From: Candidatus Kerfeldbacteria bacterium | GTDB taxonomy: Bacteria; Patescibacteriota; Patescibacteriia; UBA10025; JAHIVO01 | Direction of reading: 5' to 3' | DNA length: 64,000 nt | Assembly (NCBI GenBank): GCA_016214565.1 | Contig: JACROE010000002.1 | Span: forward strand, 984,007-1,048,006 | Shown: piece after piece, positions 1 through 64,000 of the stretch | How positions within the stretch are numbered: position 1 is the stretch's first letter | How the letters are laid out: each line of letters starts with the position of its first letter | Notes under the pieces: generated by a model | What the model was told of the DNA's origin: nothing | Database searches by the model: none | What the model saw: only the letters and a program-made list of their open reading frames with translations | Made by a program: the position numbers and the translations under genes

Positions 1-867
1 GCAACTTATCGACTGACCCGCGCTCAGTCCGTAATGATTGCTGATCAAGGAGTGACATTTAACATGACCGTAGTTCATCAAGGTCAGCTGTATCCCCAAT
101 GGCGCGGTACGAGCTCAATACTTGCCGAATTTGATTTGCAAGGCGTTCGTTTCCGTATGGCCGCGGAGGCGCGTGCCACTGATGAGTGGGTGTATCTTGG
201 CTTTCAAGAGTTTCCAGCGATCCCATTTCTCGATATTCGTACATTGGATGGCGCGTGGTATCGCTTTCCTAATCGATGGCAAACGCATACTCAGAATCAC
301 CAGCCATTACGCATGACAGATTATATTACGTCTCTGACTCGTGATGCTGACGTTACTCTGAATAATAATCAAATGTACCAGCTAAAGGGAGTGATGGATG
401 TTCGTCGAGCGTTTGAGGAGTGGGGGATTCCACTGAGTCAGAGCGCCGAGTCCGTCCCAGTTGTGGTATTTATCGGAAAAAATGATCACCGTTTGTACCG
501 GCTGGAGATTGGTACTGGATTAACGCAGGCAATGCTTACTATTAGTGATTATGGTCAAACAGTTAGTGTGACAGAACCAACCGAAGCCCGACCATTTGAA
601 ATTTTTTGGTCGGACTTATTTGTAAAAACAAATACGCTTGATTTACCTTTGTTTGGCTCGTTACTTGGTATTAATATTGGCTCTGATGCGTCTGATGATG
701 ACAACGATGGATTGTATTTGATTTGGGAGCGCTTATTTGGTACCGACCCATTCCGAGCCGATACTGATGGAGATGGCTATACTGACAGCGAGGAGCTGAA
801 AAATGGGTATAATCCTCATGGTTCGAACCGCATAGTTCCCTTTCCTCTGAATGAAAATATTCGATAA
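1..867 (+). CDS. Hypothetical secreted/surface protein, 5' partial. The frame is open back to nt 1. C-terminal DxDxDG calcium-binding repeats of the thrombospondin-type-3 / dockerin kind.
   Basis: ORF 34..867 has no upstream stop to the window start. C-terminal motifs DDDNDGLY and DTDGDGYTDSEE match DxDxDG Ca-binding loops. Confidence 0.45.
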   Translation, partial: ATYRLTRAQSVMIADQGVTFNMTVVHQGQLYPQWRGTSSILAEFDLQGVRFRMAAEARATDEWVYLGFQEFPAIPFLDIRTLDGAWYRFPNRWQTHTQNHQPLRMTDYITSLTRDADVTLNNNQMYQLKGVMDVRRAFEEWGIPLSQSAESVPVVVFIGKNDHRLYRLEIGTGLTQAMLTISDYGQTVSVTEPTEARPFEIFWSDLFVKTNTLDLPLFGSLLGINIGSDASDDDNDGLYLIWERLFGTDPFRADTDGDGYTDSEELKNGYNPHGSNRIVPFPLNENIR

Positions 868-924
868 ATGTGAGACTATAGTATCTGGGCTGTGGTTGAC
901 AAATAAAGCGAAATGAGCTAGGGT

Positions 925-1515
925 TTGAGATTGCCACTATCTATTATGCCAGTACCCGTATTTGAGCAAACAATTCAGAAGGTAAAAGAGACAAAACGTG
1001 TAGAGCCTGAACACGTCTCAGGTTCGGTCGCTTTTTTTGCAATCATTTTGATTTTGCTGATCGCGGTGACCATGGAGATTGCGCTCCTAGATATTAATCG
1101 AATATTTAATCCTCAGTATGACTCATGTCGAGCGCGTGGTCCGATTGTTCAGCGGTTATTTGATACGGATTCAGTGCCAAAAACCTGCGACCTGAAGCAA
1201 TATGAATCTGCCCGATTATTATTGCATGCGGACGTAGTTGTGCCGCTTGTCCTCGTCTGTGTACTTGGTTTTGTTTTAATAAACATAAATAAGCGAAGCG
1301 TTACCGGTAAAATATTTAGAGTTGTATTTGTCATTGTCGCTGCATGGGGAACCGTTAGAGTTACATATGAGGGTTTGGCGTATTCACTGAGGCACCATGC
1401 GTTGTATGGAAAATATTTTGTGCTTTTAACCGCCGCAATTGCAATTATTGTCATGATCATGTGGCTGCAGCGTAACATGGTCGATCATCGGGGCGTAGCG
1501 CCAGTCAAAAAATAA
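925..1515 (+). CDS. Hypothetical small membrane protein
   Basis: ORF with several hydrophobic helices (FFAIILILLIAV, VVPLVLVCVLGFVLI, IAIIVMIMWL). No recognisable family. Confidence 0.4.
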   Translation: MRLPLSIMPVPVFEQTIQKVKETKRVEPEHVSGSVAFFAIILILLIAVTMEIALLDINRIFNPQYDSCRARGPIVQRLFDTDSVPKTCDLKQYESARLLLHADVVVPLVLVCVLGFVLININKRSVTGKIFRVVFVIVAAWGTVRVTYEGLAYSLRHHALYGKYFVLLTAAIAIIVMIMWLQRNMVDHRGVAPVKK

Positions 1516-1575
1516 GTGCAAACCATTGATATTCGCTTGATCAGAGGGCGATTTTTTGGTATAGTGAAAGCAAAT

Positions 1576-2106
1576 ATGAAAGAAAAAATAGCTTTAGTAC
1601 AGGGGGATATTACTGCAGTTGAAGCGGATGCGATAGTCAATCCGGCAAATAGTGAGTTGGTTCATGGCGGCGGTTTAGCAGGAGTGCTGGCCACAGCAGG
1701 AGGCGAACAGATCCAAGAGGACTCCGATCAGATTGGCCCGATCGCAATCGGTGAAGCAGCTGTGACGAGGGCAGGCAAGCTTAAGTGCACATACCTTATT
1801 CATGCCGCCTCAATGTCCTTGGGTGGTCGTACGAGTGAAACGACTTTGCGAGCAGCGCTAACTAACGCGTATCGCCGCGCATCCGAATTGAATATTCAAA
1901 CCATCGCTTTTCCCTCCGTGGGTACGGGGTATGGGGGATATCCTGTAGAAAAAGCCGCTCAAATACAGATGGAGTGCGCGCACGATTTTCTTAGCTCGCA
2001 TCCAAACTTTCAAAAAATTACTTTTGTGTTGCATTCCGCTGACGATTTTCAGGCTTTTCAGTCGGCGTATAATTCATCATTTAACAGCAGCGATCATGGT
2101 ATATAA
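1576..2106 (+). CDS. Macro-domain protein (ADP-ribose / O-acetyl-ADP-ribose binding or deacetylase, YmdB-like)
   Basis: MKEKIALVQGDITAVEADAIVNPANSELVHGGGLAGVL and GEAAVTRAG...YLIHAA match the macro-domain signature. Start moved to an internal ATG of ORF 1516..2106. Confidence 0.8.
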   Translation: MKEKIALVQGDITAVEADAIVNPANSELVHGGGLAGVLATAGGEQIQEDSDQIGPIAIGEAAVTRAGKLKCTYLIHAASMSLGGRTSETTLRAALTNAYRRASELNIQTIAFPSVGTGYGGYPVEKAAQIQMECAHDFLSSHPNFQKITFVLHSADDFQAFQSAYNSSFNSSDHGI

Positions 2107-3214
2107 TAAAAAGTTCTTTTTTGCACTCGCAACGTTTATTGGTACCATCGTTGGTGTGGGTATTTATGGATTACCGTACGTTGGCGCGCAGGCGGGATTT
2201 TTACTATTGGTCAGTTTTTTATTACTTGCCGCTATTATTGTTTTTGTCGTTAATCGGATGCTGGCATCAATCGCGGTTCATACTCCGGGACTGCACCAGC
2301 TACCCGGCTATGCTCAGACATATCTTGGTCCATGGGCGAAGCGCGCTGCGTTGGTTATTAAAGTGTTGTCATTTTATGGAACGCTTTTAAGCTACCTAAT
2401 TATTGGCGGCCAGTTTTTAGCAAACTTGTTGAGTGGACCTGACATTTTGTATACGTTTATATTTTTTATTGTTGCCGCTCTCTTGATTTGGCGCGGAGCT
2501 CGCTCTATCGGGCCGGTAGAATTAATTCTTATGAGTCTTCTCATTTTGTTGGTTATTTTGTTGCTTGTGTTTGGATTTAGTTCCATTGAAGCAACAAATT
2601 TGAAACCGATTAACTGGTCCTACGCATTTCTACCATACGGCGTCGCACTATTCGCCATGTGGGGAGCGTCCATTATTCCTGAACTCAAGGAGGAATTAGC
2701 AGGGGATTTGAAAAAGTTAACTCGCATTATAATAGTTGGCTTGTCTACGTGTCTCGCCTTGTACTTAGTTTTTTCATTTTTAGTCATTGGCATTAGCGGT
2801 CCAGCTACAAGCGAAAACGCAATCGCAGGTCTTACGAGCGCGCTTGGCGGAGATATAGTTAAATTTGGTTATTTGCTTGGCGTGATAACAACCTTTTCTT
2901 CATTTACCACGCTTGGTATGACTACGCATAAACTCTTTTGGTACGACTACAAGATACCAAAGTTTTGGTCATGGTTGCTTGCCATGTTTGTTCCCCTTAC
3001 GTTATTTATTATTGGTTTACAGGACTTTATTGCCATTATTAGCATAACCGGTGCTATCATGCTGGGACTAGACGGTATTTTAGTTGCTTTGGTATTTATT
3101 GCTATGAAGCGTAAGCAAGGATCTAGCCGTCTTACGGCTTATTCGATGTTAAGCGCTGTTTTGATGGTTTGTTTGCTGATTGGGGTGATTCTTGAAATAA
3201 CTAAACCTTCCTAA
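2096..3214 (+). CDS. Polytopic amino-acid permease/transporter family membrane protein
   Basis: About 11 predicted TM helices. N-terminus MVYNKKFFFALATFIGTIVGVGIYGLPY resembles the aromatic / amino-acid transporter (Aa_trans/Trp_Tyr_perm) family. Internal ATG chosen as start; it overlaps the macro-domain stop. Confidence 0.5.
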   Translation: MVYNKKFFFALATFIGTIVGVGIYGLPYVGAQAGFLLLVSFLLLAAIIVFVVNRMLASIAVHTPGLHQLPGYAQTYLGPWAKRAALVIKVLSFYGTLLSYLIIGGQFLANLLSGPDILYTFIFFIVAALLIWRGARSIGPVELILMSLLILLVILLLVFGFSSIEATNLKPINWSYAFLPYGVALFAMWGASIIPELKEELAGDLKKLTRIIIVGLSTCLALYLVFSFLVIGISGPATSENAIAGLTSALGGDIVKFGYLLGVITTFSSFTTLGMTTHKLFWYDYKIPKFWSWLLAMFVPLTLFIIGLQDFIAIISITGAIMLGLDGILVALVFIAMKRKQGSSRLTAYSMLSAVLMVCLLIGVILEITKPS

Positions 3215-3218
3215 TTGT

Positions 3219-4652
3219 ATGGCTTCATTAGCATCAGTTGTTGTCAGATTTGCCCCTTCGCCCACGGGATTTTTGCATATCGGCAGTCTACGCACGGCAC
3301 TTTTTAATTGGCTGTGGGCGCGTAAAAACAACGGAAAATTTATTTTACGTATTGAGGATACTGACCAAACTCGATTAGTACCGGGCGCAGTTGAGAATAT
3401 TCAGGAAGCACTGGCTTGGTATGGACTGGATGTTGACGCTGGTCCTTTTTTTCAATCTCAACGACTTGACCTGTATCGAGCAGCCGCGGAACGACTGATC
3501 GCATCTGGCCATGCCTACTACAGTTTTGAAACTGCTGACGAATTAACCAAACTTCGCGAGGTTCAACGTCTGCAAGGTATTCCCATTAAGTACCGTTCAT
3601 TGTCGGTCGCGTCACTGACTGATGCTGTCATTCAAGAAAAAATAAAAGCCGGCGAGCCGTACGTTGTTCGACTGCGCGTGCCTGAAGAGGGCACAACAAC
3701 ATTTGACGATCAGGTGTACGGCACGGTTACGGTTGAGAACGCACGAATTGATGATCAGGTATTATTAAAAAGCGATGGCTTTCCCACCTACCATTTAGCA
3801 AATGTGGTTGACGATCATGATATGGAGGTGACGCATGTGATTCGCGGCGAGGAGTGGTTACCTTCGACGCCAAAACACATGGTTTTGTATGCGGCCTTTG
3901 GTTGGCAACCGCCGACATTTTGTCATTTGCCGCTCATATTAGGAAGTGACAAAGCGAAATTATCAAAACGGCATGGCGCCGTGCCCGCGCTTGAATATCG
4001 AGCGCTTGGGTACACCCCGAAAGCGATTTTGAATTTTATCGCATTGCTTGGCTGGAATCCGAAAACAGAGCAAGAGTTTTTTACAATTCAAGAATTAATC
4101 GAAGCCTTTGAATTAGAGAAATTAAATAAATCAAGCGCCGTTTTTGATGTGAAAAAGTTAGACTGGCTGAATGCTCATTCGATTCGCACCATTTCACCGT
4201 CTGAATTATTAGAATACGCACGTCCGTTTATCGGTTCGTACGCTGAGCATAAAAATATTTTGCCAGCGCTTGACGCTGTTCGCGGAAGAGTAACCCGATT
4301 GACTGATTTAGTGGACGATTTAAAGATTTTCTTTGAGCCGATCGATTGGACCAACCCGTCATTGATTATCGCGAAAGGGGAGGATGCGTCACAGGCAATC
4401 CAATCATTGACCCTTGCTCGAGAGATTATTAGACCTCTATCATTTAGTGAACTCGATCGACCGGCCATCGTCACACTTTTCAAAGAATCCATTGCTCAGC
4501 ACCAGACCTCCACTAAATCGTTGCTATGGCCACTGCGTGTGGCTCTGAGCGGCCGGACGAACAGCCCTGGATTTGATGAACTGATGCTCGGCTTAGGCAA
4601 GGACGAAACGCTACAGCGGATTGAAAAAGCCATCCTGCTATTGAAAAAATAA
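3219..4652 (+). CDS. gltX: Glutamyl-tRNA synthetase
   Basis: Class I HIGH motif (PSPTGFLHIGSLRTA), KLSKR (KMSKS) motif, and global similarity to GluRS. Confidence 0.9.
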   Translation: MASLASVVVRFAPSPTGFLHIGSLRTALFNWLWARKNNGKFILRIEDTDQTRLVPGAVENIQEALAWYGLDVDAGPFFQSQRLDLYRAAAERLIASGHAYYSFETADELTKLREVQRLQGIPIKYRSLSVASLTDAVIQEKIKAGEPYVVRLRVPEEGTTTFDDQVYGTVTVENARIDDQVLLKSDGFPTYHLANVVDDHDMEVTHVIRGEEWLPSTPKHMVLYAAFGWQPPTFCHLPLILGSDKAKLSKRHGAVPALEYRALGYTPKAILNFIALLGWNPKTEQEFFTIQELIEAFELEKLNKSSAVFDVKKLDWLNAHSIRTISPSELLEYARPFIGSYAEHKNILPALDAVRGRVTRLTDLVDDLKIFFEPIDWTNPSLIIAKGEDASQAIQSLTLAREIIRPLSFSELDRPAIVTLFKESIAQHQTSTKSLLWPLRVALSGRTNSPGFDELMLGLGKDETLQRIEKAILLLKK

Positions 4653-4669
4653 GGGAAATGTGCTATATT
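4641..4669 (+). promoter_or_regulatory. Sigma70-type promoter: TTGAAA, 17-nt spacer, extended -10 TGcTATATT
   Basis: ttgaaa at 4641-4646 and tatatt at 4664-4669 with tgc immediately upstream, 31 nt ahead of the 4701 start codon. Confidence 0.5.
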
Positions 4670-4700
4670 CTTATTTGCTACTAACCTTAGCGCATAAAAA

Positions 4701-5960
4701 ATGGCTCTCTACGGTAATATAAAGAAAAATCATTATTTAGTCGTACTTGGGGTACTCACCATAGTCTTGGTGGGCTTCTTCGGTTGGAGCTGGAATTCAT
4801 TTGCGCAGACAGCGGGGGATAACCAGTCAGATGAATCCGTAACCGCCTTGAATGCAGAAATTGACGCGAAGCGGAAGGAAGTCGAAGAGCTAAACAAACG
4901 GGCTCAAATTTATGAAGATACGGTCAAGGCTAAACAGAAGGAGGCATCAACTCTACAAAATCAGCTCTCATTGATTGATGTACAAGTAGAGCAGACCCAG
5001 AATGATATCGAGCGGATTACGGCGGAGATAGAGGCACTTAATCTTGAACTTGAACAGTTAGCCGTCAATATCGCTGACAAGACAGTTGAGCTGCAGAGTA
5101 GCCAAGAGGTATTGGCTCAGTATTTGCGATTAATACATCGCTATGATCAGCAGACATACCTCGAGATACTCATGACAAACAAGTCTTTTTCTGAATTCTT
5201 TGATAATTTTCAGTATACCCAAAAACTGCAAGCTGACGTTGAGCAAGCGCTGGTTGCGACACGAACAATGCGCGATGAATTAGCCTTGCAAGAAAAAGAA
5301 AAGTCAGATAAAAAATCAGAGTTATCGCAACTGTCCGACAAACTGACTGGAAGCGTCGCTGATTTAGGTAATCAAAAAGATTACAAAACGACCCTGTTAG
5401 CCGATACTAAAGAAGATGAAGCAACGTATCAAGTTTTATTGGCAGAAGCAAAACGCGAGCAGGATTCAGCGCAAGCCGACATTCGTTCATTAGAATCAAA
5501 AGCTCGGTCGCAGCTGGAAGAAGAAGGGGTTGACCTAAGTGCCGACACACAGTTGATATGGCCCGTTGCACCTCTTAAAGGTATTTCTGCATATTTTCAT
5601 GATCCAAGTTATCCATTTCGTCACATCTTCGAACATCCAGCAATCGATATTCCAGCTCCACAGGGTACGCCGATCCGTGCCGCGGATAATGGGTATGTTG
5701 TCCGTGCTAAAAATGCCGGGATGGGCTACAGCTATATCATGCTGGTGCATAATGATCAATTCACGACTGTGTACGGCCATGTTTCCCGTATTGACGTGAC
5801 GGAAGAGGAGTACGTGGTTCGTGGCCAACAAATCGGGTTAGTAGGTGGTTTGCCAGGCACTCCAGGCGCTGGCGGTCTTACCACAGGACCACATCTTCAC
5901 TTCGAGGTACGCTCAAATGGTATTCCAGTTAATCCATTGGATTATTTGCCAGGCTACTAA
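4701..5960 (+). CDS. M23 (LytM) family metallopeptidase with a long N-terminal coiled coil (EnvC-like murein hydrolase activator / peptidase)
   Basis: N-terminal TM segment, about 250 aa of heptad coiled coil, and a C-terminal M23 domain (HPAIDIPAPQGTPIRAADNGYV...GPHLHFEVRSNG). Confidence 0.8.
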   Translation: MALYGNIKKNHYLVVLGVLTIVLVGFFGWSWNSFAQTAGDNQSDESVTALNAEIDAKRKEVEELNKRAQIYEDTVKAKQKEASTLQNQLSLIDVQVEQTQNDIERITAEIEALNLELEQLAVNIADKTVELQSSQEVLAQYLRLIHRYDQQTYLEILMTNKSFSEFFDNFQYTQKLQADVEQALVATRTMRDELALQEKEKSDKKSELSQLSDKLTGSVADLGNQKDYKTTLLADTKEDEATYQVLLAEAKREQDSAQADIRSLESKARSQLEEEGVDLSADTQLIWPVAPLKGISAYFHDPSYPFRHIFEHPAIDIPAPQGTPIRAADNGYVVRAKNAGMGYSYIMLVHNDQFTTVYGHVSRIDVTEEEYVVRGQQIGLVGGLPGTPGAGGLTTGPHLHFEVRSNGIPVNPLDYLPGY

Positions 5961-5988
5961 TGAGTCGGCGGTTTAAGCAAAACAAAAA

Positions 5989-6013
5989 CCTCGGATGACC
6001 CGAGGCTTTTTTG
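5989..6013. terminator. Bidirectional rho-independent terminator between convergent genes
   Basis: Hairpin cctcggatgacccgagg followed by cttttttg on the plus strand and preceded by aaaacaaaaa, which is the U-run for the minus strand. Confidence 0.65.
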
Positions 6014-6039
6014 TATTGTGAAATAATTCGCAAGTAAAA

Positions 6040-7506
6040 TTAATAAGGAGAAAATAGTTCTCGGATTGATGTACGTCGGGATGATTTAGTTGTTACTACG
6101 CTGGCCGTGTCAGTACTACCGGCAATCTGGTATCCGCCACGCCACCACGGCTCGTATGCATTATAATCCTGTATTAAACCGCCTTGTATTGAATACAAGC
6201 GAAATTGAGGTCCACCGCGGGATGCCGGGGCGACTAAAACCTCGGGTTCAAGCGATCCGGAATCCATATTGGCAATGGCAACGTTTACGCCACCGCGAAA
6301 TGAGCTATCGTACGGAAAAAACTGCCCATAGTGGTTGCCTTTGCTATCAAATAATCTGACGTGAGCTCCGCCACCGATGCCAGGGCCAGTCACAATCAGT
6401 GCGGGCGCTGCCTCAGTAGCTTCAGCAGCATCTACTGTTACGCCACCGCGAAAAGTCGTGGCATACGGAAAAAATTGACTGATGTGTGCGCCACCATGTG
6501 TCATGACTCGGACGTGCGGCGCCCCACCCGGACCGGCGCCAGTAATGATTTCCGCAATTCCATCTCCGGTGAGATCTGCCGCAGCCACATTTACACCACC
6601 GCGAAAGGATGGAGCATATGCCATAAATTGCCCGCGTACTTTTGCATCGGCGGTGAAGATACGCACCTGCGGGCCACCGCCCGGACCGGCCGCAGCAATA
6701 ATTTCATCAATGCCGTCGTTATTGAAATCTCCAGCCGCCACGTCTACGCCACCGCGAAAAGATTCAGGAAATGCAAAAAACCCGCCGAGAAGTGTTCCAT
6801 TTTGCGCGTACATACGCACCTGCGGTCCGCCACCGGCGGCTGCACCGACGATAATTTCTTCTCCGGCAAATTTGCCATTCAGCTCTCCATAAGCGATTGA
6901 ACCGCCACCCATAAATCGGTCAAAGGGAACAATCTCATTTTCTAATGGGGGAGGAACTGTGGCTGAACCAAGGTGGAGCGCGCTGGACAGTGAATCAAAA
7001 GGGTTAATAATACTTCCATCGGGAGCGTGGATTTCAAAATGCAGATGGGAAACGGTTGACTCCGCATTACCCGAGTCTCCCATCCAGCCGATGAGTTGGC
7101 CTCGCTGTATCGGATTGCCACGCAGGATATCTGGTGCATACGCACTCATCCCGCCACCGTTTCCATCGTCGGTTCCGTAGGTATCATTATTAATATGTAA
7201 ATACCAGTATTCATAACCAGCCGCGTCCTCGAGAAAAACCGCATACCCATAATATGGTTCTGGGTAGGCGACATAATGAACCGTTCCATCGACAGCTGCA
7301 ACGAGCGGCTGATGCTTCATGCCCATAATATCATTTCCCTCATGCGTACGTCCGCCTGATCGAGGTGCGCCAAAGTCATTTGAAAAACGAGTATCGCCTA
7401 ATACGGGAAAGATTATATCTCGTGTTTCTGCCGCACAAACGTGCGCGCCCATGAATAAACCTGCCGCAACCAGTATGGTCAGGGCTATTGTTTTTATTTG
7501 TAACAT
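6040..7506 (-). CDS. Secreted M23 peptidase fused to at least 6 FG-GAP/integrin-alpha-like repeats
   Basis: Signal peptide MLQIKTIALTILVAAGLFMGAHVCAAE, then an M23 domain (HEGNDIMG..., GNAESTVSHLHFEIH), then a repeated unit of about 50 aa: FRGGVxVAAGDxxGDGIxEIIxGAGPGGGPxVRxF. Start taken at the internal ATG preceding the signal peptide; ORF track gives 7560. Confidence 0.75.
   Translation of the reverse strand: MLQIKTIALTILVAAGLFMGAHVCAAETRDIIFPVLGDTRFSNDFGAPRSGGRTHEGNDIMGMKHQPLVAAVDGTVHYVAYPEPYYGYAVFLEDAAGYEYWYLHINNDTYGTDDGNGGGMSAYAPDILRGNPIQRGQLIGWMGDSGNAESTVSHLHFEIHAPDGSIINPFDSLSSALHLGSATVPPPLENEIVPFDRFMGGGSIAYGELNGKFAGEEIIVGAAAGGGPQVRMYAQNGTLLGGFFAFPESFRGGVDVAAGDFNNDGIDEIIAAAGPGGGPQVRIFTADAKVRGQFMAYAPSFRGGVNVAAADLTGDGIAEIITGAGPGGAPHVRVMTHGGAHISQFFPYATTFRGGVTVDAAEATEAAPALIVTGPGIGGGAHVRLFDSKGNHYGQFFPYDSSFRGGVNVAIANMDSGSLEPEVLVAPASRGGPQFRLYSIQGGLIQDYNAYEPWWRGGYQIAGSTDTASVVTTKSSRRTSIRELFSPY
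6240..6900. repeat. About 150-bp tandem coding repeats that encode the FG-GAP units
   Basis: gccaccgcgaaa(a/g) recurs at roughly 6292, 6443, 6597 and 6745, the same period as the protein repeat. These repeats produce the spurious antisense ORFs 6361..6900 and 6482..6892. Confidence 0.6.
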
Positions 7507-7608
7507 ACTGAAAGTATAGCAGATTTTTTCGTGAAAATCAATATTAAAATCCCCACGCACTCAGTGAACTGGGGGTGTGGGGATGGTTGAAGGGAGGCAG
7601 CCTGCTTT

Positions 7609-7932
7609 TCAGCAGGTGGAATAAGTTCGAGAATGATGCGGAGCGGCACAATACCGTTTGACGATTCCGCGCAAAGCTCGGCGAGACAGACAATCAGCCG
7701 GGAACTGATGACTGGTATCGCTGAAGACTAAGGCGTAGGCGCCCTCGTTGATAATCAATTCAACGGGCACCTCTTTCATCGTAGGCAAACGGGCGCAGAA
7801 TTCGTTGATAACCGGCGTGTGTTCATCCGTGATCGCAGATGGAATACTCGGAATAACTTCTTTAAAATGAGTTACCAGGGCATCGGTATCCATCCGGACA
7901 AGTCTCGGCGCAGACGCGATTTTTTTCTTCAT
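7609..7932 (-). CDS. Hypothetical protein
   Basis: ORF only. No recognisable motif. Local GC is higher than the surroundings. Confidence 0.3.
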   Translation of the reverse strand: MKKKIASAPRLVRMDTDALVTHFKEVIPSIPSAITDEHTPVINEFCARLPTMKEVPVELIINEGAYALVFSDTSHQFPADCLSRRALRGIVKRYCAAPHHSRTYSTC

Positions 7933-8080
7933 GGAAAGAACTCCTTTTTGAAATTGTTTGTTTTGGTTTTTGGTTAGTAATAATGTTTAGCGATAATATT
8001 AGCGGAAATGCCAATATATGTCAAGGGTAGCCAAAAATGAACCCCGCCAGACATAATGCCGTGCGGGGTAAAAAAGGGGG

Positions 8081-8317
8081 TTACCAGTGCTCGGTAGCAC
8101 TGCGTCGCTCGATAGGCTCAATGGTCAGCGATGACTCGCCGACGCGCTGTAAACCGATCATGCGGCGAGTAAGGAAATTTTGAGTACTGATCCAGTTGTG
8201 GGATAGCTCTAAAATTTCCTGTTGATCGAGATCACTTCGCCATGTCATGACACAATTGTCGATATTCTTACCATCGACAACCAGATCATCCATCGATAAG
8301 ACGAATTCTACCAACAT
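8081..8317 (-). CDS. Hypothetical protein
   Basis: ORF only. Confidence 0.25.
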   Translation of the reverse strand: MLVEFVLSMDDLVVDGKNIDNCVMTWRSDLDQQEILELSHNWISTQNFLTRRMIGLQRVGESSLTIEPIERRSATEHW

Positions 8318-8446
8318 ACACGCTCCATAGTGTAGACATGGAGCATCCTATGCGATGATACGCGCATCCTATGGCGCGCAATGATTAACAAAAAGTGCGG
8401 TTCATTACCGTACCGCACTCGTCATATTTAGTCAAGATTTTAATCG

Positions 8447-9112
8447 TCAGTCAAAGATAAGAGGGATGGACAATTCATCATTCAATTCAGGAAGCCCAGA
8501 GGGATTATTCTTGCTGAGTATCAGTGTGCCGGCATTGCCCTCTGGTTTATCAAATGTCAGCGTTAGCGTGAAATCTACAAATTCAGTAGTCATGGCGTCA
8601 CCCTCGGCAGAGGCGGTACCACTTACTATTACAGCTCCATCGCTATCCATGAGCGTAACCGGAAATTCACTTTCAAAAAACCAGGAACCGCGAGCGCGTC
8701 CGGTGATTTTGAGCGGACTCGTAATTTTAGTTTGAGGGCGGGGACTGTCAACCACAATTTCATCTGCTTTCTCCAATTCATTGCCAATGTCCTGGGTAAA
8801 AGTTTGGCCACCCGGTACGGCACATCTCGGCGGATATGACTCCATGATGGCGTAGCCAGCATCCACACACTCATCATACGTGGTAATTTCTGGTCCGCCG
8901 ACCCCGCCATTTGAATTAGCGGTGGTATTTGTGTTACTACATCCAGTCGTCGGAGCGGCTGCGGTGGGGTTGCCTCGCTTAACCCATGCGCCATTTTCAC
9001 ATACCCAGGAGTTTTCGTTCGTACCCAGTCGGCTATAGACAACAGCACCAATTACTACAACTGCAATCAATAACAGTATGCCGCTTAATGCTTGTTTTGA
9101 ACTTTTTTTCAT
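8447..9112 (-). CDS. Hypothetical membrane-anchored or secreted Cys-containing protein
   Basis: N-terminal TM or signal segment (ALSGILLLIAVVVIGAVVY), a low-complexity T/N/G-rich linker, and 6 Cys in the extracytoplasmic part. Confidence 0.45.
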   Translation of the reverse strand: MKKSSKQALSGILLLIAVVVIGAVVYSRLGTNENSWVCENGAWVKRGNPTAAAPTTGCSNTNTTANSNGGVGGPEITTYDECVDAGYAIMESYPPRCAVPGGQTFTQDIGNELEKADEIVVDSPRPQTKITSPLKITGRARGSWFFESEFPVTLMDSDGAVIVSGTASAEGDAMTTEFVDFTLTLTFDKPEGNAGTLILSKNNPSGLPELNDELSIPLIFD

Positions 9113-9232
9113 ATGATTAATTTTAATGATGTACCTATTGTATCCCTGAAGCGTTTGTTCGTCCAGGTGCCGACAGACTATTGGTAGTTAAAAATAACAA
9201 TTTGTTGTACCGCGAGCCGATTTTTCAGTAGG

Positions 9233-9862
9233 TTATTTTCTGCCGACATAGCGTATGAGATTGTGGTTGTCAGTTAAGCGATCTTTGTACGTTTCACCTC
9301 GTGCATCGACCATAATAGTCTGGAATTGGCGAGTAAATTGCATTGCCATAGTAATGTCAAAAAATCGTTTTTGAACAGTATCAACGTCGAGGAAACCCGG
9401 CTCGATTGGAATGCCACTACGAAACTCCGGGTCGCTCTGTGAATTTACTAGGAAGGCACAAATACCACCTGTTTTTAAAACCCGATGAATATCATTAAAA
9501 ATTTCATAGGTGGTTGTCGTGTCAAAGTAGTGTAATGATAAATGGGCATATACCACATCAAATGTATTTTCCAAATACGGCAGCCGCTTGCTGATATCAT
9601 GGTGCTGAATGCGAATGTTGTTTGAGGTACGAAGCATTCTTTCCTGCGCTTTTATCAGTGCCGTTTCGGCTGAGTCAATCAAAGTAACCTGGTACCCCTT
9701 TTCCGCAAAGTATTTGGCGTCCTGTCCTTGCCCGCCCCCCATATCAAGTAGAGTCCCAGAGGGTGGGAAAAACTGCAGACACCATTCAGCAAAAAGCGAC
9801 GGCTGATTAATCCAATCCGCTTTACTATAGATTTCGTGCTGTTTGTTCCAGTAGGATTGCAT
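9233..9862 (-). CDS. Class I SAM-dependent methyltransferase
   Basis: Motif I LLDMGGGQGQDAKYFAEKG and an acidic motif II (VTLIDSAE). Confidence 0.7.
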   Translation of the reverse strand: MQSYWNKQHEIYSKADWINQPSLFAEWCLQFFPPSGTLLDMGGGQGQDAKYFAEKGYQVTLIDSAETALIKAQERMLRTSNNIRIQHHDISKRLPYLENTFDVVYAHLSLHYFDTTTTYEIFNDIHRVLKTGGICAFLVNSQSDPEFRSGIPIEPGFLDVDTVQKRFFDITMAMQFTRQFQTIMVDARGETYKDRLTDNHNLIRYVGRK

Positions 9863-9863
9863 A

Positions 9864-10631
9864 TTACTTTTGCATCAGTGATAAAAGTTTCCGATGTACA
9901 GTCGCATTGTTTGCTGCGATGATTCCTTTGGTTGGGCGATCATAACGTTGTTCGTGGCCATAAAAATCAGTGACTATGCCACCCGCTTCTTCGATAATGA
10001 TTTTTTGGGCAGCGGTATCCCAGGGATTTTTTCCAGGAAAAATATTAGCAATCAGCTGTCCGCTAGCAACCAGCATGCCAAAATACGTAGTGACCACGGC
10101 ATTAATCGCATAAGCGCCATTACGGAAAAGAAGATCATTAACTTTGACCAAATTCATTGGTGCACTGGGCCAGACGACTGATCCGATTACTTTGCGATTG
10201 ATAGTGCGGGACGTTGACACTCGGATGCGCCGGTGGTTGAGAGTAGCGCCTTTGTTTTTCTCTGCATAGTAGAGTCGATCCATAAACGGATCATACAGCG
10301 CGCCAATAATCGGTTCACCATCATGCACTAGTGCTAATGAAAACGTGCTGGTCGGTATGGCATGCGAATAGGGGAGTGTGCCATCTATCGGATCGCACAC
10401 CCAGATGTATTCCGCTTCCTTTCTCAGACTGCCGCCTTCCTCTGCAAGAATACCGTGTGTGGGAAATGATTTACGAATTGAACGAACCACTAACGCATTA
10501 ATCTGTTTGTCGGCAATAGTAATTGGCGTAGAGTCTTTTTTCCAGTCTTTAGTGATTTCATCTGAAAAATGTTTCCGCATAATACCACCGGCTTGGCGGG
10601 CGAGCTTGGTAATAAACGTCTGGTACTGCAT
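9864..10631 (-). CDS. Inositol monophosphatase family protein (SuhB / IMPase / FBPase-like)
   Basis: Signature IWVCDPIDGT plus the metal-binding motifs of the IMPase fold. Confidence 0.8.
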   Translation of the reverse strand: MQYQTFITKLARQAGGIMRKHFSDEITKDWKKDSTPITIADKQINALVVRSIRKSFPTHGILAEEGGSLRKEAEYIWVCDPIDGTLPYSHAIPTSTFSLALVHDGEPIIGALYDPFMDRLYYAEKNKGATLNHRRIRVSTSRTINRKVIGSVVWPSAPMNLVKVNDLLFRNGAYAINAVVTTYFGMLVASGQLIANIFPGKNPWDTAAQKIIIEEAGGIVTDFYGHEQRYDRPTKGIIAANNATVHRKLLSLMQK

Positions 10632-10632
10632 A

Positions 10633-11376
10633 TTATTTCTTTTTGGCCATCACTAGCTTAGTTCGAATGGGTATCGGAATATTTTTTGGGAAACGAGAAA
10701 CAATATGCTTAAGGTCGGCCAGTGCCTGTTTTTTCCGTTTTTCTGATAGCGCGAGATACCACGAAAACGATGTTTGCATCGTTATATACTCTTGGTGGGT
10801 CATATGGAGGTTTCGCTGGTATTCTTTAAGTGTGACATGGGTAAACTGCTTATGCGCCTTGAGCTGTTTAATAATTGCGTCTGCTTTGCCGCCTCGAGCG
10901 CGTGAATACTTCTTATGCAGGCGCAGCGCCATTTTTCCGATGCCGCGGTCGTAATAATTGTAATTCCACATCAAGGCCAACGTGCCGCCTGGTTTAAGCA
11001 GTGCATGTGTTTTACTGAAACGTGTACTCGGTTTAATCCAGTGAAACGTTTGAGCGGAAAATATTAAACCAAACCGGTTTTTGGGGAGCTTAATATTTTC
11101 AAACGGCTTGATAATGTATTTGACTCGTCGATAGCGTTTAAGGTTCCGACGGGCTATAGTTACCAGTCCTATACTAATATCGTTCGCCACATACGCATTG
11201 CCACGCCGAACAAACGGCTCGCTTGCTTTACCCGTGCCAATACCGATTTCGAGGATTGGATCAGATTTCTTGAGTCCTGCATACTGTATTACATCGCGAA
11301 ACATCTGGCTGGGATAATCCAGCCGTGCTTTGTCGTATTGCTCAGGGATGGTGCTAAATGTTTCTTTAAGTTTCAT
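10633..11376 (-). CDS. SAM-dependent methyltransferase (type 11-like)
   Basis: ILEIGIGTGKASEPFVRRG glycine-rich motif I, followed by the D/E of the acidic loop. Confidence 0.65.
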   Translation of the reverse strand: MKLKETFSTIPEQYDKARLDYPSQMFRDVIQYAGLKKSDPILEIGIGTGKASEPFVRRGNAYVANDISIGLVTIARRNLKRYRRVKYIIKPFENIKLPKNRFGLIFSAQTFHWIKPSTRFSKTHALLKPGGTLALMWNYNYYDRGIGKMALRLHKKYSRARGGKADAIIKQLKAHKQFTHVTLKEYQRNLHMTHQEYITMQTSFSWYLALSEKRKKQALADLKHIVSRFPKNIPIPIRTKLVMAKKK

Positions 11377-11394
11377 GGTAATCGAAATGACAGG

Positions 11395-11859
11395 TTAGAA
11401 TTGTTTTTTAAACGCCTTACCGTACACCTTAAATCCCATTTTTTGGTAAAAGGCGTGGGCCCGCGCTAGTTTTTCACCGCTCTTGGTGGTAATCGTCTCA
11501 GCGCCGTTTTCTTTAGCCCAAGCGGTGGCCGCTTTTACGAGTTGCTGTGCTATGCCTTTACCATGATACGCTGGTTGGACAAACATTTCCTCAATCTCAG
11601 CGTAATACGTTCCTGCACGCACGCGGGGAAAACGATAGATAGTTACGATACCGACGTACTGGTCACCATCTTGTGCTAGAAATATCGCACCGCTCTTTGA
11701 CTGAACCACTTCGTCATATACGGTGCCACCTTTGTGTACTGCGTCAGTTGAAACCGCTGTGGTGTTTGGATCTTCTTGGTGCATGACATGCGTCCGGAAT
11801 TCGTCCAGTAATATAAGCGCGGGGGATTTATGTTCTAGTGTCGCTTTGATTATTTGCAT
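11395..11859 (-). CDS. GNAT family N-acetyltransferase
   Basis: YHGKGIAQQLVKAATAWAKENG matches the acetyl-CoA-binding motif A (Q/RxxGxG/A). Confidence 0.75.
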   Translation of the reverse strand: MQIIKATLEHKSPALILLDEFRTHVMHQEDPNTTAVSTDAVHKGGTVYDEVVQSKSGAIFLAQDGDQYVGIVTIYRFPRVRAGTYYAEIEEMFVQPAYHGKGIAQQLVKAATAWAKENGAETITTKSGEKLARAHAFYQKMGFKVYGKAFKKQF

Positions 11860-11871
11860 ACATGTTTCTAT

Positions 11872-11934
11872 TTGTCATTCCGGACTTGATCCGGAATCTG
11901 AGCTACAGACCCTGAATCAAGTTCAGGGTGACAG
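11872..11934. other. Structured element: two adjacent 8-bp/5-nt-loop hairpins with mutually complementary loops, closed by an outer ttgtc/gacag stem
   Basis: Hairpin 1 is attccgga-cttga-tccggaat (11877-11897). Hairpin 2 is accctgaa-tcaag-ttcagggt (11909-11929). Loops cttga and tcaag are reverse complements. No trailing U-run. Confidence 0.35.
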
Positions 11935-11948
11935 GAGTTGGTGGTGTA

Positions 11949-12278
11949 TTAAATTAGCACTTGTATTTTATACGTTATGACATCACCCTCACTAAAGTTT
12001 TCCGCTTTCCGTACATCTTTCTTCAGTGGCAGCATATATTGTCCAGCTTTACTTTCTGGAAAAATCGATGTTTTCCACGTCGTTTTACCAATCGTTACTT
12101 TCACGGGCAATGATCCAAATCCACCCGTCAGCCCGTGGTACAGCTTTCTGATTCCCGTCGACTTGTCCTTGGGTAAGCTCACGAAGTGCCAAGCGCCTTC
12201 GCCTTGCCACACCCACACTTTCCCTTTGAATTTATATATTGTGTTTGAAGTCATTAGTGCAGCAATTTCTAATTCCAA
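11949..12278 (-). CDS. DUF1905 domain protein (YdeI-like)
   Basis: GAWHFVSLP...GSLPVKVTIGKTTWKTSIFP...GQYMLPLKKDVRK matches the DUF1905 pattern. The ORF-track start is TTG; the first ATG is at 12254. Confidence 0.6.
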   Translation of the reverse strand: MELEIAALMTSNTIYKFKGKVWVWQGEGAWHFVSLPKDKSTGIRKLYHGLTGGFGSLPVKVTIGKTTWKTSIFPESKAGQYMLPLKKDVRKAENFSEGDVITYKIQVLI

Positions 12279-12407
12279 ATATCTAATTTCTAATCAATGT
12301 TCAAATGTCTAAATCAGAATTTAGTAATTAGAAATTATTAATTATTCATTCTACCAATGTGTAAACAGTAGGGGATGGCATTTTTTCAAAATCAAATAAT
12401 TACTAAT

Positions 12408-13322
12408 TTAATTAAACTTTTTATATTGATTAATTGATTTCTCCCCCATGCAAAGTTCAAGAAAGTATTCCTCAATCACTGAGTTCTCTTTTGAAGTAAA
12501 AATAGTAAATAAATTTTCGTTTCTTTCATCACGAAGAATTTTCAAAATCGATGCCCTTAAAATGTACGTTGCCGTTTTAATATATTCATCAGTTTTTTCA
12601 AGATACTTTGAAACATCATTACCGTGGAGTAAAAAACTTCGGAATGTGTAAAGTTTTTTTACCTCCTTTACTAATTCAATGCGTTTATTTGCGTCTTTTA
12701 TTAATGGATGAAGAAACCAAGCAACTCGGGTAGCAATTTTATTTGAGACTTCAATATTGTCAGATGTATATAAACTCTCTAATGCGGTAACCAGGTTAAT
12801 AATTGAGTCAGTTATCGATGTTGTCCATCTAGAGTGCTCAACAAAGTCAATGGTGTTCCTTAGTCTAGAATACTCTTTCCCGGAGTATAGTTGGCTAACT
12901 TTTTTCCATGTTTTTGAAAGTAAATCTAAATCTCTGTGATTAATGATAGGTTTTGGTTCAGCTACTTTTTCGTGAATATACGGATTTATGCCTTTAGCAA
13001 TTGGAAATGACAAAAATGTATTAGTATTTTTTTCGTATATATACAATCCAGAAATTTTTGCAGTATTTGGGTGTATTATTCTTAATATTGCAATAACCCT
13101 ACCAACATCTTTTAATTCTGAGATAAAATCATTTGGGTCATGGTTCACATATTTACGATGAATTGCAATATTTATATAATTGGTGTCAATGTAATTTGCA
13201 TTTATCATCTTACGCCAGTATTCTTCTTTTGTTGGATTAACAATTAAATTCTCACCAACCTTTGTCGGTAGAGCACTATTATTTATTAACAAGTTTTTGA
13301 TCAGATATATCCTACTTGTCAT
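12408..13322 (-). CDS. Hypothetical protein with a C-terminal HEPN-like domain (Rx4H motif), Abi / ApeA-like candidate
   Basis: Very AT-rich and codon-biased compared with its neighbours. The C-terminal helical region (TALESLYTSDN...KLYTFRSFLLHGND) carries an R-x4-H motif typical of HEPN RNases. Overlaps the recombinase stop by 1 nt. Confidence 0.45.
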   Translation of the reverse strand: MTSRIYLIKNLLINNSALPTKVGENLIVNPTKEEYWRKMINANYIDTNYINIAIHRKYVNHDPNDFISELKDVGRVIAILRIIHPNTAKISGLYIYEKNTNTFLSFPIAKGINPYIHEKVAEPKPIINHRDLDLLSKTWKKVSQLYSGKEYSRLRNTIDFVEHSRWTTSITDSIINLVTALESLYTSDNIEVSNKIATRVAWFLHPLIKDANKRIELVKEVKKLYTFRSFLLHGNDVSKYLEKTDEYIKTATYILRASILKILRDERNENLFTIFTSKENSVIEEYFLELCMGEKSINQYKKFN

Positions 13323-14278
13323 TATTTTTCCAACGGATGATATTTTTTATGCGTCTTTTCGGCGTAACGATCGGAAGCGTTTACGTAGCGGGTAGTGGTA
13401 TCGAGTGACTCATGGCCAAGCAGGATTTGGATAGCGGCTGGGTTGGCACCGGACTCGGCGAGGTATGTGGCGAAGCCATGACGAAGACTATGCGCTGAGG
13501 TGGGCACATTGATCTGCAATGCTTCACGATACTCTTTTATTTTCATCTGGATATAGTCAGGTGAGATACGCGTGTCAGAACCGGACTTGGTATGGCGGCC
13601 GCGGTAGGGGATAAAGAGCGCGGGAAATTTATCATTTCGCGTAGCGAGATATTCTTGGATGTGCCGCTTCCCTCGATCAGTGAGATAGACGAAGCGTTGC
13701 TTGCGTCCTTTTCCTTCAATGAAAATTCTACCCGTGGCATCGATCTGGTTCTTGTTTAAGGATATCAATTCTGAGATACGCATACCAGTGGCAAATAAGA
13801 CCTCAAGGATGGCTCGGTTGCGTAGTGCTACCTTCTTATCCTTCTTCTCAGCAATGGTCGGATATTCGATCAATCGGACAATATCTGCCAATTCTGCTAC
13901 CTGGGGGTGGGTTTTAGCTGTTTTGGTTAATTTCACCATTTGGGGGTTTATGGGGCATTCGTAGTCATTATCGATTAAAAACCTCAAATATGTGCGAAAA
14001 CTGGATAACATTCGATTAATTGAGTAAGAATTGAGCCTTTTAGGGGCTGTTTGGCCACTGGCGGTGTTCCTGTCGCGTGACACTAAATAGGCCTTGTACA
14101 GCTCAATATCGCGCCTCTGGAGGCCTGTGAAGGGCTTGGAGGACTCTTCCTGCAGCCATACCAGGAATACCCCCAAATCCCGTTCATAGTTGTATATGGT
14201 CTTTTCGGAGTAGCTATTGGTCTGGAGGTTCAATAGGAAGTCATCCAGATGGGGTAGTTGGTTCTTTTGTTTGGGCAT
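13322..14278 (-). CDS. Tyrosine site-specific recombinase, XerC/XerD / phage-integrase family
   Basis: N-terminal SAM-like core-binding domain. Catalytic residues: R in ATGMRISEL, HSLRHGFAT (HxxR), and LGHESLDTTTRY (H and the Tyr nucleophile). Confidence 0.85.
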   Translation of the reverse strand: MPKQKNQLPHLDDFLLNLQTNSYSEKTIYNYERDLGVFLVWLQEESSKPFTGLQRRDIELYKAYLVSRDRNTASGQTAPKRLNSYSINRMLSSFRTYLRFLIDNDYECPINPQMVKLTKTAKTHPQVAELADIVRLIEYPTIAEKKDKKVALRNRAILEVLFATGMRISELISLNKNQIDATGRIFIEGKGRKQRFVYLTDRGKRHIQEYLATRNDKFPALFIPYRGRHTKSGSDTRISPDYIQMKIKEYREALQINVPTSAHSLRHGFATYLAESGANPAAIQILLGHESLDTTTRYVNASDRYAEKTHKKYHPLEK

Positions 14279-14358
14279 AAATGATTATAGTTGCCGCTTG
14301 TTGCCTGACTGCGTCAGGAGATTCTTCGTATTAACTCAGAATGACAAGGGTGATGTAG

Positions 14359-14386
14359 CTATTAATAGGGTATATTATAGGCCTAT
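14359..14386. promoter_or_regulatory. 28-bp element made of two perfect 10-bp palindromes (ctattaatag, ataggcctat) flanking gtatatt; candidate recombinase or operator site
   Basis: Read directly in the sequence, 80-110 bp upstream of the recombinase start. A second palindrome cctgac-tgc-gtcagg lies at 14304-14318. Confidence 0.3.
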
Positions 14387-14504
14387 TTGATTCGGTGTAA
14401 GAGATATTATACCGAGTAACATATCCATTGTAGCATATACCAAAAACAGGTCAAACCGTGATTTTGAGAATTATCTTTCAGTAAACTAGTTCGTTCCTCA
14501 TACC

Positions 14505-14533
14505 TTGACAAGTGTAGTTTATTTGCCTATTAT
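14505..14533 (+). promoter_or_regulatory. Sigma70-type promoter TTGACA-17-TATTAT
   Basis: Perfect -35 ttgaca (14505-14510), a 17-nt spacer, and tattat (14528-14533), about 50 nt upstream of the 14584 start. Confidence 0.55.
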
Positions 14534-14583
14534 GTCGGGAATAAATATCGTACATAGAACAATTTAACTACTGGAGGTTTTCA

Positions 14584-15252
14584 TTGATACCCAGAGAAAT
14601 AGATGCAACTCCTGAGGACTTTCTGACCTCAACCGTCCTGACACTGCTTAATATGTCAGGACGCTTCATCTCCCAGGCTGATACACTTATCGTCTTCCCT
14701 GGCTTTGGTGGCCCTGGAATGATGGGTAATGCTATTACCCTTTTCCATGAAAACGCGAATTTTAAGCGTTTAATCGTGGGAGGCATTCATCCCAAACTTA
14801 TCGATGATAATGTTGGTACATATGCACTGCTGCATCCTGAGGTTCTGGCTCGTGATCCCTATTCGTTCGTGCCGCCGACGCAGGTATTTACCCAGGTATG
14901 TGCTGAGCATACCAAAGATCAGGCAAATTGGATTGCCCGGCAGTGCTTTGAGCAAAGCGTAACATCGGCAGTATTGATTGCCGCGCCGTTTCACCTGACA
15001 CGAGCGTACTTAACCACTCTTAGCTCACTGCACAATGTCGGCTGTACCGATGATGATCTTCTGCTCATTCCTCACGCCGCTTCGGCGCCTATGACTAAAG
15101 TCTTTCCTGACTTTGGACTCAGCCAGTGGATTCTTCTCGCCGGAGAGCTGCGGCGCATCCGAGCGTATCAGGAAAAGGGTGACATTATCCCTGATAAGAC
15201 TATCAAGGAGTACCTTACCTGGCTCGAGCAGCAACTTGGTTTCGCAATCTAA
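14584..15252 (+). CDS. DUF218 (YdcF/ElyC/SanA-like) domain protein
   Basis: LIVFPGFGG...RLIVGG and TQVCAEHTKDQANWIARQCF...AVLIAAPFHLTRAY resemble the DUF218 core (SxnTxeNA...vlVTsxxHmxRA). Confidence 0.5.
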   Translation: MIPREIDATPEDFLTSTVLTLLNMSGRFISQADTLIVFPGFGGPGMMGNAITLFHENANFKRLIVGGIHPKLIDDNVGTYALLHPEVLARDPYSFVPPTQVFTQVCAEHTKDQANWIARQCFEQSVTSAVLIAAPFHLTRAYLTTLSSLHNVGCTDDDLLLIPHAASAPMTKVFPDFGLSQWILLAGELRRIRAYQEKGDIIPDKTIKEYLTWLEQQLGFAI

Positions 15253-15270
15253 TTGTAACCATACGACTCC

Positions 15271-15317
15271 CCCGCCATTTTCAATTATTTGAGAGTGGCG
15301 GGATTTTATTTTTTATT
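15271..15317 (+). terminator. Rho-independent terminator
   Basis: Stem cccgcca...tggcggg followed by attttattttttatt. Confidence 0.6.
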
Positions 15318-15323
15318 AGTTAT

Positions 15324-15360
15324 AAAAAAACCGTTGCCATATGGATATATACAACAACGG
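15324..15360 (-). terminator. Rho-independent terminator for the minus-strand gene ending at 15385
   Basis: Minus strand reads ccgttg-ttgtatatatccatatgg-caacgg followed by TTTTTTT (plus-strand aaaaaaa at 15324-15330). Confidence 0.55.
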
Positions 15361-15384
15361 TTTGTCCTGTAGCGCATGATGCGC

Positions 15385-15720
15385 TCAACGCCTAAATTTC
15401 TCAGCCACCGATGGAATAACATCACTTACCTTCACGATTTTACCAGGTTTGATATTGAGCTCGACGTCTTTGTTGTCCCAGTTTCCATCTGAGACAATGT
15501 TACGCGCACAAAGTACGATGGTCTTGAGTGCGCTTATTATCTCAGTGCGATCTTGCTGATTGCCAAAATCAACATTGAGCAATAATGATCCAGCGGCGTC
15601 GCGAATCGAACCGTGATACCGATGATCAGGCATGGGACCCCAGGCGTAAAAATAGGTGGACTGTTGGGCGACCTGGACAACCTGGGACGGTGGCAAGCTG
15701 AGTTTAATGTGCATGTGCAA
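15385..15720 (-). CDS. Hypothetical protein
   Basis: ORF flanked by a promoter-like region and a terminator. No recognisable family. Confidence 0.4.
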   Translation of the reverse strand: MHMHIKLSLPPSQVVQVAQQSTYFYAWGPMPDHRYHGSIRDAAGSLLLNVDFGNQQDRTEIISALKTIVLCARNIVSDGNWDNKDVELNIKPGKIVKVSDVIPSVAEKFRR

Positions 15721-15773
15721 CCTCCATGTGTCTAAAGAGCCTAACGAAATGCGGAAGTGGGTACATCTTCATG

Positions 15774-16127
15774 CTACGACTCGCCCACCTCATTGTCAAT
15801 TGAAATAAAGAAGGCCAGCGTGATGCCGGCCTCCTGAGGTAGTATCAGACGTGATGTCTGCGTACCGTTATTGAGATTGCGCTGAATATTATCCCAGCGC
15901 GGGATGATGAATGTGGCTGCGGCAGCCAGGATCAAGGCAAGACCAGCCCACATGCAAATCTGCTGGAAATTTCGAACACGGTTATACTTGTGTTCAGCCA
16001 TTTCCGGAGTTTCTTTGCTGTACGCAAATCGATGCATGCCGCTTTTGGGTTCCTTGAATCCTTGTGCTATCAAGGCACAAAAAAACATGAATCCCGCTGC
16101 ACATAAAACGTATAACGCGGCGTCCAT
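15774..16127 (-). CDS. Hypothetical membrane protein (2 TM)
   Basis: Two hydrophobic helices (LYVLCAAGFMFFCALIAQGF, MWAGLALILAAAATFII). Confidence 0.4.
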   Translation of the reverse strand: MDAALYVLCAAGFMFFCALIAQGFKEPKSGMHRFAYSKETPEMAEHKYNRVRNFQQICMWAGLALILAAAATFIIPRWDNIQRNLNNGTQTSRLILPQEAGITLAFFISIDNEVGES

Positions 16128-16186
16128 AAATCACCTGCCTCCTTTAAACGGGTTTTTGCTCCAATTCAAGGAGCTTGTTTGTATTT

Positions 16187-16438
16187 TTATTTGCTTTTGA
16201 CGACGTCTATTGAGCAATTCGTCAGTAATGCAGCTAAAGCTCCAACAGCTGCTAACATGGGCAATATAATCGTCCCGACTGAAGCAAAGCTTACCGGTAT
16301 TTCCAATATTTGATTCCCTTTGTCGTCTTTGATGATCAGCTTGCGAACGTTTGCTTCGTGCACCAGCTTCTTCACTGTTTCTACGAGTTGTTCGCCCGTT
16401 ACCTTAATTTCTTCTTTAAAAGTTTTTTCGTCAGTCAT
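16187..16438 (-). CDS. DUF4342 domain protein
   Basis: EEIKVTGEQLVETVKKLVHEANVRKLIIKDDKGNQILEIPVSFASVGTIILPMLAAVGALAALLTNCSIDV matches the DUF4342 pattern. Confidence 0.6.
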   Translation of the reverse strand: MTDEKTFKEEIKVTGEQLVETVKKLVHEANVRKLIIKDDKGNQILEIPVSFASVGTIILPMLAAVGALAALLTNCSIDVVKSK

Positions 16439-16649
16439 ATTGGTAATTAATAATGATTCTTTTTTTGTGTTTTGCTGCGCCTTCGTTAGTTTCAGTATAG
16501 CAAATTTAATGTTTTGTTACTTGATAATATATTTATAAATATTAATAAAACGCCCTTTTTTGCTAAATAATTAAGCTATTTTATTTTGGCTAATATTAGC
16601 CTTCAATTAGCTCTTTTAAGCTGGTAAGTATATTTTATGCCCATAAACA

Positions 16650-16678
16650 TTGGCTCAAATGCGTTTTCGTGCTATACT
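16650..16678 (+). promoter_or_regulatory. Sigma70-type promoter TTGGCT-17-TATACT with extended TG, serving the HU gene
   Basis: ttggct (16650-16655), spacer ending in tgc, tatact (16673-16678). A 14-bp perfect palindrome ggctaatattagcc lies about 50 bp upstream at 16588-16601. Confidence 0.5.
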
Positions 16679-16727
16679 ACCCATTGATAAGTTCATTGGC
16701 AATTTTACCATTAACGGTACAAATACC

Positions 16728-17009
16728 ATGGCAAAGATGACCAAATCTCAGCTCATGGCACATCTCTCAGAGAAGTCCGGCCTCTCCAAAAAAGAGGTTA
16801 CCAGTATGATGGACCTTCTCGTCGAGACTGCTTATGGCGAGGTCAAGTCCTCTGGTGAATTCACCGTTCCCGGCTTAGGGAAATTGGTGAAGAAACACCG
16901 CGCAGCACGGTCTGGCCGCAATCCGGCGACTGGTGCAACGATCCAAATTCCGGCCAAAACGGTCGTGAAGTTCCGCGTTGCGAAAGCTGCAAAGGAAGCT
17001 ATTCTCTAA
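16728..17009 (+). CDS. hup: HU family nucleoid-associated DNA-binding protein
   Basis: MTKSQLMAHLSEKSGLSKKEV...GKLVKKHRAARSGRNPATGATIQIPAKTVVKFRVAKAAKEAI is the HU/IHF fold with the arm RNPxTG. Start taken at an internal ATG; an alternative start is 16737. Confidence 0.85.
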   Translation: MAKMTKSQLMAHLSEKSGLSKKEVTSMMDLLVETAYGEVKSSGEFTVPGLGKLVKKHRAARSGRNPATGATIQIPAKTVVKFRVAKAAKEAIL

Positions 17010-17030
17010 GATCCAATAGAGAACAACAAA

Positions 17031-17058
17031 AAAGACTTGCATGATTGCGAGTCTTTTT
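17031..17058. terminator. Bidirectional intrinsic terminator between hup and the convergent nuclease gene
   Basis: 10-bp stem aagacttgca/tgcgagtctt with one G-U pair and a 4-nt loop, followed by ttttttg and preceded by an A-run. Confidence 0.6.
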
Positions 17059-17068
17059 TGTATTGCGA

Positions 17069-17743
17069 TTATTTTTCCTTTATCGCTTTTGAGTATTCGG
17101 TATGCCAGGTGCAGAAAGGACAATCAGGAGCAGGTTTTGGCATTTTGCCATTCAATACTGATATGGCCTTCTTAAAAGCTTCAAATGAGTGCTGCGGGTC
17201 AGTCTTGAGAGTTTTCAAAGTAATTTCCATGGGGAACCGATTGTGTAGGTCATCCGATTGTGCTGGATAAAAATACAATAAATGGCCAATGCCACTCGAG
17301 GGTCGATTGTTTTTTTCTAACAGAAAAGCGTACGTATCAAGCTGCATTTGATATGCCGGAATCATTGGCCGTTCATTTGGATCAGAACTAGATGTTTTGT
17401 GATCTACAGGCGTGTAGGTACCCTTCTTGGTGACTAAACACTCATCGAGCTTACCCATTAAGCCATAATCCTCATCGTGATGGTAGAAATATACTTCCTG
17501 GAATGGATGCTGGAGTGTGCCATCGACTTTGCCTTCGAGAAGTGGCGGCAATTCGCCAATTGGTCGGTAGAGGTCAAAATATTTTTTTATAATCACGTCA
17601 AACCGGTTTGCCAATCGGGAGACAATCCCCTCTGGTTGGCGCAATTTTTTCTTATACTGAAGCCAAAAACATCGAGGGCATCGGTTAACGGTTTCTAAGC
17701 CAGTTGGTGAAAGCCAGATTTTCTTTTTTTGGGAATACGCCAT
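17069..17743 (-). CDS. Cas4-like PD-(D/E)XK nuclease with an Fe-S-type Cys pattern (DUF83 / RecB-nuclease-like)
   Basis: N-terminal ETVNRCPRCFWLQY, the Cas4 hallmark Y..CPR. Putative catalytic GKLDE...TPVDHK (D...D/ExK). C-terminal CPFCTWH. Four Cys in total. Confidence 0.5.
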   Translation of the reverse strand: MAYSQKKKIWLSPTGLETVNRCPRCFWLQYKKKLRQPEGIVSRLANRFDVIIKKYFDLYRPIGELPPLLEGKVDGTLQHPFQEVYFYHHDEDYGLMGKLDECLVTKKGTYTPVDHKTSSSDPNERPMIPAYQMQLDTYAFLLEKNNRPSSGIGHLLYFYPAQSDDLHNRFPMEITLKTLKTDPQHSFEAFKKAISVLNGKMPKPAPDCPFCTWHTEYSKAIKEK

Positions 17744-17751
17744 AATAGATT

Positions 17752-18600
17752 CTATTTAAAATAAACGCGGTCGCCAATGCGCAGGTCAATATATTCACGA
17801 GGGTTTTTTTCTGCAATTACTCCTTCACTGACGATACGCCGCAGTTTTTCCAGCTGACTCTCAACAGCGCTGCTCGTATCAAAATAAATTGCGTATGGTT
17901 GATCAATAATATGTACCTTCAGTTGGGTAGACAATTTATTCGCCAGTGAGTAATTAAAAATTGGCAGGCTTGGGATTTCTTTTATCGCGGCGTGAACCGT
18001 GGAAATAAAACTTATTTTTTCTGAATCAAAAATTTCTTGTCCAATTGAAACGCCTTCCATTGAGTCATCTATAATCTGTGCCATGCCACTCCCCTCTTGC
18101 GTGATATCAGCAATAGCTCGAATAATAATACCTTGATTATTAACAAAATAGTAGGCGTTTTGGGAATACCAAATAAGCGAGGGGGGCGTTTCGGTAACCG
18201 TAATAGATATTGTTTTCTTAAAAAGTTGTACGTCAATAGTCGCTACGCTAAAAGCAAAGGCGTCTTTAATATGCTGCCCCTCGCGTGTTTCATCAAAAGC
18301 AAATAAATTTGATTGCGGTATGAGACCCCAGCGATGTTTTTTTAAATCTTTTGTAATAGTTGAAAAAACAGCGCGTGCTTGATCGTTATTGGTACCGGTT
18401 ATTTGGACCGTCGCCACTGCCAACCAAGGGCTCAGCAGCAAGAAATAAATGATTGCAAGCAACAGGCAGATGCCTGCCCAAGCCACCAGGCCAAAATGCT
18501 CAATCACAAAAGATTTCCAATTTCGCTGGACATTAATCGGGTTCTGGTGATAGCCAGATGATTCCCCTCCACGGTAACGGTATGATACAGGGATTGGCAT
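17752..18600 (-). CDS. ftsQ: Cell division protein FtsQ/DivIB-like (single TM + POTRA)
   Basis: N-terminal cytoplasmic tail, one TM (LVAWAGICLLLAIIYFLLL), and a POTRA-like region beginning VQITG. Sits directly downstream of ddl, as in dcw clusters. Confidence 0.6.
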   Translation of the reverse strand: MPIPVSYRYRGGESSGYHQNPINVQRNWKSFVIEHFGLVAWAGICLLLAIIYFLLLSPWLAVATVQITGTNNDQARAVFSTITKDLKKHRWGLIPQSNLFAFDETREGQHIKDAFAFSVATIDVQLFKKTISITVTETPPSLIWYSQNAYYFVNNQGIIIRAIADITQEGSGMAQIIDDSMEGVSIGQEIFDSEKISFISTVHAAIKEIPSLPIFNYSLANKLSTQLKVHIIDQPYAIYFDTSSAVESQLEKLRRIVSEGVIAEKNPREYIDLRIGDRVYFK

Positions 18601-18603
18601 AGG

Positions 18604-19731
18604 TTAATGGTACCAATTGCTCTTTGGCTGGTATGAGGTAAGCAAGTTCTTCTTTTGCTTAAATCGTTCAAGAGCGAGCGCTATAAGTTTTTCTAGCAGT
18701 TTAGAATAGGACAGCCCCGACGCCTGCCACAGCTTCGGATACATAGAGATCGAGGTAAATCCCGGAATAGTATTAATTTCATTCAAAAATACCCGGCCAT
18801 CTTTTTTTGATACGAGGAAATCCACCCGGGCTAAACCAGCGCAATTGCAGGCGGTAAAAGCCTGGACTGCCCACCGCTGAATGGCGGTTATAATGTTTTT
18901 GGGCAGGCGGGCGGGAATCTGGTCAAAGGACTTGCCGTCTACATACTTCGCATCATAATCATAGAACTCATTTGAAGAAATTATTTCTCCGGGCAGTGAT
19001 GCTTGGGGCTGGTCATTACCCAGCACCGCCACTTCAATTTCCCGCGGTTGAACAACCGCTTTTTCTATAATAATTTTGCGATCGTAGCGGCCGGCGTAGC
19101 GAATGGCAGCAATCAGGTCTCGCTGTGTTTTCACCTTTGATATGCCGACGGACGAACCCAGATTGGCCGGTTTCACAAACACCGGATAACCTAATTGCTG
19201 AACCGCGCGTAACACAGTAGCGCGTCGCTTCGATAGGTCGTCGAGTTTGACAGAGGTGTAGGGCACTACCGGAATGTCCAACTGTTGACATACCTGCTTT
19301 TGTACGACTTTATCCATGGCCACGGCAGAACCAAGCACGCCAGACCCGACGTACGGAATGTTAGCAAGCTCCAACAAGCCCTGGATCGTGCCATCTTCGC
19401 CGTATGGTCCGTGCAGCACTGGAAATACAACATCGAGCGTAGATAATTGGTGCTCAATTTTTTTCTTGGTCCTTACCGTTACCAATCCACGAGCATTCGC
19501 GTCCGGTGTAATAATCGACTCTGAAGGTGTCGAAAGCTGCGTGTTACCTTTAAGCCGTCGCAGTGGATTTGCCTCGGTGACCCAGGCGCCGGATTTAGTT
19601 ATACCAATCGGAACAACCTCAAATTTTTTCGGATTTAAATGCTGCATCACGGACGTGGCTGAAACAAGCGAAACTTCATGCTCGCTTGAGCGTCCGCCAA
19701 AAATGATGCCTATTCTAATCCGTTTAGCCAT
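18604..19731 (-). CDS. ddl: D-alanine--D-alanine ligase
   Basis: RIGIIFGGRSSEHEVSLVSA N-terminus and the ATP-grasp motifs (EINTIPG). Confidence 0.9.
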   Translation of the reverse strand: MAKRIRIGIIFGGRSSEHEVSLVSATSVMQHLNPKKFEVVPIGITKSGAWVTEANPLRRLKGNTQLSTPSESIITPDANARGLVTVRTKKKIEHQLSTLDVVFPVLHGPYGEDGTIQGLLELANIPYVGSGVLGSAVAMDKVVQKQVCQQLDIPVVPYTSVKLDDLSKRRATVLRAVQQLGYPVFVKPANLGSSVGISKVKTQRDLIAAIRYAGRYDRKIIIEKAVVQPREIEVAVLGNDQPQASLPGEIISSNEFYDYDAKYVDGKSFDQIPARLPKNIITAIQRWAVQAFTACNCAGLARVDFLVSKKDGRVFLNEINTIPGFTSISMYPKLWQASGLSYSKLLEKLIALALERFKQKKNLLTSYQPKSNWYH

Positions 19732-19736
19732 ACGTA

Positions 19737-19955
19737 TTACGTTTCCTTTTCGGTTGGCTCGTCTGGTTTATGCTCCCAGAGGCCGGATCCATCTACATAT
19801 TCGGGATGCCCTGAATCACTACCAGCCATGCACGAGGTGCATTCGCCAAAAGTTTCACCGGCTCGGTAGTGGTGGGAAAATCCGCAAGGAGAGCAAACGT
19901 AATTCCCTTCGAGCGGGACAATTTCTCCTTTATCAAATACTTTGGTTTCTTGCAT
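19737..19955 (-). CDS. Small zinc-ribbon protein (C-x2-C ... C-x2-C)
   Basis: 72 aa. CSPCGF...C..CTSC. It fills the alr-ddl gap exactly, with 6-8 bp spacings. Confidence 0.45.
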   Translation of the reverse strand: MQETKVFDKGEIVPLEGNYVCSPCGFSHHYRAGETFGECTSCMAGSDSGHPEYVDGSGLWEHKPDEPTEKET

Positions 19956-19962
19956 AGGTAGT

Positions 19963-21087
19963 TTATGCCACGATTATACGTGGAATTAATGGGTTTATTC
20001 GAGTGACAATTTCATAGTTGATAGTTCCTGCGTGATGCGCTAAGTCGTCTGCAGATATCCGTACGGCTCCAGTATAGCCAATGAGCGTGGCTCTGTCACT
20101 TGCCGCGACGCTCGACACTCCGGTGACATCCACCATCATGAGATTCATGCAAATCCGGCCACGGACCGGGCATTTCTTGCCTTTTATAATTACCGAAGCG
20201 ACATTAGACAGCTTTCGATCATAGCCATCCCAATAGCCAACCGGCAGTATAGCTAATTTCATAGCGTGTGCTGAGCGGTATGTTTGGCCATATCCAATGC
20301 GACTTCCCGCCGGAATTTCTTTTACTTGGATGACACGCGTGTGCCAGGATAAGGCAGGCAGCAAGCGGACTGAGGTATGTTTCGATTCAATTGAATTCAG
20401 CCCATACAATGCGATACCGGCACGAACGAGGTCAAGATGAGTCCTCGGGTTAAGCATGAGGGCGGCTGAACAGGCCGCATGTTTAATTGGTATGCGTATT
20501 CCGGCAGTTTCAATGGATGTTATGACATTTGCAAATAGCGCGTGCTGTCGTTTGGTAACTTTTTGATCGGGGTTTTCTGCATCAGCAAAATGGGTAAAAA
20601 TCCCCTCCACCACTAGGTGATCAAGTGCTCTTAATTTGAGCGCGAGTCGAACCGCGTCAGCAGGTAGCACGCCAAGGCGAGATGTGCCGGTGTCTATTTT
20701 CAAATGGACATAGGCCTTCACTTGTAGCTGTTTTGCTACTGCATTAATTGATCGGGCAGCAGATAGCCCGTATACCGGTAGCCGGATTTTTTTTCGAATG
20801 ACATCAGAGAGTAAGGCGGGGTCGAAAAAACTCAAGATAAGAATTTTAGCGTGGCGGTTTAATTGCCGCAATCGAAGCGCTTCATCTGCATTTACCACGC
20901 CAATCCAGGCTGTCCGCGCTGCAGTTAGGATTTTCGTGAGCTGCTCAAATCCATGTCCGTATGCGTTGCTTTTAATAATCGGCATGAATTGGGTGCCGGG
21001 CGAAAGCAAACGTCGCAGCGTGCGGATGTTATGCAATATCGCGCTGCGTGAAATTTCCACCCAGGTGATTGGCAGGTGTTGAGACAT
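19963..21087 (-). CDS. alr: Alanine racemase
   Basis: PLP-binding motif MPIIKSNAYGHG and the racemase C-terminal domain. Confidence 0.85.
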   Translation of the reverse strand: MSQHLPITWVEISRSAILHNIRTLRRLLSPGTQFMPIIKSNAYGHGFEQLTKILTAARTAWIGVVNADEALRLRQLNRHAKILILSFFDPALLSDVIRKKIRLPVYGLSAARSINAVAKQLQVKAYVHLKIDTGTSRLGVLPADAVRLALKLRALDHLVVEGIFTHFADAENPDQKVTKRQHALFANVITSIETAGIRIPIKHAACSAALMLNPRTHLDLVRAGIALYGLNSIESKHTSVRLLPALSWHTRVIQVKEIPAGSRIGYGQTYRSAHAMKLAILPVGYWDGYDRKLSNVASVIIKGKKCPVRGRICMNLMMVDVTGVSSVAASDRATLIGYTGAVRISADDLAHHAGTINYEIVTRINPLIPRIIVA

Positions 21088-21089
21088 GA

Positions 21090-22358
21090 TTACGACGTAA
21101 TTGAAGTTAAACCAAAGGTAAATGGATGCAGTACTTTTGGTATGGCGATTGATCCGTCGGCCCGCTGATGCTGTTCAAGGATGGCAATCAAGGTACGCGG
21201 GGTCATCGCGGTTGCATTGAGGATATGCACAAACTGAGTTTTGCCTTCCTTGGTTTTATAGCGGATATTATTCAAACGTGCTTGATAATCGGTACAATTG
21301 GACGCAGAATGGGTTTCACGGTATTTCTTCTCGGACGGTATCCAACATTCGAGATCGGTGACGCGCGATGACGGACGTGGCAAATCCCCGGTGCATACGG
21401 CGAGTAAATGATACGATAACTCCAGTTGAGATATGATTGACTCCTGTAGGGCGACGAGCTCATCGAAGACTTTAACTGCGTTGTGTGGAGTCGTCAGCAC
21501 GACCAATTCTTGCTTATCGAATTGATGGACTCGTAAGATTCCTTTAGTGTCTTTACCGTAGCTTCCCGCTTCTCGTCGGAAGCAGCTGGAGTATGTGGTA
21601 TATTTTCGCGGCAAATCAGTTTCCTGAAGTATTTCGTCGCGGTGATATGGCAAGAGCGCGTGCTCGCCTGTTCCTACCAAATACAGCCCATCCTGTTCCA
21701 ATAGATAAGCCTCACCCCCCTCAACATACGAATCGTAGCCACTATCAACCATAACTTCTTTTTTAACCAACACCGGTGAATAAAAAGGCGTAAAGCCAGC
21801 CTTTAAGATTTCTTGTAGCGTAAATTGCACTAAGGCATTCCACAGGATTGCCCCACGCCCCGTCAAAAACCCAAAGCGTGAGCCGCTAATTTTTGCCGCT
21901 CGTTCAGTATCAATCAATCCATGTCGCTCTGCCAATGTGACGTAGTCAAGGGGTGTGAAGGAAAACTTTGTTTGCTCACCAACAACTCTTATTTCTTTAT
22001 TATCTTTATCCGTGGCTCCATTTGGTGTTTCTGCTGCAGGTAGATTTGGTATTTTTCGCAAACTGTCTTGCAGTGTTACTTCACAAGTCCGCAAGTCCGC
22101 TGTCAGTGACTCTTCTTGGCTTTTAAGTTTTGCAAATTTGGCAATCGCTTTTTTCTTTTCTGCGTCAGCAAGTTTCAAAATCTCTTTGGAAAAAGAGTTT
22201 TTTTGTGCATTAATCACTTCGAGTTCTTGGGAAAGTTTCTTTCGTTTTTCATCAACACTGAGAATACTGGTAATTTCATCGGCAAAACGTTTGCTTCGTC
22301 GTTGTAATGCTTTTTTTACCTCTTCTGTATTCGAACGAATGTATTTAATGTCGAGCAT
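21090..22358 (-). CDS. serS: Seryl-tRNA synthetase
   Basis: N-terminal coiled-coil tRNA-binding arm and class II motifs (FRREAGSYGKDTKGILRVHQF, GTGEHALL). Confidence 0.9.
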   Translation of the reverse strand: MLDIKYIRSNTEEVKKALQRRSKRFADEITSILSVDEKRKKLSQELEVINAQKNSFSKEILKLADAEKKKAIAKFAKLKSQEESLTADLRTCEVTLQDSLRKIPNLPAAETPNGATDKDNKEIRVVGEQTKFSFTPLDYVTLAERHGLIDTERAAKISGSRFGFLTGRGAILWNALVQFTLQEILKAGFTPFYSPVLVKKEVMVDSGYDSYVEGGEAYLLEQDGLYLVGTGEHALLPYHRDEILQETDLPRKYTTYSSCFRREAGSYGKDTKGILRVHQFDKQELVVLTTPHNAVKVFDELVALQESIISQLELSYHLLAVCTGDLPRPSSRVTDLECWIPSEKKYRETHSASNCTDYQARLNNIRYKTKEGKTQFVHILNATAMTPRTLIAILEQHQRADGSIAIPKVLHPFTFGLTSITS

Positions 22359-22364
22359 ATATAA

Positions 22365-22865
22365 TTATTGTTGAGGTTCGTCTCCCGGTGCTTGATTATC
22401 ACCATCGTGTCGATGTTCAAATCGAAATTCGATCCGGCCGAGAACCACTAATACAATTAATGCAGCAGCGGTAGCGATAAAGGCGATCGTGTACATACCC
22501 AGACCAACAGCCATGCCAAGAGCTGCCACTACCCAGATACCGGCGGCGGTCGTTAAACCATGAATTGATCCCCTGCCTTGGATAATAGCGCCAGCGCCGA
22601 GGAAGCCGATACCGGTGACTACCTGGGCAGCAATGCGGGTAATGTCCACGACGCCATTGGGATCATACTGGTTGATCGCACTTAATGAAATCAGCATCAG
22701 AACTGTAGCGCCAAGCGAAACCATTATATTAGTCCGCAACCCAGCCGGTTTATGATAAAATTTTCGTTCTAAACCAATAATGCCGGACAAAAGTAAAGAG
22801 AGTCCGATACGGATAATAATATCCAATGTGGTTAATTCGCCTATTGTTTCTGGGGTTGGTGTCAT
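22365..22865 (-). CDS. MgtC/SapB family membrane protein
   Basis: IIIRIGLSLLLSGIIGLERKFYHKPAGLRTNIMVSLGA is the MgtC signature. Confidence 0.75.
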   Translation of the reverse strand: MTPTPETIGELTTLDIIIRIGLSLLLSGIIGLERKFYHKPAGLRTNIMVSLGATVLMLISLSAINQYDPNGVVDITRIAAQVVTGIGFLGAGAIIQGRGSIHGLTTAAGIWVVAALGMAVGLGMYTIAFIATAAALIVLVVLGRIEFRFEHRHDGDNQAPGDEPQQ

Positions 22866-22872
22866 ATAGTTG

Positions 22873-23430
22873 TTACAGTCCTAATGTTTGATGAATATTT
22901 TGAAGTGCGGTAAGCACGATGGTTACATGTTCGTCTAGTGGCAAATTCAGTTCAGCTGCGCCTTGGCGTATTTCATCGCGATTTACCTGTCGGGCGAATG
23001 CGGGTTGATTAATCTTTTTAATCACTGACTCCACGGTGACTTCGGATAATTTTTTATTGGGGCGGACAAGCGCTACCGCGACAATCAATCCACATAATTC
23101 GTCAACTGCGAATATTGCCTTTTTTGCTTGCGTGTCCCGTGGTTTGCCGGTGTGAGCCGCGTGCGCTAGGATTGTTTCGATAAAATCATCCGCATACCCC
23201 TTTGTACGAAGTATTTCACTACCGCGATATGGATGGTCTTTTAAGTCGGGGTAGCGTTCGTAATCGAAGTCATGCAAAAGGCCAACCATCCCCCACCAAT
23301 CAACGTCTTCTTCAAATTTCGTCGCATATGCACGCATAGCGGCTTCAACCGCAAACATATGCTTTTGCAGGTTAGGATTTTGAACGTACTCGTTAAGTAG
23401 TAAAAGTGCGTCTGCTCTAGTCGGCGTCAT
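22873..23430 (-). CDS. HD-domain phosphohydrolase
   Basis: H...HD...H...D pattern (LLHDFDYERYP...HAAHTG). Confidence 0.7.
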   Translation of the reverse strand: MTPTRADALLLLNEYVQNPNLQKHMFAVEAAMRAYATKFEEDVDWWGMVGLLHDFDYERYPDLKDHPYRGSEILRTKGYADDFIETILAHAAHTGKPRDTQAKKAIFAVDELCGLIVAVALVRPNKKLSEVTVESVIKKINQPAFARQVNRDEIRQGAAELNLPLDEHVTIVLTALQNIHQTLGL

Positions 23431-24934
23431 GATCAGTCACAGGCTTAAGCGTGGGAAATAAAATAACTTCCTTTAAATTTTGAGAATCAGTCAATAGTGC
23501 CACTAAGCGATCGATGCCAATTCCAATACCGGCGGTTGGGGGCATTCCATGAGACAGAGCTTCAATAAAGTCCTCGTCTATCCGCTGGGCTTCATCATCT
23601 CCTGCCGCGCGCATCTCTTCTTGGTTTGCAAATCGCGCACGTTGATCAATTGGATCATTTAATTCAGTAAAAGCATTGCATAATTCCGTGCGCCCAGCTA
23701 GCAGCTGAAATCGCTCAACGTAGCGTTCATTCCCAGAGCATTTTTTTGCCAATGGTGATAATTCAATCGGGTACTCGATAATAAATGTAGGATCGATTGT
23801 ATTTTTTCGTACGGTTTCCTTAAATAGCTCATCCATCAGCTTGGCTCTATTCGATTTGGGATCGAATGATACTGCTCTTGCAGTCAGTGCTTTTCGCAAG
23901 TCGTCATCACTCGCTGTATCAATATCCACTTTTGCATTGTGCTTTATTGCGTCGCGAAATTTAGTAATGTGATACGGAGCGGTAAAATTAATTTCCTGAT
24001 TGTGAGTTGTAATGGTCAAAGTACCGTGCAAAGCTTGCACAATTGAAGTAATTATCGTTTCGGTAAATTTCATCATCTGCGCATAATCCCAATAAGCGGC
24101 ATACATTTCAATTTGGGTAAACTCAGGATTATGATCACGATCAATACCTTCATTACGAAAACATCTCGCGATTTCGTATACCTTTTCAAATCCACCGACA
24201 ATCAACCGCTTGAGATACAATTCAGGAGCAATCCGTAAATAAAGATCAGCATCCAACGCATTATGATGTGTGATGAAGGGGCGCGCTGTAGCACCGCCTG
24301 GAATTGATTGTAAAACCGGCGTATCAACCTCCATAAATCCTTCTGCCTCAACGACGCTTCGAAGGGTTTTGATTAACAGTGCTCGTTTGCGGAAAATATC
24401 TTTAATTCCTTCATTTGAAATAAGATCGAGGTAACGCTTACGATAACGGATTTCTACGTCGGATAAACCATGCCATTTTTCAGGTAACGGCAGTAGCGAT
24501 TTGCTGAGCATGCTGTAGTCAGTGGCAAGGATAGTTTTTTCGCCGCGTTTGGTGGTAAATGGAGTGCCCGTCAGACTAATAAAGTCGCCAATATCCACGG
24601 TGGTGCTAAATAAATCATATTGCCCGGCATTCATGGTGTCTTTTTTCAAATATCCCTGGATTGATCCGGAGTCATCTGTAATAGTGACAAAAGTAGAACC
24701 ACCGTGAGCTCGAATACTTTTAATTCGGCCCGGAATGGTCAGAGGTTTACCCGTACCCAAAAATTGATCGAATGATCGAACGATGTAATCGATGCTTTGC
24801 CGGCGACTTGTCCGCGGCGGATACGGATCTATGCCCGCTTGACGGAGTTGATCAAGTTTTTTAATCCGAATAAGATATTCTTCGTCGATTCGAGACATGC
24901 TAAAAATATTAGTCAGTGAAGATAAGCATAGCAA
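23417..24934 (-). CDS. lysS: Lysyl-tRNA synthetase, class II
   Basis: OB-fold anticodon domain followed by class II motifs 1-3 (FRNEGIDRDHNPEFTQIEMY, GIGIDRL). A likely alternative start is the ATG at 24898 (MSRIDEEY). Confidence 0.9.
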   Translation of the reverse strand: MLCLSSLTNIFSMSRIDEEYLIRIKKLDQLRQAGIDPYPPRTSRRQSIDYIVRSFDQFLGTGKPLTIPGRIKSIRAHGGSTFVTITDDSGSIQGYLKKDTMNAGQYDLFSTTVDIGDFISLTGTPFTTKRGEKTILATDYSMLSKSLLPLPEKWHGLSDVEIRYRKRYLDLISNEGIKDIFRKRALLIKTLRSVVEAEGFMEVDTPVLQSIPGGATARPFITHHNALDADLYLRIAPELYLKRLIVGGFEKVYEIARCFRNEGIDRDHNPEFTQIEMYAAYWDYAQMMKFTETIITSIVQALHGTLTITTHNQEINFTAPYHITKFRDAIKHNAKVDIDTASDDDLRKALTARAVSFDPKSNRAKLMDELFKETVRKNTIDPTFIIEYPIELSPLAKKCSGNERYVERFQLLAGRTELCNAFTELNDPIDQRARFANQEEMRAAGDDEAQRIDEDFIEALSHGMPPTAGIGIGIDRLVALLTDSQNLKEVILFPTLKPVTDHDAD

Positions 24935-24986
24935 AAAAGGCCATATTTCGCAATAAAGTAGCCATTCGGGCTTATTTATTGATTGA

Positions 24987-25484
24987 TTAACTCACAATTG
25001 CTAATATCTCAATTTTTGTAGTGCCTTTAGGAAGGTCAATTTGAACTATATCCCCCTTTTTTTTGCCTAAAAAAGCCTGACCCAAGGGGGATTCGTTAGA
25101 AATAATACCCTGGGCTGGATCGGCTTCATTTGACCCGACTATGACATATTCTCGCTCGCCGGAATGATCTTTAATCCGTATCCGAGAGCCCACCCGGACA
25201 ATGCCGTCAGAACCTTTCGATTTTTGAATAATGGTAGCGTTTCTAATAATCGTCTCAATCTCCATAATGCGCCCCTCGACAAATCCTTGTTCATTTTTTG
25301 CTTCTACGTACTCGGCATTTTCTGAAAGATCACCGAGTTCTTTGGCAGATTGTATACGCTCAGCGATTTGTGCACGTTTAACATTCTTCAATTCATGAAG
25401 TTCTTTTTTGAGCTTTTCAAGCCCTACCATAGTAATAAATGTGTCTCGATCATTCATACTCGTATCATTAGTTGCGTATATCAA
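24987..25484 (-). CDS. greA: Transcription elongation factor GreA
   Basis: Coiled-coil NTD (GLEKLKKELHELKNVKRAQI...GDLSENAEY) plus the FKBP-like CTD. The true start may be the internal ATG at 25457. Confidence 0.85.
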   Translation of the reverse strand: MIYATNDTSMNDRDTFITMVGLEKLKKELHELKNVKRAQIAERIQSAKELGDLSENAEYVEAKNEQGFVEGRIMEIETIIRNATIIQKSKGSDGIVRVGSRIRIKDHSGEREYVIVGSNEADPAQGIISNESPLGQAFLGKKKGDIVQIDLPKGTTKIEILAIVS

Positions 25485-25612
25485 ATATCATCGAAATAAT
25501 AATCAGCACCGGCCATTCATAAATGGCATGGGCATGTGTTTATATATACGGCATTACTTATTTGCTGAGCAATTCTACTATCTCCTCATAATCATGTCAA
25601 GACAGTGCCGGA

Positions 25613-27541
25613 TTATTGAGGTCGGGGCACATCACGAAACCAATATTGAAGGCCCTTAAGCGCAACAGGAAGTGCGGCATCATTTCCCTCGCCACCTGCT
25701 TCGACAATGACCGCAATAGCGATTTCGGGGTTGTCAAATGGTGCATAAGCGGTAAACCAGGAGTGTGTTTTATTATCTGCTCCAAACTGCGCAGTTCCTG
25801 TTTTACCGCCAGCCGCCACTGGTAACTCTTGGAGACGTCGGGCGCTTCCACTTAATACTGCTTCACGCAGTGCATTTTGAACAGCCTTTAAGTTTTTTTC
25901 AGACGCAACATGATCCCTGATAATTTTTGGTTCAACAGGTTGAACATTGAGTCCGTCAGGGCTTGAAAATGAATCTGCCAGACGAGGCTGAAATACCGTA
26001 CCGCCATTTGCAATCATGGCGATGTAATTTGCCACCTGCAAAGGGGTAACCAGCAAATCTCCCTGTCCGATACTTAAATGATACGTGTCACCAATATACC
26101 AGCGCTCGCCTTTGGTTTCTTCTTTCCATTCTTTCGTCGGCAAAAACCCGTCTGATTCACCAGGCACATCAATACCCAGCAACGTATTTAAACCAAATTT
26201 TTCCAAATACGATCTGATTTTATCAACTCCCAGACCGGTGTGTGTTTCGTCCCCGCCGCCTACAAGATAAAAATACGTATTAACTGATTCGGCGATGGCT
26301 TTTGCTAGATTAGTTTGTCCATGACCACCCGCTTTCCAATCAGGAAAAAACCACTCTCCAATTCGAATTCCACCGGTACTGGAAACGGTTGTCTGTGGCG
26401 TTATTATTCCTTCCTCAAGTCCGGCTAGCGCTATTAAGGGCTTGATAGTCGATCCTGACGGGTATTCCCCTGAAACAGGCCGATTAAAAAGGGGGCGCTT
26501 ATCATTGGCAATAAGCTCAGCGTATCGATCGGCGGAAATACCCTTGTTGAATTCATTATTATCATATGTTGGCACCGAAACAAGCGCTCTGATGCCACCG
26601 GTTTTTGGATCAATAGCGACTGCTGCACCCCCTGTAACGTTTTTGTGACTGGACATGTATTCTGAAAGTGCTTCGCCTAGTGTTTTTTGCAATTCTGCAT
26701 CGATGGTCAATATAATATTTTTTCCTGGCGAGGGTAACTGTTCACTGAGAACTTTTATCTCTTTTCCTAATGAATCAACCTCTACTTCCTTTTTTCCGTA
26801 AGTTCCGCGAAGAGTTGATTCATAAAATTGTTCAATTCCCGAAGCACCAATAACATCATCGTATAAATATTCAGGATGTTCGGTTAACTGAGTTTCTGAA
26901 ATTTTGCTTAAATAACCAAGGTTGTGTGAAAAATATTCTCCGCCGGTATATTCTCGAAAAGTGTCTGCTTGAATCGTTATGCCGGGTAATGAAGCACTTT
27001 CAATTTGTAGTAACAGTGCAGTGTCATACGGTATGTGTTCAACGATAACCCGAGGCTCAAATAAGTACGGTTCAAGTGCATTTATTTTGTCAGATAGTTC
27101 TGATTCGTCTATACCAATTTTCGTACTCAGTTTGTTGATAATCGCAGCTCGCGTTGTTAAATCTTCGGGAAAATCAGCGGTTGTCACAGATAGTGTAAAA
27201 TTAGCCACATTACGCGCAAGTATCGTCCCATGGCGATCATATAGAATACCTCGAGGCGCTTTAACTTCATGAATTCGAATGCGATTATCTTCAGCGGCCG
27301 CCCGAAAATCACCACCTGAAATAATTTGCAAATACGCGGTTCTAAACAGCAATATTCCAAAAAATATAAGGATACCGATAAATACCCAACGCAACCGACG
27401 TACATCAAAATTGGACGTAAGATATGTATCAGAGTCCCTCGTTGGTATATACGAATTTTCTACCCAAGCCACACGGTACTGTCTCCGGCTGATATGACGA
27501 TTCTGCTCATCGCCTATTGAAAAAATGTCGTTGTGTTTCAT
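25613..27541 (-). CDS. mrdA: Penicillin-binding protein 2 (elongasome transpeptidase)
   Basis: N-terminal TM and dimerisation domain. Transpeptidase motifs SGSTIKP (SxxK), SxN, KTG(T). Follows mreBCD directly. Confidence 0.85.
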   Translation of the reverse strand: MKHNDIFSIGDEQNRHISRRQYRVAWVENSYIPTRDSDTYLTSNFDVRRLRWVFIGILIFFGILLFRTAYLQIISGGDFRAAAEDNRIRIHEVKAPRGILYDRHGTILARNVANFTLSVTTADFPEDLTTRAAIINKLSTKIGIDESELSDKINALEPYLFEPRVIVEHIPYDTALLLQIESASLPGITIQADTFREYTGGEYFSHNLGYLSKISETQLTEHPEYLYDDVIGASGIEQFYESTLRGTYGKKEVEVDSLGKEIKVLSEQLPSPGKNIILTIDAELQKTLGEALSEYMSSHKNVTGGAAVAIDPKTGGIRALVSVPTYDNNEFNKGISADRYAELIANDKRPLFNRPVSGEYPSGSTIKPLIALAGLEEGIITPQTTVSSTGGIRIGEWFFPDWKAGGHGQTNLAKAIAESVNTYFYLVGGGDETHTGLGVDKIRSYLEKFGLNTLLGIDVPGESDGFLPTKEWKEETKGERWYIGDTYHLSIGQGDLLVTPLQVANYIAMIANGGTVFQPRLADSFSSPDGLNVQPVEPKIIRDHVASEKNLKAVQNALREAVLSGSARRLQELPVAAGGKTGTAQFGADNKTHSWFTAYAPFDNPEIAIAVIVEAGGEGNDAALPVALKGLQYWFRDVPRPQ

Positions 27542-27545
27542 TACG

Positions 27546-28079
27546 TTACACGCGAGGATTTAAACGAAAACGATGAACTACATGTCGGCCTACTAGAAGC
27601 GACAACGCGTGAATACAAACAATTAACGCTACATGCACGCTGAGCTGAACGCACAGAGAAATTATATAATCACTATTAATACTTGATCTGAACTCGCGCC
27701 AATTGACTAAATAAAAAAACTCGGTTAAACCCCAAATAAACAAATGGTACATAATGGTGCTGACAATCATCATTAAAATGATCGCGTACATTGATTTGCG
27801 AGCAAACAAACTTCGAAAAGCGTAAAACATTACCACAAGCGGCACCACCATAGCGAGCGTATACGTTCCAGCCGTTGAACTTGAATACATATCAAATATA
27901 AGCCCAGCACCAGCGGCAAAAATAAAGCCACGTTCGTAGTGGGATTGAATAATCAAGTATACTGAAATCAGCAATGGCAGATTGATATAGTTTCTACTAA
28001 AGTCAAAATTCCCGAAAAAGCTTATTGAAAAAACTGCGGTTAATATTATGGCTACCGCAAAGAAGCTATTCTTGAGCAT
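27546..28079 (-). CDS. mreD: Rod shape-determining protein MreD
   Basis: Small polytopic membrane protein overlapping the mreC stop, at the canonical operon position. Confidence 0.6.
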   Translation of the reverse strand: MLKNSFFAVAIILTAVFSISFFGNFDFSRNYINLPLLISVYLIIQSHYERGFIFAAGAGLIFDMYSSSTAGTYTLAMVVPLVVMFYAFRSLFARKSMYAIILMMIVSTIMYHLFIWGLTEFFYLVNWREFRSSINSDYIISLCVQLSVHVALIVCIHALSLLVGRHVVHRFRLNPRV

Positions 28080-28887
28080 AGGCTGGTGTGATGATACTTA
28101 CAACACGAACAGTCTGATAATCAATCAAGGGTTCAATGGTCGCCTCTTGAAATAATTGCCCGTCTTGCTTACGTACTTCGGAAATTTTACCAATAAGTAG
28201 ATCGGAAGGTATTGATTCTTCAAGACCGGAAGTAATGACTAAATCTCCAATCGAAATTGTGTCACTTTGGGGAATTAACTGCATAATTAACGAAAGGCCA
28301 AACTGTCCCTTCAAAATTCCCGGACTTCGTGCATCATTGCTAACAATAACGCTGAGTTCACTTTGATTATCATTGAGTAATAAAACTTTTGAAATAGATC
28401 GATTAGTGTCAATTACTCTACCATACAAAATCCCACTCCCGGTTATTACGGGGTTGCCAATTTTGATGCCATCAGCATCACCCTTATTTATAATAACAGT
28501 TCTGAGGTATTCATCCGATGCACGGCCGATAATCTTCCCGTTGACCGTTTGTATATCGTTCGAATTAATAAATTCTAGCTGTTCTCGTATATCATCGGCG
28601 TCATCAATTGTGTTCTGTAGCTTTAAATTCTTATTTGTAAGAGCCGCAATTTCTTCGCGTAGCTGTTCATTGTCCTTTTGTAGATTCTCTAAATTAGTAA
28701 AATACGTAGAAATATTTTGTATTTTTAAAGAAGAGGTAACTAAAAATTCTTGAATCGGTCTCAATGCGGTCGAAACAATATTTTCCACGGGACGCAGTAC
28801 TCCAAGCCGCTGCGTGGTAATTAGCAAGCCGATGCTGATAACCGCCACGGTAATGATACCGAGGCGTGATTTAAGTAAAAACTTCAT
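28066..28887 (-). CDS. mreC: Rod shape-determining protein MreC
   Basis: N-terminal TM, a coiled coil (LENLQKDNEQLREEIAALTNKNLKLQN), and a beta-rich C-terminal domain. Confidence 0.8.
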   Translation of the reverse strand: MKFLLKSRLGIITVAVISIGLLITTQRLGVLRPVENIVSTALRPIQEFLVTSSLKIQNISTYFTNLENLQKDNEQLREEIAALTNKNLKLQNTIDDADDIREQLEFINSNDIQTVNGKIIGRASDEYLRTVIINKGDADGIKIGNPVITGSGILYGRVIDTNRSISKVLLLNDNQSELSVIVSNDARSPGILKGQFGLSLIMQLIPQSDTISIGDLVITSGLEESIPSDLLIGKISEVRKQDGQLFQEATIEPLIDYQTVRVVSIITPAYAQE

Positions 28888-28889
28888 AT

Positions 28890-29951
28890 TTAGCTGGTCA
28901 AAACGCTATTTGAACTGTCGTTCGACAGGACGTCTTTCAAATTTTCCAAATCATCTAGTACAATGCCAGCGCCACGCGCAACAGCAGTTAATGGATCATC
29001 GGTAATGTGAACGGGAATCTTCGTTTCTTGATGAATCAGCGCATCTAGACCACGCAATAAAGCGCCACCGCCAGATAGAACTATCCCCCGTTCAAAAATA
29101 TCAGCCACCAGCTCTGGAGGGGTAATTTCAATCGTTGTTTTAATTCCTTCGAGAATCTGGCGCAAGGATCTATTTATTGCCTCACGGACATGATTGCTAT
29201 TGATAACAACCTCTTTTGGTAAGCCAGTGATTAGATCACGTCCGCGCATGGTGGTTTCTTGTGGCTCATCTGAGGGAAGCGCTGATCCAATCAAAATTTT
29301 GATACTTTCGGCAGTACGTTCGCCAAGCAATAAATTAAAATGATCTCTCGCATATTGAATTATATTTTGATCAAGCTCGTCTCCTGCGGTACGTAAGGAT
29401 TTCCAAGTAACTACGCCACCCAACGAAATCACGGCTATTTCAGTCGTTCCGCCGCCAATATCGACAACCATGTTCCCCGATGCGTCCTGTATGGGAAGGC
29501 GTGATCCGATTGCGGCAGCCATGGGTTCCTCGATTAAGAATGCTTCACGGGCGCCTGCATTGAGACAAGCGTCCTCTACAGCTTTTCGCTCAACTTCAGT
29601 CACACCAAGCGGAATGCCAATTACAATGCGCGGTCGCGGCAATACTGAGAAACTTTCACGATGCACCTTGTCAATAAAGTACTTAAGCATTTTTTCCGTT
29701 ACTTCAAAATCAGATATGACGCCATCGACAAGCGGTCGTGACGCAACAATGTGTGCCGGAGTTTTTCCGATCATTTTTTGCGCCTCAATTCCAACGGCTA
29801 AAATCTGATCGTTGCGTGTATTAATTGCAACAACCGAGGGCTCATTGATAACGATCCCGCGGTCTCGTACATAGACCAGGGTATTTGCCGTACCCAGGTC
29901 AATGCCCATATCCTTTGAAAAGCGTCCTAAAAAGCCATCTATAATACTCAT
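28890..29951 (-). CDS. mreB: Rod shape-determining actin homolog MreB
   Basis: IDLGTANTLVYV phosphate-1 motif, VDIGGGTTEIAV, and VLSGGGALL motifs. Confidence 0.9.
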   Translation of the reverse strand: MSIIDGFLGRFSKDMGIDLGTANTLVYVRDRGIVINEPSVVAINTRNDQILAVGIEAQKMIGKTPAHIVASRPLVDGVISDFEVTEKMLKYFIDKVHRESFSVLPRPRIVIGIPLGVTEVERKAVEDACLNAGAREAFLIEEPMAAAIGSRLPIQDASGNMVVDIGGGTTEIAVISLGGVVTWKSLRTAGDELDQNIIQYARDHFNLLLGERTAESIKILIGSALPSDEPQETTMRGRDLITGLPKEVVINSNHVREAINRSLRQILEGIKTTIEITPPELVADIFERGIVLSGGGALLRGLDALIHQETKIPVHITDDPLTAVARGAGIVLDDLENLKDVLSNDSSNSVLTS

Positions 29952-31183
29952 ACGTAATGTCGTTCAATCTCTTTAATTGCTGATGATACACTCATTAAAC
30001 TTCCCTGGCGAGTTCCGCGGTGACTTAATTCGACCTGTTGAGCGGTCTTTTTTGAAATGACTAATCGAATAGGGATGCCTATTAAATCAGCATCGCCAAA
30101 TTTAACACCAGCACTTTCATCGCGGTCATCATAAAGTACCTCGATATGTTGATCGAGTAGTTGGTTGTATACCGTGTCAGCCGTGGCTCCCGATTCCTGA
30201 TTTAAATTAACTAAATGTACTTGAAATGGTGCCAGCTGTCGTGGCCAATAAATTCCCTTATCATCATGTCTCACTTCCACCACAGCGCCCATCAGTCGCC
30301 CCAAGCCAATTCCATAACATCCCATAACGACCAATTGCTTTGTACCACTTTCCGATGTGTATGATAAATCAAATTTTTCTGAAAATTTTGTCTTTAGTGG
30401 AAAAATATTACCCACTTCAATCGCAGTGTGTTTTGCAAACGTACGACCGTTACACTCCGGACAGGCCTGATATTTTGTTATTAGTTCATCGTTAATTGCC
30501 ACACCGCATTTTTCACATACATGAATGGTATCTTCTCCGGCTGATGTTATCGTTTGAAATTCATGAGAAAATTCTGAAAAAGTCCCGCCTGATGCAAACG
30601 TATAATGAGTTAAATGACCGATTCCGGCTCGCATAAATATACGTTCATACGCTTGACGCATTCGATCATAGTACTTCAATAAATCCTCCTCGGTTGTATG
30701 AAATGAGTATAAATCTTTCATCATAAATTCTCGTCCACGTAAAATGCCAGATTTCGCGCGCAGTTCATTTCGAAACTTTGTTTGAATCTGGTATAAATGT
30801 CGGGGTAAGTCTTTATATGATTGAATATACTTTTTAAACAAAGGGACTATAACTTCCTCATGGCTTTGTCCTAAAACTAATTTCTTGCCATTGGCCATTT
30901 CGAGATGAAAGAGAACGTCAATGTCTGCGCGGCCAGTTTGCTGATAGTTTTCCAAAGGATGCAGGGCTGGCATAAATAGTTCTTGCCCACCAGCCAAATC
31001 CATTTCTTCCCGAATTATCTTTTCAATTTTTCTTAAAACCCTAAAACCAAGCGGTAAGTACGAATAAACACCGGCAAATAACTTAGAAATATAGCCGGCT
31101 TGTTCTAGGAGTTGGGCATTACGCGAAACTTCGTCTTTAGGCGCCGTTCGCGCTGTTTTTGGAAATAAAATAGATTGACGCAT
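29948..31183 (-). CDS. proS: Prolyl-tRNA synthetase, minimal form without editing/INS domain
   Basis: The N-terminus aligns closely with bacterial ProS (MRQSILFPKTARTAPKDEV...LLEQAGYI...YSYLPLGFRVLRKIEKIIREEM). Class II motif 2 FRNELRAKSGILRGREFMMKDLYSF. A Cys4 ribbon (CEKCG...CPECNG) sits where the INS domain would be. Only 411 aa. Confidence 0.75.
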   Translation of the reverse strand: MRQSILFPKTARTAPKDEVSRNAQLLEQAGYISKLFAGVYSYLPLGFRVLRKIEKIIREEMDLAGGQELFMPALHPLENYQQTGRADIDVLFHLEMANGKKLVLGQSHEEVIVPLFKKYIQSYKDLPRHLYQIQTKFRNELRAKSGILRGREFMMKDLYSFHTTEEDLLKYYDRMRQAYERIFMRAGIGHLTHYTFASGGTFSEFSHEFQTITSAGEDTIHVCEKCGVAINDELITKYQACPECNGRTFAKHTAIEVGNIFPLKTKFSEKFDLSYTSESGTKQLVVMGCYGIGLGRLMGAVVEVRHDDKGIYWPRQLAPFQVHLVNLNQESGATADTVYNQLLDQHIEVLYDDRDESAGVKFGDADLIGIPIRLVISKKTAQQVELSHRGTRQGSLMSVSSAIKEIERHYV

Positions 31184-31187
31184 AGAA

Positions 31188-32351
31188 CTAAAAAATATTT
31201 CCGATTTTTTCGAAAATTGAAGTAAATCGATTTAAGTCTTTAAACGTAACAAAAACAACCAAAAGCATCAAAAGCATAAAACCAAGATTGTGAATTAGGG
31301 TTTCAGTTCGATGTTGAATTACTTTTCCACGAATTTTTTCAATAATGACAAAAAGGAGTCGACCACCATCCAGCGCGGGAAATGGAATCGCGTTTATGAT
31401 TGCCAAGTTTATAGATAATATAGCGGCAAACTGGAGTACGTAAATAAATCCAAGCTGTGCTACCTGTCCGGTCAGTGCCGCAACTCCAATTGGCCCAGCC
31501 ACATCAACCCCGGCGCTTTGACCAGTAAACAAACCAGCAATAATTATCCCAAAGGTGGCTATAATTTGCCAGAGCAGAGAAATAGTTGTTTGCAGGCCAA
31601 TCCAGGGTGCTATATACCAGGGATATGTGATAAAAGCGGTCTCGGCAAGTGCCGTTCCAATTGCGCCTTTTCCCTCTTCGTAGAGCGCTTCTGGCGTGAC
31701 TGGGTGAGTGGTAACTTCATCGCCGCGCCTCACGGTGATAGTCATCTCTTTCCCAAGCCGGGGCTGCGTGTATTCCTGAAATGCGCTGACCGATGCAACT
31801 TCTTGGTCATCAATCGAAAGCACAGTATCCCCTGCTTGTAATCCTGCCTGGGCCGCAGGCGTGTCATCATTTACTTGCACGATCTGTAACTGATCATTAC
31901 TGACACGAGCATATGATGGAAGCGACTCGTCAACAACACCCGGCAAGCCGATGCCTGCACCAATGCTTATTAAAACAAATGCAAATATTACGTTCATACT
32001 TACGCCAGCCATCAAAACAACTGCGCGTCGCCATGGTTTGTGAAACGAAAAGCTGTCAGCTTCATTTTTTTTATCCCCTTGCTCACCTTTAATACGGACA
32101 AATCCGCCAAGCGGAAACCAGTTTATCGAATATATTGTTGATCTTGGTTGATCGGATTCGGGAGTTTTTCGAAAAACTATTTTCCATGTTCCTACAGCGT
32201 TTTTATACAAACCAAAGGCTCGGGGTGGAAATCCAAAACCAAATTCATCTACAGCCATACCCATGCGACGAGCGGCCATAAAATGCCCCAATTCGTGCAC
32301 AAATACAAGTAGCCCTAAAATGACAACGAAAAGTATGATCGTCAGCAGCAT
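31188..32351 (-). CDS. rseP: Site-2 protease (RIP zinc metalloprotease RseP family) with PDZ domain
   Basis: HELGHFMAARR HExxH in TM1, a central PDZ domain, and a C-terminal LDGG motif. Confidence 0.8.
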   Translation of the reverse strand: MLLTIILFVVILGLLVFVHELGHFMAARRMGMAVDEFGFGFPPRAFGLYKNAVGTWKIVFRKTPESDQPRSTIYSINWFPLGGFVRIKGEQGDKKNEADSFSFHKPWRRAVVLMAGVSMNVIFAFVLISIGAGIGLPGVVDESLPSYARVSNDQLQIVQVNDDTPAAQAGLQAGDTVLSIDDQEVASVSAFQEYTQPRLGKEMTITVRRGDEVTTHPVTPEALYEEGKGAIGTALAETAFITYPWYIAPWIGLQTTISLLWQIIATFGIIIAGLFTGQSAGVDVAGPIGVAALTGQVAQLGFIYVLQFAAILSINLAIINAIPFPALDGGRLLFVIIEKIRGKVIQHRTETLIHNLGFMLLMLLVVFVTFKDLNRFTSIFEKIGNIF

Positions 32352-32352
32352 A

Positions 32353-32910
32353 TTAAAGTGTCATGATTTCACGCTCTTTTTCTTCGCTCATCGATTTTAT
32401 CTCTGCATTATGCTCATCGATGACTTTCTGGAGCTCTTTTTGCTGCTTAAATAAGTCGTCTTCCGTTATAGAACCGTTCGCTTTTGCATCCTTTAATTCT
32501 TTCCAAATTGCTTCTCGTACAGTTCGGACAGAAATGTGGGCCATTTCAGCTTTCTCATGCACAATCTTCGCCAGCTCTTTTCGCCGGTCTTCAGTCAGCG
32601 GTGGAATCGGGATGCGAATTTGATGACCTTCGTTTACCGGATTAAAACCTAAATCAGAAGCGCGCAAAGTTTTTTCTATATCTTTGAGAGCGTTTTGATC
32701 CCACGGCTGCACAACAAGTGAGTGTGAGTCAGGAACGGTAATTGAGGCTATCTGGATAAGGGGGGTTTTCGTACCGTAATAATCGACAAGAAGTTGCTCA
32801 ATAACCGCTGGGTTGGCTCGACCAGTACGAATATTGCTCAACTCGTGCTTAAAGTGAGCCACCGCTTCGTCAAACTGATAATGTTGCTTTTCAATTATTG
32901 GAGATGTCAT
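32353..32910 (-). CDS. frr: Ribosome recycling factor
   Basis: Full-length similarity to RRF (NIRTGRANPAVIEQLLVDYYGTKTPL...). Confidence 0.9.
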   Translation of the reverse strand: MTSPIIEKQHYQFDEAVAHFKHELSNIRTGRANPAVIEQLLVDYYGTKTPLIQIASITVPDSHSLVVQPWDQNALKDIEKTLRASDLGFNPVNEGHQIRIPIPPLTEDRRKELAKIVHEKAEMAHISVRTVREAIWKELKDAKANGSITEDDLFKQQKELQKVIDEHNAEIKSMSEEKEREIMTL

Positions 32911-32919
32911 ACATATTTG

Positions 32920-33999
32920 TTATTTTTTAGGGGGTTCTTGGGTACCAACGTAAATTGAATCGACAATTTCTGGATCATTAATCAAATAGTTTATTGAGCG
33001 GCTTGTGCCAACTGTTTTAATCGTTTTCCATGTTAGTCCGCCATCGTCAGTTTTGTGCAAAACGTTTTTAACGGCAAACACAATTCTATTTAGGTCATTG
33101 GGATGGTCAATGACAGCGACAATCGGCACTTTCTTAAAATCAAATAGAGTGGGTATTTCATTCCAAGTCGACCCGCCATCAGTAGAACGTAAAACACCAT
33201 ATGCCGTACCTAAAATAATATGTTCATTGCGTTGGTCAAAATTGAACCACAGTATCTTAAGTGCACCGGGAAAATTTTTCAAAGGATCAGTAATGATGTT
33301 CCATGTTTGCGCACCGTCAGTAGATTTGTAAATTCCTGACGAAGTTAAAGCGTATAATGTGTTTCCGCTTCGTTCACTGACGCGTAATTGAGTAATAGCT
33401 GGCATTGTCCAATCAAGCAATTTCCAGGTATTTCCGTAGTCAGTGCTTTTTAATATTCCACCATTGCTTGCAGCATACACTATCGGCGAATTAGTAGGAC
33501 TAACCTGAACTGAAACTAATTTTTGATCTGGTCGAGTTTCGGTATATATTTCACTCCAACGCACTCCTTCATCAACACTTTTCAAAATCTTCGTGCCTTG
33601 TGTCGCGTATAATACCGCGTTATTCCGATAATCTATTGATAAATCGACATAGCTACCTGTACTCAGACCGGTCGGCGTCCACTGTTCACCACGATTACTA
33701 CTAACATATATGCCGTTAGCTGACGATAGCAAATAGACCCGACTACGAGTTAACGGATCAAAAATCATTTTTTTTGTTCCGACTGAGGCAATTGTACGTA
33801 TGCCATTTTTCTCTTTATTTACAAATACCTTTTGCTTCCAATTCTCACCAAAATCGGTAGAAGCATAAAATCCGCCATCAGTTTGTGAAGTTTGTTTTTT
33901 GGTAATTGAACAGCCGGTTGCACCGATTGTTAATGCAGCAAGCAAAAGAAGAAGTATTGATCGGTAAATAAATCGCATAGCTATATGCTTAATACGCAA
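32920..33999 (-). CDS. BNR/Asp-box repeat beta-propeller lipoprotein (Ycf48-like / sialidase-like fold)
   Basis: Lipobox LTIGATGCS. At least 7 Asp-box motifs S-x-D-x-G-x-T/W-W (STDFGENW, SSNRGEQW, SVDEGVRW, STDYGNTW, STDGAQTW, STDGGSTW, TDDGGLTW). Confidence 0.7.
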   Translation of the reverse strand: MRIKHIAMRFIYRSILLLLLAALTIGATGCSITKKQTSQTDGGFYASTDFGENWKQKVFVNKEKNGIRTIASVGTKKMIFDPLTRSRVYLLSSANGIYVSSNRGEQWTPTGLSTGSYVDLSIDYRNNAVLYATQGTKILKSVDEGVRWSEIYTETRPDQKLVSVQVSPTNSPIVYAASNGGILKSTDYGNTWKLLDWTMPAITQLRVSERSGNTLYALTSSGIYKSTDGAQTWNIITDPLKNFPGALKILWFNFDQRNEHIILGTAYGVLRSTDGGSTWNEIPTLFDFKKVPIVAVIDHPNDLNRIVFAVKNVLHKTDDGGLTWKTIKTVGTSRSINYLINDPEIVDSIYVGTQEPPKK

Positions 34000-34916
34000 T
34001 TTTCTAAAAGGACTTTACTTTGAAGTGGCATGTCGGACATATCAAATGCACGTGTCAGCGTTCGAGCTAGGTTGAGTATTCGTCCTCGTGAAATACGCGC
34101 GGATAACGATTCGAGTGTGGCTTCGGCATATATATTAATACGAGCGCGCTGATGATGTTGTATAAGCAAAATATCGCGTATAATGCCGAGCCATTGCTCA
34201 ATAATCAAGCGAGTCACTGCAGTACTGCTCTTGGCTGGTAACAAAGTCTGGACAGTCTGTAATCGCGCGTGTATTGGTTCCCCCATCAATGCGCACAATG
34301 CTCTTCCTCGTTCTTCCCATTCAGATAGACTAGACGGTTCGCTACTGTACTGAAAAGCAATGCCTGGCCGCCCTTGTGCCGCAGCTGCAATAATTCGTGC
34401 GGTTCCGGCTGATACGTTGATCGTGCGAAGCCAGTGCGCTATTTCGTCAGTCGCTACAGGAAGAAATTGAATCGCCAAACACCGTGAGCGAATAGTTTGG
34501 GGAATTCGTTCGGTTGAGTTGGTAATAAGAAAAAAACTGCAATTCGTGCGAGGTTCTTCTAGAACTTTCAATAATGCATTAGCAGACTCTTCTGTAAGTA
34601 AAGCTGCATCATCAATCAGTACCCAATATTTTCCGGAAAGGGGCCGTCGTGAAATGTCGGCTTGCAGCTCACGAATTTGATCTACACCAATTGTGGATTT
34701 TTCTTCGGCTGGGGTCAAGCTAAGAAAATCAAGTGACGATTGCTTCGGTATAGAATGCAAAATTTGATATAAACCAAATCGTTTTCCTACGTGCTCGGGG
34801 CCAGTCAATAAAATAGCATGTGGCTGGTCATGCGGTTGCGCAATGATTCTTGATACGTACAAAAACTGACTTTGGTTACCACAAATCCCACTCAATTCAA
34901 CGGGTGATTTTATCAT
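33981..34916 (-). CDS. holB: DNA polymerase III delta-prime subunit-like AAA+ clamp-loader protein
   Basis: Degenerate P-loop LTGPEHVGK, LKVLEEP, and the sensor SRC motif TIRSRC, typical of delta-prime. Start taken at the internal ATG (MIKSPVEL). Confidence 0.7.
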   Translation of the reverse strand: MIKSPVELSGICGNQSQFLYVSRIIAQPHDQPHAILLTGPEHVGKRFGLYQILHSIPKQSSLDFLSLTPAEEKSTIGVDQIRELQADISRRPLSGKYWVLIDDAALLTEESANALLKVLEEPRTNCSFFLITNSTERIPQTIRSRCLAIQFLPVATDEIAHWLRTINVSAGTARIIAAAAQGRPGIAFQYSSEPSSLSEWEERGRALCALMGEPIHARLQTVQTLLPAKSSTAVTRLIIEQWLGIIRDILLIQHHQRARINIYAEATLESLSARISRGRILNLARTLTRAFDMSDMPLQSKVLLENCVLSI

Positions 34917-34989
34917 AACATTTTCTATATAGGTGTATAAAAAAGTAACATAAAACAACCATTTTGGCAAGTCGAGAATGATGCCAATG

Positions 34990-36165
34990 TTATACCAATT
35001 CTTTAATGACTTTTAGGACTCCTGTGCCAGCGGTCCCCCAGCTAAATCGCTCGATTCGACGCGTTGCTTTCTTGGTAAGCTCGCTACGCAATGATTCATC
35101 AAAAGCGATTCGTTCCATTGCTTGTGCAATTAATTCAGCGTTTTGGGGGTCAACCGTAAGGGCGGCATCACCTACCACCTCAGCTGTAGCTCCGTGGCTC
35201 GAGGTCAGCACCGGCACTCCAGATGCCATAGCTTCCAGATTAGGAATTCCAAAACCTTCATACGCAGTCACAAAAATAAAAGCGTGTGCACTATTCATCA
35301 GTGTGGGCATTTCCTCGGTTGGCAACCACCCCAGTTGACGTATGTTACTTTTTACTGCGCTCTTCTGTATAACCTGATCTATTGATTCAAACCCATATCC
35401 GGGAGTTCCCGCTAAAACGAAGTCGAAATCACGGTGCTTCTTAGAAAATATTTCAAATCCTTTTACCATGTTGATAATATTTTTTTTCATTTCTATTCTG
35501 CCAATAAAAAGAAAAAACTTTCTATTCAGCTTATATTTGTCACAAAAAAACTTGCGGTTCTCTTCTGGTATCGGCGCATATTCTCGATTAAATCCGCAGG
35601 GTATAACCAAAATGCGAGTGGGGTCAACCGAATAATGGTGCGCAATTTCCATTTTTGAAAATTCGGAAACAGTAATAATTCGAGCTGCTTTGCGCAGAGC
35701 CACACGAGCAGACCACCGATGATACGATAATTCGTCCGATCGTATGGTATTAAAAGAAACTAGGCGCAGTGCATGATCGAGCCAGCGAGGACCAATCGTA
35801 TGCTGTGAGTATAATTCAGGAAAGAATTCAAATCCAATGTCATGCAATGTGGTGATTGTTTTACGGGGGCAAATTATAGGTATCGTGTGAGCGGGAACGA
35901 ACAAAACGTCCGGTGCATGCCAAAGCATTTCCCAGGCAAGCCGAAATTGCGTCCACATAAATTGCGGTGGCCAGCGAAGTATCCGAACTGAAACTTGCGA
36001 CGTGAAGGCAGGCCAGTCTGATACTAGTTTATCTTTTACGTACAAAATGACGCGATCCGTCGGTTCTAGTCGTCGTATTATTTCATTGATCACATGAAAC
36101 GCGTACCATTCAGTGCCCGTACGGCGCACCTGATTTGCACGCGATGCGTCAATCCCAATTACCAT
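34990..36165 (-). CDS. Glycosyltransferase family 4 (GT-B, group 1)
   Basis: EGFGIPNLEAMASGVPVLTS is the EX7E/GT4 C-terminal motif. Confidence 0.8.
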   Translation of the reverse strand: MVIGIDASRANQVRRTGTEWYAFHVINEIIRRLEPTDRVILYVKDKLVSDWPAFTSQVSVRILRWPPQFMWTQFRLAWEMLWHAPDVLFVPAHTIPIICPRKTITTLHDIGFEFFPELYSQHTIGPRWLDHALRLVSFNTIRSDELSYHRWSARVALRKAARIITVSEFSKMEIAHHYSVDPTRILVIPCGFNREYAPIPEENRKFFCDKYKLNRKFFLFIGRIEMKKNIINMVKGFEIFSKKHRDFDFVLAGTPGYGFESIDQVIQKSAVKSNIRQLGWLPTEEMPTLMNSAHAFIFVTAYEGFGIPNLEAMASGVPVLTSSHGATAEVVGDAALTVDPQNAELIAQAMERIAFDESLRSELTKKATRRIERFSWGTAGTGVLKVIKELV

Positions 36166-37172
36166 TATTTTGTTGCGAGAATGCTCTTCTTATACGACTC
36201 AAGATTCTCTAGAGCAACGCCAGTTCCTTTAGCAACACATAACTGCGGTTCATCAGCCACAAATGCAGGGATGCCAATAGCCTGCGCAAAAAGCTTATCT
36301 AGATTACGCAGCTGCGCAGTTCCCCCGGAAAGAACCATCCCCTTATCCATAATGTCGGCTGAAAGTTCGGGCGGGGTGTTTTGTAAAACTGACTTGATGG
36401 CTTGAATCATTCCATTTAGCTCATCTTGAATTGCCTCAGTGACATCATTGCTTTCTACGGTTACCGTCTTTGGTAATCCTTGTATTGAATCTCGACCACG
36501 TATTTCCATATACATACTTTCAGCTAACGGTAGTGCCGAACCAATGGTTATCTTAAGATCTTCTGCCGTGCGCTCGCCAATTGCCAAATTGTATTTTCGA
36601 CGAATAAATTCTTGAATAGCTGCATCAAGCTTGGTCCCACCAATACGAACAGAGGAATTTGCAACAATGCCACCAAGTGAAATAACGGCTACTTCAGATG
36701 TTCCGCCGCCCATATCGACTATCATGTGGCCTGAAGCTGATCCAATAGGTATATTAGCGCCAATCGCTGCAGCAACTGGTTCTTTAATAATGTAGGCGGC
36801 TTTTGCCCCGGCTTGAAGAGTAGCTTCGATGACCGCTCGACGTTCAGTAGAAGTGATGCCGGCCGGTACCGCAATCATTATTTCTGGACGAAAAAAACGA
36901 ACGCCGCCGAGCGCTTTATTAATAAAGTATTTAATCATAGCCTCAGTCGTACGGTAGTCAGCAATAACTCCATCCTTAAGAGGCCGCGAAGCAACAATGG
37001 TATCGGGCGTTCTTCCGATCATTTCTTTAGCTTCAAGCCCGACAGCCATGACTTTTTTGTCAGTTAGCGAAATGGCAACCACGGAAGGCTCATTGATAAC
37101 AATACCTCGTCCTGGAATATGAACCAACGAACTGGTTGTGCCGAGGTCAATCGCTAATTTACGTGCAAACAT
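36165..37172 (-). CDS. Second MreB-like actin homolog (Mbl/MreBH-type paralog)
   Basis: IDLGTTSSLVHI, VDMGGGTSEVAV and VLSGGTAQL. Clearly MreB family, yet distinct from the mreBCD copy. Confidence 0.8.
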   Translation of the reverse strand: MFARKLAIDLGTTSSLVHIPGRGIVINEPSVVAISLTDKKVMAVGLEAKEMIGRTPDTIVASRPLKDGVIADYRTTEAMIKYFINKALGGVRFFRPEIMIAVPAGITSTERRAVIEATLQAGAKAAYIIKEPVAAAIGANIPIGSASGHMIVDMGGGTSEVAVISLGGIVANSSVRIGGTKLDAAIQEFIRRKYNLAIGERTAEDLKITIGSALPLAESMYMEIRGRDSIQGLPKTVTVESNDVTEAIQDELNGMIQAIKSVLQNTPPELSADIMDKGMVLSGGTAQLRNLDKLFAQAIGIPAFVADEPQLCVAKGTGVALENLESYKKSILATK

Positions 37173-37182
37173 TGAAATTTGG

Positions 37183-39138
37183 TTAATCGAAGGTTATTTC
37201 AACCAAACGATCCTGGGACAGAATGGATGAAAATGAAACTACAGTATCGGCTATTATGGTATCAATGTCAAGCCCAGCAGCTTGCTGCGGCGGCTGCTTC
37301 AAATCTATTCGTGCCGACACTGCATGATTTCCGGCTCCTGCTTGCTTCTGAATAAGAAGCTTATAAGAACCTGCGCTCATTTGATCGTAAATTCTTTTGG
37401 GTAAGTGGTATTTATAATGCAGCGTTTTTGATTCACCCGGCTCAATGCAAATAAACGCCCCAAAAGAAGTCTTTTGATACTCTTCAAGTGTTTCAACGCC
37501 ACCCACGTCGTCCATCTTGCAATCAACCATGGTGCCTTCTGATTTCAGTAATGTAGACCCTTCCGGAACATAGACCCGAGTGTACGTTCGATAACGAGTT
37601 GTTTTCCAGGTTATTGTTCCCGTATTCTCATAAGTAATGTTCACATCAGCTATCAAGTTCTCACCATCGCGCTCAACTGAATAGTTAATTGTCCTTCTAA
37701 CCACCGGATCAGTTTTCAAGCTTGCTAAGTTTGCATCAATAACTGACAAATAATCGTGATCAACTTGTTCAATTGCCCCACCCCAATTTTCCTTAAGAAT
37801 CATACTTTGGACGTACTCGTCGTTGGCATATAACAAAATTTGTTTTTCCTTAATATTTTGCTGAAATACTTCCCATAATTCTGGCCAACGACTTTTCGGC
37901 AGCGCGAGTACATCATCAAGGATAATTTTTGATAATACGCCGATTATTTCTTTGCGCTCGGACAATTCTAGACCTTGTCGTAGAAATCCACGTTCTACTT
38001 GATCCTGAAGCTGATCGGTAAAATTTTCAGAGGTAAACGTTAATCCGTTAACGGTTATTTCTCCGGTTAGCCCGAGTAACGACTGGATAAAGGTCGGGGT
38101 TATCGCAACCGTACCATCTAAGTTTTTTTCTGGACCTCGTTCTTCGCGATAAAACCACTGAGCCAATTCACCAGTAGTTGGAAAATCTGGTGACCAACTA
38201 GCCCCTCTTAAAAAAAGCTTTGGGGCGGCATTATAGCGAGCGACCTGCCATGGGGCGTCAACGTCAAGCCATTCTTCAGCTGGCTCATCCAAGTTGTATA
38301 CGTTATCGGTTACAAATGAAGTAATGTCGCCATCCCTAATTTTGAGAATGCCATAGGTTCCAATAAATCCACCAGACGGGGCCAACTCCGCATTATTTTC
38401 CAATAAAAAAAGATACGTTTTAGGTTCTGGATAGCCTGCTATTAAGGGTAAAATTTGACTCACGGATATCGCCTGATCCAAACCTGACTGCAAGAGCGGC
38501 ACCTGTTCTTTAAGTGGGGCAATAACCTCACTTATTTGCCGAATTAAGCCATGGCTGGGAATTTTGTCGACATAGGAAACGGCCTGATCAATAGACACCT
38601 TTGCTTCTTCAAGTTTTGGTTTTGAATTGTATATATCGGCAAGTAATTGATGTGTCTGCTCCTCTGTTAATGTTGCTAAACTAATTTCTTCGTCTTTCGT
38701 AAGTGGGGCGACGATTGACGAGGCTATTGCAGAAACATCATGAACTGACTGGCCAGTAGCTATTCCTACAGAAAATAAATTATCGATTGCCTTAATTTGA
38801 GTTCCTAACCAAGGCGCATGCTGCAGCCAAAGAAATTTTTTAAACGTTTTTTGGGCCGATGTAAAATCATTTATTGCTGCATCAAGGAGAATCTGCGCAC
38901 CACTGAAATCCTGGGCAAGTAATGAATCCTGTGCTTTTAAAAAGGAATCTTTACCAGCCTTGCTCTGAGCCAGAACCTCCTGTGCGGGGGCCATGTATGT
39001 CCACCCAAGTACAATACAAAAAAGCGACAACATAACAATCCCCCCAAAACAATACCACCATACTTTTTTTCGTGTTTTGCGGGGCGGATGATAAATTACT
39101 TTTGGATTTACAAAGTTTCTAATCTTTTTATTTTTCAT
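37183..39138 (-). CDS. DUF4012 domain membrane-anchored protein
   Basis: N-terminal TM, then KTYLFLLENNAELAPSGGFIGTYGILKIRDGDIT. This resembles the DUF4012 core as I recall it (YLvlfqNnaElR.tGGfiGsy). Confidence 0.5.
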   Translation of the reverse strand: MKNKKIRNFVNPKVIYHPPRKTRKKVWWYCFGGIVMLSLFCIVLGWTYMAPAQEVLAQSKAGKDSFLKAQDSLLAQDFSGAQILLDAAINDFTSAQKTFKKFLWLQHAPWLGTQIKAIDNLFSVGIATGQSVHDVSAIASSIVAPLTKDEEISLATLTEEQTHQLLADIYNSKPKLEEAKVSIDQAVSYVDKIPSHGLIRQISEVIAPLKEQVPLLQSGLDQAISVSQILPLIAGYPEPKTYLFLLENNAELAPSGGFIGTYGILKIRDGDITSFVTDNVYNLDEPAEEWLDVDAPWQVARYNAAPKLFLRGASWSPDFPTTGELAQWFYREERGPEKNLDGTVAITPTFIQSLLGLTGEITVNGLTFTSENFTDQLQDQVERGFLRQGLELSERKEIIGVLSKIILDDVLALPKSRWPELWEVFQQNIKEKQILLYANDEYVQSMILKENWGGAIEQVDHDYLSVIDANLASLKTDPVVRRTINYSVERDGENLIADVNITYENTGTITWKTTRYRTYTRVYVPEGSTLLKSEGTMVDCKMDDVGGVETLEEYQKTSFGAFICIEPGESKTLHYKYHLPKRIYDQMSAGSYKLLIQKQAGAGNHAVSARIDLKQPPQQAAGLDIDTIIADTVVSFSSILSQDRLVEITFD

Positions 39139-39295
39139 AGAGGAACCAGATTTCTAACCACTTATTCAAGATTAATACTAAAAAATACTTGTTTAATGCG
39201 TAATTTTTGAGCCTTTAGTCAAACTATTATACCAAATTATTTGAATAGACTCAAGTAATGCACTAATCGTGAAATGGTAAATACTTTTTAACAAT

Positions 39296-40828
39296 CTAGT
39301 CCGAAACACCAAAATGATACAGCGTCCCAATTTCACTTACGACATGTTTGTTATACAAACTGTAATCAAACGGCTTTATTGGATTAGAAAATTTGAGAAG
39401 CAATTCTGGATAAAAATATTCACTTTTTATGGCCAACATACCGTTAATCCGATCAAATGCGCCATAATCATCAAGATATTGAAATTGTCCATTTTTAATT
39501 TCAGAAAATAACTGAGTATTCGACAGCAAGCCAGATTCGGTAATTTGCCCATAGGTGTATGGATCGAGTTCAATTTTTGACGCAGTCGCGTGCGCTACCA
39601 AAGGGTCCTCGACCAAAATTCGCGATGAACGTCTAATAGTAGATACCTCTTGGTTAAATATGTTTAGCCGTTCTGTGGCGTAGGTTTGCACATCCCATGG
39701 CATGGCGGAATATGACCAAAGGACGAAAAAAAACTGTAGGACAAACAATAGAGGGTAGACATGCGCAGCTGGTGCCCGTTGTAATGTATCCCAGGGTACC
39801 GTCGTGCAGGCCGCTAGGACAACCGCCAGAATAAATTCGATGAGATAATTTTGTATTCCCCCATCACGCAATAGCATTAAACCAGTCAGCGCACTACACA
39901 CAACATATATAGAAAGTAGATTTTTTGGTTTACTGATAATTCTTTTGACTGAGGCTATAATGAAAGGGGTTGCGGTTATAGCCGTAATTGCCACAATTCT
40001 AAATGCAGTATACAAATTTCCATAAGAAACCAACCCCGTATATACAAATACCTGTTTTGTAAACTCACCTTTTGTCCAATAATGAAGAAGGAGTATACCA
40101 AGTGTAAGGCACGACGCGTAAATTCCAGCGAAACTTAACAAGTTCTTCTTGTTGCTATTTAAACCCAAATAAATACTATATGCCAGAGGGGCAAACACAA
40201 AATTTTGCTTTGTAAAAAAAGCGAGCGCAAAAATAACTGATGGTATTACGATCCTTAAAAAGTTAATTCGCCACGGAACAACAGTTGTGGCCAACCCGAG
40301 ACAAATTAAAAAAAGGCCAAACATGTCGGGTCGTGCCACACTGCTCCACTGGGATATGACAAATGCGCTCAAAAACAATAAAGCGGCAAATAGACTTGCA
40401 AATAAACTGTGCGTGTACTTTTTTACAATATACCCGACACTTACTCCGCTGCCTAGGAAAAAAATAAATGAAAGGGTTCGCAGAACAGATATATCAGACC
40501 CAAACAGTTTCATCAAGACAGCGCTTACATAATTGAAAAGTGGGGTATAAAAACCAAATATATACGGCCCGGAAACAATATTTTGGTATATTGATTCCCC
40601 TTGCAGAATACTCAGTGAATTGGTAAAAATAAACCCTTCGGCATAATCGAGCCTAAAAGGCACTTCCGCAACAATAAAAAATTTCCAAAAAACACCTACT
40701 GTCGCAAGCAGCGGGATAGTAACTAATAATACTTTTCTCAAGTAAAATTTACCGTCTAGATTGGGACTGACATTGAGCATAGTGACTGCAACGACTAGAG
40801 TAAGTAGCCGCCTTGCTGAGAACAGCAA
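39296..40828 (-). CDS. Polytopic membrane protein, GT-C-like (ArnT/PMT-type) glycosyltransferase candidate
   Basis: 12 or more TM helices. First extracytoplasmic loop carries DYAEG (a GT-C DE/DxD-like motif). Located inside the glycosyltransferase cluster. Confidence 0.4.
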   Translation of the reverse strand: MLFSARRLLTLVVAVTMLNVSPNLDGKFYLRKVLLVTIPLLATVGVFWKFFIVAEVPFRLDYAEGFIFTNSLSILQGESIYQNIVSGPYIFGFYTPLFNYVSAVLMKLFGSDISVLRTLSFIFFLGSGVSVGYIVKKYTHSLFASLFAALLFLSAFVISQWSSVARPDMFGLFLICLGLATTVVPWRINFLRIVIPSVIFALAFFTKQNFVFAPLAYSIYLGLNSNKKNLLSFAGIYASCLTLGILLLHYWTKGEFTKQVFVYTGLVSYGNLYTAFRIVAITAITATPFIIASVKRIISKPKNLLSIYVVCSALTGLMLLRDGGIQNYLIEFILAVVLAACTTVPWDTLQRAPAAHVYPLLFVLQFFFVLWSYSAMPWDVQTYATERLNIFNQEVSTIRRSSRILVEDPLVAHATASKIELDPYTYGQITESGLLSNTQLFSEIKNGQFQYLDDYGAFDRINGMLAIKSEYFYPELLLKFSNPIKPFDYSLYNKHVVSEIGTLYHFGVSD

Positions 40829-40834
40829 AGTTGC

Positions 40835-41665
40835 TTATGTAGCAGTTTTACCATGAATCTGCTGTTTGCCCAAATACTTCCACACATATTTTAACCACGA
40901 AATAATGTGAACCCTGGTCTGTCGATTTAGCATAATTGATATCAAGCCGTGTTGTTTTGCAGATCCCCTGCCGTGGTAGTGGACAACCTCGATGAGGTGA
41001 ATATACATCACGTGCCAATCTGATTCCCAAAATCTGCGACACCAGTCGACGTCCTCAAAATACATAAAAAAACGTTCGTCCATCAATCCGACGTGTTGGA
41101 GCGCTTCGTGTCGAACAATCATACCAGTCCCAATTACCCAATCCACTGCACGCGTCTCGTTATGATCCCAGTCAAGCATCAAATAGCGACTAATGGCCTT
41201 TTTTGCAAAGCTAAATGAACCAAGGAACGTTCGTCGATACAGCGGATATACAAACTTCGGAAACATGCATGAAGATGCTTGAGTTGTGCCATTTGGGTTA
41301 ATTAATTTCGGGCCGGCCAAACCAACTTTGGGGTGAGTATCCATAAATTCAACCATACGTTCAATTGTCCGAGGCTGAACCAACGTGGTGTCCATATTTA
41401 GGATGAGGTAATAACGGGATTCAACTGAACGAATCCCAAAGTTTACCGCTTTGGCATACCCGCCATTATGTTCCAAAGGAATTAAACGTGCTTCCGGAAA
41501 TTGTTCACGAACCATGGCAACGCTGTCGTCATTGGAATTATTGTCAATAACAACTACAGTTGCTTTATCACGTGGCAACGTAAGATTATCGAAAATAGAC
41601 TTAAGGCATTGTCGAAGCAAGCCTCGAGCATTGTAATTGACGATAACAATGGATACGTCAAGCAT
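40835..41665 (-). CDS. Glycosyltransferase family 2
   Basis: SIVIVNYNARGLLRQCLKSI...VVVIDNNSNDDS (DxD) is typical of GT-A/GT2. Confidence 0.8.
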   Translation of the reverse strand: MLDVSIVIVNYNARGLLRQCLKSIFDNLTLPRDKATVVVIDNNSNDDSVAMVREQFPEARLIPLEHNGGYAKAVNFGIRSVESRYYLILNMDTTLVQPRTIERMVEFMDTHPKVGLAGPKLINPNGTTQASSCMFPKFVYPLYRRTFLGSFSFAKKAISRYLMLDWDHNETRAVDWVIGTGMIVRHEALQHVGLMDERFFMYFEDVDWCRRFWESDWHVMYIHLIEVVHYHGRGSAKQHGLISIMLNRQTRVHIISWLKYVWKYLGKQQIHGKTAT

Positions 41666-41713
41666 AAGTAATCACGTCAGTAGCTGCAAGTATACAATTT
41701 TTAAACTCTTTTT

Positions 41714-43234
41714 TCAAGCTTTCCATAGCCTCCCCCCAGATCCTGCTTGAGAAGAAACCGTAAAATATTGTATGCATAAAATAACAAAGAATATGCCAAG
41801 CGGATGATTAAGAAAAGGGGTGGTTATGTGAATGCACATCAGGATCAGCAAACAGCTGAGTAAACCAATTATAAACAAACGCTCTTCATCATCTTGACTC
41901 GCCTGATGTACCTGTATGCCAAATTTAAAAACCCGATACATAAAATATGCAATAACAGCTAATCCAACTAACCCTACTTCCGTCAATATATCGAGATAAC
42001 CCCATTCAAAAGCAAAGGAGGTATATACGCCATTGTTAACTTCGAGCGCACGTGGTGCAACAGATTGGTATGTTACGGTTGTGCCATAGCCACTGCCCAT
42101 AATTGGTCGGGTGCGTATTGTATCGATGAGTGGATCAAGCAAAGCGAAGCGACTACTTGCTGCTGGTTCATCTAAATCAGTCACTCGATCAACGAGTAAA
42201 TCACCTGTATTTACGAGTTCCCCTGATAGACCAGGTAATGGCAAATAGATAAGAAATGCATTAATACCGAGTCCAAGCGCTACAACTATGCATGTGCCGA
42301 TCGCTATACCGATGAACTCGCGAAATGAAATTAATTTTTTTATCAATAATATTGAAAACGAAATGGTCAAACCCATCGCCAACCCGAGCCAAAAACTTCT
42401 TGAGTAGCTAATTAGTATTACACTCATTGAAAGAACAATCATAATAATTAACAATACCCTTGATTTAAGCGAGTTTTTCCGACGAACGTAACTTATAAGC
42501 ACAAAAGCAGCGATGACCATGGCAAATACAATCCACAAATGACTTTGGAAAAAAATTCGACTGACACTGCCGACAACGGCTGTTATTTCACCTATTCGTG
42601 TAACTCGAAGCCAACGATAAGCAAACTTAATCAATGACTCGTCAGAAACATGACTAAAATACACTAGTACCAGGTACGTTTTGATAATAACCCAAGTACA
42701 AGCAGCTGATATAACAATAAACAGTTTTTTAAAATCATTTTTTGAAAAAACGATATCAGAAATGACTAAGAGTAGCAGAAAGAATAAATAGCTATTTGCG
42801 TCATTGAATACTGCTGACAATCCATTGCCATGAGCAATACCCAGTAAAATCCCAAAACTGACAATTATTCCCAGTGCAATTATGGGCTTGATTAAAGGGT
42901 TTTTAAAAAAGTAGAGGGTCCGGAATCTGAATCGTCGAATAAGCCAGGCCAAAAAAACTGCAGCAAAAATCGCTATCCGCACAGAAATCCGGGTATCATG
43001 AACCTGAAAATAGAAAAGATAGCCAAACGAACCAATTACAATTTCCGTAGCAACTATACAAAGCCCAGCAAACGGAAATCGCAAGCTGAGCACAAACGTA
43101 AGCACCCCAATTAAAAAAAATGTAGCGGTATTTACGATCGGTTGCTGAAAACCAATTAAAGATAGCATTTCAAAGCATACAATACAAATAATTGAAATGT
43201 AAAATATACTTTTGTTTTTGAAAAAAGTAGTCAC
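41714..43234 (-). CDS. O-antigen ligase / Wzy-like polysaccharide polymerase family membrane protein
   Basis: 10-12 TM helices with a large periplasmic loop near the C-terminal third (ISYSRSFWLGLAMGL), a Wzy_C-like arrangement. Confidence 0.45.
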   Translation of the reverse strand: MTTFFKNKSIFYISIICIVCFEMLSLIGFQQPIVNTATFFLIGVLTFVLSLRFPFAGLCIVATEIVIGSFGYLFYFQVHDTRISVRIAIFAAVFLAWLIRRFRFRTLYFFKNPLIKPIIALGIIVSFGILLGIAHGNGLSAVFNDANSYLFFLLLLVISDIVFSKNDFKKLFIVISAACTWVIIKTYLVLVYFSHVSDESLIKFAYRWLRVTRIGEITAVVGSVSRIFFQSHLWIVFAMVIAAFVLISYVRRKNSLKSRVLLIIMIVLSMSVILISYSRSFWLGLAMGLTISFSILLIKKLISFREFIGIAIGTCIVVALGLGINAFLIYLPLPGLSGELVNTGDLLVDRVTDLDEPAASSRFALLDPLIDTIRTRPIMGSGYGTTVTYQSVAPRALEVNNGVYTSFAFEWGYLDILTEVGLVGLAVIAYFMYRVFKFGIQVHQASQDDEERLFIIGLLSCLLILMCIHITTPFLNHPLGIFFVILCIQYFTVSSQAGSGGRLWKA

Positions 43235-44100
43235 AAATTTCTCTTAACTTTATGAATTCGAAACACTGATTGCAACAAGCCAAGAATGATGTTTAGAAAA
43301 GCAAACGGCAAAAGTAATATATAGTATAGTACGCCTTTATTTTTAAAAAAGTAGTGAAGCATGCTGTGGCACATAATTAACTGAAGGGCGTATGGCTGCC
43401 GCTGTTTAAAACTGGCGGCCTTTTCATGAACAATCTGAATAGCGGGATTGTAGAATGTTTTCCATCCTTTTGAGGCCGCACGATAGCAGTAGTCAACTTC
43501 CTCATACCAAATAAAATATCGTTCGTCCAATAGTCCTATCAGATTCACCAGGCTACGCCGAAAAGCAAAAAAAGCACCCATTACTTGGTCCACGGGCGCC
43601 TCTAGAGTATAGTTAAATTGGGAACAATAATAGTGTTGCAAAATGGAGATATTTGGAAAGAAATTGTGAAGCTTAGTCAAAATAATCATGTGCGAAAGTA
43701 GGTCAGGAAAACGGCGAACTGACCATTGGGTAGAACCATCTGGAAAGATTAAATGTGGGCCCATAATTCCAGCTTCAGCGTGCTGAGCAAAAAACGATAC
43801 AGTCGCATTTAAGGAATTATTTGTTAAAACAGTGTCGGGATTCAATAAAATTATGCACTCACCTTGTGACTGGCTTATGGCTTGATTACAAGCTCGAGCA
43901 AATCCAAAGTTTTTTTTGTTATATATGGCGGTTATAATTGAGCCATATGATTCAATAATTTCTTGAGTTCCGTCAGTTGATGCGTTATCCACAACAAAGA
44001 TCTCACGCGAAACCGCTTGTTGCGTATTAAATATTGAATCTAAACAACGACGAATTTGTTGTCGACTGTTCCAGCTAACAATAATTATTGAAACATCCAT
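43231..44100 (-). CDS. Glycosyltransferase family 2
   Basis: VSIIIVSWNSRQQIRRCLDSI...FVVDNASTDGT. Confidence 0.8.
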   Translation of the reverse strand: MDVSIIIVSWNSRQQIRRCLDSIFNTQQAVSREIFVVDNASTDGTQEIIESYGSIITAIYNKKNFGFARACNQAISQSQGECIILLNPDTVLTNNSLNATVSFFAQHAEAGIMGPHLIFPDGSTQWSVRRFPDLLSHMIILTKLHNFFPNISILQHYYCSQFNYTLEAPVDQVMGAFFAFRRSLVNLIGLLDERYFIWYEEVDYCYRAASKGWKTFYNPAIQIVHEKAASFKQRQPYALQLIMCHSMLHYFFKNKGVLYYILLLPFAFLNIILGLLQSVFRIHKVKRNL

Positions 44101-44112
44101 GATTGAAGCAAT

Positions 44113-44763
44113 TTAGCTAAAAAACTGAGTAATTTTTCGAAAAATGAGTTTAATAATGTTGGTTAGTGAGTATGAAGAAATACCACCTGCGCGCATTGGT
44201 GCATAAAACAATCGCTTATTAACCCAGCAGCCGGTATCCCCGCGCTCAAGCATCCGCTTCCATAAATCCCAATCTTGAAATTTATATAATGATTCATCAA
44301 ATCCAATGAACCTTTCCCGCCGAATTAATGACATGGTACTTATGTAATTCTCTTTTTTTAAACGGTTTGCATCAAAAGGAAACAAATCAAATGTATGAAA
44401 GCCAAATTTAAAATTTGAATAGCAATAGGCTGAGCGTGGATTACGAGATAATTCAGACAGCATATCTGAAATCATTGTATTAGTCAGTACCACATCTGCA
44501 TCGCAGAAAAGCACGTACTCACCTTTTGATACTTTAAAACCTGCATTGCGAGCGGCTGACGCGCCTAGATTTTTTTGATAAATAATCGTAATTTTGTTTT
44601 GATATTTTTTAAGAACTAATAATGTTTGATCAGTAGACCCATCATCGACAGCAATTACCTCTAGGAATGGGTATGTTTGTTTGAAAATTGAATCAAGCGT
44701 CTTTTCAATAGTGTCCGCCGCTTGATAACAAGGAATGATAATACTAATTAAAACTTGATTCAT
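44113..44763 (-). CDS. Glycosyltransferase family 2
   Basis: ISIIIPCYQAADTIEKTLDSIFKQTYPFLEVIAVDDGSTDQT...CDADV. Confidence 0.8.
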   Translation of the reverse strand: MNQVLISIIIPCYQAADTIEKTLDSIFKQTYPFLEVIAVDDGSTDQTLLVLKKYQNKITIIYQKNLGASAARNAGFKVSKGEYVLFCDADVVLTNTMISDMLSELSRNPRSAYCYSNFKFGFHTFDLFPFDANRLKKENYISTMSLIRRERFIGFDESLYKFQDWDLWKRMLERGDTGCWVNKRLFYAPMRAGGISSYSLTNIIKLIFRKITQFFS

Positions 44764-45899
44764 GACAATAAACTAATAATGGCGTTTGCCTGGTCAATGG
44801 TAGAGTATTTTTCGTTCACAAATTGTTTCCCAGCGTCACCGAGTGATTGTGCGCGCTGAGGATTAGAAAGCAGATCAATAATTGCATTCGCTATCTCATT
44901 TATTGATTCAGGGTTAACTAAAATACCCGTTTTGCCATCATGTATTGCTTCCGGGATGCCGCCAGTATTACCGCCAATTACCGGTTTACCGAAAGACGAT
45001 GCTTCTAAGTACACCATGCCAAAACCCTCTACATCGCAGAGCTCACCTTGTGCATCTTTCAATGCACGTGAAGGCATAATAAACATATCAGCAGCGGTAT
45101 AATAAAGATTCAACTCATTATCAGCGAGCTTACCCTTGAATACGACATTATCAAGTAAATTTAAATCTCGTACTAATTTTTTCAACTCCTCTTCCTTAGG
45201 ACCTTTTCCAATAATGATATATTTAATCGTTGGAAACTTTCTTTTTACTAAAGTCAGCGCACGTATAACCTGATCGTGGCCTTTTCGCGATACTAAATTT
45301 CCGACAGTTAGTAAGATTTGCCACCCAAATAAATCGTTATTTTTTTTAAAAGCGTCAACATCATTTCTACTAACTGCGGAACCAAAAAAACGCGGAAAAT
45401 AAGGATATGCGACGACCGTTGATTGTTCATGTGCACCGAGGCTTACAGCTAACTTTTTTGTAAACTCACTATTTGCAATCACGCCATCAGCTTGCCTCAA
45501 TATTGATTGTATTAACGCATGTTTGCGATTATTTCCTTGAGAAATAACTAAATCCTGCCCGTACACATACACAACGTAGGGAATGTGAAAGAATTTTTTT
45601 ATAATCAACGCTGCTGTACCAATAGGCAAAATTTGACCAGCCTGAATCAACTCAACTTTTTCCTGGCGAGCGATTTTCAGCATATGCCACACAAGCAGCA
45701 ACCACCGCGGCCATATATACTGAGGACCGAGAAGTTTTCTTCGTACGATGGAAAAACTTGATTGAATTTTTACATCTGATGGTTGCGTTAAAACCACCAC
45801 ACTCTTTTCAGGAAAGGAAGTGCAAAAATTCCATAGTGAATGGCTAATACCACCAGTGACCGGCGGAAAATCAAAAGTTACTAATAACGATTTCTTCAT
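44760..45899 (-). CDS. Glycosyltransferase family 4
   Basis: GT-B fold with EGFGMVYLEASSFGKPVIGGNTGGIPE. Confidence 0.8.
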   Translation of the reverse strand: MKKSLLVTFDFPPVTGGISHSLWNFCTSFPEKSVVVLTQPSDVKIQSSFSIVRRKLLGPQYIWPRWLLLVWHMLKIARQEKVELIQAGQILPIGTAALIIKKFFHIPYVVYVYGQDLVISQGNNRKHALIQSILRQADGVIANSEFTKKLAVSLGAHEQSTVVAYPYFPRFFGSAVSRNDVDAFKKNNDLFGWQILLTVGNLVSRKGHDQVIRALTLVKRKFPTIKYIIIGKGPKEEELKKLVRDLNLLDNVVFKGKLADNELNLYYTAADMFIMPSRALKDAQGELCDVEGFGMVYLEASSFGKPVIGGNTGGIPEAIHDGKTGILVNPESINEIANAIIDLLSNPQRAQSLGDAGKQFVNEKYSTIDQANAIISLLS

Positions 45900-47377
45900 T
45901 TAAATCGATTTAATAATGCGCGCGAAAACGTCGCAATCTCGCTTCGATCAACGCCTTTTACAAGCAACAATATGCCAATGTATGTAACTGCCGCGATCGG
46001 AATAGTTATAAAAACTGAAATGTAATTTTGCAACACTACGATTACCCCTGCCATTACCAAAGCTGAAAGTGTCGACTTACCCAACACTGTAATAAGAAAT
46101 CGCTTGTCATAGGCGACTATCTTCCCTACCCAGCGTAAACCGAGGAAAAAAAGTATAAAGCCGCTAATAAATGCTGACAGAGCTGCACCATTAAATGAAT
46201 ATTTGGGAATAAGAAGAATGTTAAGAATAATGTTAATAGCCACCGTAATACCCATGTTCCGGGTGTTAATAACTTGCCGATTACACGCATTTAGAAATGC
46301 GCCAACGGGAAAATTTAGAAAAATTACAATTAAGCTAGAAATAAGTATTCTCAGTGGTAAGATTGAGGTTTCGTAATCAACGCCATATAGTGCAATCACC
46401 AGCTTGTCAGCAACGAGTACCATGCCGACGGAAATTGGTACGGCGATAATCATCAAATAATGCATCGCTTTCTGAAACGTTTTAGACAAATCAGCGTGAG
46501 AGTGTAAAAAATATGAGCTCATCGCAGGATAAATGCTTGCCGCGAAAGCAGAGGGAATAAATTCAAGCGCATAGGTCAACTTATGAGCTGTAGCATACCA
46601 GCCAGCGTGTCCTTGGCCATGAATGAAAAGGAGCATGAAACGATCGGTAAACGTGTAAAATTTGATAAAAATTGCGGCGATGGCAAACGGAAATGCCATT
46701 TTTAAAAATTTCACTATTATTTCCTTGTCCCAATGCAACCGTATGCGAATATTCAACCGACTTCGAATCATGTAAAAGGAAAAAATAAAATTGAAAACGC
46801 TGCCTATCACTACGGCAATAAAGAGAGATTGCAATCCCCACCCTAGCAGTAAACTGATAGAGCCAAATATAATAGTCAGTAACTGCGTGCCAATCATTCC
46901 GATTGATTCCCATTTCATGTTTTGCAAACCACGAAAAACAGCAAAAAATGTCAATGTAAACGTATCAAGGACAACAATGATTGCATCAAGGTACAGCACG
47001 ATTTTGACCATCGATGAATAGCCGGAAAAGTTCGTGAACAGTCCCATGCTGGTTATTATGACAAAAGCGAGTACGGCTTTAATTCCCAAAATGCTACTCA
47101 AATATTTTTCCACTCGGTCGGGAGATCGAGCAATCTCACGAACCATTACGGTACTTAAACTAAAGTCAATCAATATCAGCAAGATTGGAATCAATGATTT
47201 TATCGGATCATATAATCCAAGATCAACCGGCCCTAATTGGCGGGCAATAAAAATAAAATACAAAAAAGAAAGTACCTTCTGTATAATAAAGGCAATCGTT
47301 AAGTAGCTCGTATTCTTCAATATGCGTTCCTCGCTGGCAGTGGATTGATTACTAGATACTGCAGCTGATTGTGGCAT
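45896..47377 (-). CDS. Wzx-type polysaccharide flippase (MOP/MATE superfamily polysaccharide biosynthesis protein)
   Basis: About 14 TM helices. The N-terminal KNTSYLTIAFIIQKVLSFLYFIFIARQLGP is typical of Wzx/RfbX. Confidence 0.7.
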   Translation of the reverse strand: MPQSAAVSSNQSTASEERILKNTSYLTIAFIIQKVLSFLYFIFIARQLGPVDLGLYDPIKSLIPILLILIDFSLSTVMVREIARSPDRVEKYLSSILGIKAVLAFVIITSMGLFTNFSGYSSMVKIVLYLDAIIVVLDTFTLTFFAVFRGLQNMKWESIGMIGTQLLTIIFGSISLLLGWGLQSLFIAVVIGSVFNFIFSFYMIRSRLNIRIRLHWDKEIIVKFLKMAFPFAIAAIFIKFYTFTDRFMLLFIHGQGHAGWYATAHKLTYALEFIPSAFAASIYPAMSSYFLHSHADLSKTFQKAMHYLMIIAVPISVGMVLVADKLVIALYGVDYETSILPLRILISSLIVIFLNFPVGAFLNACNRQVINTRNMGITVAINIILNILLIPKYSFNGAALSAFISGFILFFLGLRWVGKIVAYDKRFLITVLGKSTLSALVMAGVIVVLQNYISVFITIPIAAVTYIGILLLVKGVDRSEIATFSRALLNRFK

Positions 47378-47381
47378 GGTA

Positions 47382-47915
47382 TTACCGTTTCTGCCACTGA
47401 GGCGCTCGTCGAGCTTTCTTTAAACCGTATTTCTTTCGTTCTTTGACGCGGGCGTCGACTGTTAGCAATTTGTGCGACCTCAGCAGCGGTTTTAAATTTT
47501 CATCATGCTTAAGCAACACGCGGGCGATGCCTAAACGCACGCTTTCGGCCTGACCTTGAGTACCACCGCCGGAAACCTGAACTGAAAACGATCCCAAACC
47601 CTGCACGTTAGCAACTATTATTGGTTCTTGAACGATTCGCTGCCAACTTGGGTTATTAAAAAAAGCATTAAGTGGCTTCCCATTTACGAATAGTTCAGTC
47701 TGGTCTCCAATAATAAATCTAACTCGAGCAACCGATTGTTTGCGCCGACCGACGGCGTACAAATAGGTTTGTTTGCGCTTTGGCTTGGCGACAGGCACGT
47801 GTACAGGATGTTCCGGATGCTTTACCGGCGTCTTTTTGACATGCTTCTTCTCAGCTTTTTTCTTCGCTGGTGCTTTCTTTTTATGCACACCTGATTTTTT
47901 TATTGCAGTGGTCAT
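47382..47915 (-). CDS. rpsI: Ribosomal protein S9 with a roughly 45-aa lysine-rich N-terminal extension
   Basis: C-terminus ...VKERKKYGLKKARRAPQWQKR matches S9. The N-terminus KKKAPAKKKAEKKHVKK... is an extension. Confidence 0.85.
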   Translation of the reverse strand: MTTAIKKSGVHKKKAPAKKKAEKKHVKKTPVKHPEHPVHVPVAKPKRKQTYLYAVGRRKQSVARVRFIIGDQTELFVNGKPLNAFFNNPSWQRIVQEPIIVANVQGLGSFSVQVSGGGTQGQAESVRLGIARVLLKHDENLKPLLRSHKLLTVDARVKERKKYGLKKARRAPQWQKR

Positions 47916-47926
47916 AGGTAAAAATA

Positions 47927-48289
47927 CTATTCAAAACTAACGTGCTTAAGCATTGTCCGGCGTTGCCGGTTTTTAGGAAGCATATTGGTGAGCACTTTGA
48001 TAAATAGATTGCTCGAACCCTTCGCATGAACAGTAGCCCAAGAAGTGCTCTTCATTCCACCGGGATACCGTGATGTTTTCCAATACTTTTCATTTACAAG
48101 TTTTCGGTCATCAATCTTAAGATGCTTGATATTCTGAATTACCACTTTTGTCCGTGGTACCTGTTCCGGCGCATACGAAGCGGATGTTTTCCCCATGAGA
48201 TGCCGCGCAACAACAGAGGCAAGTCTGCCTAACCGCTGATTGGTAGCATCGAGTGTAATAGTATTTGATTGCAGTGGTTTATTTGGCAT
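47927..48289 (-). CDS. rplM: Ribosomal protein L13
   Basis: TITLDATNQRLGRLASVVARHLMGK...YPGGMK is L13. Start set at an internal ATG to remove the spurious overlap with rplQ; the ORF track extends to 48424. Confidence 0.8.
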   Translation of the reverse strand: MPNKPLQSNTITLDATNQRLGRLASVVARHLMGKTSASYAPEQVPRTKVVIQNIKHLKIDDRKLVNEKYWKTSRYPGGMKSTSWATVHAKGSSNLFIKVLTNMLPKNRQRRTMLKHVSFE

Positions 48290-48296
48290 ACGGTAT

Positions 48297-48647
48297 TTAA
48301 ACGTAGGTAATAATAACCATAGGCGCGGCATCACCTGTTCGTTTGAATAACTTCGTAATACGGAGATAGCCTCCATTTCGGTCCTTATACCGTACAGAAA
48401 TATCTGAAAGCAGTAATTTTGCAACAGCAGCGCTTCCCGTTTGCTTTATGATTTCACGTCGCGCATGAAGCGTATTGCGTTTTCCCGTGGTAATAAGTTT
48501 TTCTAAAACAGGTTTAATCGCCTTTGCTTTTGCCTCGGTTGTAGTCATTTTTCCATGGATGAAAAAAGACCGATAGAGATTTTTAGTTAATCCCCGACGA
48601 GCTGAACCGGACCGTCCTAATTTTTTAGCTGTTCTACGATGTCGCAT
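48297..48647 (-). CDS. rplQ: Ribosomal protein L17
   Basis: MRHRRTAKKLGRSGSARRGLTKNL... is the L17 N-terminus. Confidence 0.85.
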   Translation of the reverse strand: MRHRRTAKKLGRSGSARRGLTKNLYRSFFIHGKMTTTEAKAKAIKPVLEKLITTGKRNTLHARREIIKQTGSAAVAKLLLSDISVRYKDRNGGYLRITKLFKRTGDAAPMVIITYV

Positions 48648-48653
48648 GAGAAA

Positions 48654-49463
48654 TTATTTAGCTTCTTTTTTCGGCCGTCCGCGCTTCTTCTTAGCCTTCT
48701 CTTCTGGCGCATCAATTTCAGCCTCAGCTGCGTCATTCTTATTTTCTGCCACTTCCTTTTCTGGCGTCGCTAATGGTGAAGCAAGTTCAACAACTTTACT
48801 AAATTGGTCAACTAGTGCCTGAGCAGCATAGCGAAGCGCGTCTTGAGGAGTGATCGTTCCGTCAGTGAGTACGGTCAAAATAATTCGATCATAATTGGTC
48901 ATTTGCCCAACACGAACGTTCTCTATTCGGTAATTTACATTCTTAACCGGCGTAAATACTGCATCAATATTGATAGTGCCAAGCTGCGCATTATCCTTAT
49001 TAATATTTTCTACCGGTAAATAACCACGACCGCTTTTTACTGTTAATTCCATTTCAAATGTTGAAGTCTTGCTGGTCAAGGTCGCAATTCTTTGAGATGG
49101 ATTTGATAATTCAATATCGCTATTAAGCTGAATATCTTTTCCGGTGACAATCTGGTCTCCTTTGGCGGAAATTTTTACCACAACCGGTTCTTCGCTATGA
49201 ACTTTGAATCGAAGCTTTTTCAAATTAAGAATTATTTCTACGACATCTTCTTTAACTCCTTCAAGTGCGGTAAATTCATGGGTTATCCCCTTAATCTTTG
49301 CAGCGGTAACCGCAGCTCCGGGTAACGATGACAGTAAAACTCTTCGTAAAGAATTTCCAATCGTGTTGCCATAGCCTGGATACGCCGGGCCGATAATAAT
49401 ATCAGCCTGATTAACTCCTGTTTCTTTTATTTCAATTATTTCTGGTAATGGTATCTGTTCCAT
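48654..49463 (-). CDS. rpoA: RNA polymerase alpha subunit lacking the alpha-CTD, with an acidic linker and AT-hook tail
   Basis: The NTD is conserved (IIGPAYPGYGNTIGNSLRRVLLSSLPGAAV). The protein ends after about 230 aa of NTD with ...EEKAKKKRGRPKKEAK and has no CTD. Confidence 0.85.
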   Translation of the reverse strand: MEQIPLPEIIEIKETGVNQADIIIGPAYPGYGNTIGNSLRRVLLSSLPGAAVTAAKIKGITHEFTALEGVKEDVVEIILNLKKLRFKVHSEEPVVVKISAKGDQIVTGKDIQLNSDIELSNPSQRIATLTSKTSTFEMELTVKSGRGYLPVENINKDNAQLGTINIDAVFTPVKNVNYRIENVRVGQMTNYDRIILTVLTDGTITPQDALRYAAQALVDQFSKVVELASPLATPEKEVAENKNDAAEAEIDAPEEKAKKKRGRPKKEAK

Positions 49464-49480
49464 AACGCAAATTTATTTGG

Positions 49481-50095
49481 TTATCGAGAGTAAAATTCAA
49501 TTATTAACGAAGTGTCAAATCCCTGGTCTAAGCTCTCAGCTGCAGGTAGTGAAGTAACTTTCCCCACCAGCGTAGCCTGATCAACAATTTCTAACCATTG
49601 TGGTACATCCTTAATATTCAGTGCTTTTGACGATTCTACGAACATTTGTCGAGTTAAGCTTTTTGGCTTTATTGATACCGTATCTCCGATTTTTACTTGA
49701 TAGGATGGGATATTAACCTTTTTTCCATTAACCATCACATGGCCATGGCTAACAATTTGGCGAGCAGTGTCTCTGGTTCGCACAAATTTAAGGCGATAAA
49801 CAACATTATCAAGCCGCATTTCTAAAGATTGGATTAAAAAGGCACCGGCATCGCCTTTTGCCTTTTTTGCATTCAGCACATAACCCCGGAATTGACGTTC
49901 GAGAATTCGATACAGTCCTGCCGCCTTCTGTTTTTCACGCAATTGTGTACCATATTCAGTAATCCGTTGTTTTCCTTTTGGACCATGCTGGCCCGGTCGG
50001 TACGGTCGACGAACCACTGGACACTTCGGTGAATCGCAGAGTTTTTCGCCGAATTGACGGCATAAACGGTGTTTTGGGCCTAATTTACGTGCCAT
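49481..50095 (-). CDS. rpsD: Ribosomal protein S4
   Basis: MARKLGPKHRLCRQFGEKLC... with the zinc-finger-like N-terminus and the S4 domain. Confidence 0.9.
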   Translation of the reverse strand: MARKLGPKHRLCRQFGEKLCDSPKCPVVRRPYRPGQHGPKGKQRITEYGTQLREKQKAAGLYRILERQFRGYVLNAKKAKGDAGAFLIQSLEMRLDNVVYRLKFVRTRDTARQIVSHGHVMVNGKKVNIPSYQVKIGDTVSIKPKSLTRQMFVESSKALNIKDVPQWLEIVDQATLVGKVTSLPAAESLDQGFDTSLIIEFYSR

Positions 50096-50098
50096 ATG

Positions 50099-50503
50099 TT
50101 ATACGCGGCGAACCTTTGGTGGACGAACGCCATTATGAGGTATTGGAGTTAAATCTCTAATTGACTGGATAATAATGTTATTTGCACTAAGCGAGCGAAT
50201 CGCTGACTCACGCCCTGAGCCGACGCCTTTGACATACACATCAACTGATTTAAGCCCAATCGGTTTAACCCGCTCAACTACGTCACGAACAATAAGGCTC
50301 GCGGCATACGGTGTAGATTTTTTCGGGCCTTTAAAACCCTTATGGCCAGCCGAAGACCACGCCAATACATTCCCCTGTGCGTCAGTTATCGAAATAATTG
50401 TATTGTTGTACGTTGCCTGAATATAGGCACGTCCGTGCGCAACAAATTTCTTTTTCGATTTACGTGCGGACGGAATAATCTTTTTTTTCTCTTCTGTTGT
50501 CAT
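50099..50503 (-). CDS. rpsK: Ribosomal protein S11
   Basis: YIQATYNNTIISITDAQGNVLAWSSAG... Confidence 0.9.
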   Translation of the reverse strand: MTTEEKKKIIPSARKSKKKFVAHGRAYIQATYNNTIISITDAQGNVLAWSSAGHKGFKGPKKSTPYAASLIVRDVVERVKPIGLKSVDVYVKGVGSGRESAIRSLSANNIIIQSIRDLTPIPHNGVRPPKVRRV

Positions 50504-50508
50504 ATAAA

Positions 50509-50904
50509 TTATGTTTTCTCAGCAGCTTTAGATCTACCCGATCCCATAGTCCGACGCACATTACCACGGACCGTGCGGGTATTAGTTTTTGTACGTTGGC
50601 CACGAACCGGCAATTTTCGTGAATGACGAGACCCACGATAAGTACCAATTTCTTTAAGTCGCTTAATGTTCAACAAAATTTCCCTTCGCAGTTCACCTTC
50701 TACTCGATGCGTTTTCTCAATAATGTCTCGAAGTGAGTTTACCTGACTTTCAGTTAATTCATGTGTTCGGGTATTCCCATTAATGGATGCTGTTTCTAAT
50801 ATTTTACGAGAGCGAGAAAGCCCAATGCCATAAATATATGTTAACGCAATCTCAATTCTTTTTTGCTGGGGCAATGTAACACCCGCGATACGTGCTGCTG
50901 GCAT
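50509..50904 (-). CDS. rpsM: Ribosomal protein S13
   Basis: [28 protein letters not shown]... Confidence 0.9.
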
Positions 50905-50909
50905 AAATA

Positions 50910-51023
50910 TTAACCTTGTCGCTGTTTATGTTTAGGATTATCACAAATCACGTACACTCGTTTCTTTCTTCGAATAACGTGGCATTTCGGACACATGGCT
51001 TTTACTGAAGCTCGCACTTTCAT
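50910..51023 (-). CDS. rpmJ: Ribosomal protein L36. Not in the ORF track; found by hand translation.
   Basis: Reverse-strand translation gives [37 protein letters not shown], the L36 zinc-ribbon, between infA and rpsM. Confidence 0.85.
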
Positions 51024-51031
51024 AGAAAATC

Positions 51032-51256
51032 TTATACGCGGAAAATAATACGTCCTTTGGATAAATCGTAAGGTGTCATTTCAACCTTCACGGTATCTCC
51101 GGGAAGAATGCGAATTTTATGCATACGCATCTTGCCTGACAGATGAGCATGAATGGTGTGCCCATTCTCAAGGCGTACTTTAAAGGTTGTTGCAGGAAGT
51201 AGCTCTTCGACTACTCCGATAACCTCGATAAAGCCTTTATTTGATTTATCCCCCAT
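51032..51256 (-). CDS. infA: Translation initiation factor IF-1
   Basis: [60 protein letters not shown] is S1-like IF-1. Confidence 0.9.
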
Positions 51257-51261
51257 GATAA

Positions 51262-51288
51262 TAAAAAATCTTACCTCGTACAGGCAAG
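51262..51288 (-). terminator. Terminator-like hairpin plus U-run 5 nt upstream of the infA start codon; possible attenuator
   Basis: Minus strand reads cttgcct-gtacg-aggtaag (7 bp with one G-U), then AUUUUUUAUUAU, then AUG. Confidence 0.3.
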
Positions 51289-51369
51289 AAATGAGTTAAA
51301 ACTCATATACCCTGCGCTGGCGACCCAAAAGCTTGAGATCTGAAATGATAGTATAAAATGCTCACGGAG

Positions 51370-51397
51370 AGTATACCACTTAGCTAAAAAAGGTCAA
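51370..51397 (-). promoter_or_regulatory. Sigma70-type promoter TTGACC-16-TATACT upstream of the infA/rpmJ/alpha operon
   Basis: Minus strand reads ttgacc ttttttagctaagtgg tatact. Confidence 0.45.
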
Positions 51398-51431
51398 GTG
51401 TCTTTTTAAAATATTAATATTTTTGCTAACC

Positions 51432-53252
51432 TTAGCCTTTTCCACCTACCGTTGCTTTTATTCTACGAATACCGGCTGAAGAAGATTTTTCTGAGACTAT
51501 TTTGAAAATACCGAGCTCTCCAGTATTAGAAACGTGAGGACCACCGCACAATTCTTTAGAAAAATTGCCAATTGAATACACAGTCACCATGTTTCCATAT
51601 TTTTCCTTAAAGAAGGCAAGCGCTCCGGCTCTTATTGCTTCATCGTACGACATTTCCTTTTTTTCAACTGACAGATTAGCCTGAATCTGCTCATTAACGA
51701 GATCTTCTACTCGCTTCAGTTCGTCAGGAGTCATTTTCGTTGGATGTTCAAAATCAAAGCGAAGCCGTTCGGCATTAATATCAGATCCTTGCTGTCGTAC
51801 GTGAGGTCCGAGAACAGTCCGAAGTGCCTGATGTAGCAAATGCGTTGCTGTGTGCAGCTTAGTCATTTCAACTTTTTGTTCAGGCGTCAGCTCGGAACTA
51901 TTGATGCCGTGCCCGCCAAATTTACTTTGGCTTGCTGCTCTGGATTTTTCCTGATGAACTGCAACCAGTTTATTAAATTCCACTTCGTCAAACTGATAGC
52001 CCTTCCGTTTTAGCCGATCAAGGGATAAGCCGTACGTCGAAAACAACGTAAAAGCTTCCTGGGCACTTAAAGGCACATGAGAAAATGATTGGGATTCCTC
52101 CTGATCACGATATGGAATGCCTTTTAATTTCTGTACAAGCTCGCTTACGTCGAGTTTGAGAACCTTTTCATAGGCAGCACGTTCTTGAGCTAGTGCGGCG
52201 AGAATCTGTTGTTCATTATTCTTCAAATGTGGGTAATCCTCATAATAATTCTTAATTACTTGCGATACAAGTTTTTCCAGGTGGGTTGGTTGATGCAAAT
52301 ATTGGTCAAGTGCTCTCCTGAAAATTCTACGCAAAATATAGCCCTGTTCTTTATTACTAAAACTGATACCGTCAGCAAGTAAAAAAACCGTGCCCTTGAT
52401 ATGGTCGGCCACTATTCGACTGCGCCAAATATCCTCAATGTCAGTCGTTGATCCAAACATCGGATCGCTTCGAACAAGCTCAACCAAAGAATGATTTACG
52501 TCAATATCACTAACGGCTCTTACTCGCTGCATGATCATGGCAAGACGCTCAAAGCCCATACCCGTATCAATACTTTTGGTCTTCAGTTTCTTGATCACGC
52601 CCTGCTCATTCATGTGATATTCAGTAAAAACCAAATTCCATATCTCGATACAAGATCCGTTTGCTGCATTCGGACCATACAAAGCATCAGTTACAGGCAC
52701 ATCCGCCATGTCATAGTGGATTTCCGAGCTCGGGCCGCACGGGCCACTTTTACCCGGAGGTCCCCACCAGTTATCCGCACGCTCAAAACCAACGATGCGT
52801 GATTCATCAACATATTGCTTCCAAATCTTTTTTGACTCAAGATCAGCTGGCACATCAGCATCACCTTTAAAATACGTAATCCAAATGCGTTTTTTATCAA
52901 GCTTTAATTCATCAACTAAAAATTCCCAGGCAAAACGAATAGCCTCCTCTTTAAAGTAGTCATTAATCGAAAAATTACCCAGCATTTCAAAAAAAGTACT
53001 GTGAGTTGCATCCCCAACCGATTCGATATCAGACGTTCGAAAACAGCGCTGGATCGAAGCTAAACGGCAAGCTCCAAAATCAGCATTGGGATCCTTTTCG
53101 CCCATAAAATATGGTTTAAACGGCTGCATACCAGCAGTTGTCAAAAGAACAGATGGATCGTCTTGAGGCCATAGAGATGAAGACTGAACTATACGATGTT
53201 CTTGTTCTTCAAAAAACCTAATGAATTTTTTTTTAATAGCGTGGGACTTCAT
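51432..53252 (-). CDS. alaS: Alanyl-tRNA synthetase, short form (catalytic + editing core, no C-Ala domain)
   Basis: Class II AlaRS N-terminus (LLTTAGMQPFKPYFMG...FRTSDIESVGDATHSTFFEMLGNFS). Editing-domain HxxxH (HTATHLLHQAL) and CGGPHV. Only 606 aa. Confidence 0.85.
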   Translation of the reverse strand: MKSHAIKKKFIRFFEEQEHRIVQSSSLWPQDDPSVLLTTAGMQPFKPYFMGEKDPNADFGACRLASIQRCFRTSDIESVGDATHSTFFEMLGNFSINDYFKEEAIRFAWEFLVDELKLDKKRIWITYFKGDADVPADLESKKIWKQYVDESRIVGFERADNWWGPPGKSGPCGPSSEIHYDMADVPVTDALYGPNAANGSCIEIWNLVFTEYHMNEQGVIKKLKTKSIDTGMGFERLAMIMQRVRAVSDIDVNHSLVELVRSDPMFGSTTDIEDIWRSRIVADHIKGTVFLLADGISFSNKEQGYILRRIFRRALDQYLHQPTHLEKLVSQVIKNYYEDYPHLKNNEQQILAALAQERAAYEKVLKLDVSELVQKLKGIPYRDQEESQSFSHVPLSAQEAFTLFSTYGLSLDRLKRKGYQFDEVEFNKLVAVHQEKSRAASQSKFGGHGINSSELTPEQKVEMTKLHTATHLLHQALRTVLGPHVRQQGSDINAERLRFDFEHPTKMTPDELKRVEDLVNEQIQANLSVEKKEMSYDEAIRAGALAFFKEKYGNMVTVYSIGNFSKELCGGPHVSNTGELGIFKIVSEKSSSAGIRRIKATVGGKG

Positions 53253-53298
53253 AATTACAGTATAAAGATTTAAACTTTATTTGTAAAACAGTGCATGA

Positions 53299-54393
53299 TT
53301 ATTTTACAATTATTCCGCCACCCAAAAGTCTGCCTCGGCTATAAAGCGCGGCAATTTGACCAGGGCTAACTGCACGCTGCTTTTGTACAAAGTCTAAACG
53401 ATAAAAGTTCCCTTTTTTTCGCAATTTTGCTTTTTGTAATGGCTGACGATATCGAATACGCACCTGACATACGAGTGGAACGTTAGGTATTTTTTCAACC
53501 CAGCTTGAATTTTTAAACACGAGTCGTGTTTGAAATAACGGTTTGTTATCTGATGCTGGGGTAACAACTAATTCATTTTTTTTAATATTTTTTTCTACTA
53601 CATAATATGGGATGCCACCGCCAATACCAATACCATGACGCTGACCAATAGTATAGATACTCAGGCCTTCGTGTTTACCAATAACTGTTCCATTCGTCAT
53701 AACAATATTTCCCGGCTTAGCAGGAATAAATTGTCGAATAAAGTCCTTAAACTTTACTTTTCCAATAAAGCATATTCCTTGACTATCTTTTTTATCATGG
53801 ACGTGTAAATGATTCTTTTTTGCAATGCGTCGAACTTCTGACTTCAATAATGTTCCCAGAGGAAACAAGGAACGCTGCGCCTGTGCTTGCGTAAGAAGGG
53901 CTAAAAAATACGACTGATCTTTCGTATGATCACGAGCTGCGTGAAGCGAAACTATATTTTGACGGGTCGACCGTCTCACATAATGGCCTGTTGCAATATA
54001 ATTTGCGCCGTGAGCAAGCGCATATTTTAAAAAAACTTTGAACTTAATTTCACGGTTACACAACATGTCAGGATTTGGCGTTAATCCAGCTCGGTAGCCC
54101 TTGATCAAATATTCGACTACCTTAGCACGGTACGCATCTTCAAATGTTGCTATCTGATGCGGAATGCCAATTGTTTTGCAAACACGTAAAAAATCTGCAG
54201 CATCTTGTTCCCACGGGCACTCATCAGCTAGTGGATCGGACCAATTTTTCATATAAACGCCGGTAACGTCATATCCTTGCTGCTGCAGTAATAAAGCCGC
54301 AACTGAAGAATCAACTCCGCCGGACATTGCTACGAAAACGCGTTTATGTTTATTATTTACAATACCAGTCATATCAAAAAAGTATACAAACAC
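53299..54393 (-). CDS. mnmA: tRNA 2-thiouridylase MnmA
   Basis: PP-loop VFVAMSGGVDSSVAA, plus the catalytic Cys and C-terminal barrel typical of MnmA. Confidence 0.85.
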   Translation of the reverse strand: MFVYFFDMTGIVNNKHKRVFVAMSGGVDSSVAALLLQQQGYDVTGVYMKNWSDPLADECPWEQDAADFLRVCKTIGIPHQIATFEDAYRAKVVEYLIKGYRAGLTPNPDMLCNREIKFKVFLKYALAHGANYIATGHYVRRSTRQNIVSLHAARDHTKDQSYFLALLTQAQAQRSLFPLGTLLKSEVRRIAKKNHLHVHDKKDSQGICFIGKVKFKDFIRQFIPAKPGNIVMTNGTVIGKHEGLSIYTIGQRHGIGIGGGIPYYVVEKNIKKNELVVTPASDNKPLFQTRLVFKNSSWVEKIPNVPLVCQVRIRYRQPLQKAKLRKKGNFYRLDFVQKQRAVSPGQIAALYSRGRLLGGGIIVK

Positions 54394-54414
54394 GAATTGT
54401 CATCGTGGTAAAGC

Positions 54415-55722
54415 TTAGTATAGCGCTTCAATAACTTCTCGCAAGTGTTTCAGTCGAGGAGAATAAAACTCAGACTCAGTTATATGTTGCGAGGCAAACA
54501 GCGCGTTCTGGGGCTTGTGTTTGCGTAACCGCTGGTACTTCCGAGGATAATGACGTTCAATGCTACCAAATGGAAGTATAAAAATTCGATCTTTTTTAAG
54601 CTGATCGATTAAGGCGTCTTCAGATTCCATGGCAGACCCCTGAAGATTTTTTTGCACTAAAGCAATTCCGGTATCGTATAAGCCATCGTGGTCAAGTAAA
54701 ACAGCATACGGAACGTCAAAAACTCTTAATAACTCGACGTACAAATCCATGTTGCTTTTACCGTACGTTTGAATAACTTTAATATCTTTATCGCCATGAT
54801 AAAAACGATCAATTAAGCCGCGCATCAAAATATGATCAGAGGGTCCCTCTACCAAAAGGACGCTGTCCGAGAAAAACATTTCCAAATTGTCCGCATTAAG
54901 CTCTTGTCTGAGACGGCTGTAATTAATTCGATGGCCACTAATCCGAGGAGAATGCACGCGCGTAGAAATACCATCACGGGTTACTCGAAAAACGCGGTGT
55001 AAATTAGTTGCCGTAATAAATAATGGTGAATGAGTCGTAATAAATATTTGATCTCCATCGTTTTCCTTTTCGAGGATTGAATAAAGCCGTTTGACTAAAG
55101 CTGGATGCAGATGAATTTCCGGCTCTTCAAGTAATAATATTGTGTATTGAGGATGAAAAAAATACAGTAAAATTGTAAAAATTTGCTGAAACCCGTCACC
55201 AAGCCGTTCAAACGTCCTATCGACTCCCCCTTCGTGAACTACCGTACGACGAAAAAAATCATCCGACAGTTTAATCTTTGGGAAATGCTTTTCTATTGAT
55301 TTTTTGAATTCTCGATAACGATGGGGGTAATCATGTTGAAACTTTTTATAAACATTTTGCAATTCAGATGCTGACACGGGATATACAGCTGAAATACGCT
55401 TAATGTGCTTTTGCATTAGTGAACGAACACGATTAATTGGGAATCGCTTACCATTTAAATTCGCAATAACATTCTGTCCTCGCTGAACAATCTCCAAAGT
55501 TCGTCGTGTTGACCCAAAAACGGAAAAAACAATGCGTAATTGAGTTTGAATGTAATTAAGTCGACCTGGATTAGCTTGATATAACTGACTAATTGCATCA
55601 AGAATATTAGTTTTACCTGAATTATTAGGGCCAATAAAAATATGCATTGAACCGGGATTTGGCAGTGCAAACGGAACTAAAATACTCTTATACTTTTCTA
55701 TACCAATGTCAATTATCCTCAT
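54415..55722 (-). CDS. OLD-family (overcoming lysogenisation defect) ABC-type ATPase + Toprim nuclease
   Basis: Walker A GPNNSGKTN, Walker B/D-loop ILLLEEPEIHLHP, H-loop TTHSP. C-terminal Toprim LLVEGPSDHILM ... LLDHDG (E and DxD). Confidence 0.7.
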   Translation of the reverse strand: MRIIDIGIEKYKSILVPFALPNPGSMHIFIGPNNSGKTNILDAISQLYQANPGRLNYIQTQLRIVFSVFGSTRRTLEIVQRGQNVIANLNGKRFPINRVRSLMQKHIKRISAVYPVSASELQNVYKKFQHDYPHRYREFKKSIEKHFPKIKLSDDFFRRTVVHEGGVDRTFERLGDGFQQIFTILLYFFHPQYTILLLEEPEIHLHPALVKRLYSILEKENDGDQIFITTHSPLFITATNLHRVFRVTRDGISTRVHSPRISGHRINYSRLRQELNADNLEMFFSDSVLLVEGPSDHILMRGLIDRFYHGDKDIKVIQTYGKSNMDLYVELLRVFDVPYAVLLDHDGLYDTGIALVQKNLQGSAMESEDALIDQLKKDRIFILPFGSIERHYPRKYQRLRKHKPQNALFASQHITESEFYSPRLKHLREVIEALY

Positions 55723-55734
55723 CGCCGTAAATTT

Positions 55735-56235
55735 TTATGAAGCCTGGTTATGGTGAATTGATTTATAAAATGTATCAAGCGCGCGCATCTGTGAACGATT
55801 CGGGCATGCACTTGGACGGTGAGCCTGGATATGTCGAACTGCTTGTTGAGGTGTCATACGTCGAGCCAAAATGTAGTATGCGGCTGCTAATGTTGGTGCT
55901 CGACCATTACCTGCATTACAGTGAATATAGCAGTGCATATGGTGTCGAACCATATCTTCGATAAAATGCGAACCAATAATTAACTGAACCTGAGAGGGTG
56001 GGGTAAAATCTGCTGTGGGTAGCCATAAAAATGAAGCGACCCCAGAAGGCTTATCTATTTTTTCCTCCTGCAGATCAATGTCAGCCTTCATACCTAAAGC
56101 AAGCAATTTTTCAAAATGAGCACGTGTGGCAATAGTAGTACCAATGTATACATACGGATCAATTTTTGAAAAATTGAATGGTTCTATACGTACATTTGGG
56201 TACGACAGCGCCGGGATTTCAAAACGTTTAGACAA
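55735..56235 (-). CDS. Dual-specificity (Cys-based) protein phosphatase domain protein
   Basis: CX5R P-loop HCNAGNGRAPT, with an upstream Asp-containing loop. Confidence 0.7.
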   Translation of the reverse strand: MSKRFEIPALSYPNVRIEPFNFSKIDPYVYIGTTIATRAHFEKLLALGMKADIDLQEEKIDKPSGVASFLWLPTADFTPPSQVQLIIGSHFIEDMVRHHMHCYIHCNAGNGRAPTLAAAYYILARRMTPQQAVRHIQAHRPSACPNRSQMRALDTFYKSIHHNQAS

Positions 56236-56248
56236 GAACGTGTGGTTA

Positions 56249-57943
56249 TTATTTAGCTATGTGGACTGATTTACCGGGTTGCAATTTGTGAGGATTGTGA
56301 CTTTTTGTTTGTGTGGGCATACTCGCAGAGCTCTGAATAGGTTTGATTACTGGCCGCGATGGAGAAGGGCGGACAATCTTGGGCTCAACCGTGAGCCGCG
56401 GTTTACCTGAAAATGGCGCTGGTTTACGTGCTAATGCCTGGCTTAATGAAATGGTTGTAGTGGCTGGCTCGATCTCTACGTCAGTCAAAGATTTAAAGTC
56501 AACAGCTGGTTTTGCCTGGACAGCAGGCTTCGGAACAAATGGTTTATTCACTCTCGGGGTCATGCGTTGTTCTGAAGGCACAATCTGATGTTTGCGCTTA
56601 TAAGAACCTTCATCACCTGCAATTGCGCGATTATCAGCGTCAGCCGATGCACGATACATATCCTGAACCCCACTCCAGCGCAATATTCGATCCTCCACAT
56701 CCGCTCGTGCCTGGCTATACCGCTCCCGAGATACTCTAATAACTTTATCCCTATTATTCGTTTGCCCTTCCACTGGAGGTAGGGTCGTAGCAGAAAAAGG
56801 AGCTGAAGCGACACCATCAATCATTAGTTTTAAGTACACATCATATTTTGTCAGATTTACCAAATCCTCTTCAATAAAGGTTGGGAAAAACTCCTTTGCA
56901 AGAAATTCGGAATCGGCTGCTCCTACGCGAAAGCACATGATGGTTCCCACGTTGCCAAATACTGCTGCTCTCACCTCTTCGTCAAGTTGTTCAATGTACT
57001 GATGAGCAATAATTAAGTTAAGACGATATTTACGAGCTTCGGACAAAATACTGGCAAAACTTTCTGTAGCAAAGTTCTGAAACTCATCAACATACAAATA
57101 AAAGTCATTACGCTCTTTTTCGGGGATATCTACTCGGCTCATAGCTGCCAACTGCAAACGTGTAATCATCATTGCCCCGAGCAAAGCCGAATTATCTTCA
57201 CCGATTCTACCTTTAGAAAGGTTAAGAAGCAGAATTTTATTTTGGTCCATCAGCTCACGCAAATTAATTGTACTTTTTGATTGACCAACGATATTTCGAA
57301 TAACTGAGCTAGACAGAAACTGTCCAACTTTATTTTGAATAGGGGCAATAGCTTCATTTCGAAAACGATCATTATATGAGGCGTACTCATCGATCCAAAA
57401 ACTTTTGACAATCGGATCGGTGATGCGGTCAACTACTTTCTTTCTATAGTTTTTATCAACCAAAATGCGCGCTATACCAAGCATAGTTGATCCAGGATAC
57501 TCTAGAAGCGCAAGAATACAATTATTTAATATGTATTCCATTCGAGCGCTCCAGACCCCCTCCCATATTTTCGTAAATACACCCATCAAACCAGAGGCTA
57601 CCAAATGACGCTGATCTGGATTGACACTTTCGAGCACATTAAAGCCTATCGGAAACTCCAGGTCGGCCGGATCAAAATACACTACATCATTAATCCGATA
57701 CGAAGGAATAAAATCAAGCACTTTTTCTATCAAGTCACCGTGAGGATCAACGAGTGCTAAGCCCTTCCCCGACCGAATATCCGATATGACCATGTTTTCA
57801 ATCACGGTGGTCTTGCCCATGCCAGTTTTCCCAATCAAATACATATGACGACGCCGATCGTCAGTCTTGATGCCAAACGTTCGATTGAGGTTACGAAAGT
57901 TTGTTTTGGCAAAAAATGTTATTTCGTTTTGGTCAGCAGGCAT
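56249..57943 (-). CDS. Soluble type-IV coupling protein-like ATPase (VirD4/TraD/TraG family, TraG-D_C-like) with a Pro/Ala-rich C-terminal tail
   Basis: Walker A YLIGKTGMGKTT...LALVDPHGD. Walker B-to-motif-C region LYVDEFQNFATE...LNLIIAHQYIEQLD. No N-terminal TM. Last roughly 130 aa are low-complexity (KPFVPKPAVQAKPAV...). Confidence 0.6.
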   Translation of the reverse strand: MPADQNEITFFAKTNFRNLNRTFGIKTDDRRRHMYLIGKTGMGKTTVIENMVISDIRSGKGLALVDPHGDLIEKVLDFIPSYRINDVVYFDPADLEFPIGFNVLESVNPDQRHLVASGLMGVFTKIWEGVWSARMEYILNNCILALLEYPGSTMLGIARILVDKNYRKKVVDRITDPIVKSFWIDEYASYNDRFRNEAIAPIQNKVGQFLSSSVIRNIVGQSKSTINLRELMDQNKILLLNLSKGRIGEDNSALLGAMMITRLQLAAMSRVDIPEKERNDFYLYVDEFQNFATESFASILSEARKYRLNLIIAHQYIEQLDEEVRAAVFGNVGTIMCFRVGAADSEFLAKEFFPTFIEEDLVNLTKYDVYLKLMIDGVASAPFSATTLPPVEGQTNNRDKVIRVSRERYSQARADVEDRILRWSGVQDMYRASADADNRAIAGDEGSYKRKHQIVPSEQRMTPRVNKPFVPKPAVQAKPAVDFKSLTDVEIEPATTTISLSQALARKPAPFSGKPRLTVEPKIVRPSPSRPVIKPIQSSASMPTQTKSHNPHKLQPGKSVHIAK

Positions 57944-57946
57944 ACA

Positions 57947-59344
57947 TTATGCAGGTAAGTTAGAGGGTGGTGGGGCCTTTTCTTCGACTGCCATACTAGG
58001 TCGAGCAGACTGCGTAGATACAAGTGATTCAACAGGGAGAGAAATAGGCGGCTGTCCTTTCTTAGCGTCAACATGCTGCACGGCGGATACTTTCACATCC
58101 TTAACCGGGAAGTGCCAAAGACTTGCCAACTCCTCTGTGTTTAACATATATCCATGGTATCCACGTTCAATGCTACGCTTTCGATACGCCCTTAATACAC
58201 GCCGCTTACGGCCGATCTCACGCCACTTAAAGTAATCAACGCTTGTTTTAGTCTTTTTTTGAACGTCAAATCCGTTCAAATTTTGAGTATTAAATTGAAA
58301 GATTGCGCCATGAATCGCATTTACTCCTTTATCCTTATTCAGCTTACCCTTCGGCGCTCCATAAATCATGCGCAGTTTACTGCGAAATCCAAGCTTTGAA
58401 ATTTTAAATCCAATCGCTGACACGATCTCCTGCTCTTCAGGTGATAAGTGCTGCATCAAAGATGGAGGATCATGAGAATCCTTTTTACCCGCCTCGCCCA
58501 TTTCTGTGGTAGGCAAAAAAGAAGCTGTAAACGACTCGGTAAGTCCTTTACCTACCTCACGAGGAAAATACATTAAATCCACACCATGCTTTTCGGATTT
58601 GCGGCCAATCAATTTATTTATTTCATGCAAACCTTTTTCTCGCCAGTGATTCCCCTCTGGCTCAATCAATAACTGTAGCCACATGTGTTCACCTGGACCC
58701 ATCCGACTTAATATTTCCATCAGTGAAGCTAGTGGATCAAGTAAACGCTGAGATAGTGAATGCTCAAACATGGGGTAGGTACGGATCGGATAGCAGTCCT
58801 TATTTGTCATTTTGTACTCAGTCCCCCAAATATCCCACTCTGAATTTTCTAATTCCATAGGTTTAGGCAGCATGTCTACATAGTCTTCTACTTCAGTTAT
58901 TTCTGCGTCAGGGTACTGAGCATACATCGCTGCTTCTATCAAATCGCGGAATTTACTAGGGGTGTAGATGAGAAACTGAATGTATCCTTCAATACTAACT
59001 ATTTCTAAACTAAGTGAGTACTGCTGGTATCCTTCAATATATCGCTCAACCATGTTGCCCCGCTTTTTTATGGCATATAAATGGGCAAATATTTGTTCAA
59101 CGGCTTTAGGGCTTAACTCATTCATTTGTGGAATATCTATTGCCAAAAGAGAATAATCAAGCTCTTCCTCAAATTTAATACGGACATGCTCAAGTCGCCA
59201 TACCCAGAGCCCCCAAAGCAGTAAACAAATAAATACAATCCAGCCACCGTTCGCAAATATTAAAAACATTGCGCTGAAAGGGTTATCAGCGCTCGGTAAA
59301 CCATTGACGATTGCAGTTGGATCAAATACAAGGAACTGAAACAT
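57947..59344 (-). CDS. Hypothetical N-terminally membrane-anchored protein (operon partner of the coupling ATPase)
   Basis: Hydrophobic N-terminal 50 aa (1-2 TM), then an approximately 400-aa soluble domain with no recognisable family. Overlaps the downstream ATPase gene by 4 nt. Confidence 0.45.
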   Translation of the reverse strand: MFQFLVFDPTAIVNGLPSADNPFSAMFLIFANGGWIVFICLLLWGLWVWRLEHVRIKFEEELDYSLLAIDIPQMNELSPKAVEQIFAHLYAIKKRGNMVERYIEGYQQYSLSLEIVSIEGYIQFLIYTPSKFRDLIEAAMYAQYPDAEITEVEDYVDMLPKPMELENSEWDIWGTEYKMTNKDCYPIRTYPMFEHSLSQRLLDPLASLMEILSRMGPGEHMWLQLLIEPEGNHWREKGLHEINKLIGRKSEKHGVDLMYFPREVGKGLTESFTASFLPTTEMGEAGKKDSHDPPSLMQHLSPEEQEIVSAIGFKISKLGFRSKLRMIYGAPKGKLNKDKGVNAIHGAIFQFNTQNLNGFDVQKKTKTSVDYFKWREIGRKRRVLRAYRKRSIERGYHGYMLNTEELASLWHFPVKDVKVSAVQHVDAKKGQPPISLPVESLVSTQSARPSMAVEEKAPPPSNLPA

Positions 59345-59367
59345 ACGAGGTTGGAATGGATGATGGC

Positions 59368-60486
59368 CTATGCAGCAACGGGTGAATAGGTTCCATCGGG
59401 TAGTTTAGTAAATTTTGACTTATCGGTCAGCGCTAGGTGTATGGTGTTCTTTTTTACCATACGCTGTTTTAAAACAAGCTGAACTAGCTCATCTCGACTC
59501 AAAGGCCGACCGGCATCACGAAGAATTTCTTGCAAAACCGCTGCAACCACACCAGGCTTATACCCCCATTCCTTTAACGCGTAGATACCCCGCCCAACCA
59601 GCACATAGTGATCATTGAGAATAAGCTCATTATGTACTGTTGGTGGGTAAGCACGACGATTGTCAAATTTCGTATCATTAATTACTTTAGTAATTTCCGT
59701 AAAATGCATCGGCTTACCGGCTTTTTTTAGTACGAGATATATTTTGTCGTTCATGCGTTTTGGAACAATGCTGCCCCAGTCGCTTATGCCGTATTCATCA
59801 AAAGGATTTTTCGAAATTCTTTGACCAACTTGAACATATGCGATAATTGCCTCATCAGTTAGTTGTCCCTGATTTTGATTATACACAGTCGACTTTTTTA
59901 TTTCTGCTAAAAGCTCAGTAGCTGAAAGTGGTTTACCAATGCGTGTAATAATTGAAAGCGATTCATTAATTATGTCTCGCAATAAATGCATCGGTGCATG
60001 CACTGTTCGCCATGATTGACGAAATTCTGCCGATTCTTTGATCAGTTTAAAAGTTTCGTCAAGCAATTCAGATATAATAAAGAGTAAATTATTACGATGA
60101 ACATCGGTCTCCCCAACCACTTGAAGTAATTGCTGCAGCAATAAATTTTCTGGCATTATTCCGCCATGTTGGTCAAGCACTGAACTTACGGCGCTGCGTA
60201 TGTGAGTTATAATTCCAGCAAACTCTTTCGACTTTCTAATTTTAGTAATGGCGGTGTTTTCAATTTGCCGCACACGTTCGCGAGTTACTTTGTATGTAGC
60301 GCCAATCTCCTCTAGTGTTTCATGGGGTTTACCACTTAAACCATATCGACGTCTAAGAACGTCGTCTTCTCGAGGAGTAAGCGACTTAAATAACTGTGAT
60401 ACGACATCGGTGGGGTTAAATTGTTCGATGTCGGTTGATTGTTTACTGGAAATGACCCGATCAAGGATAGAGTGTTGATCGTCCAT
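59368..60486 (-). CDS. Two-HTH protein: N-terminal sigma70 region-4-like HTH, C-terminal HARE-HTH-like domain
   Basis: LTPREDDVLRRRYGLSGKPHETLEEIGATYKVTRERVRQIENTAITKIRK is sigma70 region 4.2. C-terminal KPMHFTEITKVI...YVLVGRGIYALKEWGY resembles HARE-HTH (GRGxYxL). Confidence 0.5.
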   Translation of the reverse strand: MDDQHSILDRVISSKQSTDIEQFNPTDVVSQLFKSLTPREDDVLRRRYGLSGKPHETLEEIGATYKVTRERVRQIENTAITKIRKSKEFAGIITHIRSAVSSVLDQHGGIMPENLLLQQLLQVVGETDVHRNNLLFIISELLDETFKLIKESAEFRQSWRTVHAPMHLLRDIINESLSIITRIGKPLSATELLAEIKKSTVYNQNQGQLTDEAIIAYVQVGQRISKNPFDEYGISDWGSIVPKRMNDKIYLVLKKAGKPMHFTEITKVINDTKFDNRRAYPPTVHNELILNDHYVLVGRGIYALKEWGYKPGVVAAVLQEILRDAGRPLSRDELVQLVLKQRMVKKNTIHLALTDKSKFTKLPDGTYSPVAA

Positions 60487-60641
60487 AATAGCGGAAAGTT
60501 AATGACCAAAATACTAATACACCTATAATATAGCATACTTTTAAAGATGTGTCAAGATTTTCCTGCTATTTCACCAGAATATCAATTTCAATGTCAATAC
60601 AAAAAGAGAGTCTCAATCAAAGACGCTAGGTAAGGTATAGT

Positions 60642-61538
60642 TTATGATCGGCGACGGAATTTGTACCAATCTACGAGAAATGGACTGCCAATAAATATTG
60701 ACGAATAAGTACCAACAATGATACCGAGAATTAAAGCTAGTATAAAGAAACGAATTGAATCTCCACCAAAAAAATATAAGGCAACAAGTACCAATAATGT
60801 GGTTAATGACGTATTCAGTGAACGGACGAGTGTTTGATTAACACTTAAATTTACAATTTCAGCAAATGGTCTATGACCATGGGTTTTTAAGTTTTCTCTC
60901 GTCCTATCATACACGACTATTGAATCGTGAACCGAAAAGCCCAATACGGTTAGTACGGCTGTGATAAACAAAATATCAATTTCAACATTGAAAAATTTCC
61001 CCAGAAATGCAAATAACCCCAGCACAATAATTACGTCATGAAAAAGTGCAATTAAAACTCCAAATCCGTACATCCATGAACTTACCATTTTATTTCCTGA
61101 CTTTCGAAAAGCAAAAGTAATGTACAAAAGTATAAAGGAAAGTACAAGAATTATAGCCATTCCTGCTTTATCACGAAGCTCCTTGCCAATCGTCGGTCCA
61201 ATCGATTCAAAAGATTGAGCAGTTGTACCGGAAAATTTTTCACTCAAAGAATCGAGTACCCGCTGATATTCCTCCTGACTTAATTCTTTCATGCGTATAC
61301 TTGCATCATGAGTAGCCAGCGGTTGAACTTGGATACCACCTAGTCCGAGCGGTGCCAATTGGTCTAAAATTTCTTGGGGCTGTGGACGCACGTCAGAAAA
61401 GCTCACCCGAATAAGGCTTCCACCGGTAAAATCAATACCCAGCTTAAGCCCTCCAATCGCAATCATAACGATGCTTGAAACAATAAGAACAGCGGAGACA
61501 CCGTACCACCAAATTCTTTTACCAATTATGTTATACAT
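60642..61538 (-). CDS. secF: Protein translocase subunit SecF
   Basis: GIDFTGGSLI and the six-TM SecF topology. Confidence 0.85.
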   Translation of the reverse strand: MYNIIGKRIWWYGVSAVLIVSSIVMIAIGGLKLGIDFTGGSLIRVSFSDVRPQPQEILDQLAPLGLGGIQVQPLATHDASIRMKELSQEEYQRVLDSLSEKFSGTTAQSFESIGPTIGKELRDKAGMAIILVLSFILLYITFAFRKSGNKMVSSWMYGFGVLIALFHDVIIVLGLFAFLGKFFNVEIDILFITAVLTVLGFSVHDSIVVYDRTRENLKTHGHRPFAEIVNLSVNQTLVRSLNTSLTTLLVLVALYFFGGDSIRFFILALILGIIVGTYSSIFIGSPFLVDWYKFRRRS

Positions 61539-61551
61539 ACATTAATTGGGG

Positions 61552-63204
61552 CTAATTATGTTTGATATTAATAAATAACTTTGGATGACGCTCAAACCAC
61601 GGCCCACTGATAACACGCAAAAAAGTATGGCTTACAGTAATAGCCGAAAACATACTAATCAGAACTCCCAAGCCTAATGTAATAGCAAAACCCTGCACCA
61701 CGCTAGTCCCAAACCAACCCAATATCGCACAAGTGATCAATGTTGATATATTCGAATCTCGAATTGATGGCCAAGCACGTGCGAAACCTGCCTCAAGAGC
61801 TCCAAACAATCCGCGGCTATTACGAAGCTCCTCACGACTCCGTTCAAAAATAAGCACATTTGCGTCTACGGCCATACCTACCGACAAAATAAAACCAGCC
61901 ACACCCGCTAAAGTTAATGTAATGGGTATTAATTTAAATAACGCTAAGGTTATGAGGGCATAAATTACTAAGGCAATAGAGGCGATTAGGCCAGGTAATC
62001 TATAGTAAGCAATCATGAAAACCACAACTAATAAAATACCTGCGATTCCGGCAAAGAAACTTTTTTCTACGGACTGAGTACCAAGCGTAGCTCCAACTTG
62101 TGACTGAGAAACAAGTGCAATGGGAACCGGCAACGCGCCAGCATTAAGCCGCTGAGCAAGTAAACGCGAATCTTCAAGGGTAAAGTCGCCCGTTATTACG
62201 GCGCTACCACCTGATATCGCCTGATTGACTCGGGGTAATGAAATCGGCGATCCATCAAGAAAAATTCCAACAATTTGGTTAACATTTCGCGCTGTAATGT
62301 CCTCAAAAAGTTTAGCACCCTCGCTATCAAACTCTAAGCTCACTTGGGGTTGATTAGTGGTTTGATCAAAAGTAACGATCGCACGATCTAAGTTCTTTCC
62401 TGATAACTCTGTATTTGCCCACTCAACGCTCCCCTCAACAGATTGTTTAGCGAATAAAATGTGGCTAGCACGAGCCTCATCATTGCGCGCATCAGTTTTC
62501 TTAATAATATGATAACCGAATTCAGATTCTACAATGTCCGGGTATACTTGACCGACCTCTAGTTTATCGAAAACAACGTCAGCAAATTCAGCGACCATAA
62601 CCTCTCGTGTAAAAAAATCTAGGTCGCCGCCACGTTTTTCGCCCGTTTCCTGGTCCGTGTTTCCCGGATCCTGAGAATATTGGTTTGCTAATGCAGCAAA
62701 ATCAGCATCGGGCTTAAGCGCATCAGCAAGCACGGATTTCGCCTGTTCAAAAGCGGCGGCATTGGACGCTTCGGCTTGCGCCTTCTCTTCAGATGTTAAT
62801 TCTTTTGTCTTTTGTTCACGAAACTCGAGTAATGGCGTTTCACCAATAGTGTCAATCGCTTGCTGAACATCGTGTATACCGGCTAACTCAACAATCACTC
62901 GCCACTGATCGCCGGATTGATTAGTCTGTACCACTGGCTCAGAAACACCGAGCGCGTTTACCCGGCGTTCAACGACATCACGAACACCATCAAGTGCTGA
63001 CACCTGCTCGGTCGTAGCAATTGCTGAGGTATCTGCATTATAAACCAATTGCGTTCCACCCTGGAGATCAAGGCCCAGATGAACTTTTACCTCTCGAAAA
63101 TAGTTGCCGATAGAAATATCAGGTCCATTCGGATAGCTCGCCAAGCCAGCCAATATAGAAATCGCAATAATACTGATAAAACTTAGCCAAATTCGTTTAC
63201 GCAT
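61552..63204 (-). CDS. secD: Protein translocase subunit SecD with a parvulin-like insertion in the periplasmic P1 domain
   Basis: LGLDLQGGTQLVY and a conserved P1 base and TM2-6. Residues about 138-252 read GGDLDFF...FGYHIIKKTD...ASHILF, which are parvulin PPIase motifs. Confidence 0.85.
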   Translation of the reverse strand: MRKRIWLSFISIIAISILAGLASYPNGPDISIGNYFREVKVHLGLDLQGGTQLVYNADTSAIATTEQVSALDGVRDVVERRVNALGVSEPVVQTNQSGDQWRVIVELAGIHDVQQAIDTIGETPLLEFREQKTKELTSEEKAQAEASNAAAFEQAKSVLADALKPDADFAALANQYSQDPGNTDQETGEKRGGDLDFFTREVMVAEFADVVFDKLEVGQVYPDIVESEFGYHIIKKTDARNDEARASHILFAKQSVEGSVEWANTELSGKNLDRAIVTFDQTTNQPQVSLEFDSEGAKLFEDITARNVNQIVGIFLDGSPISLPRVNQAISGGSAVITGDFTLEDSRLLAQRLNAGALPVPIALVSQSQVGATLGTQSVEKSFFAGIAGILLVVVFMIAYYRLPGLIASIALVIYALITLALFKLIPITLTLAGVAGFILSVGMAVDANVLIFERSREELRNSRGLFGALEAGFARAWPSIRDSNISTLITCAILGWFGTSVVQGFAITLGLGVLISMFSAITVSHTFLRVISGPWFERHPKLFINIKHN

Positions 63205-63338
63205 AGAAATCTGTGTATCTCACTAATCAGCTACTCGTCTCATGAGTAGACTAACAGATTTTAGCAGAATACTAATTTCGGTGCAACAAATCCGCATGCC
63301 CTGATGAACATACGGACCGAAACAAATGGTCAAGTAGA

Positions 63339-64000
63339 TTATTGCTTAATTATAACGGTGTCCCCTATCTGCATCCAGTCATAGAGCCACACGGCATCCT
63401 TATAAGCAATATTAACGCAGCCGTGACTCATTGGTTTGCCAAAATTATTGTGCCAGTAGGCACCATGCAGCAACCGCGGTCCATCAAATCTTAGATTGTA
63501 CAAGGTGTTGGGCAAATAATAATCAGGTCCAGAATACAAATGTGAATAAATTTTTTCAGATATTTGGAATGTTCCTGGCCGTGTTGGAGTTTTTGGTAAA
63601 CCTGTGGAAACAAGGAAGCTCTTTACCATACGCCCGTTCTCAAAGGCTTCCAGCCGTTGATCGGATAAATCTACCTGAACATAACGAGCGTGGCTTAAAG
63701 CGCTTTCAGCCCGCCACGTCGAGGGGCCAGTTACCACTTCATCTTTACCATCTCCATCCAAATCTCCTGTCGCAATATTTACACCGCCTCTAAAATCTTT
63801 CCCGTAGGAAAAGAAATTTAGTCCAGTTAAAGTTCCATGTCCAGAGTAGCCGAGTACTTGTGGCCCACCGCCTTTACCAGCAGCTACGATAACTTCGTCA
63901 AACCCGTCACCGTTCATGTCGGCGCCAGCCATTCGAATGCCACCATGAAAATTATCGGGAAACGTTTTATAGGTCGAGAGCTGAGTATTGATACCATTTC
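63339..64000 (-). CDS. L,D-transpeptidase (YkuD) catalytic domain fused to FG-GAP repeats; 5' partial, running off the window end
   Basis: C-terminal RLLHGAYWHNNFGKPMSHGCVNIAYKDAVWLYDWMQIGDTVII (His/Cys of the YkuD domain). Upstream FG-GAP units (DLDGDGKDEVVTG, MNGDGFDEVIVAAGKGGGPQV). The frame stays open beyond 64000. Confidence 0.75.
   Translation of the reverse strand, partial: NGINTQLSTYKTFPDNFHGGIRMAGADMNGDGFDEVIVAAGKGGGPQVLGYSGHGTLTGLNFFSYGKDFRGGVNIATGDLDGDGKDEVVTGPSTWRAESALSHARYVQVDLSDQRLEAFENGRMVKSFLVSTGLPKTPTRPGTFQISEKIYSHLYSGPDYYLPNTLYNLRFDGPRLLHGAYWHNNFGKPMSHGCVNIAYKDAVWLYDWMQIGDTVIIKQ

Follow-up and report, generated by a model that had tools for sequence, protein, structure and literature searches.

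The locus described here is very probably a conserved three-gene cassette with two independent accessory genes beside it, rather than a single five-gene system. It lies in the window analysed, a stretch of 64,000 nucleotides from a Candidatus Kerfeldbacteria genome (contig JACROE010000002.1), and all five open reading frames that an earlier note had named were found there on the minus strand: the HTH gene (59368-60486, 372 aa), the DUF8128 gene (57947-59344, 465 aa), the VirD4/TrwB-like ATPase gene (56249-57943, 564 aa), the phosphatase gene (55735-56235, 166 aa, TTG start) and the OLD gene (54415-55722, 435 aa). The gaps between them, in HTH to OLD order, are 23, 3, 13 and 12 nt; three of these agree with the earlier note, but the overlap of -4 that it gave between DUF8128 and the ATPase has to be corrected, as this junction (TAA-TGT-ATG) leaves a gap of +3 nt, which is also given by independent gene calls on another assembly.

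Tight packing on one strand is the local norm, so it is not distinctive of these five genes. Between 17069 and 63932 there are 44 ORFs of 120 aa or more, every one of them on the minus strand and in succession, with a median gap of 8 nt and gaps of 25 nt or less in 33 of 43 cases. The OLD gene is followed after 21 nt by mnmA (53299-54393, minus strand) and this after 46 nt by alaS (51432-53252, minus strand), and because these flanking genes, both outside the module, follow so closely, neither spacing nor strand delimits a five-gene unit. Co-transcription is probable, as the earlier note had proposed; the phosphatase and OLD genes are co-transcribed here probably only because genes are so tightly packed. 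The transcription unit probably starts at the HTH gene, where a near-consensus, extended -10 sigma-70-type promoter-like site (TTGACA-17-TG-n-TATATT; 60527-60555, minus strand) lies 40 nt upstream of the start codon, inside the 155-nt secF-HTH spacer. This candidate promoter, with 11/12 matches, was the best of 30 sites in a 13-kb scan, and an equivalent site (at least 10/12 matches, no more than 160 nt upstream of the HTH gene) is present in 31 of 38 related loci, compared with 4.6% of 760 control windows by the same criterion.

Gene order in related genomes separates the five genes. In a sample of 80 GTDB species-representative loci (the best-scoring ones, mutually related rather than random), HTH-DUF8128-ATPase is the only conserved part, and it recurs in many Patescibacteria lineages. 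The HTH gene is directly upstream of DUF8128 in 39/75 species-representative loci, and the ATPase gene adjoins DUF8128 in 51/70; in the other 19 it is non-adjacent, and in 3 of these it is 5-9 kb off and on the other strand. The upstream flank, secF (60642-61538) and secD (61552-63204), both on the minus strand and outside the module, is conserved as well: in 47 of 69 loci secF shares the strand of DUF8128 and precedes it by no more than 2.5 kb. Downstream of the ATPase gene conservation ends: the interval between it and mnmA is a variable synteny gap, measuring 91 nt at the shortest and 5.7 kb at the longest among 23 loci, and filled in other lineages by unrelated housekeeping genes. One relative (L003) reads secDF-HTH-DUF8128-ATPase-mnmA-alaS with phosphatase and OLD absent, and in this locus, L012 and L014 mnmA follows the ATPase gene after 91-205 nt. 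The phosphatase and OLD genes are found together at the cassette locus in 3 of 63 species-representative loci, all close relatives; the gap holds them in a single Kerfeldbacteria-like clade. The reading of the five genes as one module fails because they are not syntenic in relatives, the very observation that the earlier note had named as counting against it.

The domain assignments of the earlier note hold in Pfam searches (Sigma70_r4 and HARE-HTH, a TrwB/TraG-D-type ATPase, DSPc and an OLD-like TOPRIM). The phosphatase (DSPc, 3.4e-14) appears from its sequence to be of a PTPMT1-like dual-specificity type, and as an accessory gene it occupies the variable slot between the ATPase gene and mnmA. 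Its HCxxGxxR P-loop is intact, it has a WLPTxD acid loop, its catalytic residues are invariant in 24 homologues, and the best PDB match of its family profile is PTPMT1 (3RGO, 1.7e-18). It shares the CX5R P-loop and acid loop with this mitochondrial phosphatidylglycerophosphate phosphatase (3RGO/3RGQ); unlike PTPMT1 it is bacterial, cytoplasmic and without a TM segment. The OLD gene, immediately upstream of mnmA, encodes a putative ABC-ATPase/Toprim nuclease of the single-gene (Class-1-type) kind and is likewise an accessory gene in this slot. Its product matches AAA_21 (2.3e-28), AAA_15 and OLD-like_TOPRIM (9.6e-15) in Pfam and Old (2.1e-34) in PADLOC, where GajA/AriA models match too, and the Walker A, EEPExHLHP, Toprim E and DxD residues are invariant. 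Homologues back a start giving 435 aa (the NCBI call is 410 aa). Like the Class 1 OLDs (Thermus scotoductus 6P74, which is the best PDB match, P2 Old and Vibrio cholerae OLD), it is a single polypeptide that joins an ABC ATPase to a Toprim domain, has every catalytic motif and lacks a helicase, reverse-transcriptase or split-nuclease partner. P2 Old has a length of 586 aa, and at 435 aa the protein here is about 90-150 aa shorter than the Class 1 proteins (528 aa in the 6P74 chain); it also differs from them in that its group is limited to Patescibacteria-type contigs and fixed chromosomal positions.

Within the cassette, the DUF8128 protein and the ATPase would be two halves of one membrane-anchored translocation ATPase, and the fusions suggest that they form a physical complex. 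The 465-aa protein carries a single hydrophobic segment (22-54, an N-terminal TM helix), which bears out the membrane anchor proposed earlier; none was found in the HTH, ATPase, phosphatase and OLD proteins. A search of a local Pfam copy gave no match for it, but a precomputed Pfam entry assigns it to PF26449/DUF8128. Besides the helix it has an alpha/beta domain, cytoplasmic and like the N-terminal domain of VirB4, and at its C-terminus a conserved PPxNLP motif. The 564-aa ATPase (TrwB_AAD_bind/TraG-D_C/DUF87 in Pfam) is a soluble P-loop protein with Walker A GKTGMGKT (38-45), Walker B VDEF (285-288) and a disordered, Pro/Lys/Ser-rich C-terminal tail (about 430-564); 16 of 28 orthologues have a C-terminal zinc ribbon. 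Among the 150 best ATPase representatives, 64 are single polypeptides that begin with a DUF8128 domain (E down to 1e-118), and one cluster of such fusions counts 23 members drawn from many assemblies. The point of fusion is collinear with the stop-3 nt-start arrangement at this locus, and phrog_5156 spans DUF8128 and the ATPase in that order. Median identity is 68% across classes for the ATPase core and 39% in the same loci for DUF8128, with alaS and mnmA mostly at about 40-50%, below the ATPase core.

Comparison with known secretion systems places the pair near type IV coupling proteins (T4CPs) but apart from them. Unlike VirD4/TrwB of R388, Cag-beta and DotL, the ATPase polypeptide has no TM segment, anchoring being provided by a separate or fused VirB4-NTD-like protein; there is no relaxase or T4SS gene near the locus, and conservation is housekeeping-like. 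DUF8128 is similar in fold to the VirB4/TrwK N-terminal domain (R388 T4SS; 7O42, 8RTB, 8RTD) at a sequence identity of 9-10%, and Pfam VirB4 families did not match it. By sequence, VirD4 is a nearer relative of the ATPase half than VirB4 is, and a TM helix is built into DUF8128, where VirB4 depends on VirB3. A much weaker score against DUF8128, with no sequence similarity, was obtained for EccE (6LAR, 7B9F), part of a different system, mycobacterial type VII secretion. In the parts of the literature consulted, 5,713 VirD4-type T4CP homologues are reported from 2,918 of 3,035 Patescibacteria genomes, 148 of them near virB4, and genuine Patescibacteria VirB4 proteins are encoded by separate genes elsewhere in the genomes (Quinonero-Coronel et al., 2025; PMC12102498). 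According to the consulted text and supplement of a second study, the Southlakia T4CP homologue SEML1_0293 is a fused, single 921-aa protein (ATPase at about 361-795, TrwB_AAD_bind at 402-719), in contrast to the split in two seen here, and is non-essential; the adjoining SEML1_0294 has Sigma70_r4 and HARE-HTH domains and scored as essential in Tn-seq at each of the three time points (Table S1); both are in core, Patescibacteria-enriched families (Wang et al., 2023; PMC10633639). The ATPase of this locus and the Patescibacteria T4CP homologues, SEML1_0293 included, are probably the same family, judged by profile type and domain layout rather than by alignment; the link to SEML1_0293/0294 likewise comes from domain architecture and from adjacency in the consulted supplement. 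The consulted passages and supplements of the two papers mention neither a DUF8128/VirB4-NTD-like module, nor split versus fused forms, nor the HTH/secDF neighbourhood.

The HTH protein has an N-terminal sigma-70 region 4 HTH (Sigma70_r4 at 33-85, 7.8e-15) and a HARE-HTH/winged-helix C-terminal half (HARE-HTH at 249-277, 4.8e-10). Its region 4 aligns with that of SigA/RpoD (profile, E about 1e-19), but RpoD/SigA models and PDB sigma chains match it in this region only; regions 1.2, 2 and 3 are missing, and a sigma factor was rejected because 2 and 3 are. The HARE-HTH recalls RNA polymerase delta (TIGR04567, 7e-7, below the model cut-off), although the translation has no acidic C-terminal tail and has extra winged helices. 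The protein probably acts as a transcription factor, global or associated with RNA polymerase, and not as a dedicated regulator.

That all five genes form one system, for anti-phage defence or DNA translocation, with OLD as effector, the phosphatase as regulator, the ATPase and membrane protein as sensor or translocator and the HTH protein in control, is very improbable. The shared strand, gaps of 3-23 nt and one strong promoter fit it, as does recurrence of the five-gene order in the closest relatives (L009-L011), but tight same-strand packing is genome-wide, and synteny largely refutes it: the core occurs without OLD or phosphatase across many Patescibacteria lineages, and each of these two is found without the core. 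In PADLOC, OLD matches defence models, while the weak matches of the HTH protein and ATPase (MzaA, mad8/HerA) cover generic domains only, and neither the phosphatase nor DUF8128 is matched. The earlier note's suggestion of a new defence system, in which OLD would have a phosphatase and a coupling ATPase as partners, is therefore not upheld, the two genes being separable from the core and each other; its DNA-translocation module survives for the three-gene core only. Its other suggestion, that an integrated conjugative element has decayed to leave the ATPase and its neighbours, is in our view exceedingly unlikely. VirD4/TraD-type homology favours it, as does the lack of any other T4SS gene beside the locus or in the 10 largest window ORFs. 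Against it stand intact ORFs and Walker motifs, an ATPase core conserved above the flanking housekeeping genes, a fixed position after secDF, GC at 54-60 kb (0.40-0.43) that is not deviant, the presence of the T4CP family in nearly all genomes surveyed in PMC12102498, and the fact that no integrase, relaxase or repeats were noticed.

The phosphatase and OLD genes show no linkage to one another or to the cassette, and an insertion of both as a clade-specific two-gene defence module (a phosphatase-regulated OLD) between the ATPase gene and mnmA is unlikely. They are adjacent here, in L001 and in L009-L011 (12-57 nt apart or abutting), stay together in L001 despite three LiaF-like genes inserted ahead of them, and are both missing in L003 and L012-L016; single-gene OLDs can also defend against phage, according to the consulted part of PMC12392090. 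However, L092 and L173 keep an intact OLD in the same position, where neither a phosphatase nor any remnant of one is detectable, and in L174 two opposite-strand genes split the pair, the phosphatase start abutting the ATPase stop. OLD also occurs without phosphatase in L005-L008 and, at 54% identity and in an unrelated context, in L172; at about 40% identity it stands beside a DUF6938 gene or alone. Either gene is also separate from the core or from the other in L089-L091, and none of 80 metagenomic OLD loci has this phosphatase within 6 kb. Phosphatase homologues (54%, 44% and 42% identity) have housekeeping genes as neighbours and no OLD gene, the first adjoining msrA, and the closest solved relative is a lipid phosphatase. 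The adjacency is seen in one clade at one locus and therefore amounts to a single evolutionary event; a clade-limited functional link may exist, because the pair is adjacent in the closest relatives and together in L001. It is also possible, though doubtful, that OLD is no defence gene but a vertically inherited housekeeping nickase/ATPase. Archaeal Cran1, an essential, vertically inherited OLD with a cell-cycle role (PMC12796447), is a precedent; most OLD homologues at 47% identity or above are on one contig with the matching DUF8128 orthologue and hold a fixed place before mnmA, and the group at about 40% has another fixed context, DUF6938-OLD-EamA. Yet many sister lineages lack the gene (60/63 loci), and in L172 it is relocated; an accessory gene therefore fits better than an essential one.

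For the three-gene cassette, the division of VirB4-NTD and T4CP between two proteins adds a new detail, if a modest one. DUF8128 would put one N-terminal helix into the membrane, and its cytoplasmic VirB4-N-terminal-domain-like part would serve as the platform on which the soluble P-loop motor docks. By homology with TrwB, HerA and FtsK, this motor is probably a hexamer that uses ATP to move a polymer at the membrane, most likely DNA. We lean slightly towards a role for the ATPase that is accessory to, or independent of, the Patescibacteria type IV secretion system rather than one of feeding it.

The five minus-strand open reading frames at 54415–60486, in DNA from a Candidatus Kerfeldbacteria MAG, were found in the window translation where an earlier note had placed them, and Pfam bore out the domain calls: Sigma70_r4 and HARE-HTH in the 372-aa HTH protein; TrwB_AAD_bind, TraG-D_C and DUF87 in the 564-aa coupling-type ATPase; DSPc in the 166-aa phosphatase; and AAA_21/AAA_15 with OLD-like TOPRIM in the 435-aa OLD nuclease. 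The membrane anchor proposed for the 465-aa protein (100% identical to HZC01_05180, and assigned to DUF8128 by the precomputed Pfam annotation PF26449) corresponds to a hydrophobic segment at residues 22–54, of which the other four proteins have no equivalent. Three of the claimed intergenic gaps (23, 13 and 12 bp) are correct; the supposed 4-bp overlap between DUF8128 and the ATPase is actually a 3-nt gap (TAA-TGT-ATG), matched by independent gene calls. The distinctiveness of the locus had been overestimated, as tight same-strand packing is ordinary in this region: between 17069 and 63932 there are 44 consecutive ORFs of at least 120 aa, all on the minus strand, separated by a median of 8 nt (no more than 25 nt in 33 of the 43 gaps), and mnmA starts 21 nt past the OLD gene. 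The packing of the five genes is thus no evidence that they form a unit. Elsewhere in the region, tRNA and Rfam scans of the whole 64-kb window gave no matches, and the lowest-GC stretch lies at 12001–14000 (0.374 vs about 0.42–0.46 in adjoining 2-kb bins). A large DUF4012 protein is encoded at 37183–39138, and another downstream of DUF8128 in Falkowbacteria-type loci (L075, 12601–15129); it is accompanied by a GT4 glycosyltransferase, and the two genes probably serve cell-envelope biosynthesis.

The idea that all five genes make up one new defence or translocation system was tested by synteny, which separates three of them from the other two. Related loci were taken from 80 GTDB species representatives (Kerfeld-, Kuenen-, Buchanan-, Uhr-, Magasanik-, Falkow-, Portnoy- and Doudnabacteria, and others), the best-scoring and mutually related ones. 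The ATPase gene immediately follows DUF8128 on the same strand in 51 of 70 loci scored, the HTH gene immediately precedes DUF8128 in 39 of 75, and secF is no more than 2.5 kb upstream in 47 of 69; phosphatase and OLD occur in 3 of 63 only, the three closest relatives. One locus whose DUF8128 is 45% identical (L003) reads secDF-HTH-DUF8128-ATPase-mnmA-alaS with neither accessory gene, and a closer one at 61% identity (L001) has three LiaF-like genes between secDF-HTH-DUF8128-ATPase and phosphatase-OLD-mnmA-alaS. The five genes do not make up a single system: the locus consists of three genes of a deeply conserved Patescibacteria cassette and two unrelated accessory genes. The other suggestion, a degenerate conjugative remnant, does not survive the comparison of sequences across the lineages of these loci. 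The ATPase core is 52–74% identical (median 68%), against a median of 39% for DUF8128 and mostly about 40–50% for alaS and mnmA; constraint of this strength on the ATPase is incompatible with decay. Nor does the locus look like an ICE or standard transfer module, in which relaxase, integrase, VirB4 and channel genes cluster and are patchily distributed: neither the neighbouring genes nor the 10 largest ORFs of the window include a relaxase or T4SS (VirB4) gene, and the chromosomal context (secA...secDF upstream, mnmA-alaS-ribosomal genes downstream) is one in which position is kept in 47 of 69 loci. A different ATPase as partner for DUF8128 was considered for the 19 loci where none adjoins it and was rejected; the genes downstream there encode glycosyltransferases, primase/RpoD or MetRS.

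To judge by their homologues, DUF8128 and the ATPase belong to a single protein machine, of which each is one half. DUF8128 drew no match in local Pfam, NCBIfam or PADLOC searches, even at E up to 10 and with 25 family members, and its profile had no meaningful match among PDB sequences. An exhaustive HMMER search with the ATPase against 1.84 billion representatives returned 23,994 relatives; among the best 150 of these, 64 are single polypeptides of about 520–1,230 aa with DUF8128 at the N terminus and the ATPase at the C terminus. The DUF8128 profile matches the N-terminal part of the fusions with E down to 1e-118, and 23 proteins, drawn from many independent assemblies, make up one cluster of such fusions. 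DUF8128 ends in a PPxNLP motif (23 of 25 proteins; 57947–57975 in the window) that may act as a linker or docking peptide: in the fusions it is followed by some 10 residues and then by the ATPase N-terminus (TNFR..FGIK..DRRRH), and the fusion junction is collinear with the stop-3 nt-start arrangement of the window. The PHROG profile phrog_5156 (824 positions) also spans both, with DUF8128 at 53–360 and the ATPase at 408–806; in the GenBank phage collection the ATPase has only matches of 20–25% identity and DUF8128 has none, and the link is therefore uninformative on phage origin. Since DUF8128 matches no P-loop ATPase and has no Walker motif, we infer that its similarity is to the N-terminal domain (NTD) of VirB4. 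The predicted architecture is a transmembrane helix, a VirB4-NTD-like domain, a T4CP-like nucleotide-binding domain (NBD) and a variable tail, and such a machine would be a hexameric, membrane-anchored translocase, probably with DNA as its substrate. The tail carries a zinc-ribbon-like motif (CxxCGK-x8-F.PD..RPvyCxxC) in 16 of 28 orthologues (L017, L022, L027, L031, L033 and others), for which nucleic-acid binding is possible; the tail in the window (56249–56650) has no zinc ribbon and is Cys-free and rich in Pro, Lys and Ser.

The ATPase shares with VirD4/TrwB coupling proteins a P-loop NBD homologous to that of TrwB, including the all-alpha insertion, and its only sequence-level matches in the PDB are TrwB and DotL. 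Coupling proteins, however, carry their transmembrane anchor in the same polypeptide, whereas the 564-aa ATPase has no hydrophobic segment and its anchor resides in DUF8128, the fusion partner in those 64 relatives. In VirB4, as in DUF8128-ATPase, a domain of this N-terminal type precedes the ATPase domain, but DUF8128-ATPase belongs to none of the VirB4 sequence families. Published work already lists the ATPase family among orphan T4CP homologues: Quinonero-Coronel et al. (PMC12102498) count 5,713 VirD4-type homologues in 2,918 of 3,035 Patescibacteria genomes, only 148 of them near virB4, and describe the homologue in Southlakia as not essential and the gene as possibly exapted for other functions. 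Wang et al. (PMC10633639) describe an essential Southlakia T4SS cluster with no recognisable coupling protein. They also list SEML1_0293 (921 aa, TrwB_AAD_bind at 402–719) as a non-essential member of a core, Patescibacteria-enriched family, with Tn-seq reads that dropped about 4-fold between T0 and T2, and the adjoining SEML1_0294 (Sigma70_r4 at 27–72, HARE-HTH at 225–283) as essential at three of three time points (PMC10633639). In architecture and adjacency, though not by alignment, this pair as described there matches the fused form with its HTH neighbour. A literature search on DUF8128 gave no match, and the retrieved passages of both papers and their supplements make no mention of a VirB4-NTD-like module or of its split and fused forms.

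The transcription unit probably starts at the HTH gene. The top promoter-like site in 13 kb (TTGACA-17-TG-n-TATATT, 60555–60527) lies 40 nt upstream of it, and 31 of 38 related loci have an equivalent site (at least 10 of 12 positions) ahead of their HTH gene, compared with 4.6% of control windows. The HTH protein itself has sigma-70 region 4 and no region 2, and it falls well short of the cut-off of every sigma-factor model (with RpoD, for instance, 67.7 bits vs 555); by these profiles it is not a sigma factor. That SEML1_0294 is listed as essential and the ATPase homologue as dispensable suggests a role beyond regulation of the ATPase. The HTH protein is most likely an RNA-polymerase-associated or global transcription factor.

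The interval between the ATPase gene and mnmA, which in the window holds the two accessory genes, varies from 91 nt to 5.7 kb (23 loci). In other lineages it contains genes for a glycosyltransferase, CysRS, RuBisCO, UvrD, nucleoside phosphorylase and the like; these ordinary metabolic contents rule out a defence island and mark the interval as an ordinary synteny gap. LiaF/LiaI-like membrane proteins recur there in close relatives (L001, 11120–12984; L092, 2814–3299), where they replace or precede the phosphatase; L092 and L173 also have a small ABM-type protein. The phosphatase is predicted to be a PTPMT1-like, Cys-based dual-specificity enzyme: it matches DSPc (3.4e-14), among solved structures it is closest to the lipid phosphatase PTPMT1 (1.7e-18), and H105, C106, G109, G111 and R112 (HCX5R) and the acid-loop D76 are invariant. 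A lipid substrate (PGP) is only a candidate. Its adjacency to OLD is confined to one locus in one clade and is broken even within that clade. Two relatives, L092 and L173, keep OLD before mnmA with LiaF/ABM genes in place of the phosphatase and no detectable trace of it (at 3550–4260 of L092, no degraded copy by tblastn or six-frame HMM), and in L174 two opposite-strand genes separate ATPase-phosphatase from OLD-mnmA. Farther away, a 54%-identical OLD (L172) sits in an unrelated context, OLD homologues at about 40% identity are solitary or follow a DUF6938 gene, and homologues of the phosphatase (54%, 44% and 42% identical) have housekeeping genes as neighbours and no OLD gene. In the 80 metagenomic OLD loci listed, this phosphatase is never within 6 kb. 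On this distribution, the two appear to be independent accessory genes. A second conserved OLD neighbourhood, on Komeilibacteria-type contigs (L005, 5676–8281; L006 and L007, 5655–8350; about 40% identity), always has a DUF6938 gene of about 445 aa before OLD, with stop/start overlap, and an EamA transporter gene after it; DUF6938 as a disguised phosphatase was rejected. L173 and L089 are contigs _0 and _5 of Logan assembly SRR21359533, the former with OLD but no phosphatase at the conserved locus and the latter with a 54%-identical phosphatase adjoining msrA. They differ in GC (0.38 vs 0.42), their tetranucleotide correlation is r = 0.91, and they may represent one genome in which the two genes are unlinked.

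The OLD protein has both expected domains. The ATPase part (AAA_21, 2.3e-28; AAA_15, 1.6e-19) includes Walker A and a Walker B/H-loop EEPExHLHP, with G31, N33, N34, G36, K37, E200, P201, E202, H204, L205, H206 and P207 invariant in 27 homologues; OLD-like_TOPRIM matches at 283–346 (9.6e-15), with catalytic E292, D296, D344 and D346 invariant. The NCBI record gives a 410-aa protein starting at Met26, and the 25 upstream residues (55648–55722) are conserved in all homologues, which makes the 435-aa ORF the better model. Gabija pairs GajA with GajB, whereas this OLD is flanked by the phosphatase and mnmA, and no helicase adjoins OLD in any related locus examined. PARIS and other split forms (AriA and AriB) have the ATPase and Toprim in separate proteins, but here both are in one ORF. 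Retron (Class 3) OLD needs a reverse transcriptase and ncRNA; the neighbouring genes have no reverse-transcriptase domain and there is no Rfam match. The neighbours of OLD differ among loci (phosphatase, ABM, DUF6938, Gmad2 or none), and in the PDB it is matched best by a Class 1 protein, the Thermus OLD (6P74). With no helicase, reverse-transcriptase or split-nuclease partner, the protein fits the single-gene Class 1 family as the classes are defined in PMC10568477, and nuclease and anti-phage activity are at most predicted. It may act in phage defence or have a housekeeping role like that of the archaeal Cran1 OLD (PMC12796447). Metagenomes scanned with the OLD protein as sole query gave no matches; an alignment-based rescan gave 4 close loci among the 80 listed.

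These observations can be drawn together in a reading that we hold only tentatively and as a whole consider rather doubtful: a chimeric VirB4-NTD/VirD4-NBD translocase, specific to Patescibacteria and with a function of its own, would usually have the gene for an essential sigma-4/HARE-HTH protein next to its own, and the phosphatase could, within a single Kerfeldbacteria clade, act as a modulator of the adjoining OLD nuclease. One possibility is that the translocase supplies the coupling ATPase ‘missing’ from the essential T4SS of Patescibacteria; another is that it works independently of the T4SS, as a membrane motor that handles DNA in these host-dependent cells.

A large part of bacterial diversity belongs to the Patescibacteria, which are dependent on host cells. 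VirD4-type homologues are present in nearly every Patescibacteria genome, and their role has hitherto been unassigned. In the sole genetically tractable species a T4SS is essential (PMC10633639), yet no coupling protein can be recognised in its cluster. The novelty is modest: DUF8128 is a predicted VirB4-NTD-like membrane module split from or fused to the ATPase, the ATPase is under unusually strong constraint, and the promoter, HTH and secDF neighbourhood is conserved. For the discovery of defence systems there is a caution, in that adjacency and short gaps alone define no system in tightly packed, single-strand CPR genomes. The orphan ATPase becomes a two-part or fused protein under very strong constraint, usually behind a conserved strong promoter and beside a gene with (by domain architecture) an essential counterpart in Southlakia, and the DUF8128-ATPase unit offers a concrete, testable basis for studying how Patescibacteria cells move DNA or protein.

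What the first reader, a model, noticed from the sequence alone, without database searches (positions are those of the whole stretch)
62449..62793. SecD periplasmic head replaced by a parvulin-like PPIase segment, apparently circularly permuted
The TM1, P1-base and TM2-6 segments of SecD are conserved. Where the P1 head normally sits, the sequence reads ...DFAALANQYSQD...GGDLDFFTREVMVAEFADVVFDKLEVGQVYPDIVESEFGYHIIKKTDAR...ASHILF. These are hallmark parvulin motifs (GGDLG.F...F, FGYHII, HIL). The HIL strand comes after the core instead of before it. A prolyl-isomerase or chaperone module built into the translocon's substrate-contacting domain would be a striking fusion.
Basis: partly seen in the sequence, partly recalled or inferred. 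Interest (0 to 1): 0.6.

Follow-up and report, generated by a model that had tools for sequence, protein, structure and literature searches.

The report
SecD carrying an inserted, permuted prolyl isomerase
The SecD protein-export subunit of this candidate-phyla-radiation bacterium keeps its normal outer "head" but has a complete parvulin-type prolyl-isomerase domain, with one strand moved from its front to its back, inserted next to that head; this probably puts a folding helper directly on the secretion machine, and I found no paper that describes it.

Summary
The motifs are real. They lie on the minus strand in SecD (61552-63204, 550 aa, residues 138-252). They match Pfam Rotamase_3 (E 5e-18) and solved PrsA and SurA parvulins (E down to 5e-14).

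The claim that the P1 head was replaced is wrong. The head is intact (PF22599, residues 264-360, E 4e-28). The roughly 120-residue parvulin is inserted between the P1-base strand (LLEFRE) and the first head strand.

The circular permutation is supported:
- The native order lacks strand beta1.
- The near-invariant ASHILF strand follows beta4 as a hairpin.
- Moving or duplicating the segment restores full profile coverage and end-to-end alignment to Pin1At.
- The isolated insert folds with pLDDT 97 and keeps all strands paired.

The positions that line the catalytic site and proline pocket in Pin1 are conserved (H248, D179, H232, L195, M203, F207).

The architecture is common in Patescibacteria, including Kerfeldbacteria, Buchananbacteria, Moranbacteria, Falkowbacteria and Uhrbacteria. 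It occurs in single, double and larger forms, all annotated only as "SecD". No paper describing it was found.

Most likely it is a foldase tethered to the translocon, a covalent version of the PrsA, PpiD or SurA associations with SecDF. Enzyme activity and exact 3D placement were not tested. It is a new variant of known kinds, of moderate interest.

The parts
61552..63204 (-). secD gene, 550 aa plus stop codon
   Evidence: The ORF is listed. NCBIfam TIGR01129 (secD) scores 376 bits against a cutoff of 244. The protein is 100% identical to a Candidatus Kerfeldbacteria MAG SecD.
63136..63201 (-). TM1 (residues 2-23)
   Evidence: The AlphaFold2 model has a helix at residues 2-23. The sequence there is hydrophobic: RKRIWLSFISIIAISILAGLAS.
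62809..62988 (-). N-terminal part of the P1 base (SecD_1st, residues 73-132), ending in the strand PLLEFRE
   Evidence: Pfam PF21760 matches at E 1e-16. The segment aligns to T. thermophilus SecDF residues 30-120 and to E. coli SecD residues 232-282.
62449..62805 (-). Inserted circularly permuted parvulin domain with its linker (residues 134-252)
   Evidence: This segment has no counterpart in T. thermophilus or E. coli SecD. Pfam Rotamase_3 matches at E 5e-18. Residues 136-256 modelled alone give pLDDT 97.0 and pTM 0.89.
62485..62793 (-). Parvulin core in the order alpha1 to beta4 (residues 138-240). It contains D179, G192-G193-D194-L195, M203, F207 and F229-G230-Y231-H232.
   Evidence: Alignments to PrsA and Pin1At are. 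Conservation in 120 homologues: G193, G230 and H232 120/120, L195 and F207 118/120, D194 110/120, D179 103/120, M203 85/120.
62449..62478 (-). Transposed beta1 strand (beta1', residues 243-252, EARASHILFA), carrying H248
   Evidence: Conservation in 120 close homologues: H248 116/120, I249 119/120, L250 115/120. H-I-L is invariant in 13 diverse clusters. The segment forms a strand in a hairpin with beta4 in both models. It aligns to ASHILI of Pin1At once the sequence is re-ordered.
62125..62430 (-). P1 head subdomain, retained (residues 259-360)
   Evidence: Pfam PF22599 matches residues 264-360 at E 4.4e-28. The model has strands at 259-268, 272-279, 286-292 and further on. BLAST against E. 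coli SecD aligns from residue 253.
61612..62115 (-). TM2-TM6 (SecD_SecF_C, residues 364-531)
   Evidence: Pfam PF02355 matches. The segment aligns to T. thermophilus SecDF residues 160-427. The model has helices from 376 to 532.
60642..61538 (-). secF gene, 298 aa, immediately downstream
   Evidence: Pfam SecD_SecF_C matches at E 1.4e-56, and the Sec_GG motif is also found.

Best explanation
This is a genuine SecD, encoded next to SecF. Its periplasmic P1 domain keeps both the base and the head. A complete parvulin-type PPIase domain (residues about 134-252) has been added in the connection that runs from the base strand (LLEFRE) to the first head strand.

The inserted domain is circularly permuted relative to every canonical parvulin. 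It starts with helix alpha1, runs through beta2, alpha4, beta3 and beta4 (FGYHII), and then turns back in a hairpin. That hairpin supplies the central strand beta1 (ASHILF, with the first active-site histidine) from the C-terminal side. The domain's entry and exit points therefore sit where the beta1-alpha1 loop lies in ordinary parvulins, which is next to the catalytic cleft.

Inferred function: the module acts like a PrsA, PpiD or SurA foldase that is covalently tethered to the translocon. It would bind unfolded secretory chains as they leave SecYEG and are handled by the SecD head, and it would probably catalyse their prolyl cis/trans isomerisation. This would happen in an organism with no outer membrane and a very small genome.

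Shown here: the domain identities, the insertion site, retention of the head, the transposed and conserved beta1 strand, conservation of catalytic-site residues, and wide occurrence in Patescibacteria.

Inferred only: the 3D position of the strand (from models and logic, because no coordinates could be inspected), enzymatic activity, substrate contact, and any coupling to head movement.
For: Architecture:
- Pfam finds SecD_1st at 73-132, Rotamase_3 at 140-239 (E 5e-18), P1 head at 264-360 (E 4e-28) and SecD_SecF_C at 364-531.
- TIGR01129 scores above its cutoff.
- T. thermophilus SecDF aligns on both sides of the insert.
- Foldseek matches the full model to SecDF structures, and to the isolated P1 domain 3aqo with a target-normalised TM-score of 0.69.
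- In E. coli SecD, LEFR and the KQTREG segment are 22 residues apart. The equivalent points here are 123 residues apart.

Permutation:
- In the native order the Pfam profiles lack their N-terminal positions. In a self-concatenated copy, PF00639 is covered 1-97/97, starting at SHILF.
- The re-ordered sequence aligns end to end with Pin1At 1j6y (2-120 to 25-138, with ASHILF opposite ASHILI), with ESS1 and with S. aureus PrsA.
- H248, I249 and L250 are near-invariant in 120 homologues and invariant in 13 distant clusters.
- The strand is kept even where a loop of 40-60 residues separates it from beta4 (P0123 and P0155).
- None of the 31 diverse fusions inspected has an HIL strand before the first alpha1.
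- AlphaFold2 places strands 230-240 and 243-252 as a hairpin.
- Residues 136-256 modelled alone give pLDDT 97 and pTM 0.89, and beta2 (194-198) remains paired although no SecD strand is present.
- Covariation links A246 to F198 (beta2), M203 and V211, and links S247 to T237. No top pair links the strand to the SecD flanks.

Active site:
- H248 corresponds to Pin1 H59, D179 to C113, H232 to H157, and L195/M203/F207 to L122/M130/F134, by alignment.
- These positions are conserved.

Generality:
- All 120 closest homologues carry Rotamase plus P1 head.
- 20 of 80 loci from representative genomes are fusions, from Buchanan-, Moran-, Falkow- and Uhrbacteria and other Patescibacteria.
- A double-parvulin family gives 120 further hits.

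Functional precedent: PpiD/YfgM with SecYEG (PMC9643414), SurA with SecDF (PMC9987972), and PrsA-like Mpn444/Mdp proteins with SecDF in Mycoplasma (bioRxiv 10.1101/2024.09.05.611430 and 10.1101/2025.04.25.650208).
Against: - No atomic coordinates could be inspected. The placement of ASHILF in the beta1 slot rests on DSSP strings, confidence scores and topology logic.
- Re-ordering the sequence raises the profile score by only about 1.5 bits.
- Foldseek with the isolated model found only the tandem-parvulin protein 8hm3/8hm4 as significant. No canonical parvulin was significant. This is unexplained.
- The strongest covarying pair, 237-247, does not fit a simple H232-H248 cross-strand register, and it could be phylogenetic.
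- The position equivalent to Pin1 S154 is Phe, as in Par10 and PrsA, and D179 is Gly in 16 of 120 homologues.
- Many inserted parvulins, such as SurA P1 and the PpiD parvulin, are catalytically inactive chaperone modules (my own knowledge), so activity is not assured.
- I could not check whether the genome lacks a separate PrsA. Only this 64-kb window was scanned, and it holds no other parvulin.
Confidence: 0.7

Rival explanations
1. The inserted parvulin is a non-catalytic binding or holdase module, comparable to SurA P1 or the PpiD parvulin domain. It would enlarge the substrate-capturing surface of the SecD P1 domain without isomerising prolines.
For: Double-insert relatives carry a first parvulin that has lost the beta4 histidine and the GGDLG motif, so this lineage tolerates degenerate, presumably non-enzymatic parvulins. 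D179 is replaced by Gly in 16 of 120 close homologues. SurA P1 and the PpiD parvulin are inactive (my own knowledge).
Against: In the single-insert family both histidines, G192-G193-D194-L195 and F207 are near-invariant, and M203 is the majority residue, kept in 85 of 120. The closest solved relatives are active PrsA-type parvulins, at about 45% identity over the core.
Confidence: 0.25
2. There is no true circular permutation. ASHILF would be a vestige of the first strand of a lost second parvulin, or simply part of the linker to the head, and the parvulin core would be completed by another strand such as the SecD strand LLEFREQKT.
For: In tandem-parvulin proteins beta4 is followed at the same spacing by the beta1 of the next domain (8hm3 alignment; P0238; P0206). 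LLEFREQKT is followed directly by alpha1, which mimics a beta1-alpha1 order. The score gain on re-ordering is small.
Against: LLEFRE aligns to the conserved P1-base strand of T. thermophilus and E. coli SecD, and the Pfam rotamase profiles never align it (protein 4). The insert modelled without any SecD strand still forms a complete sheet at pLDDT 97. H-I-L is invariant across distant clusters and is retained across long loop insertions. A246 covaries with core positions 198, 203 and 211.
Confidence: 0.08
3. One reading: the P1 head has been replaced by the parvulin, so that the parvulin is the only substrate-contacting domain.
For: Only the local impression that parvulin motifs occupy the region after the P1 base strand.
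Against: PF22599 matches 264-360 at E 4e-28. T. thermophilus SecDF head residues 160 onward align. 3aqo is matched with a target-normalised TM-score of 0.69. E. coli SecD aligns from the first head strand. All 120 homologues carry both domains.
Confidence: 0.02
4. The insert is mainly mechanical or regulatory. As a rigid domain in the base-head hinge it would tune or gate the proton-driven swing of the P1 head, with no direct role in folding.
For: The insertion sits exactly in one of the two base-head connections. The base-head hinge is the pivot of the F-form to I-form movement seen in SecDF structures (my own knowledge; the 5xan and 5yhf structure titles appear).
Against: A purely mechanical role does not explain near-invariance of the catalytic and proline-pocket residues. 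It also does not explain repeated acquisition of further canonical, active-looking parvulins at the same place.
Confidence: 0.1

Closest known systems
SecDF of Thermus thermophilus and Deinococcus radiodurans (PDB 3aqp, 5yhf, 5xan)
   Same: Same TM1, P1 base, P1 head and TM2-6 plan. The match is 4.7e-69 by sequence and Foldseek E is 3e-24. A separate SecF lies downstream, as in E. coli.
   Different: The base-to-head connection is 39 residues in T. thermophilus and 22 in E. coli. Here it is about 123 residues and consists of a whole parvulin domain.
PrsA lipoprotein foldases of Gram-positive bacteria (e.g. PDB 6vj6, 6xd8, 4wo7)
   Same: Closest parvulin sequences (E 5e-14, about 45% identity over the core). 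They share the same non-phospho-specific active-site type, with Asp at the Pin1 C113 position and FGYHII. They are extracytoplasmic, membrane-tethered and act on Sec substrates.
   Different: PrsA has the canonical beta1-first order, a flanking NC chaperone domain and a lipid anchor. NCBIfam PrsA models score only 41-50 bits against cutoffs of 343-361. Here the anchor is SecD itself and the strand order is permuted.
PpiD/YfgM and SurA associations with the Sec holotranslocon (E. coli)
   Same: Parvulin-containing chaperones positioned at the periplasmic exit of SecYEG/SecDF (PMC9643414 and PMC9987972).
   Different: Those are separate proteins that bind non-covalently and have large chaperone domains. 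The PpiD parvulin is inactive (my own knowledge). Here there is a single polypeptide with no SurA_N-like domain.
Mycoplasma pneumoniae Mpn444/Mdp 'dome' on SecDF
   Same: PrsA-like parvulin foldases physically coupled to SecDF in a bacterium with a reduced genome and no outer membrane.
   Different: Those are large trimeric lipoproteins that are crosslinked to SecDF but not fused to it. They are unrelated in sequence outside the parvulin fold.
Tandem-parvulin SurA-like PPIase of Bacteroides fragilis (PDB 8hm3/8hm4)
   Same: It is the only significant Foldseek match of the isolated insert (E 1e-7, 111 columns, query-normalised TM-score 0.71). The sequence alignment runs through beta4 into the next HIL strand at identical spacing.
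   Different: It is a soluble periplasmic chaperone with an N-terminal domain and two parvulins in canonical order. It is not part of a translocon subunit.

Membership tests
SecD (TIGR01129 / RND-type Sec accessory subunit) | Curated model score above its cutoff | tested here: met
   TIGR01129 scores 376.3 bits against a cutoff of 244.4, over residues 43-528.
SecD (TIGR01129 / RND-type Sec accessory subunit) | TM1, a large periplasmic P1 with base and head subdomains, then TM2-6 | tested here: met
   PF21760, PF22599 and PF02355 all score above their cutoffs. The AlphaFold2 helices and strands agree. Foldseek matches SecDF and P1 structures.
SecD (TIGR01129 / RND-type Sec accessory subunit) | Partner SecF encoded adjacently or fused | tested here: met
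   SecF lies at 60642-61538 on the same strand, with PF02355 at E 1.4e-56.
SecD (TIGR01129 / RND-type Sec accessory subunit) | Proton-motive-force-driven enhancement of translocation | not testable with these tools
   This needs genetics or biochemistry.
Parvulin / PpiC-type PPIase (PF00639, PF13616) | Profile match above the gathering score | tested here: met
   PF13616 scores 66.1 bits (cutoff 22.5). PF00639 scores 60.1 bits (cutoff 21.7).
Parvulin / PpiC-type PPIase (PF00639, PF13616) | Two active-site histidines, a Cys or Asp, and the hydrophobic proline pocket | tested here: met
   H248, H232, D179, L195, M203 and F207 align to Pin1-type H59, H157, C113, L122, M130 and F134. They are conserved.
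Parvulin / PpiC-type PPIase (PF00639, PF13616) | Canonical order beta1-alpha1-alpha2-alpha3-beta2-alpha4-beta3-beta4 | tested here: not met
   beta1 follows beta4. The profiles are covered only from position 9 (PF00639) or 25 (PF13616) in the native order, and fully only after duplication or re-ordering.
Parvulin / PpiC-type PPIase (PF00639, PF13616) | Four-stranded antiparallel sheet with beta1 in the centre (3D fold) | tested here: inconclusive
Parvulin / PpiC-type PPIase (PF00639, PF13616) | Peptidyl-prolyl cis/trans isomerase activity | not testable with these tools
   An enzyme assay is needed.
PrsA foldase | Parvulin flanked by an N- and C-terminal chaperone domain, a lipoprotein signal, and a curated model above its cutoff | tested here: not met
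   NF002846, NF002824 and NF003002 score 41-50 bits against cutoffs of 343-361. The flanks are SecD P1 base and head.
SurA / PpiD chaperones | SurA_N-type chaperone domain plus parvulin(s), soluble or with a single-pass anchor | tested here: not met
   Pfam finds no SurA_N or PpiD domain. The SurA model NF008038 scores 34.6 bits against a cutoff of 394.

The most novel reading that the evidence does not exclude
In Parcubacteria-type CPR bacteria, SecD has absorbed the extracytoplasmic foldase. A catalytically active, circularly permuted parvulin sits in the P1 base-head hinge with its cleft facing the junction. The proton-driven swing of the head would then deliver the emerging chain to, or mechanically gate, prolyl isomerisation. 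This would make a single polypeptide that couples translocation to folding and replaces a free PrsA or PpiD. It would also be the first natural circular permutant of the parvulin fold. The double-insert relatives would be explained as a canonical parvulin nested in the beta4-beta1' hairpin of the permuted one.
Probability: 0.3. Interest if true: 0.75.

Novelty: new variant of a known kind. Interest (0 to 1): 0.55.

Why it matters
Close cooperation between SecDF and extracytoplasmic parvulin foldases is currently inferred from crosslinks, pull-downs and in-cell tomography. Examples are PpiD/YfgM, SurA, PrsA and the Mycoplasma dome.

A natural covalent fusion, conserved across many Patescibacteria lineages, is independent evolutionary evidence that the two activities belong together at the translocon exit. 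It also fixes where on SecD the foldase works, which is the base-head hinge.

It offers a compact, single-chain system for testing whether head movement and folding catalysis are coupled. It also provides what appears to be an undescribed circular permutant of the parvulin fold, useful for studying how permutation and domain insertion arise.

For annotation, these proteins are labelled only 'SecD', so the foldase capacity of CPR genomes is being under-counted.

Tried and rejected
- Head replaced: rejected.
- LLEFRE serving as parvulin beta1: rejected. Pfam never aligns it (protein 4), and it is the conserved SecD base strand.
- Same insertion hot spot as the large E. coli SecD P1: rejected. 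The extra E. coli residues lie before SecD_1st, and its base-to-head gap is only 22 residues.
- Foldseek against PDB for the isolated insert: it gave only 8hm3/8hm4 and no canonical parvulin. This is unexplained, and the paper on that structure is not held.
- Occurrence outside Patescibacteria: a few loci are labelled Binatia, Lysobacteraceae or Gammaproteobacteria. The relatives of the Binatia-labelled protein that carry a lineage name are almost all Patescibacteria, Uhrbacteria or Parcubacteria proteins, apart from one labelled Candidatus Eisenbacteria, so the labels are probably binning errors. I treated them as not established.
- Cluster look-up for taxonomy of the diverse forms: almost no names came back.
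- Literature searches for a SecD-parvulin or rotamase fusion, and for circularly permuted parvulins: nothing found.
- Another parvulin gene in the window: none.
- Covariation analysis: supportive but weak (Neff 131), and the register it implies is ambiguous.
Full report
**Observation**

The finding's coordinates (62449-62793) read in frame on the minus strand. They correspond exactly to residues 138-252 of a 550-aa ORF at 61552-63204. That ORF is SecD:
- NCBIfam TIGR01129 scores 376 bits against a cutoff of 244.
- The best solved relatives are the SecDF proteins of T. thermophilus and D. radiodurans, at E 4.7e-69.
- A SecF gene follows at 60642-61538.
- The protein is 100% identical to a SecD of a Candidatus Kerfeldbacteria (Patescibacteria/CPR) genome.

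All the quoted motifs are present, and they are not chance resemblances:
- Pfam Rotamase_3 matches residues 140-239 at E 5.2e-18, and Rotamase matches at E 4.3e-16.
- The segment finds solved PrsA, SurA, Par10-like and Pin1-like parvulins, with E-values down to 5e-14.

The P1 head is not replaced.
- Pfam SecDF_P1_head matches residues 264-360 at E 4.4e-28.
- T. thermophilus SecDF aligns on both sides of the insert: 38-133 to 30-120, and 267-534 to 160-427.
- The full-length AlphaFold2 model (pLDDT 82.5) has the head strands and helices.
- Foldseek matches that model to SecDF structures, and to the isolated P1 crystal structure 3aqo with a target-normalised TM-score of 0.69.

Comparison with E. 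coli SecD fixes the boundaries. In E. coli, LEFR (residue 282) is followed after 22 residues by KQTREG...LTG, the first head strand. In this protein, LEFR (129) is followed after 123 residues by the homologous KQSVEG...LSG at residue 253. The parvulin is therefore an insertion of about 120 residues (about 134-252) in the base-to-head connection.

**Circular permutation**

In the native order the parvulin profiles are matched only from position 9 of 97 (PF00639) or 25 of 116 (PF13616). The N-terminal beta1 strand with its HIL histidine is therefore missing in front. The preceding SecD strand LLEFRE is never aligned to it (protein 4).

Sequence tests:
- When the insert is concatenated with itself, PF00639 is covered 1-97/97 across the junction, starting at SHILF. 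Moving EARASHILF to the front gives the same full coverage, with a small score gain of about 1.5 bits.
- The re-ordered sequence aligns end to end with Arabidopsis Pin1At (residues 2-120 to 25-138, with 'dearASHILf' opposite 'dqvkASHILi'), with yeast ESS1 and with S. aureus PrsA.

Conservation:
- H248, I249 and L250 are conserved in 116, 119 and 115 of 120 close homologues.
- They are invariant in 13 clusters that are only 38-48% identical to the query.
- The strand persists where a low-complexity loop of 40-60 residues separates it from beta4 (P0123 and P0155).
- None of the 31 diverse fusions inspected has an HIL strand before the first helix.

Models:
- AlphaFold2 places 230-240 (beta4) and 243-252 as a hairpin.
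- Residues 136-256 modelled alone, with no SecD strand available, give pLDDT 97.0 and pTM 0.89, and beta2 (194-198), beta3, beta4 and 243-252 are all assigned as paired strands. In parvulins beta2 pairs only with beta1 (my own knowledge of the fold). The only strand left in this construct is 243-252, so it should occupy the beta1 slot.

Covariation is a weak orthogonal check (157 sequences, Neff 131). It links A246 with F198 (beta2), M203 and V211, and links S247 with T237 (T/S against E/R). No high-ranking pair links the strand to the SecD flanks.

I rate the permutation at about 0.85. The caveat is that I could not inspect coordinates.

**Active site**

By alignment to PrsA and Pin1At:
- H248 corresponds to Pin1 H59.
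- D179 corresponds to C113, with Asp as in PrsA and Par14-type enzymes.
- H232 corresponds to H157.
- F229 occupies the S154 position, as in Par10 and PrsA.
- L195, M203 and F207 correspond to the proline pocket L122, M130 and F134.

Most of these positions are strongly conserved. M203 is the weakest, kept in 85 of 120. The basic phosphate-binding loop of Pin1 cannot exist here, because the beta1-alpha1 connection is where the domain is opened and joined to SecD. This points to a non-phospho-specific, PrsA-like isomerase whose cleft lies near the junction with SecD.

**Distribution and variants**

- All 120 best database relatives (54-87% identity) carry Rotamase plus P1 head, and they are named only 'protein translocase subunit SecD'.
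- A search of 1.84 billion cluster representatives with residues 100-300 gave 21 clusters at E <= 1e-30 and 679 at E <= 1e-10.
- Offline classification showed at least 46 fusion clusters among the top 150.
- In species-representative genomes, 20 of the 80 kept loci are fusions. They come from Candidatus Buchananbacteria, Moranbacteria, Falkowbacteria, Uhrbacteria, Parcubacteria and unnamed Patescibacteria.
- A few loci are labelled Binatia, Lysobacteraceae or Gammaproteobacteria. The relatives of the Binatia-labelled protein that carry a lineage name are almost all Patescibacteria proteins, apart from one labelled Candidatus Eisenbacteria, so I regard these labels as binning errors.

Besides the single form (about 550-590 aa) there are three others:
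- double forms of about 650-735 aa;
- larger forms of about 780-800 aa;
- SecDF-fused forms of 905-1099 aa.

In the double forms the parts come in this order:
- a first core, usually degenerate, that again lacks a preceding beta1;
- an ASHIL strand plus an active-looking core in canonical order, with PF00639 covered 1-95;
- a trailing, poorly conserved beta1-like strand before the head.

The simplest reading is an outer permuted parvulin with a canonical parvulin nested in its beta4-beta1' hairpin, but this was not modelled.

**Mechanism**

Shown here: a complete, conserved, catalytically plausible parvulin is built into one of the two connections between the SecD P1 base and head.

Inferred: it acts as a translocon-tethered foldase or PPIase for chains leaving SecYEG. 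It would be functionally equivalent to PrsA in monoderm bacteria, or to the PpiD/YfgM and SurA contacts with the holotranslocon, and analogous to the PrsA-like dome on Mycoplasma SecDF (PMC9643414, PMC9987972, bioRxiv 10.1101/2024.09.05.611430 and 10.1101/2025.04.25.650208).

Rivals:
- a non-catalytic holdase surface (0.25);
- a hinge-tuning mechanical element (0.1);
- no true permutation (0.08);
- head replacement (0.02).

**Comparison and novelty**

The protein is a member of SecD, with all testable features met. The insert is a member of the parvulin superfamily by sequence and catalytic residues, but it fails the canonical strand order. It is not a PrsA, SurA or PpiD, because the curated models score far below their cutoffs and no chaperone domain is present.

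Full-text searches found no description of a SecD-parvulin fusion or of a circularly permuted parvulin. The architecture is visible in precomputed Pfam annotations, so it is latent in databases rather than unseen.

I classify it as a new variant of known kinds, with interest 0.55.

**Open points**

- Foldseek with the isolated model found only the B. fragilis tandem-parvulin PPIase 8hm3/8hm4 (E 1e-7, 111 columns). It found no canonical parvulin, although sequence search finds them easily. A possible reason is that Foldseek's structural alphabet is sensitive to the changed strand order. In that case 8hm3 might share the beta4-to-beta1 hairpin connectivity.
- Enzyme activity, substrate contact, the domain's position relative to the head, and whether these genomes lack a free PrsA all remain untested.

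Noticed in passing
related proteins P0121, P0130, P0136, P0138, P0141, P0162, P0167, P0202; loci L011, L012, L014, L020, L023, L044, L053: These are double-parvulin SecD forms of about 650-735 aa. Each has a degenerate first core with no preceding beta1 (its beta4 His is lost). Next comes an ASHIL strand and a canonical, active-looking second parvulin. Last comes a poorly conserved beta1-like strand before the P1 head. This suggests a canonical parvulin nested in the beta4-beta1' hairpin of the permuted one.
   Followed up: partly
P0281 family, residues 291 and 298 of P0281: Two cysteines in the beta1-alpha1 loop of the second parvulin (ASHILvCwqGaknC) are each conserved in 110 of 118 double-form SecDs. 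They may form a disulfide in this extracytoplasmic domain.
   Followed up: no
P0158, P0203, P0246, P0233, P0190, P0219 (780-804 aa); P0122, P0187, P0202, P0245 (905-1099 aa): Some SecD inserts are larger still, at about 340-390 residues with further degenerate parvulin-like units. There are also single-chain SecDF fusions that carry the parvulin insert. P0190 additionally has a hydrophobic, TM-like stretch inside the head region.
   Followed up: no
P0216 (633 aa), P0234 (580 aa): These SecDs have an insert of about 130-140 residues at the same site that no longer matches any Pfam rotamase model. It may be a fully degenerated parvulin.
   Followed up: no
isolated-insert model m31cc32c8c67c against PDB: Foldseek finds only the B. 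fragilis tandem-parvulin PPIase 8hm3/8hm4 and no canonical parvulin, despite strong sequence similarity to PrsA. That solved structure may share the beta4-to-next-beta1 hairpin connectivity.
   Followed up: partly
window 54415-55722 (-) and 55735-56235 (-): An OLD-family nuclease-like gene (AAA_21/AAA_15 ATPase plus OLD-like TOPRIM) lies next to a dual-specificity phosphatase gene. This may be a defence locus.
   Followed up: no
window 56249-57943 (-) and 57947-59344 (-): A TraG/VirD4/TrwB-like type IV coupling ATPase gene is preceded by a 465-aa ORF with no Pfam match.
   Followed up: no
window 59368-60486 (-): A 372-aa protein combines sigma-70 region 4 with a HARE-HTH domain. It is encoded directly downstream of secF on the same strand.
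   Followed up: no
window 63339-63932 (-): An FG-GAP repeat plus YkuD L,D-transpeptidase protein is encoded directly upstream of secD. No yajC-like gene was seen between them.
   Followed up: no
window 1-64000: ARAGORN finds no tRNA or tmRNA gene in the whole 64-kb window. Almost all long ORFs from about 6 kb onward are on the minus strand.
   Followed up: no
L004, L011, L014, L038, L049: SecD-parvulin loci in MAGs labelled Lysobacteraceae, Candidatus Binatia or Gammaproteobacteria. The closest relatives of the L011 protein that carry a lineage name are mostly Patescibacteria, so these look like mis-binned or mislabelled CPR contigs. L011 and L014 have about 63-64% GC.
   Followed up: partly
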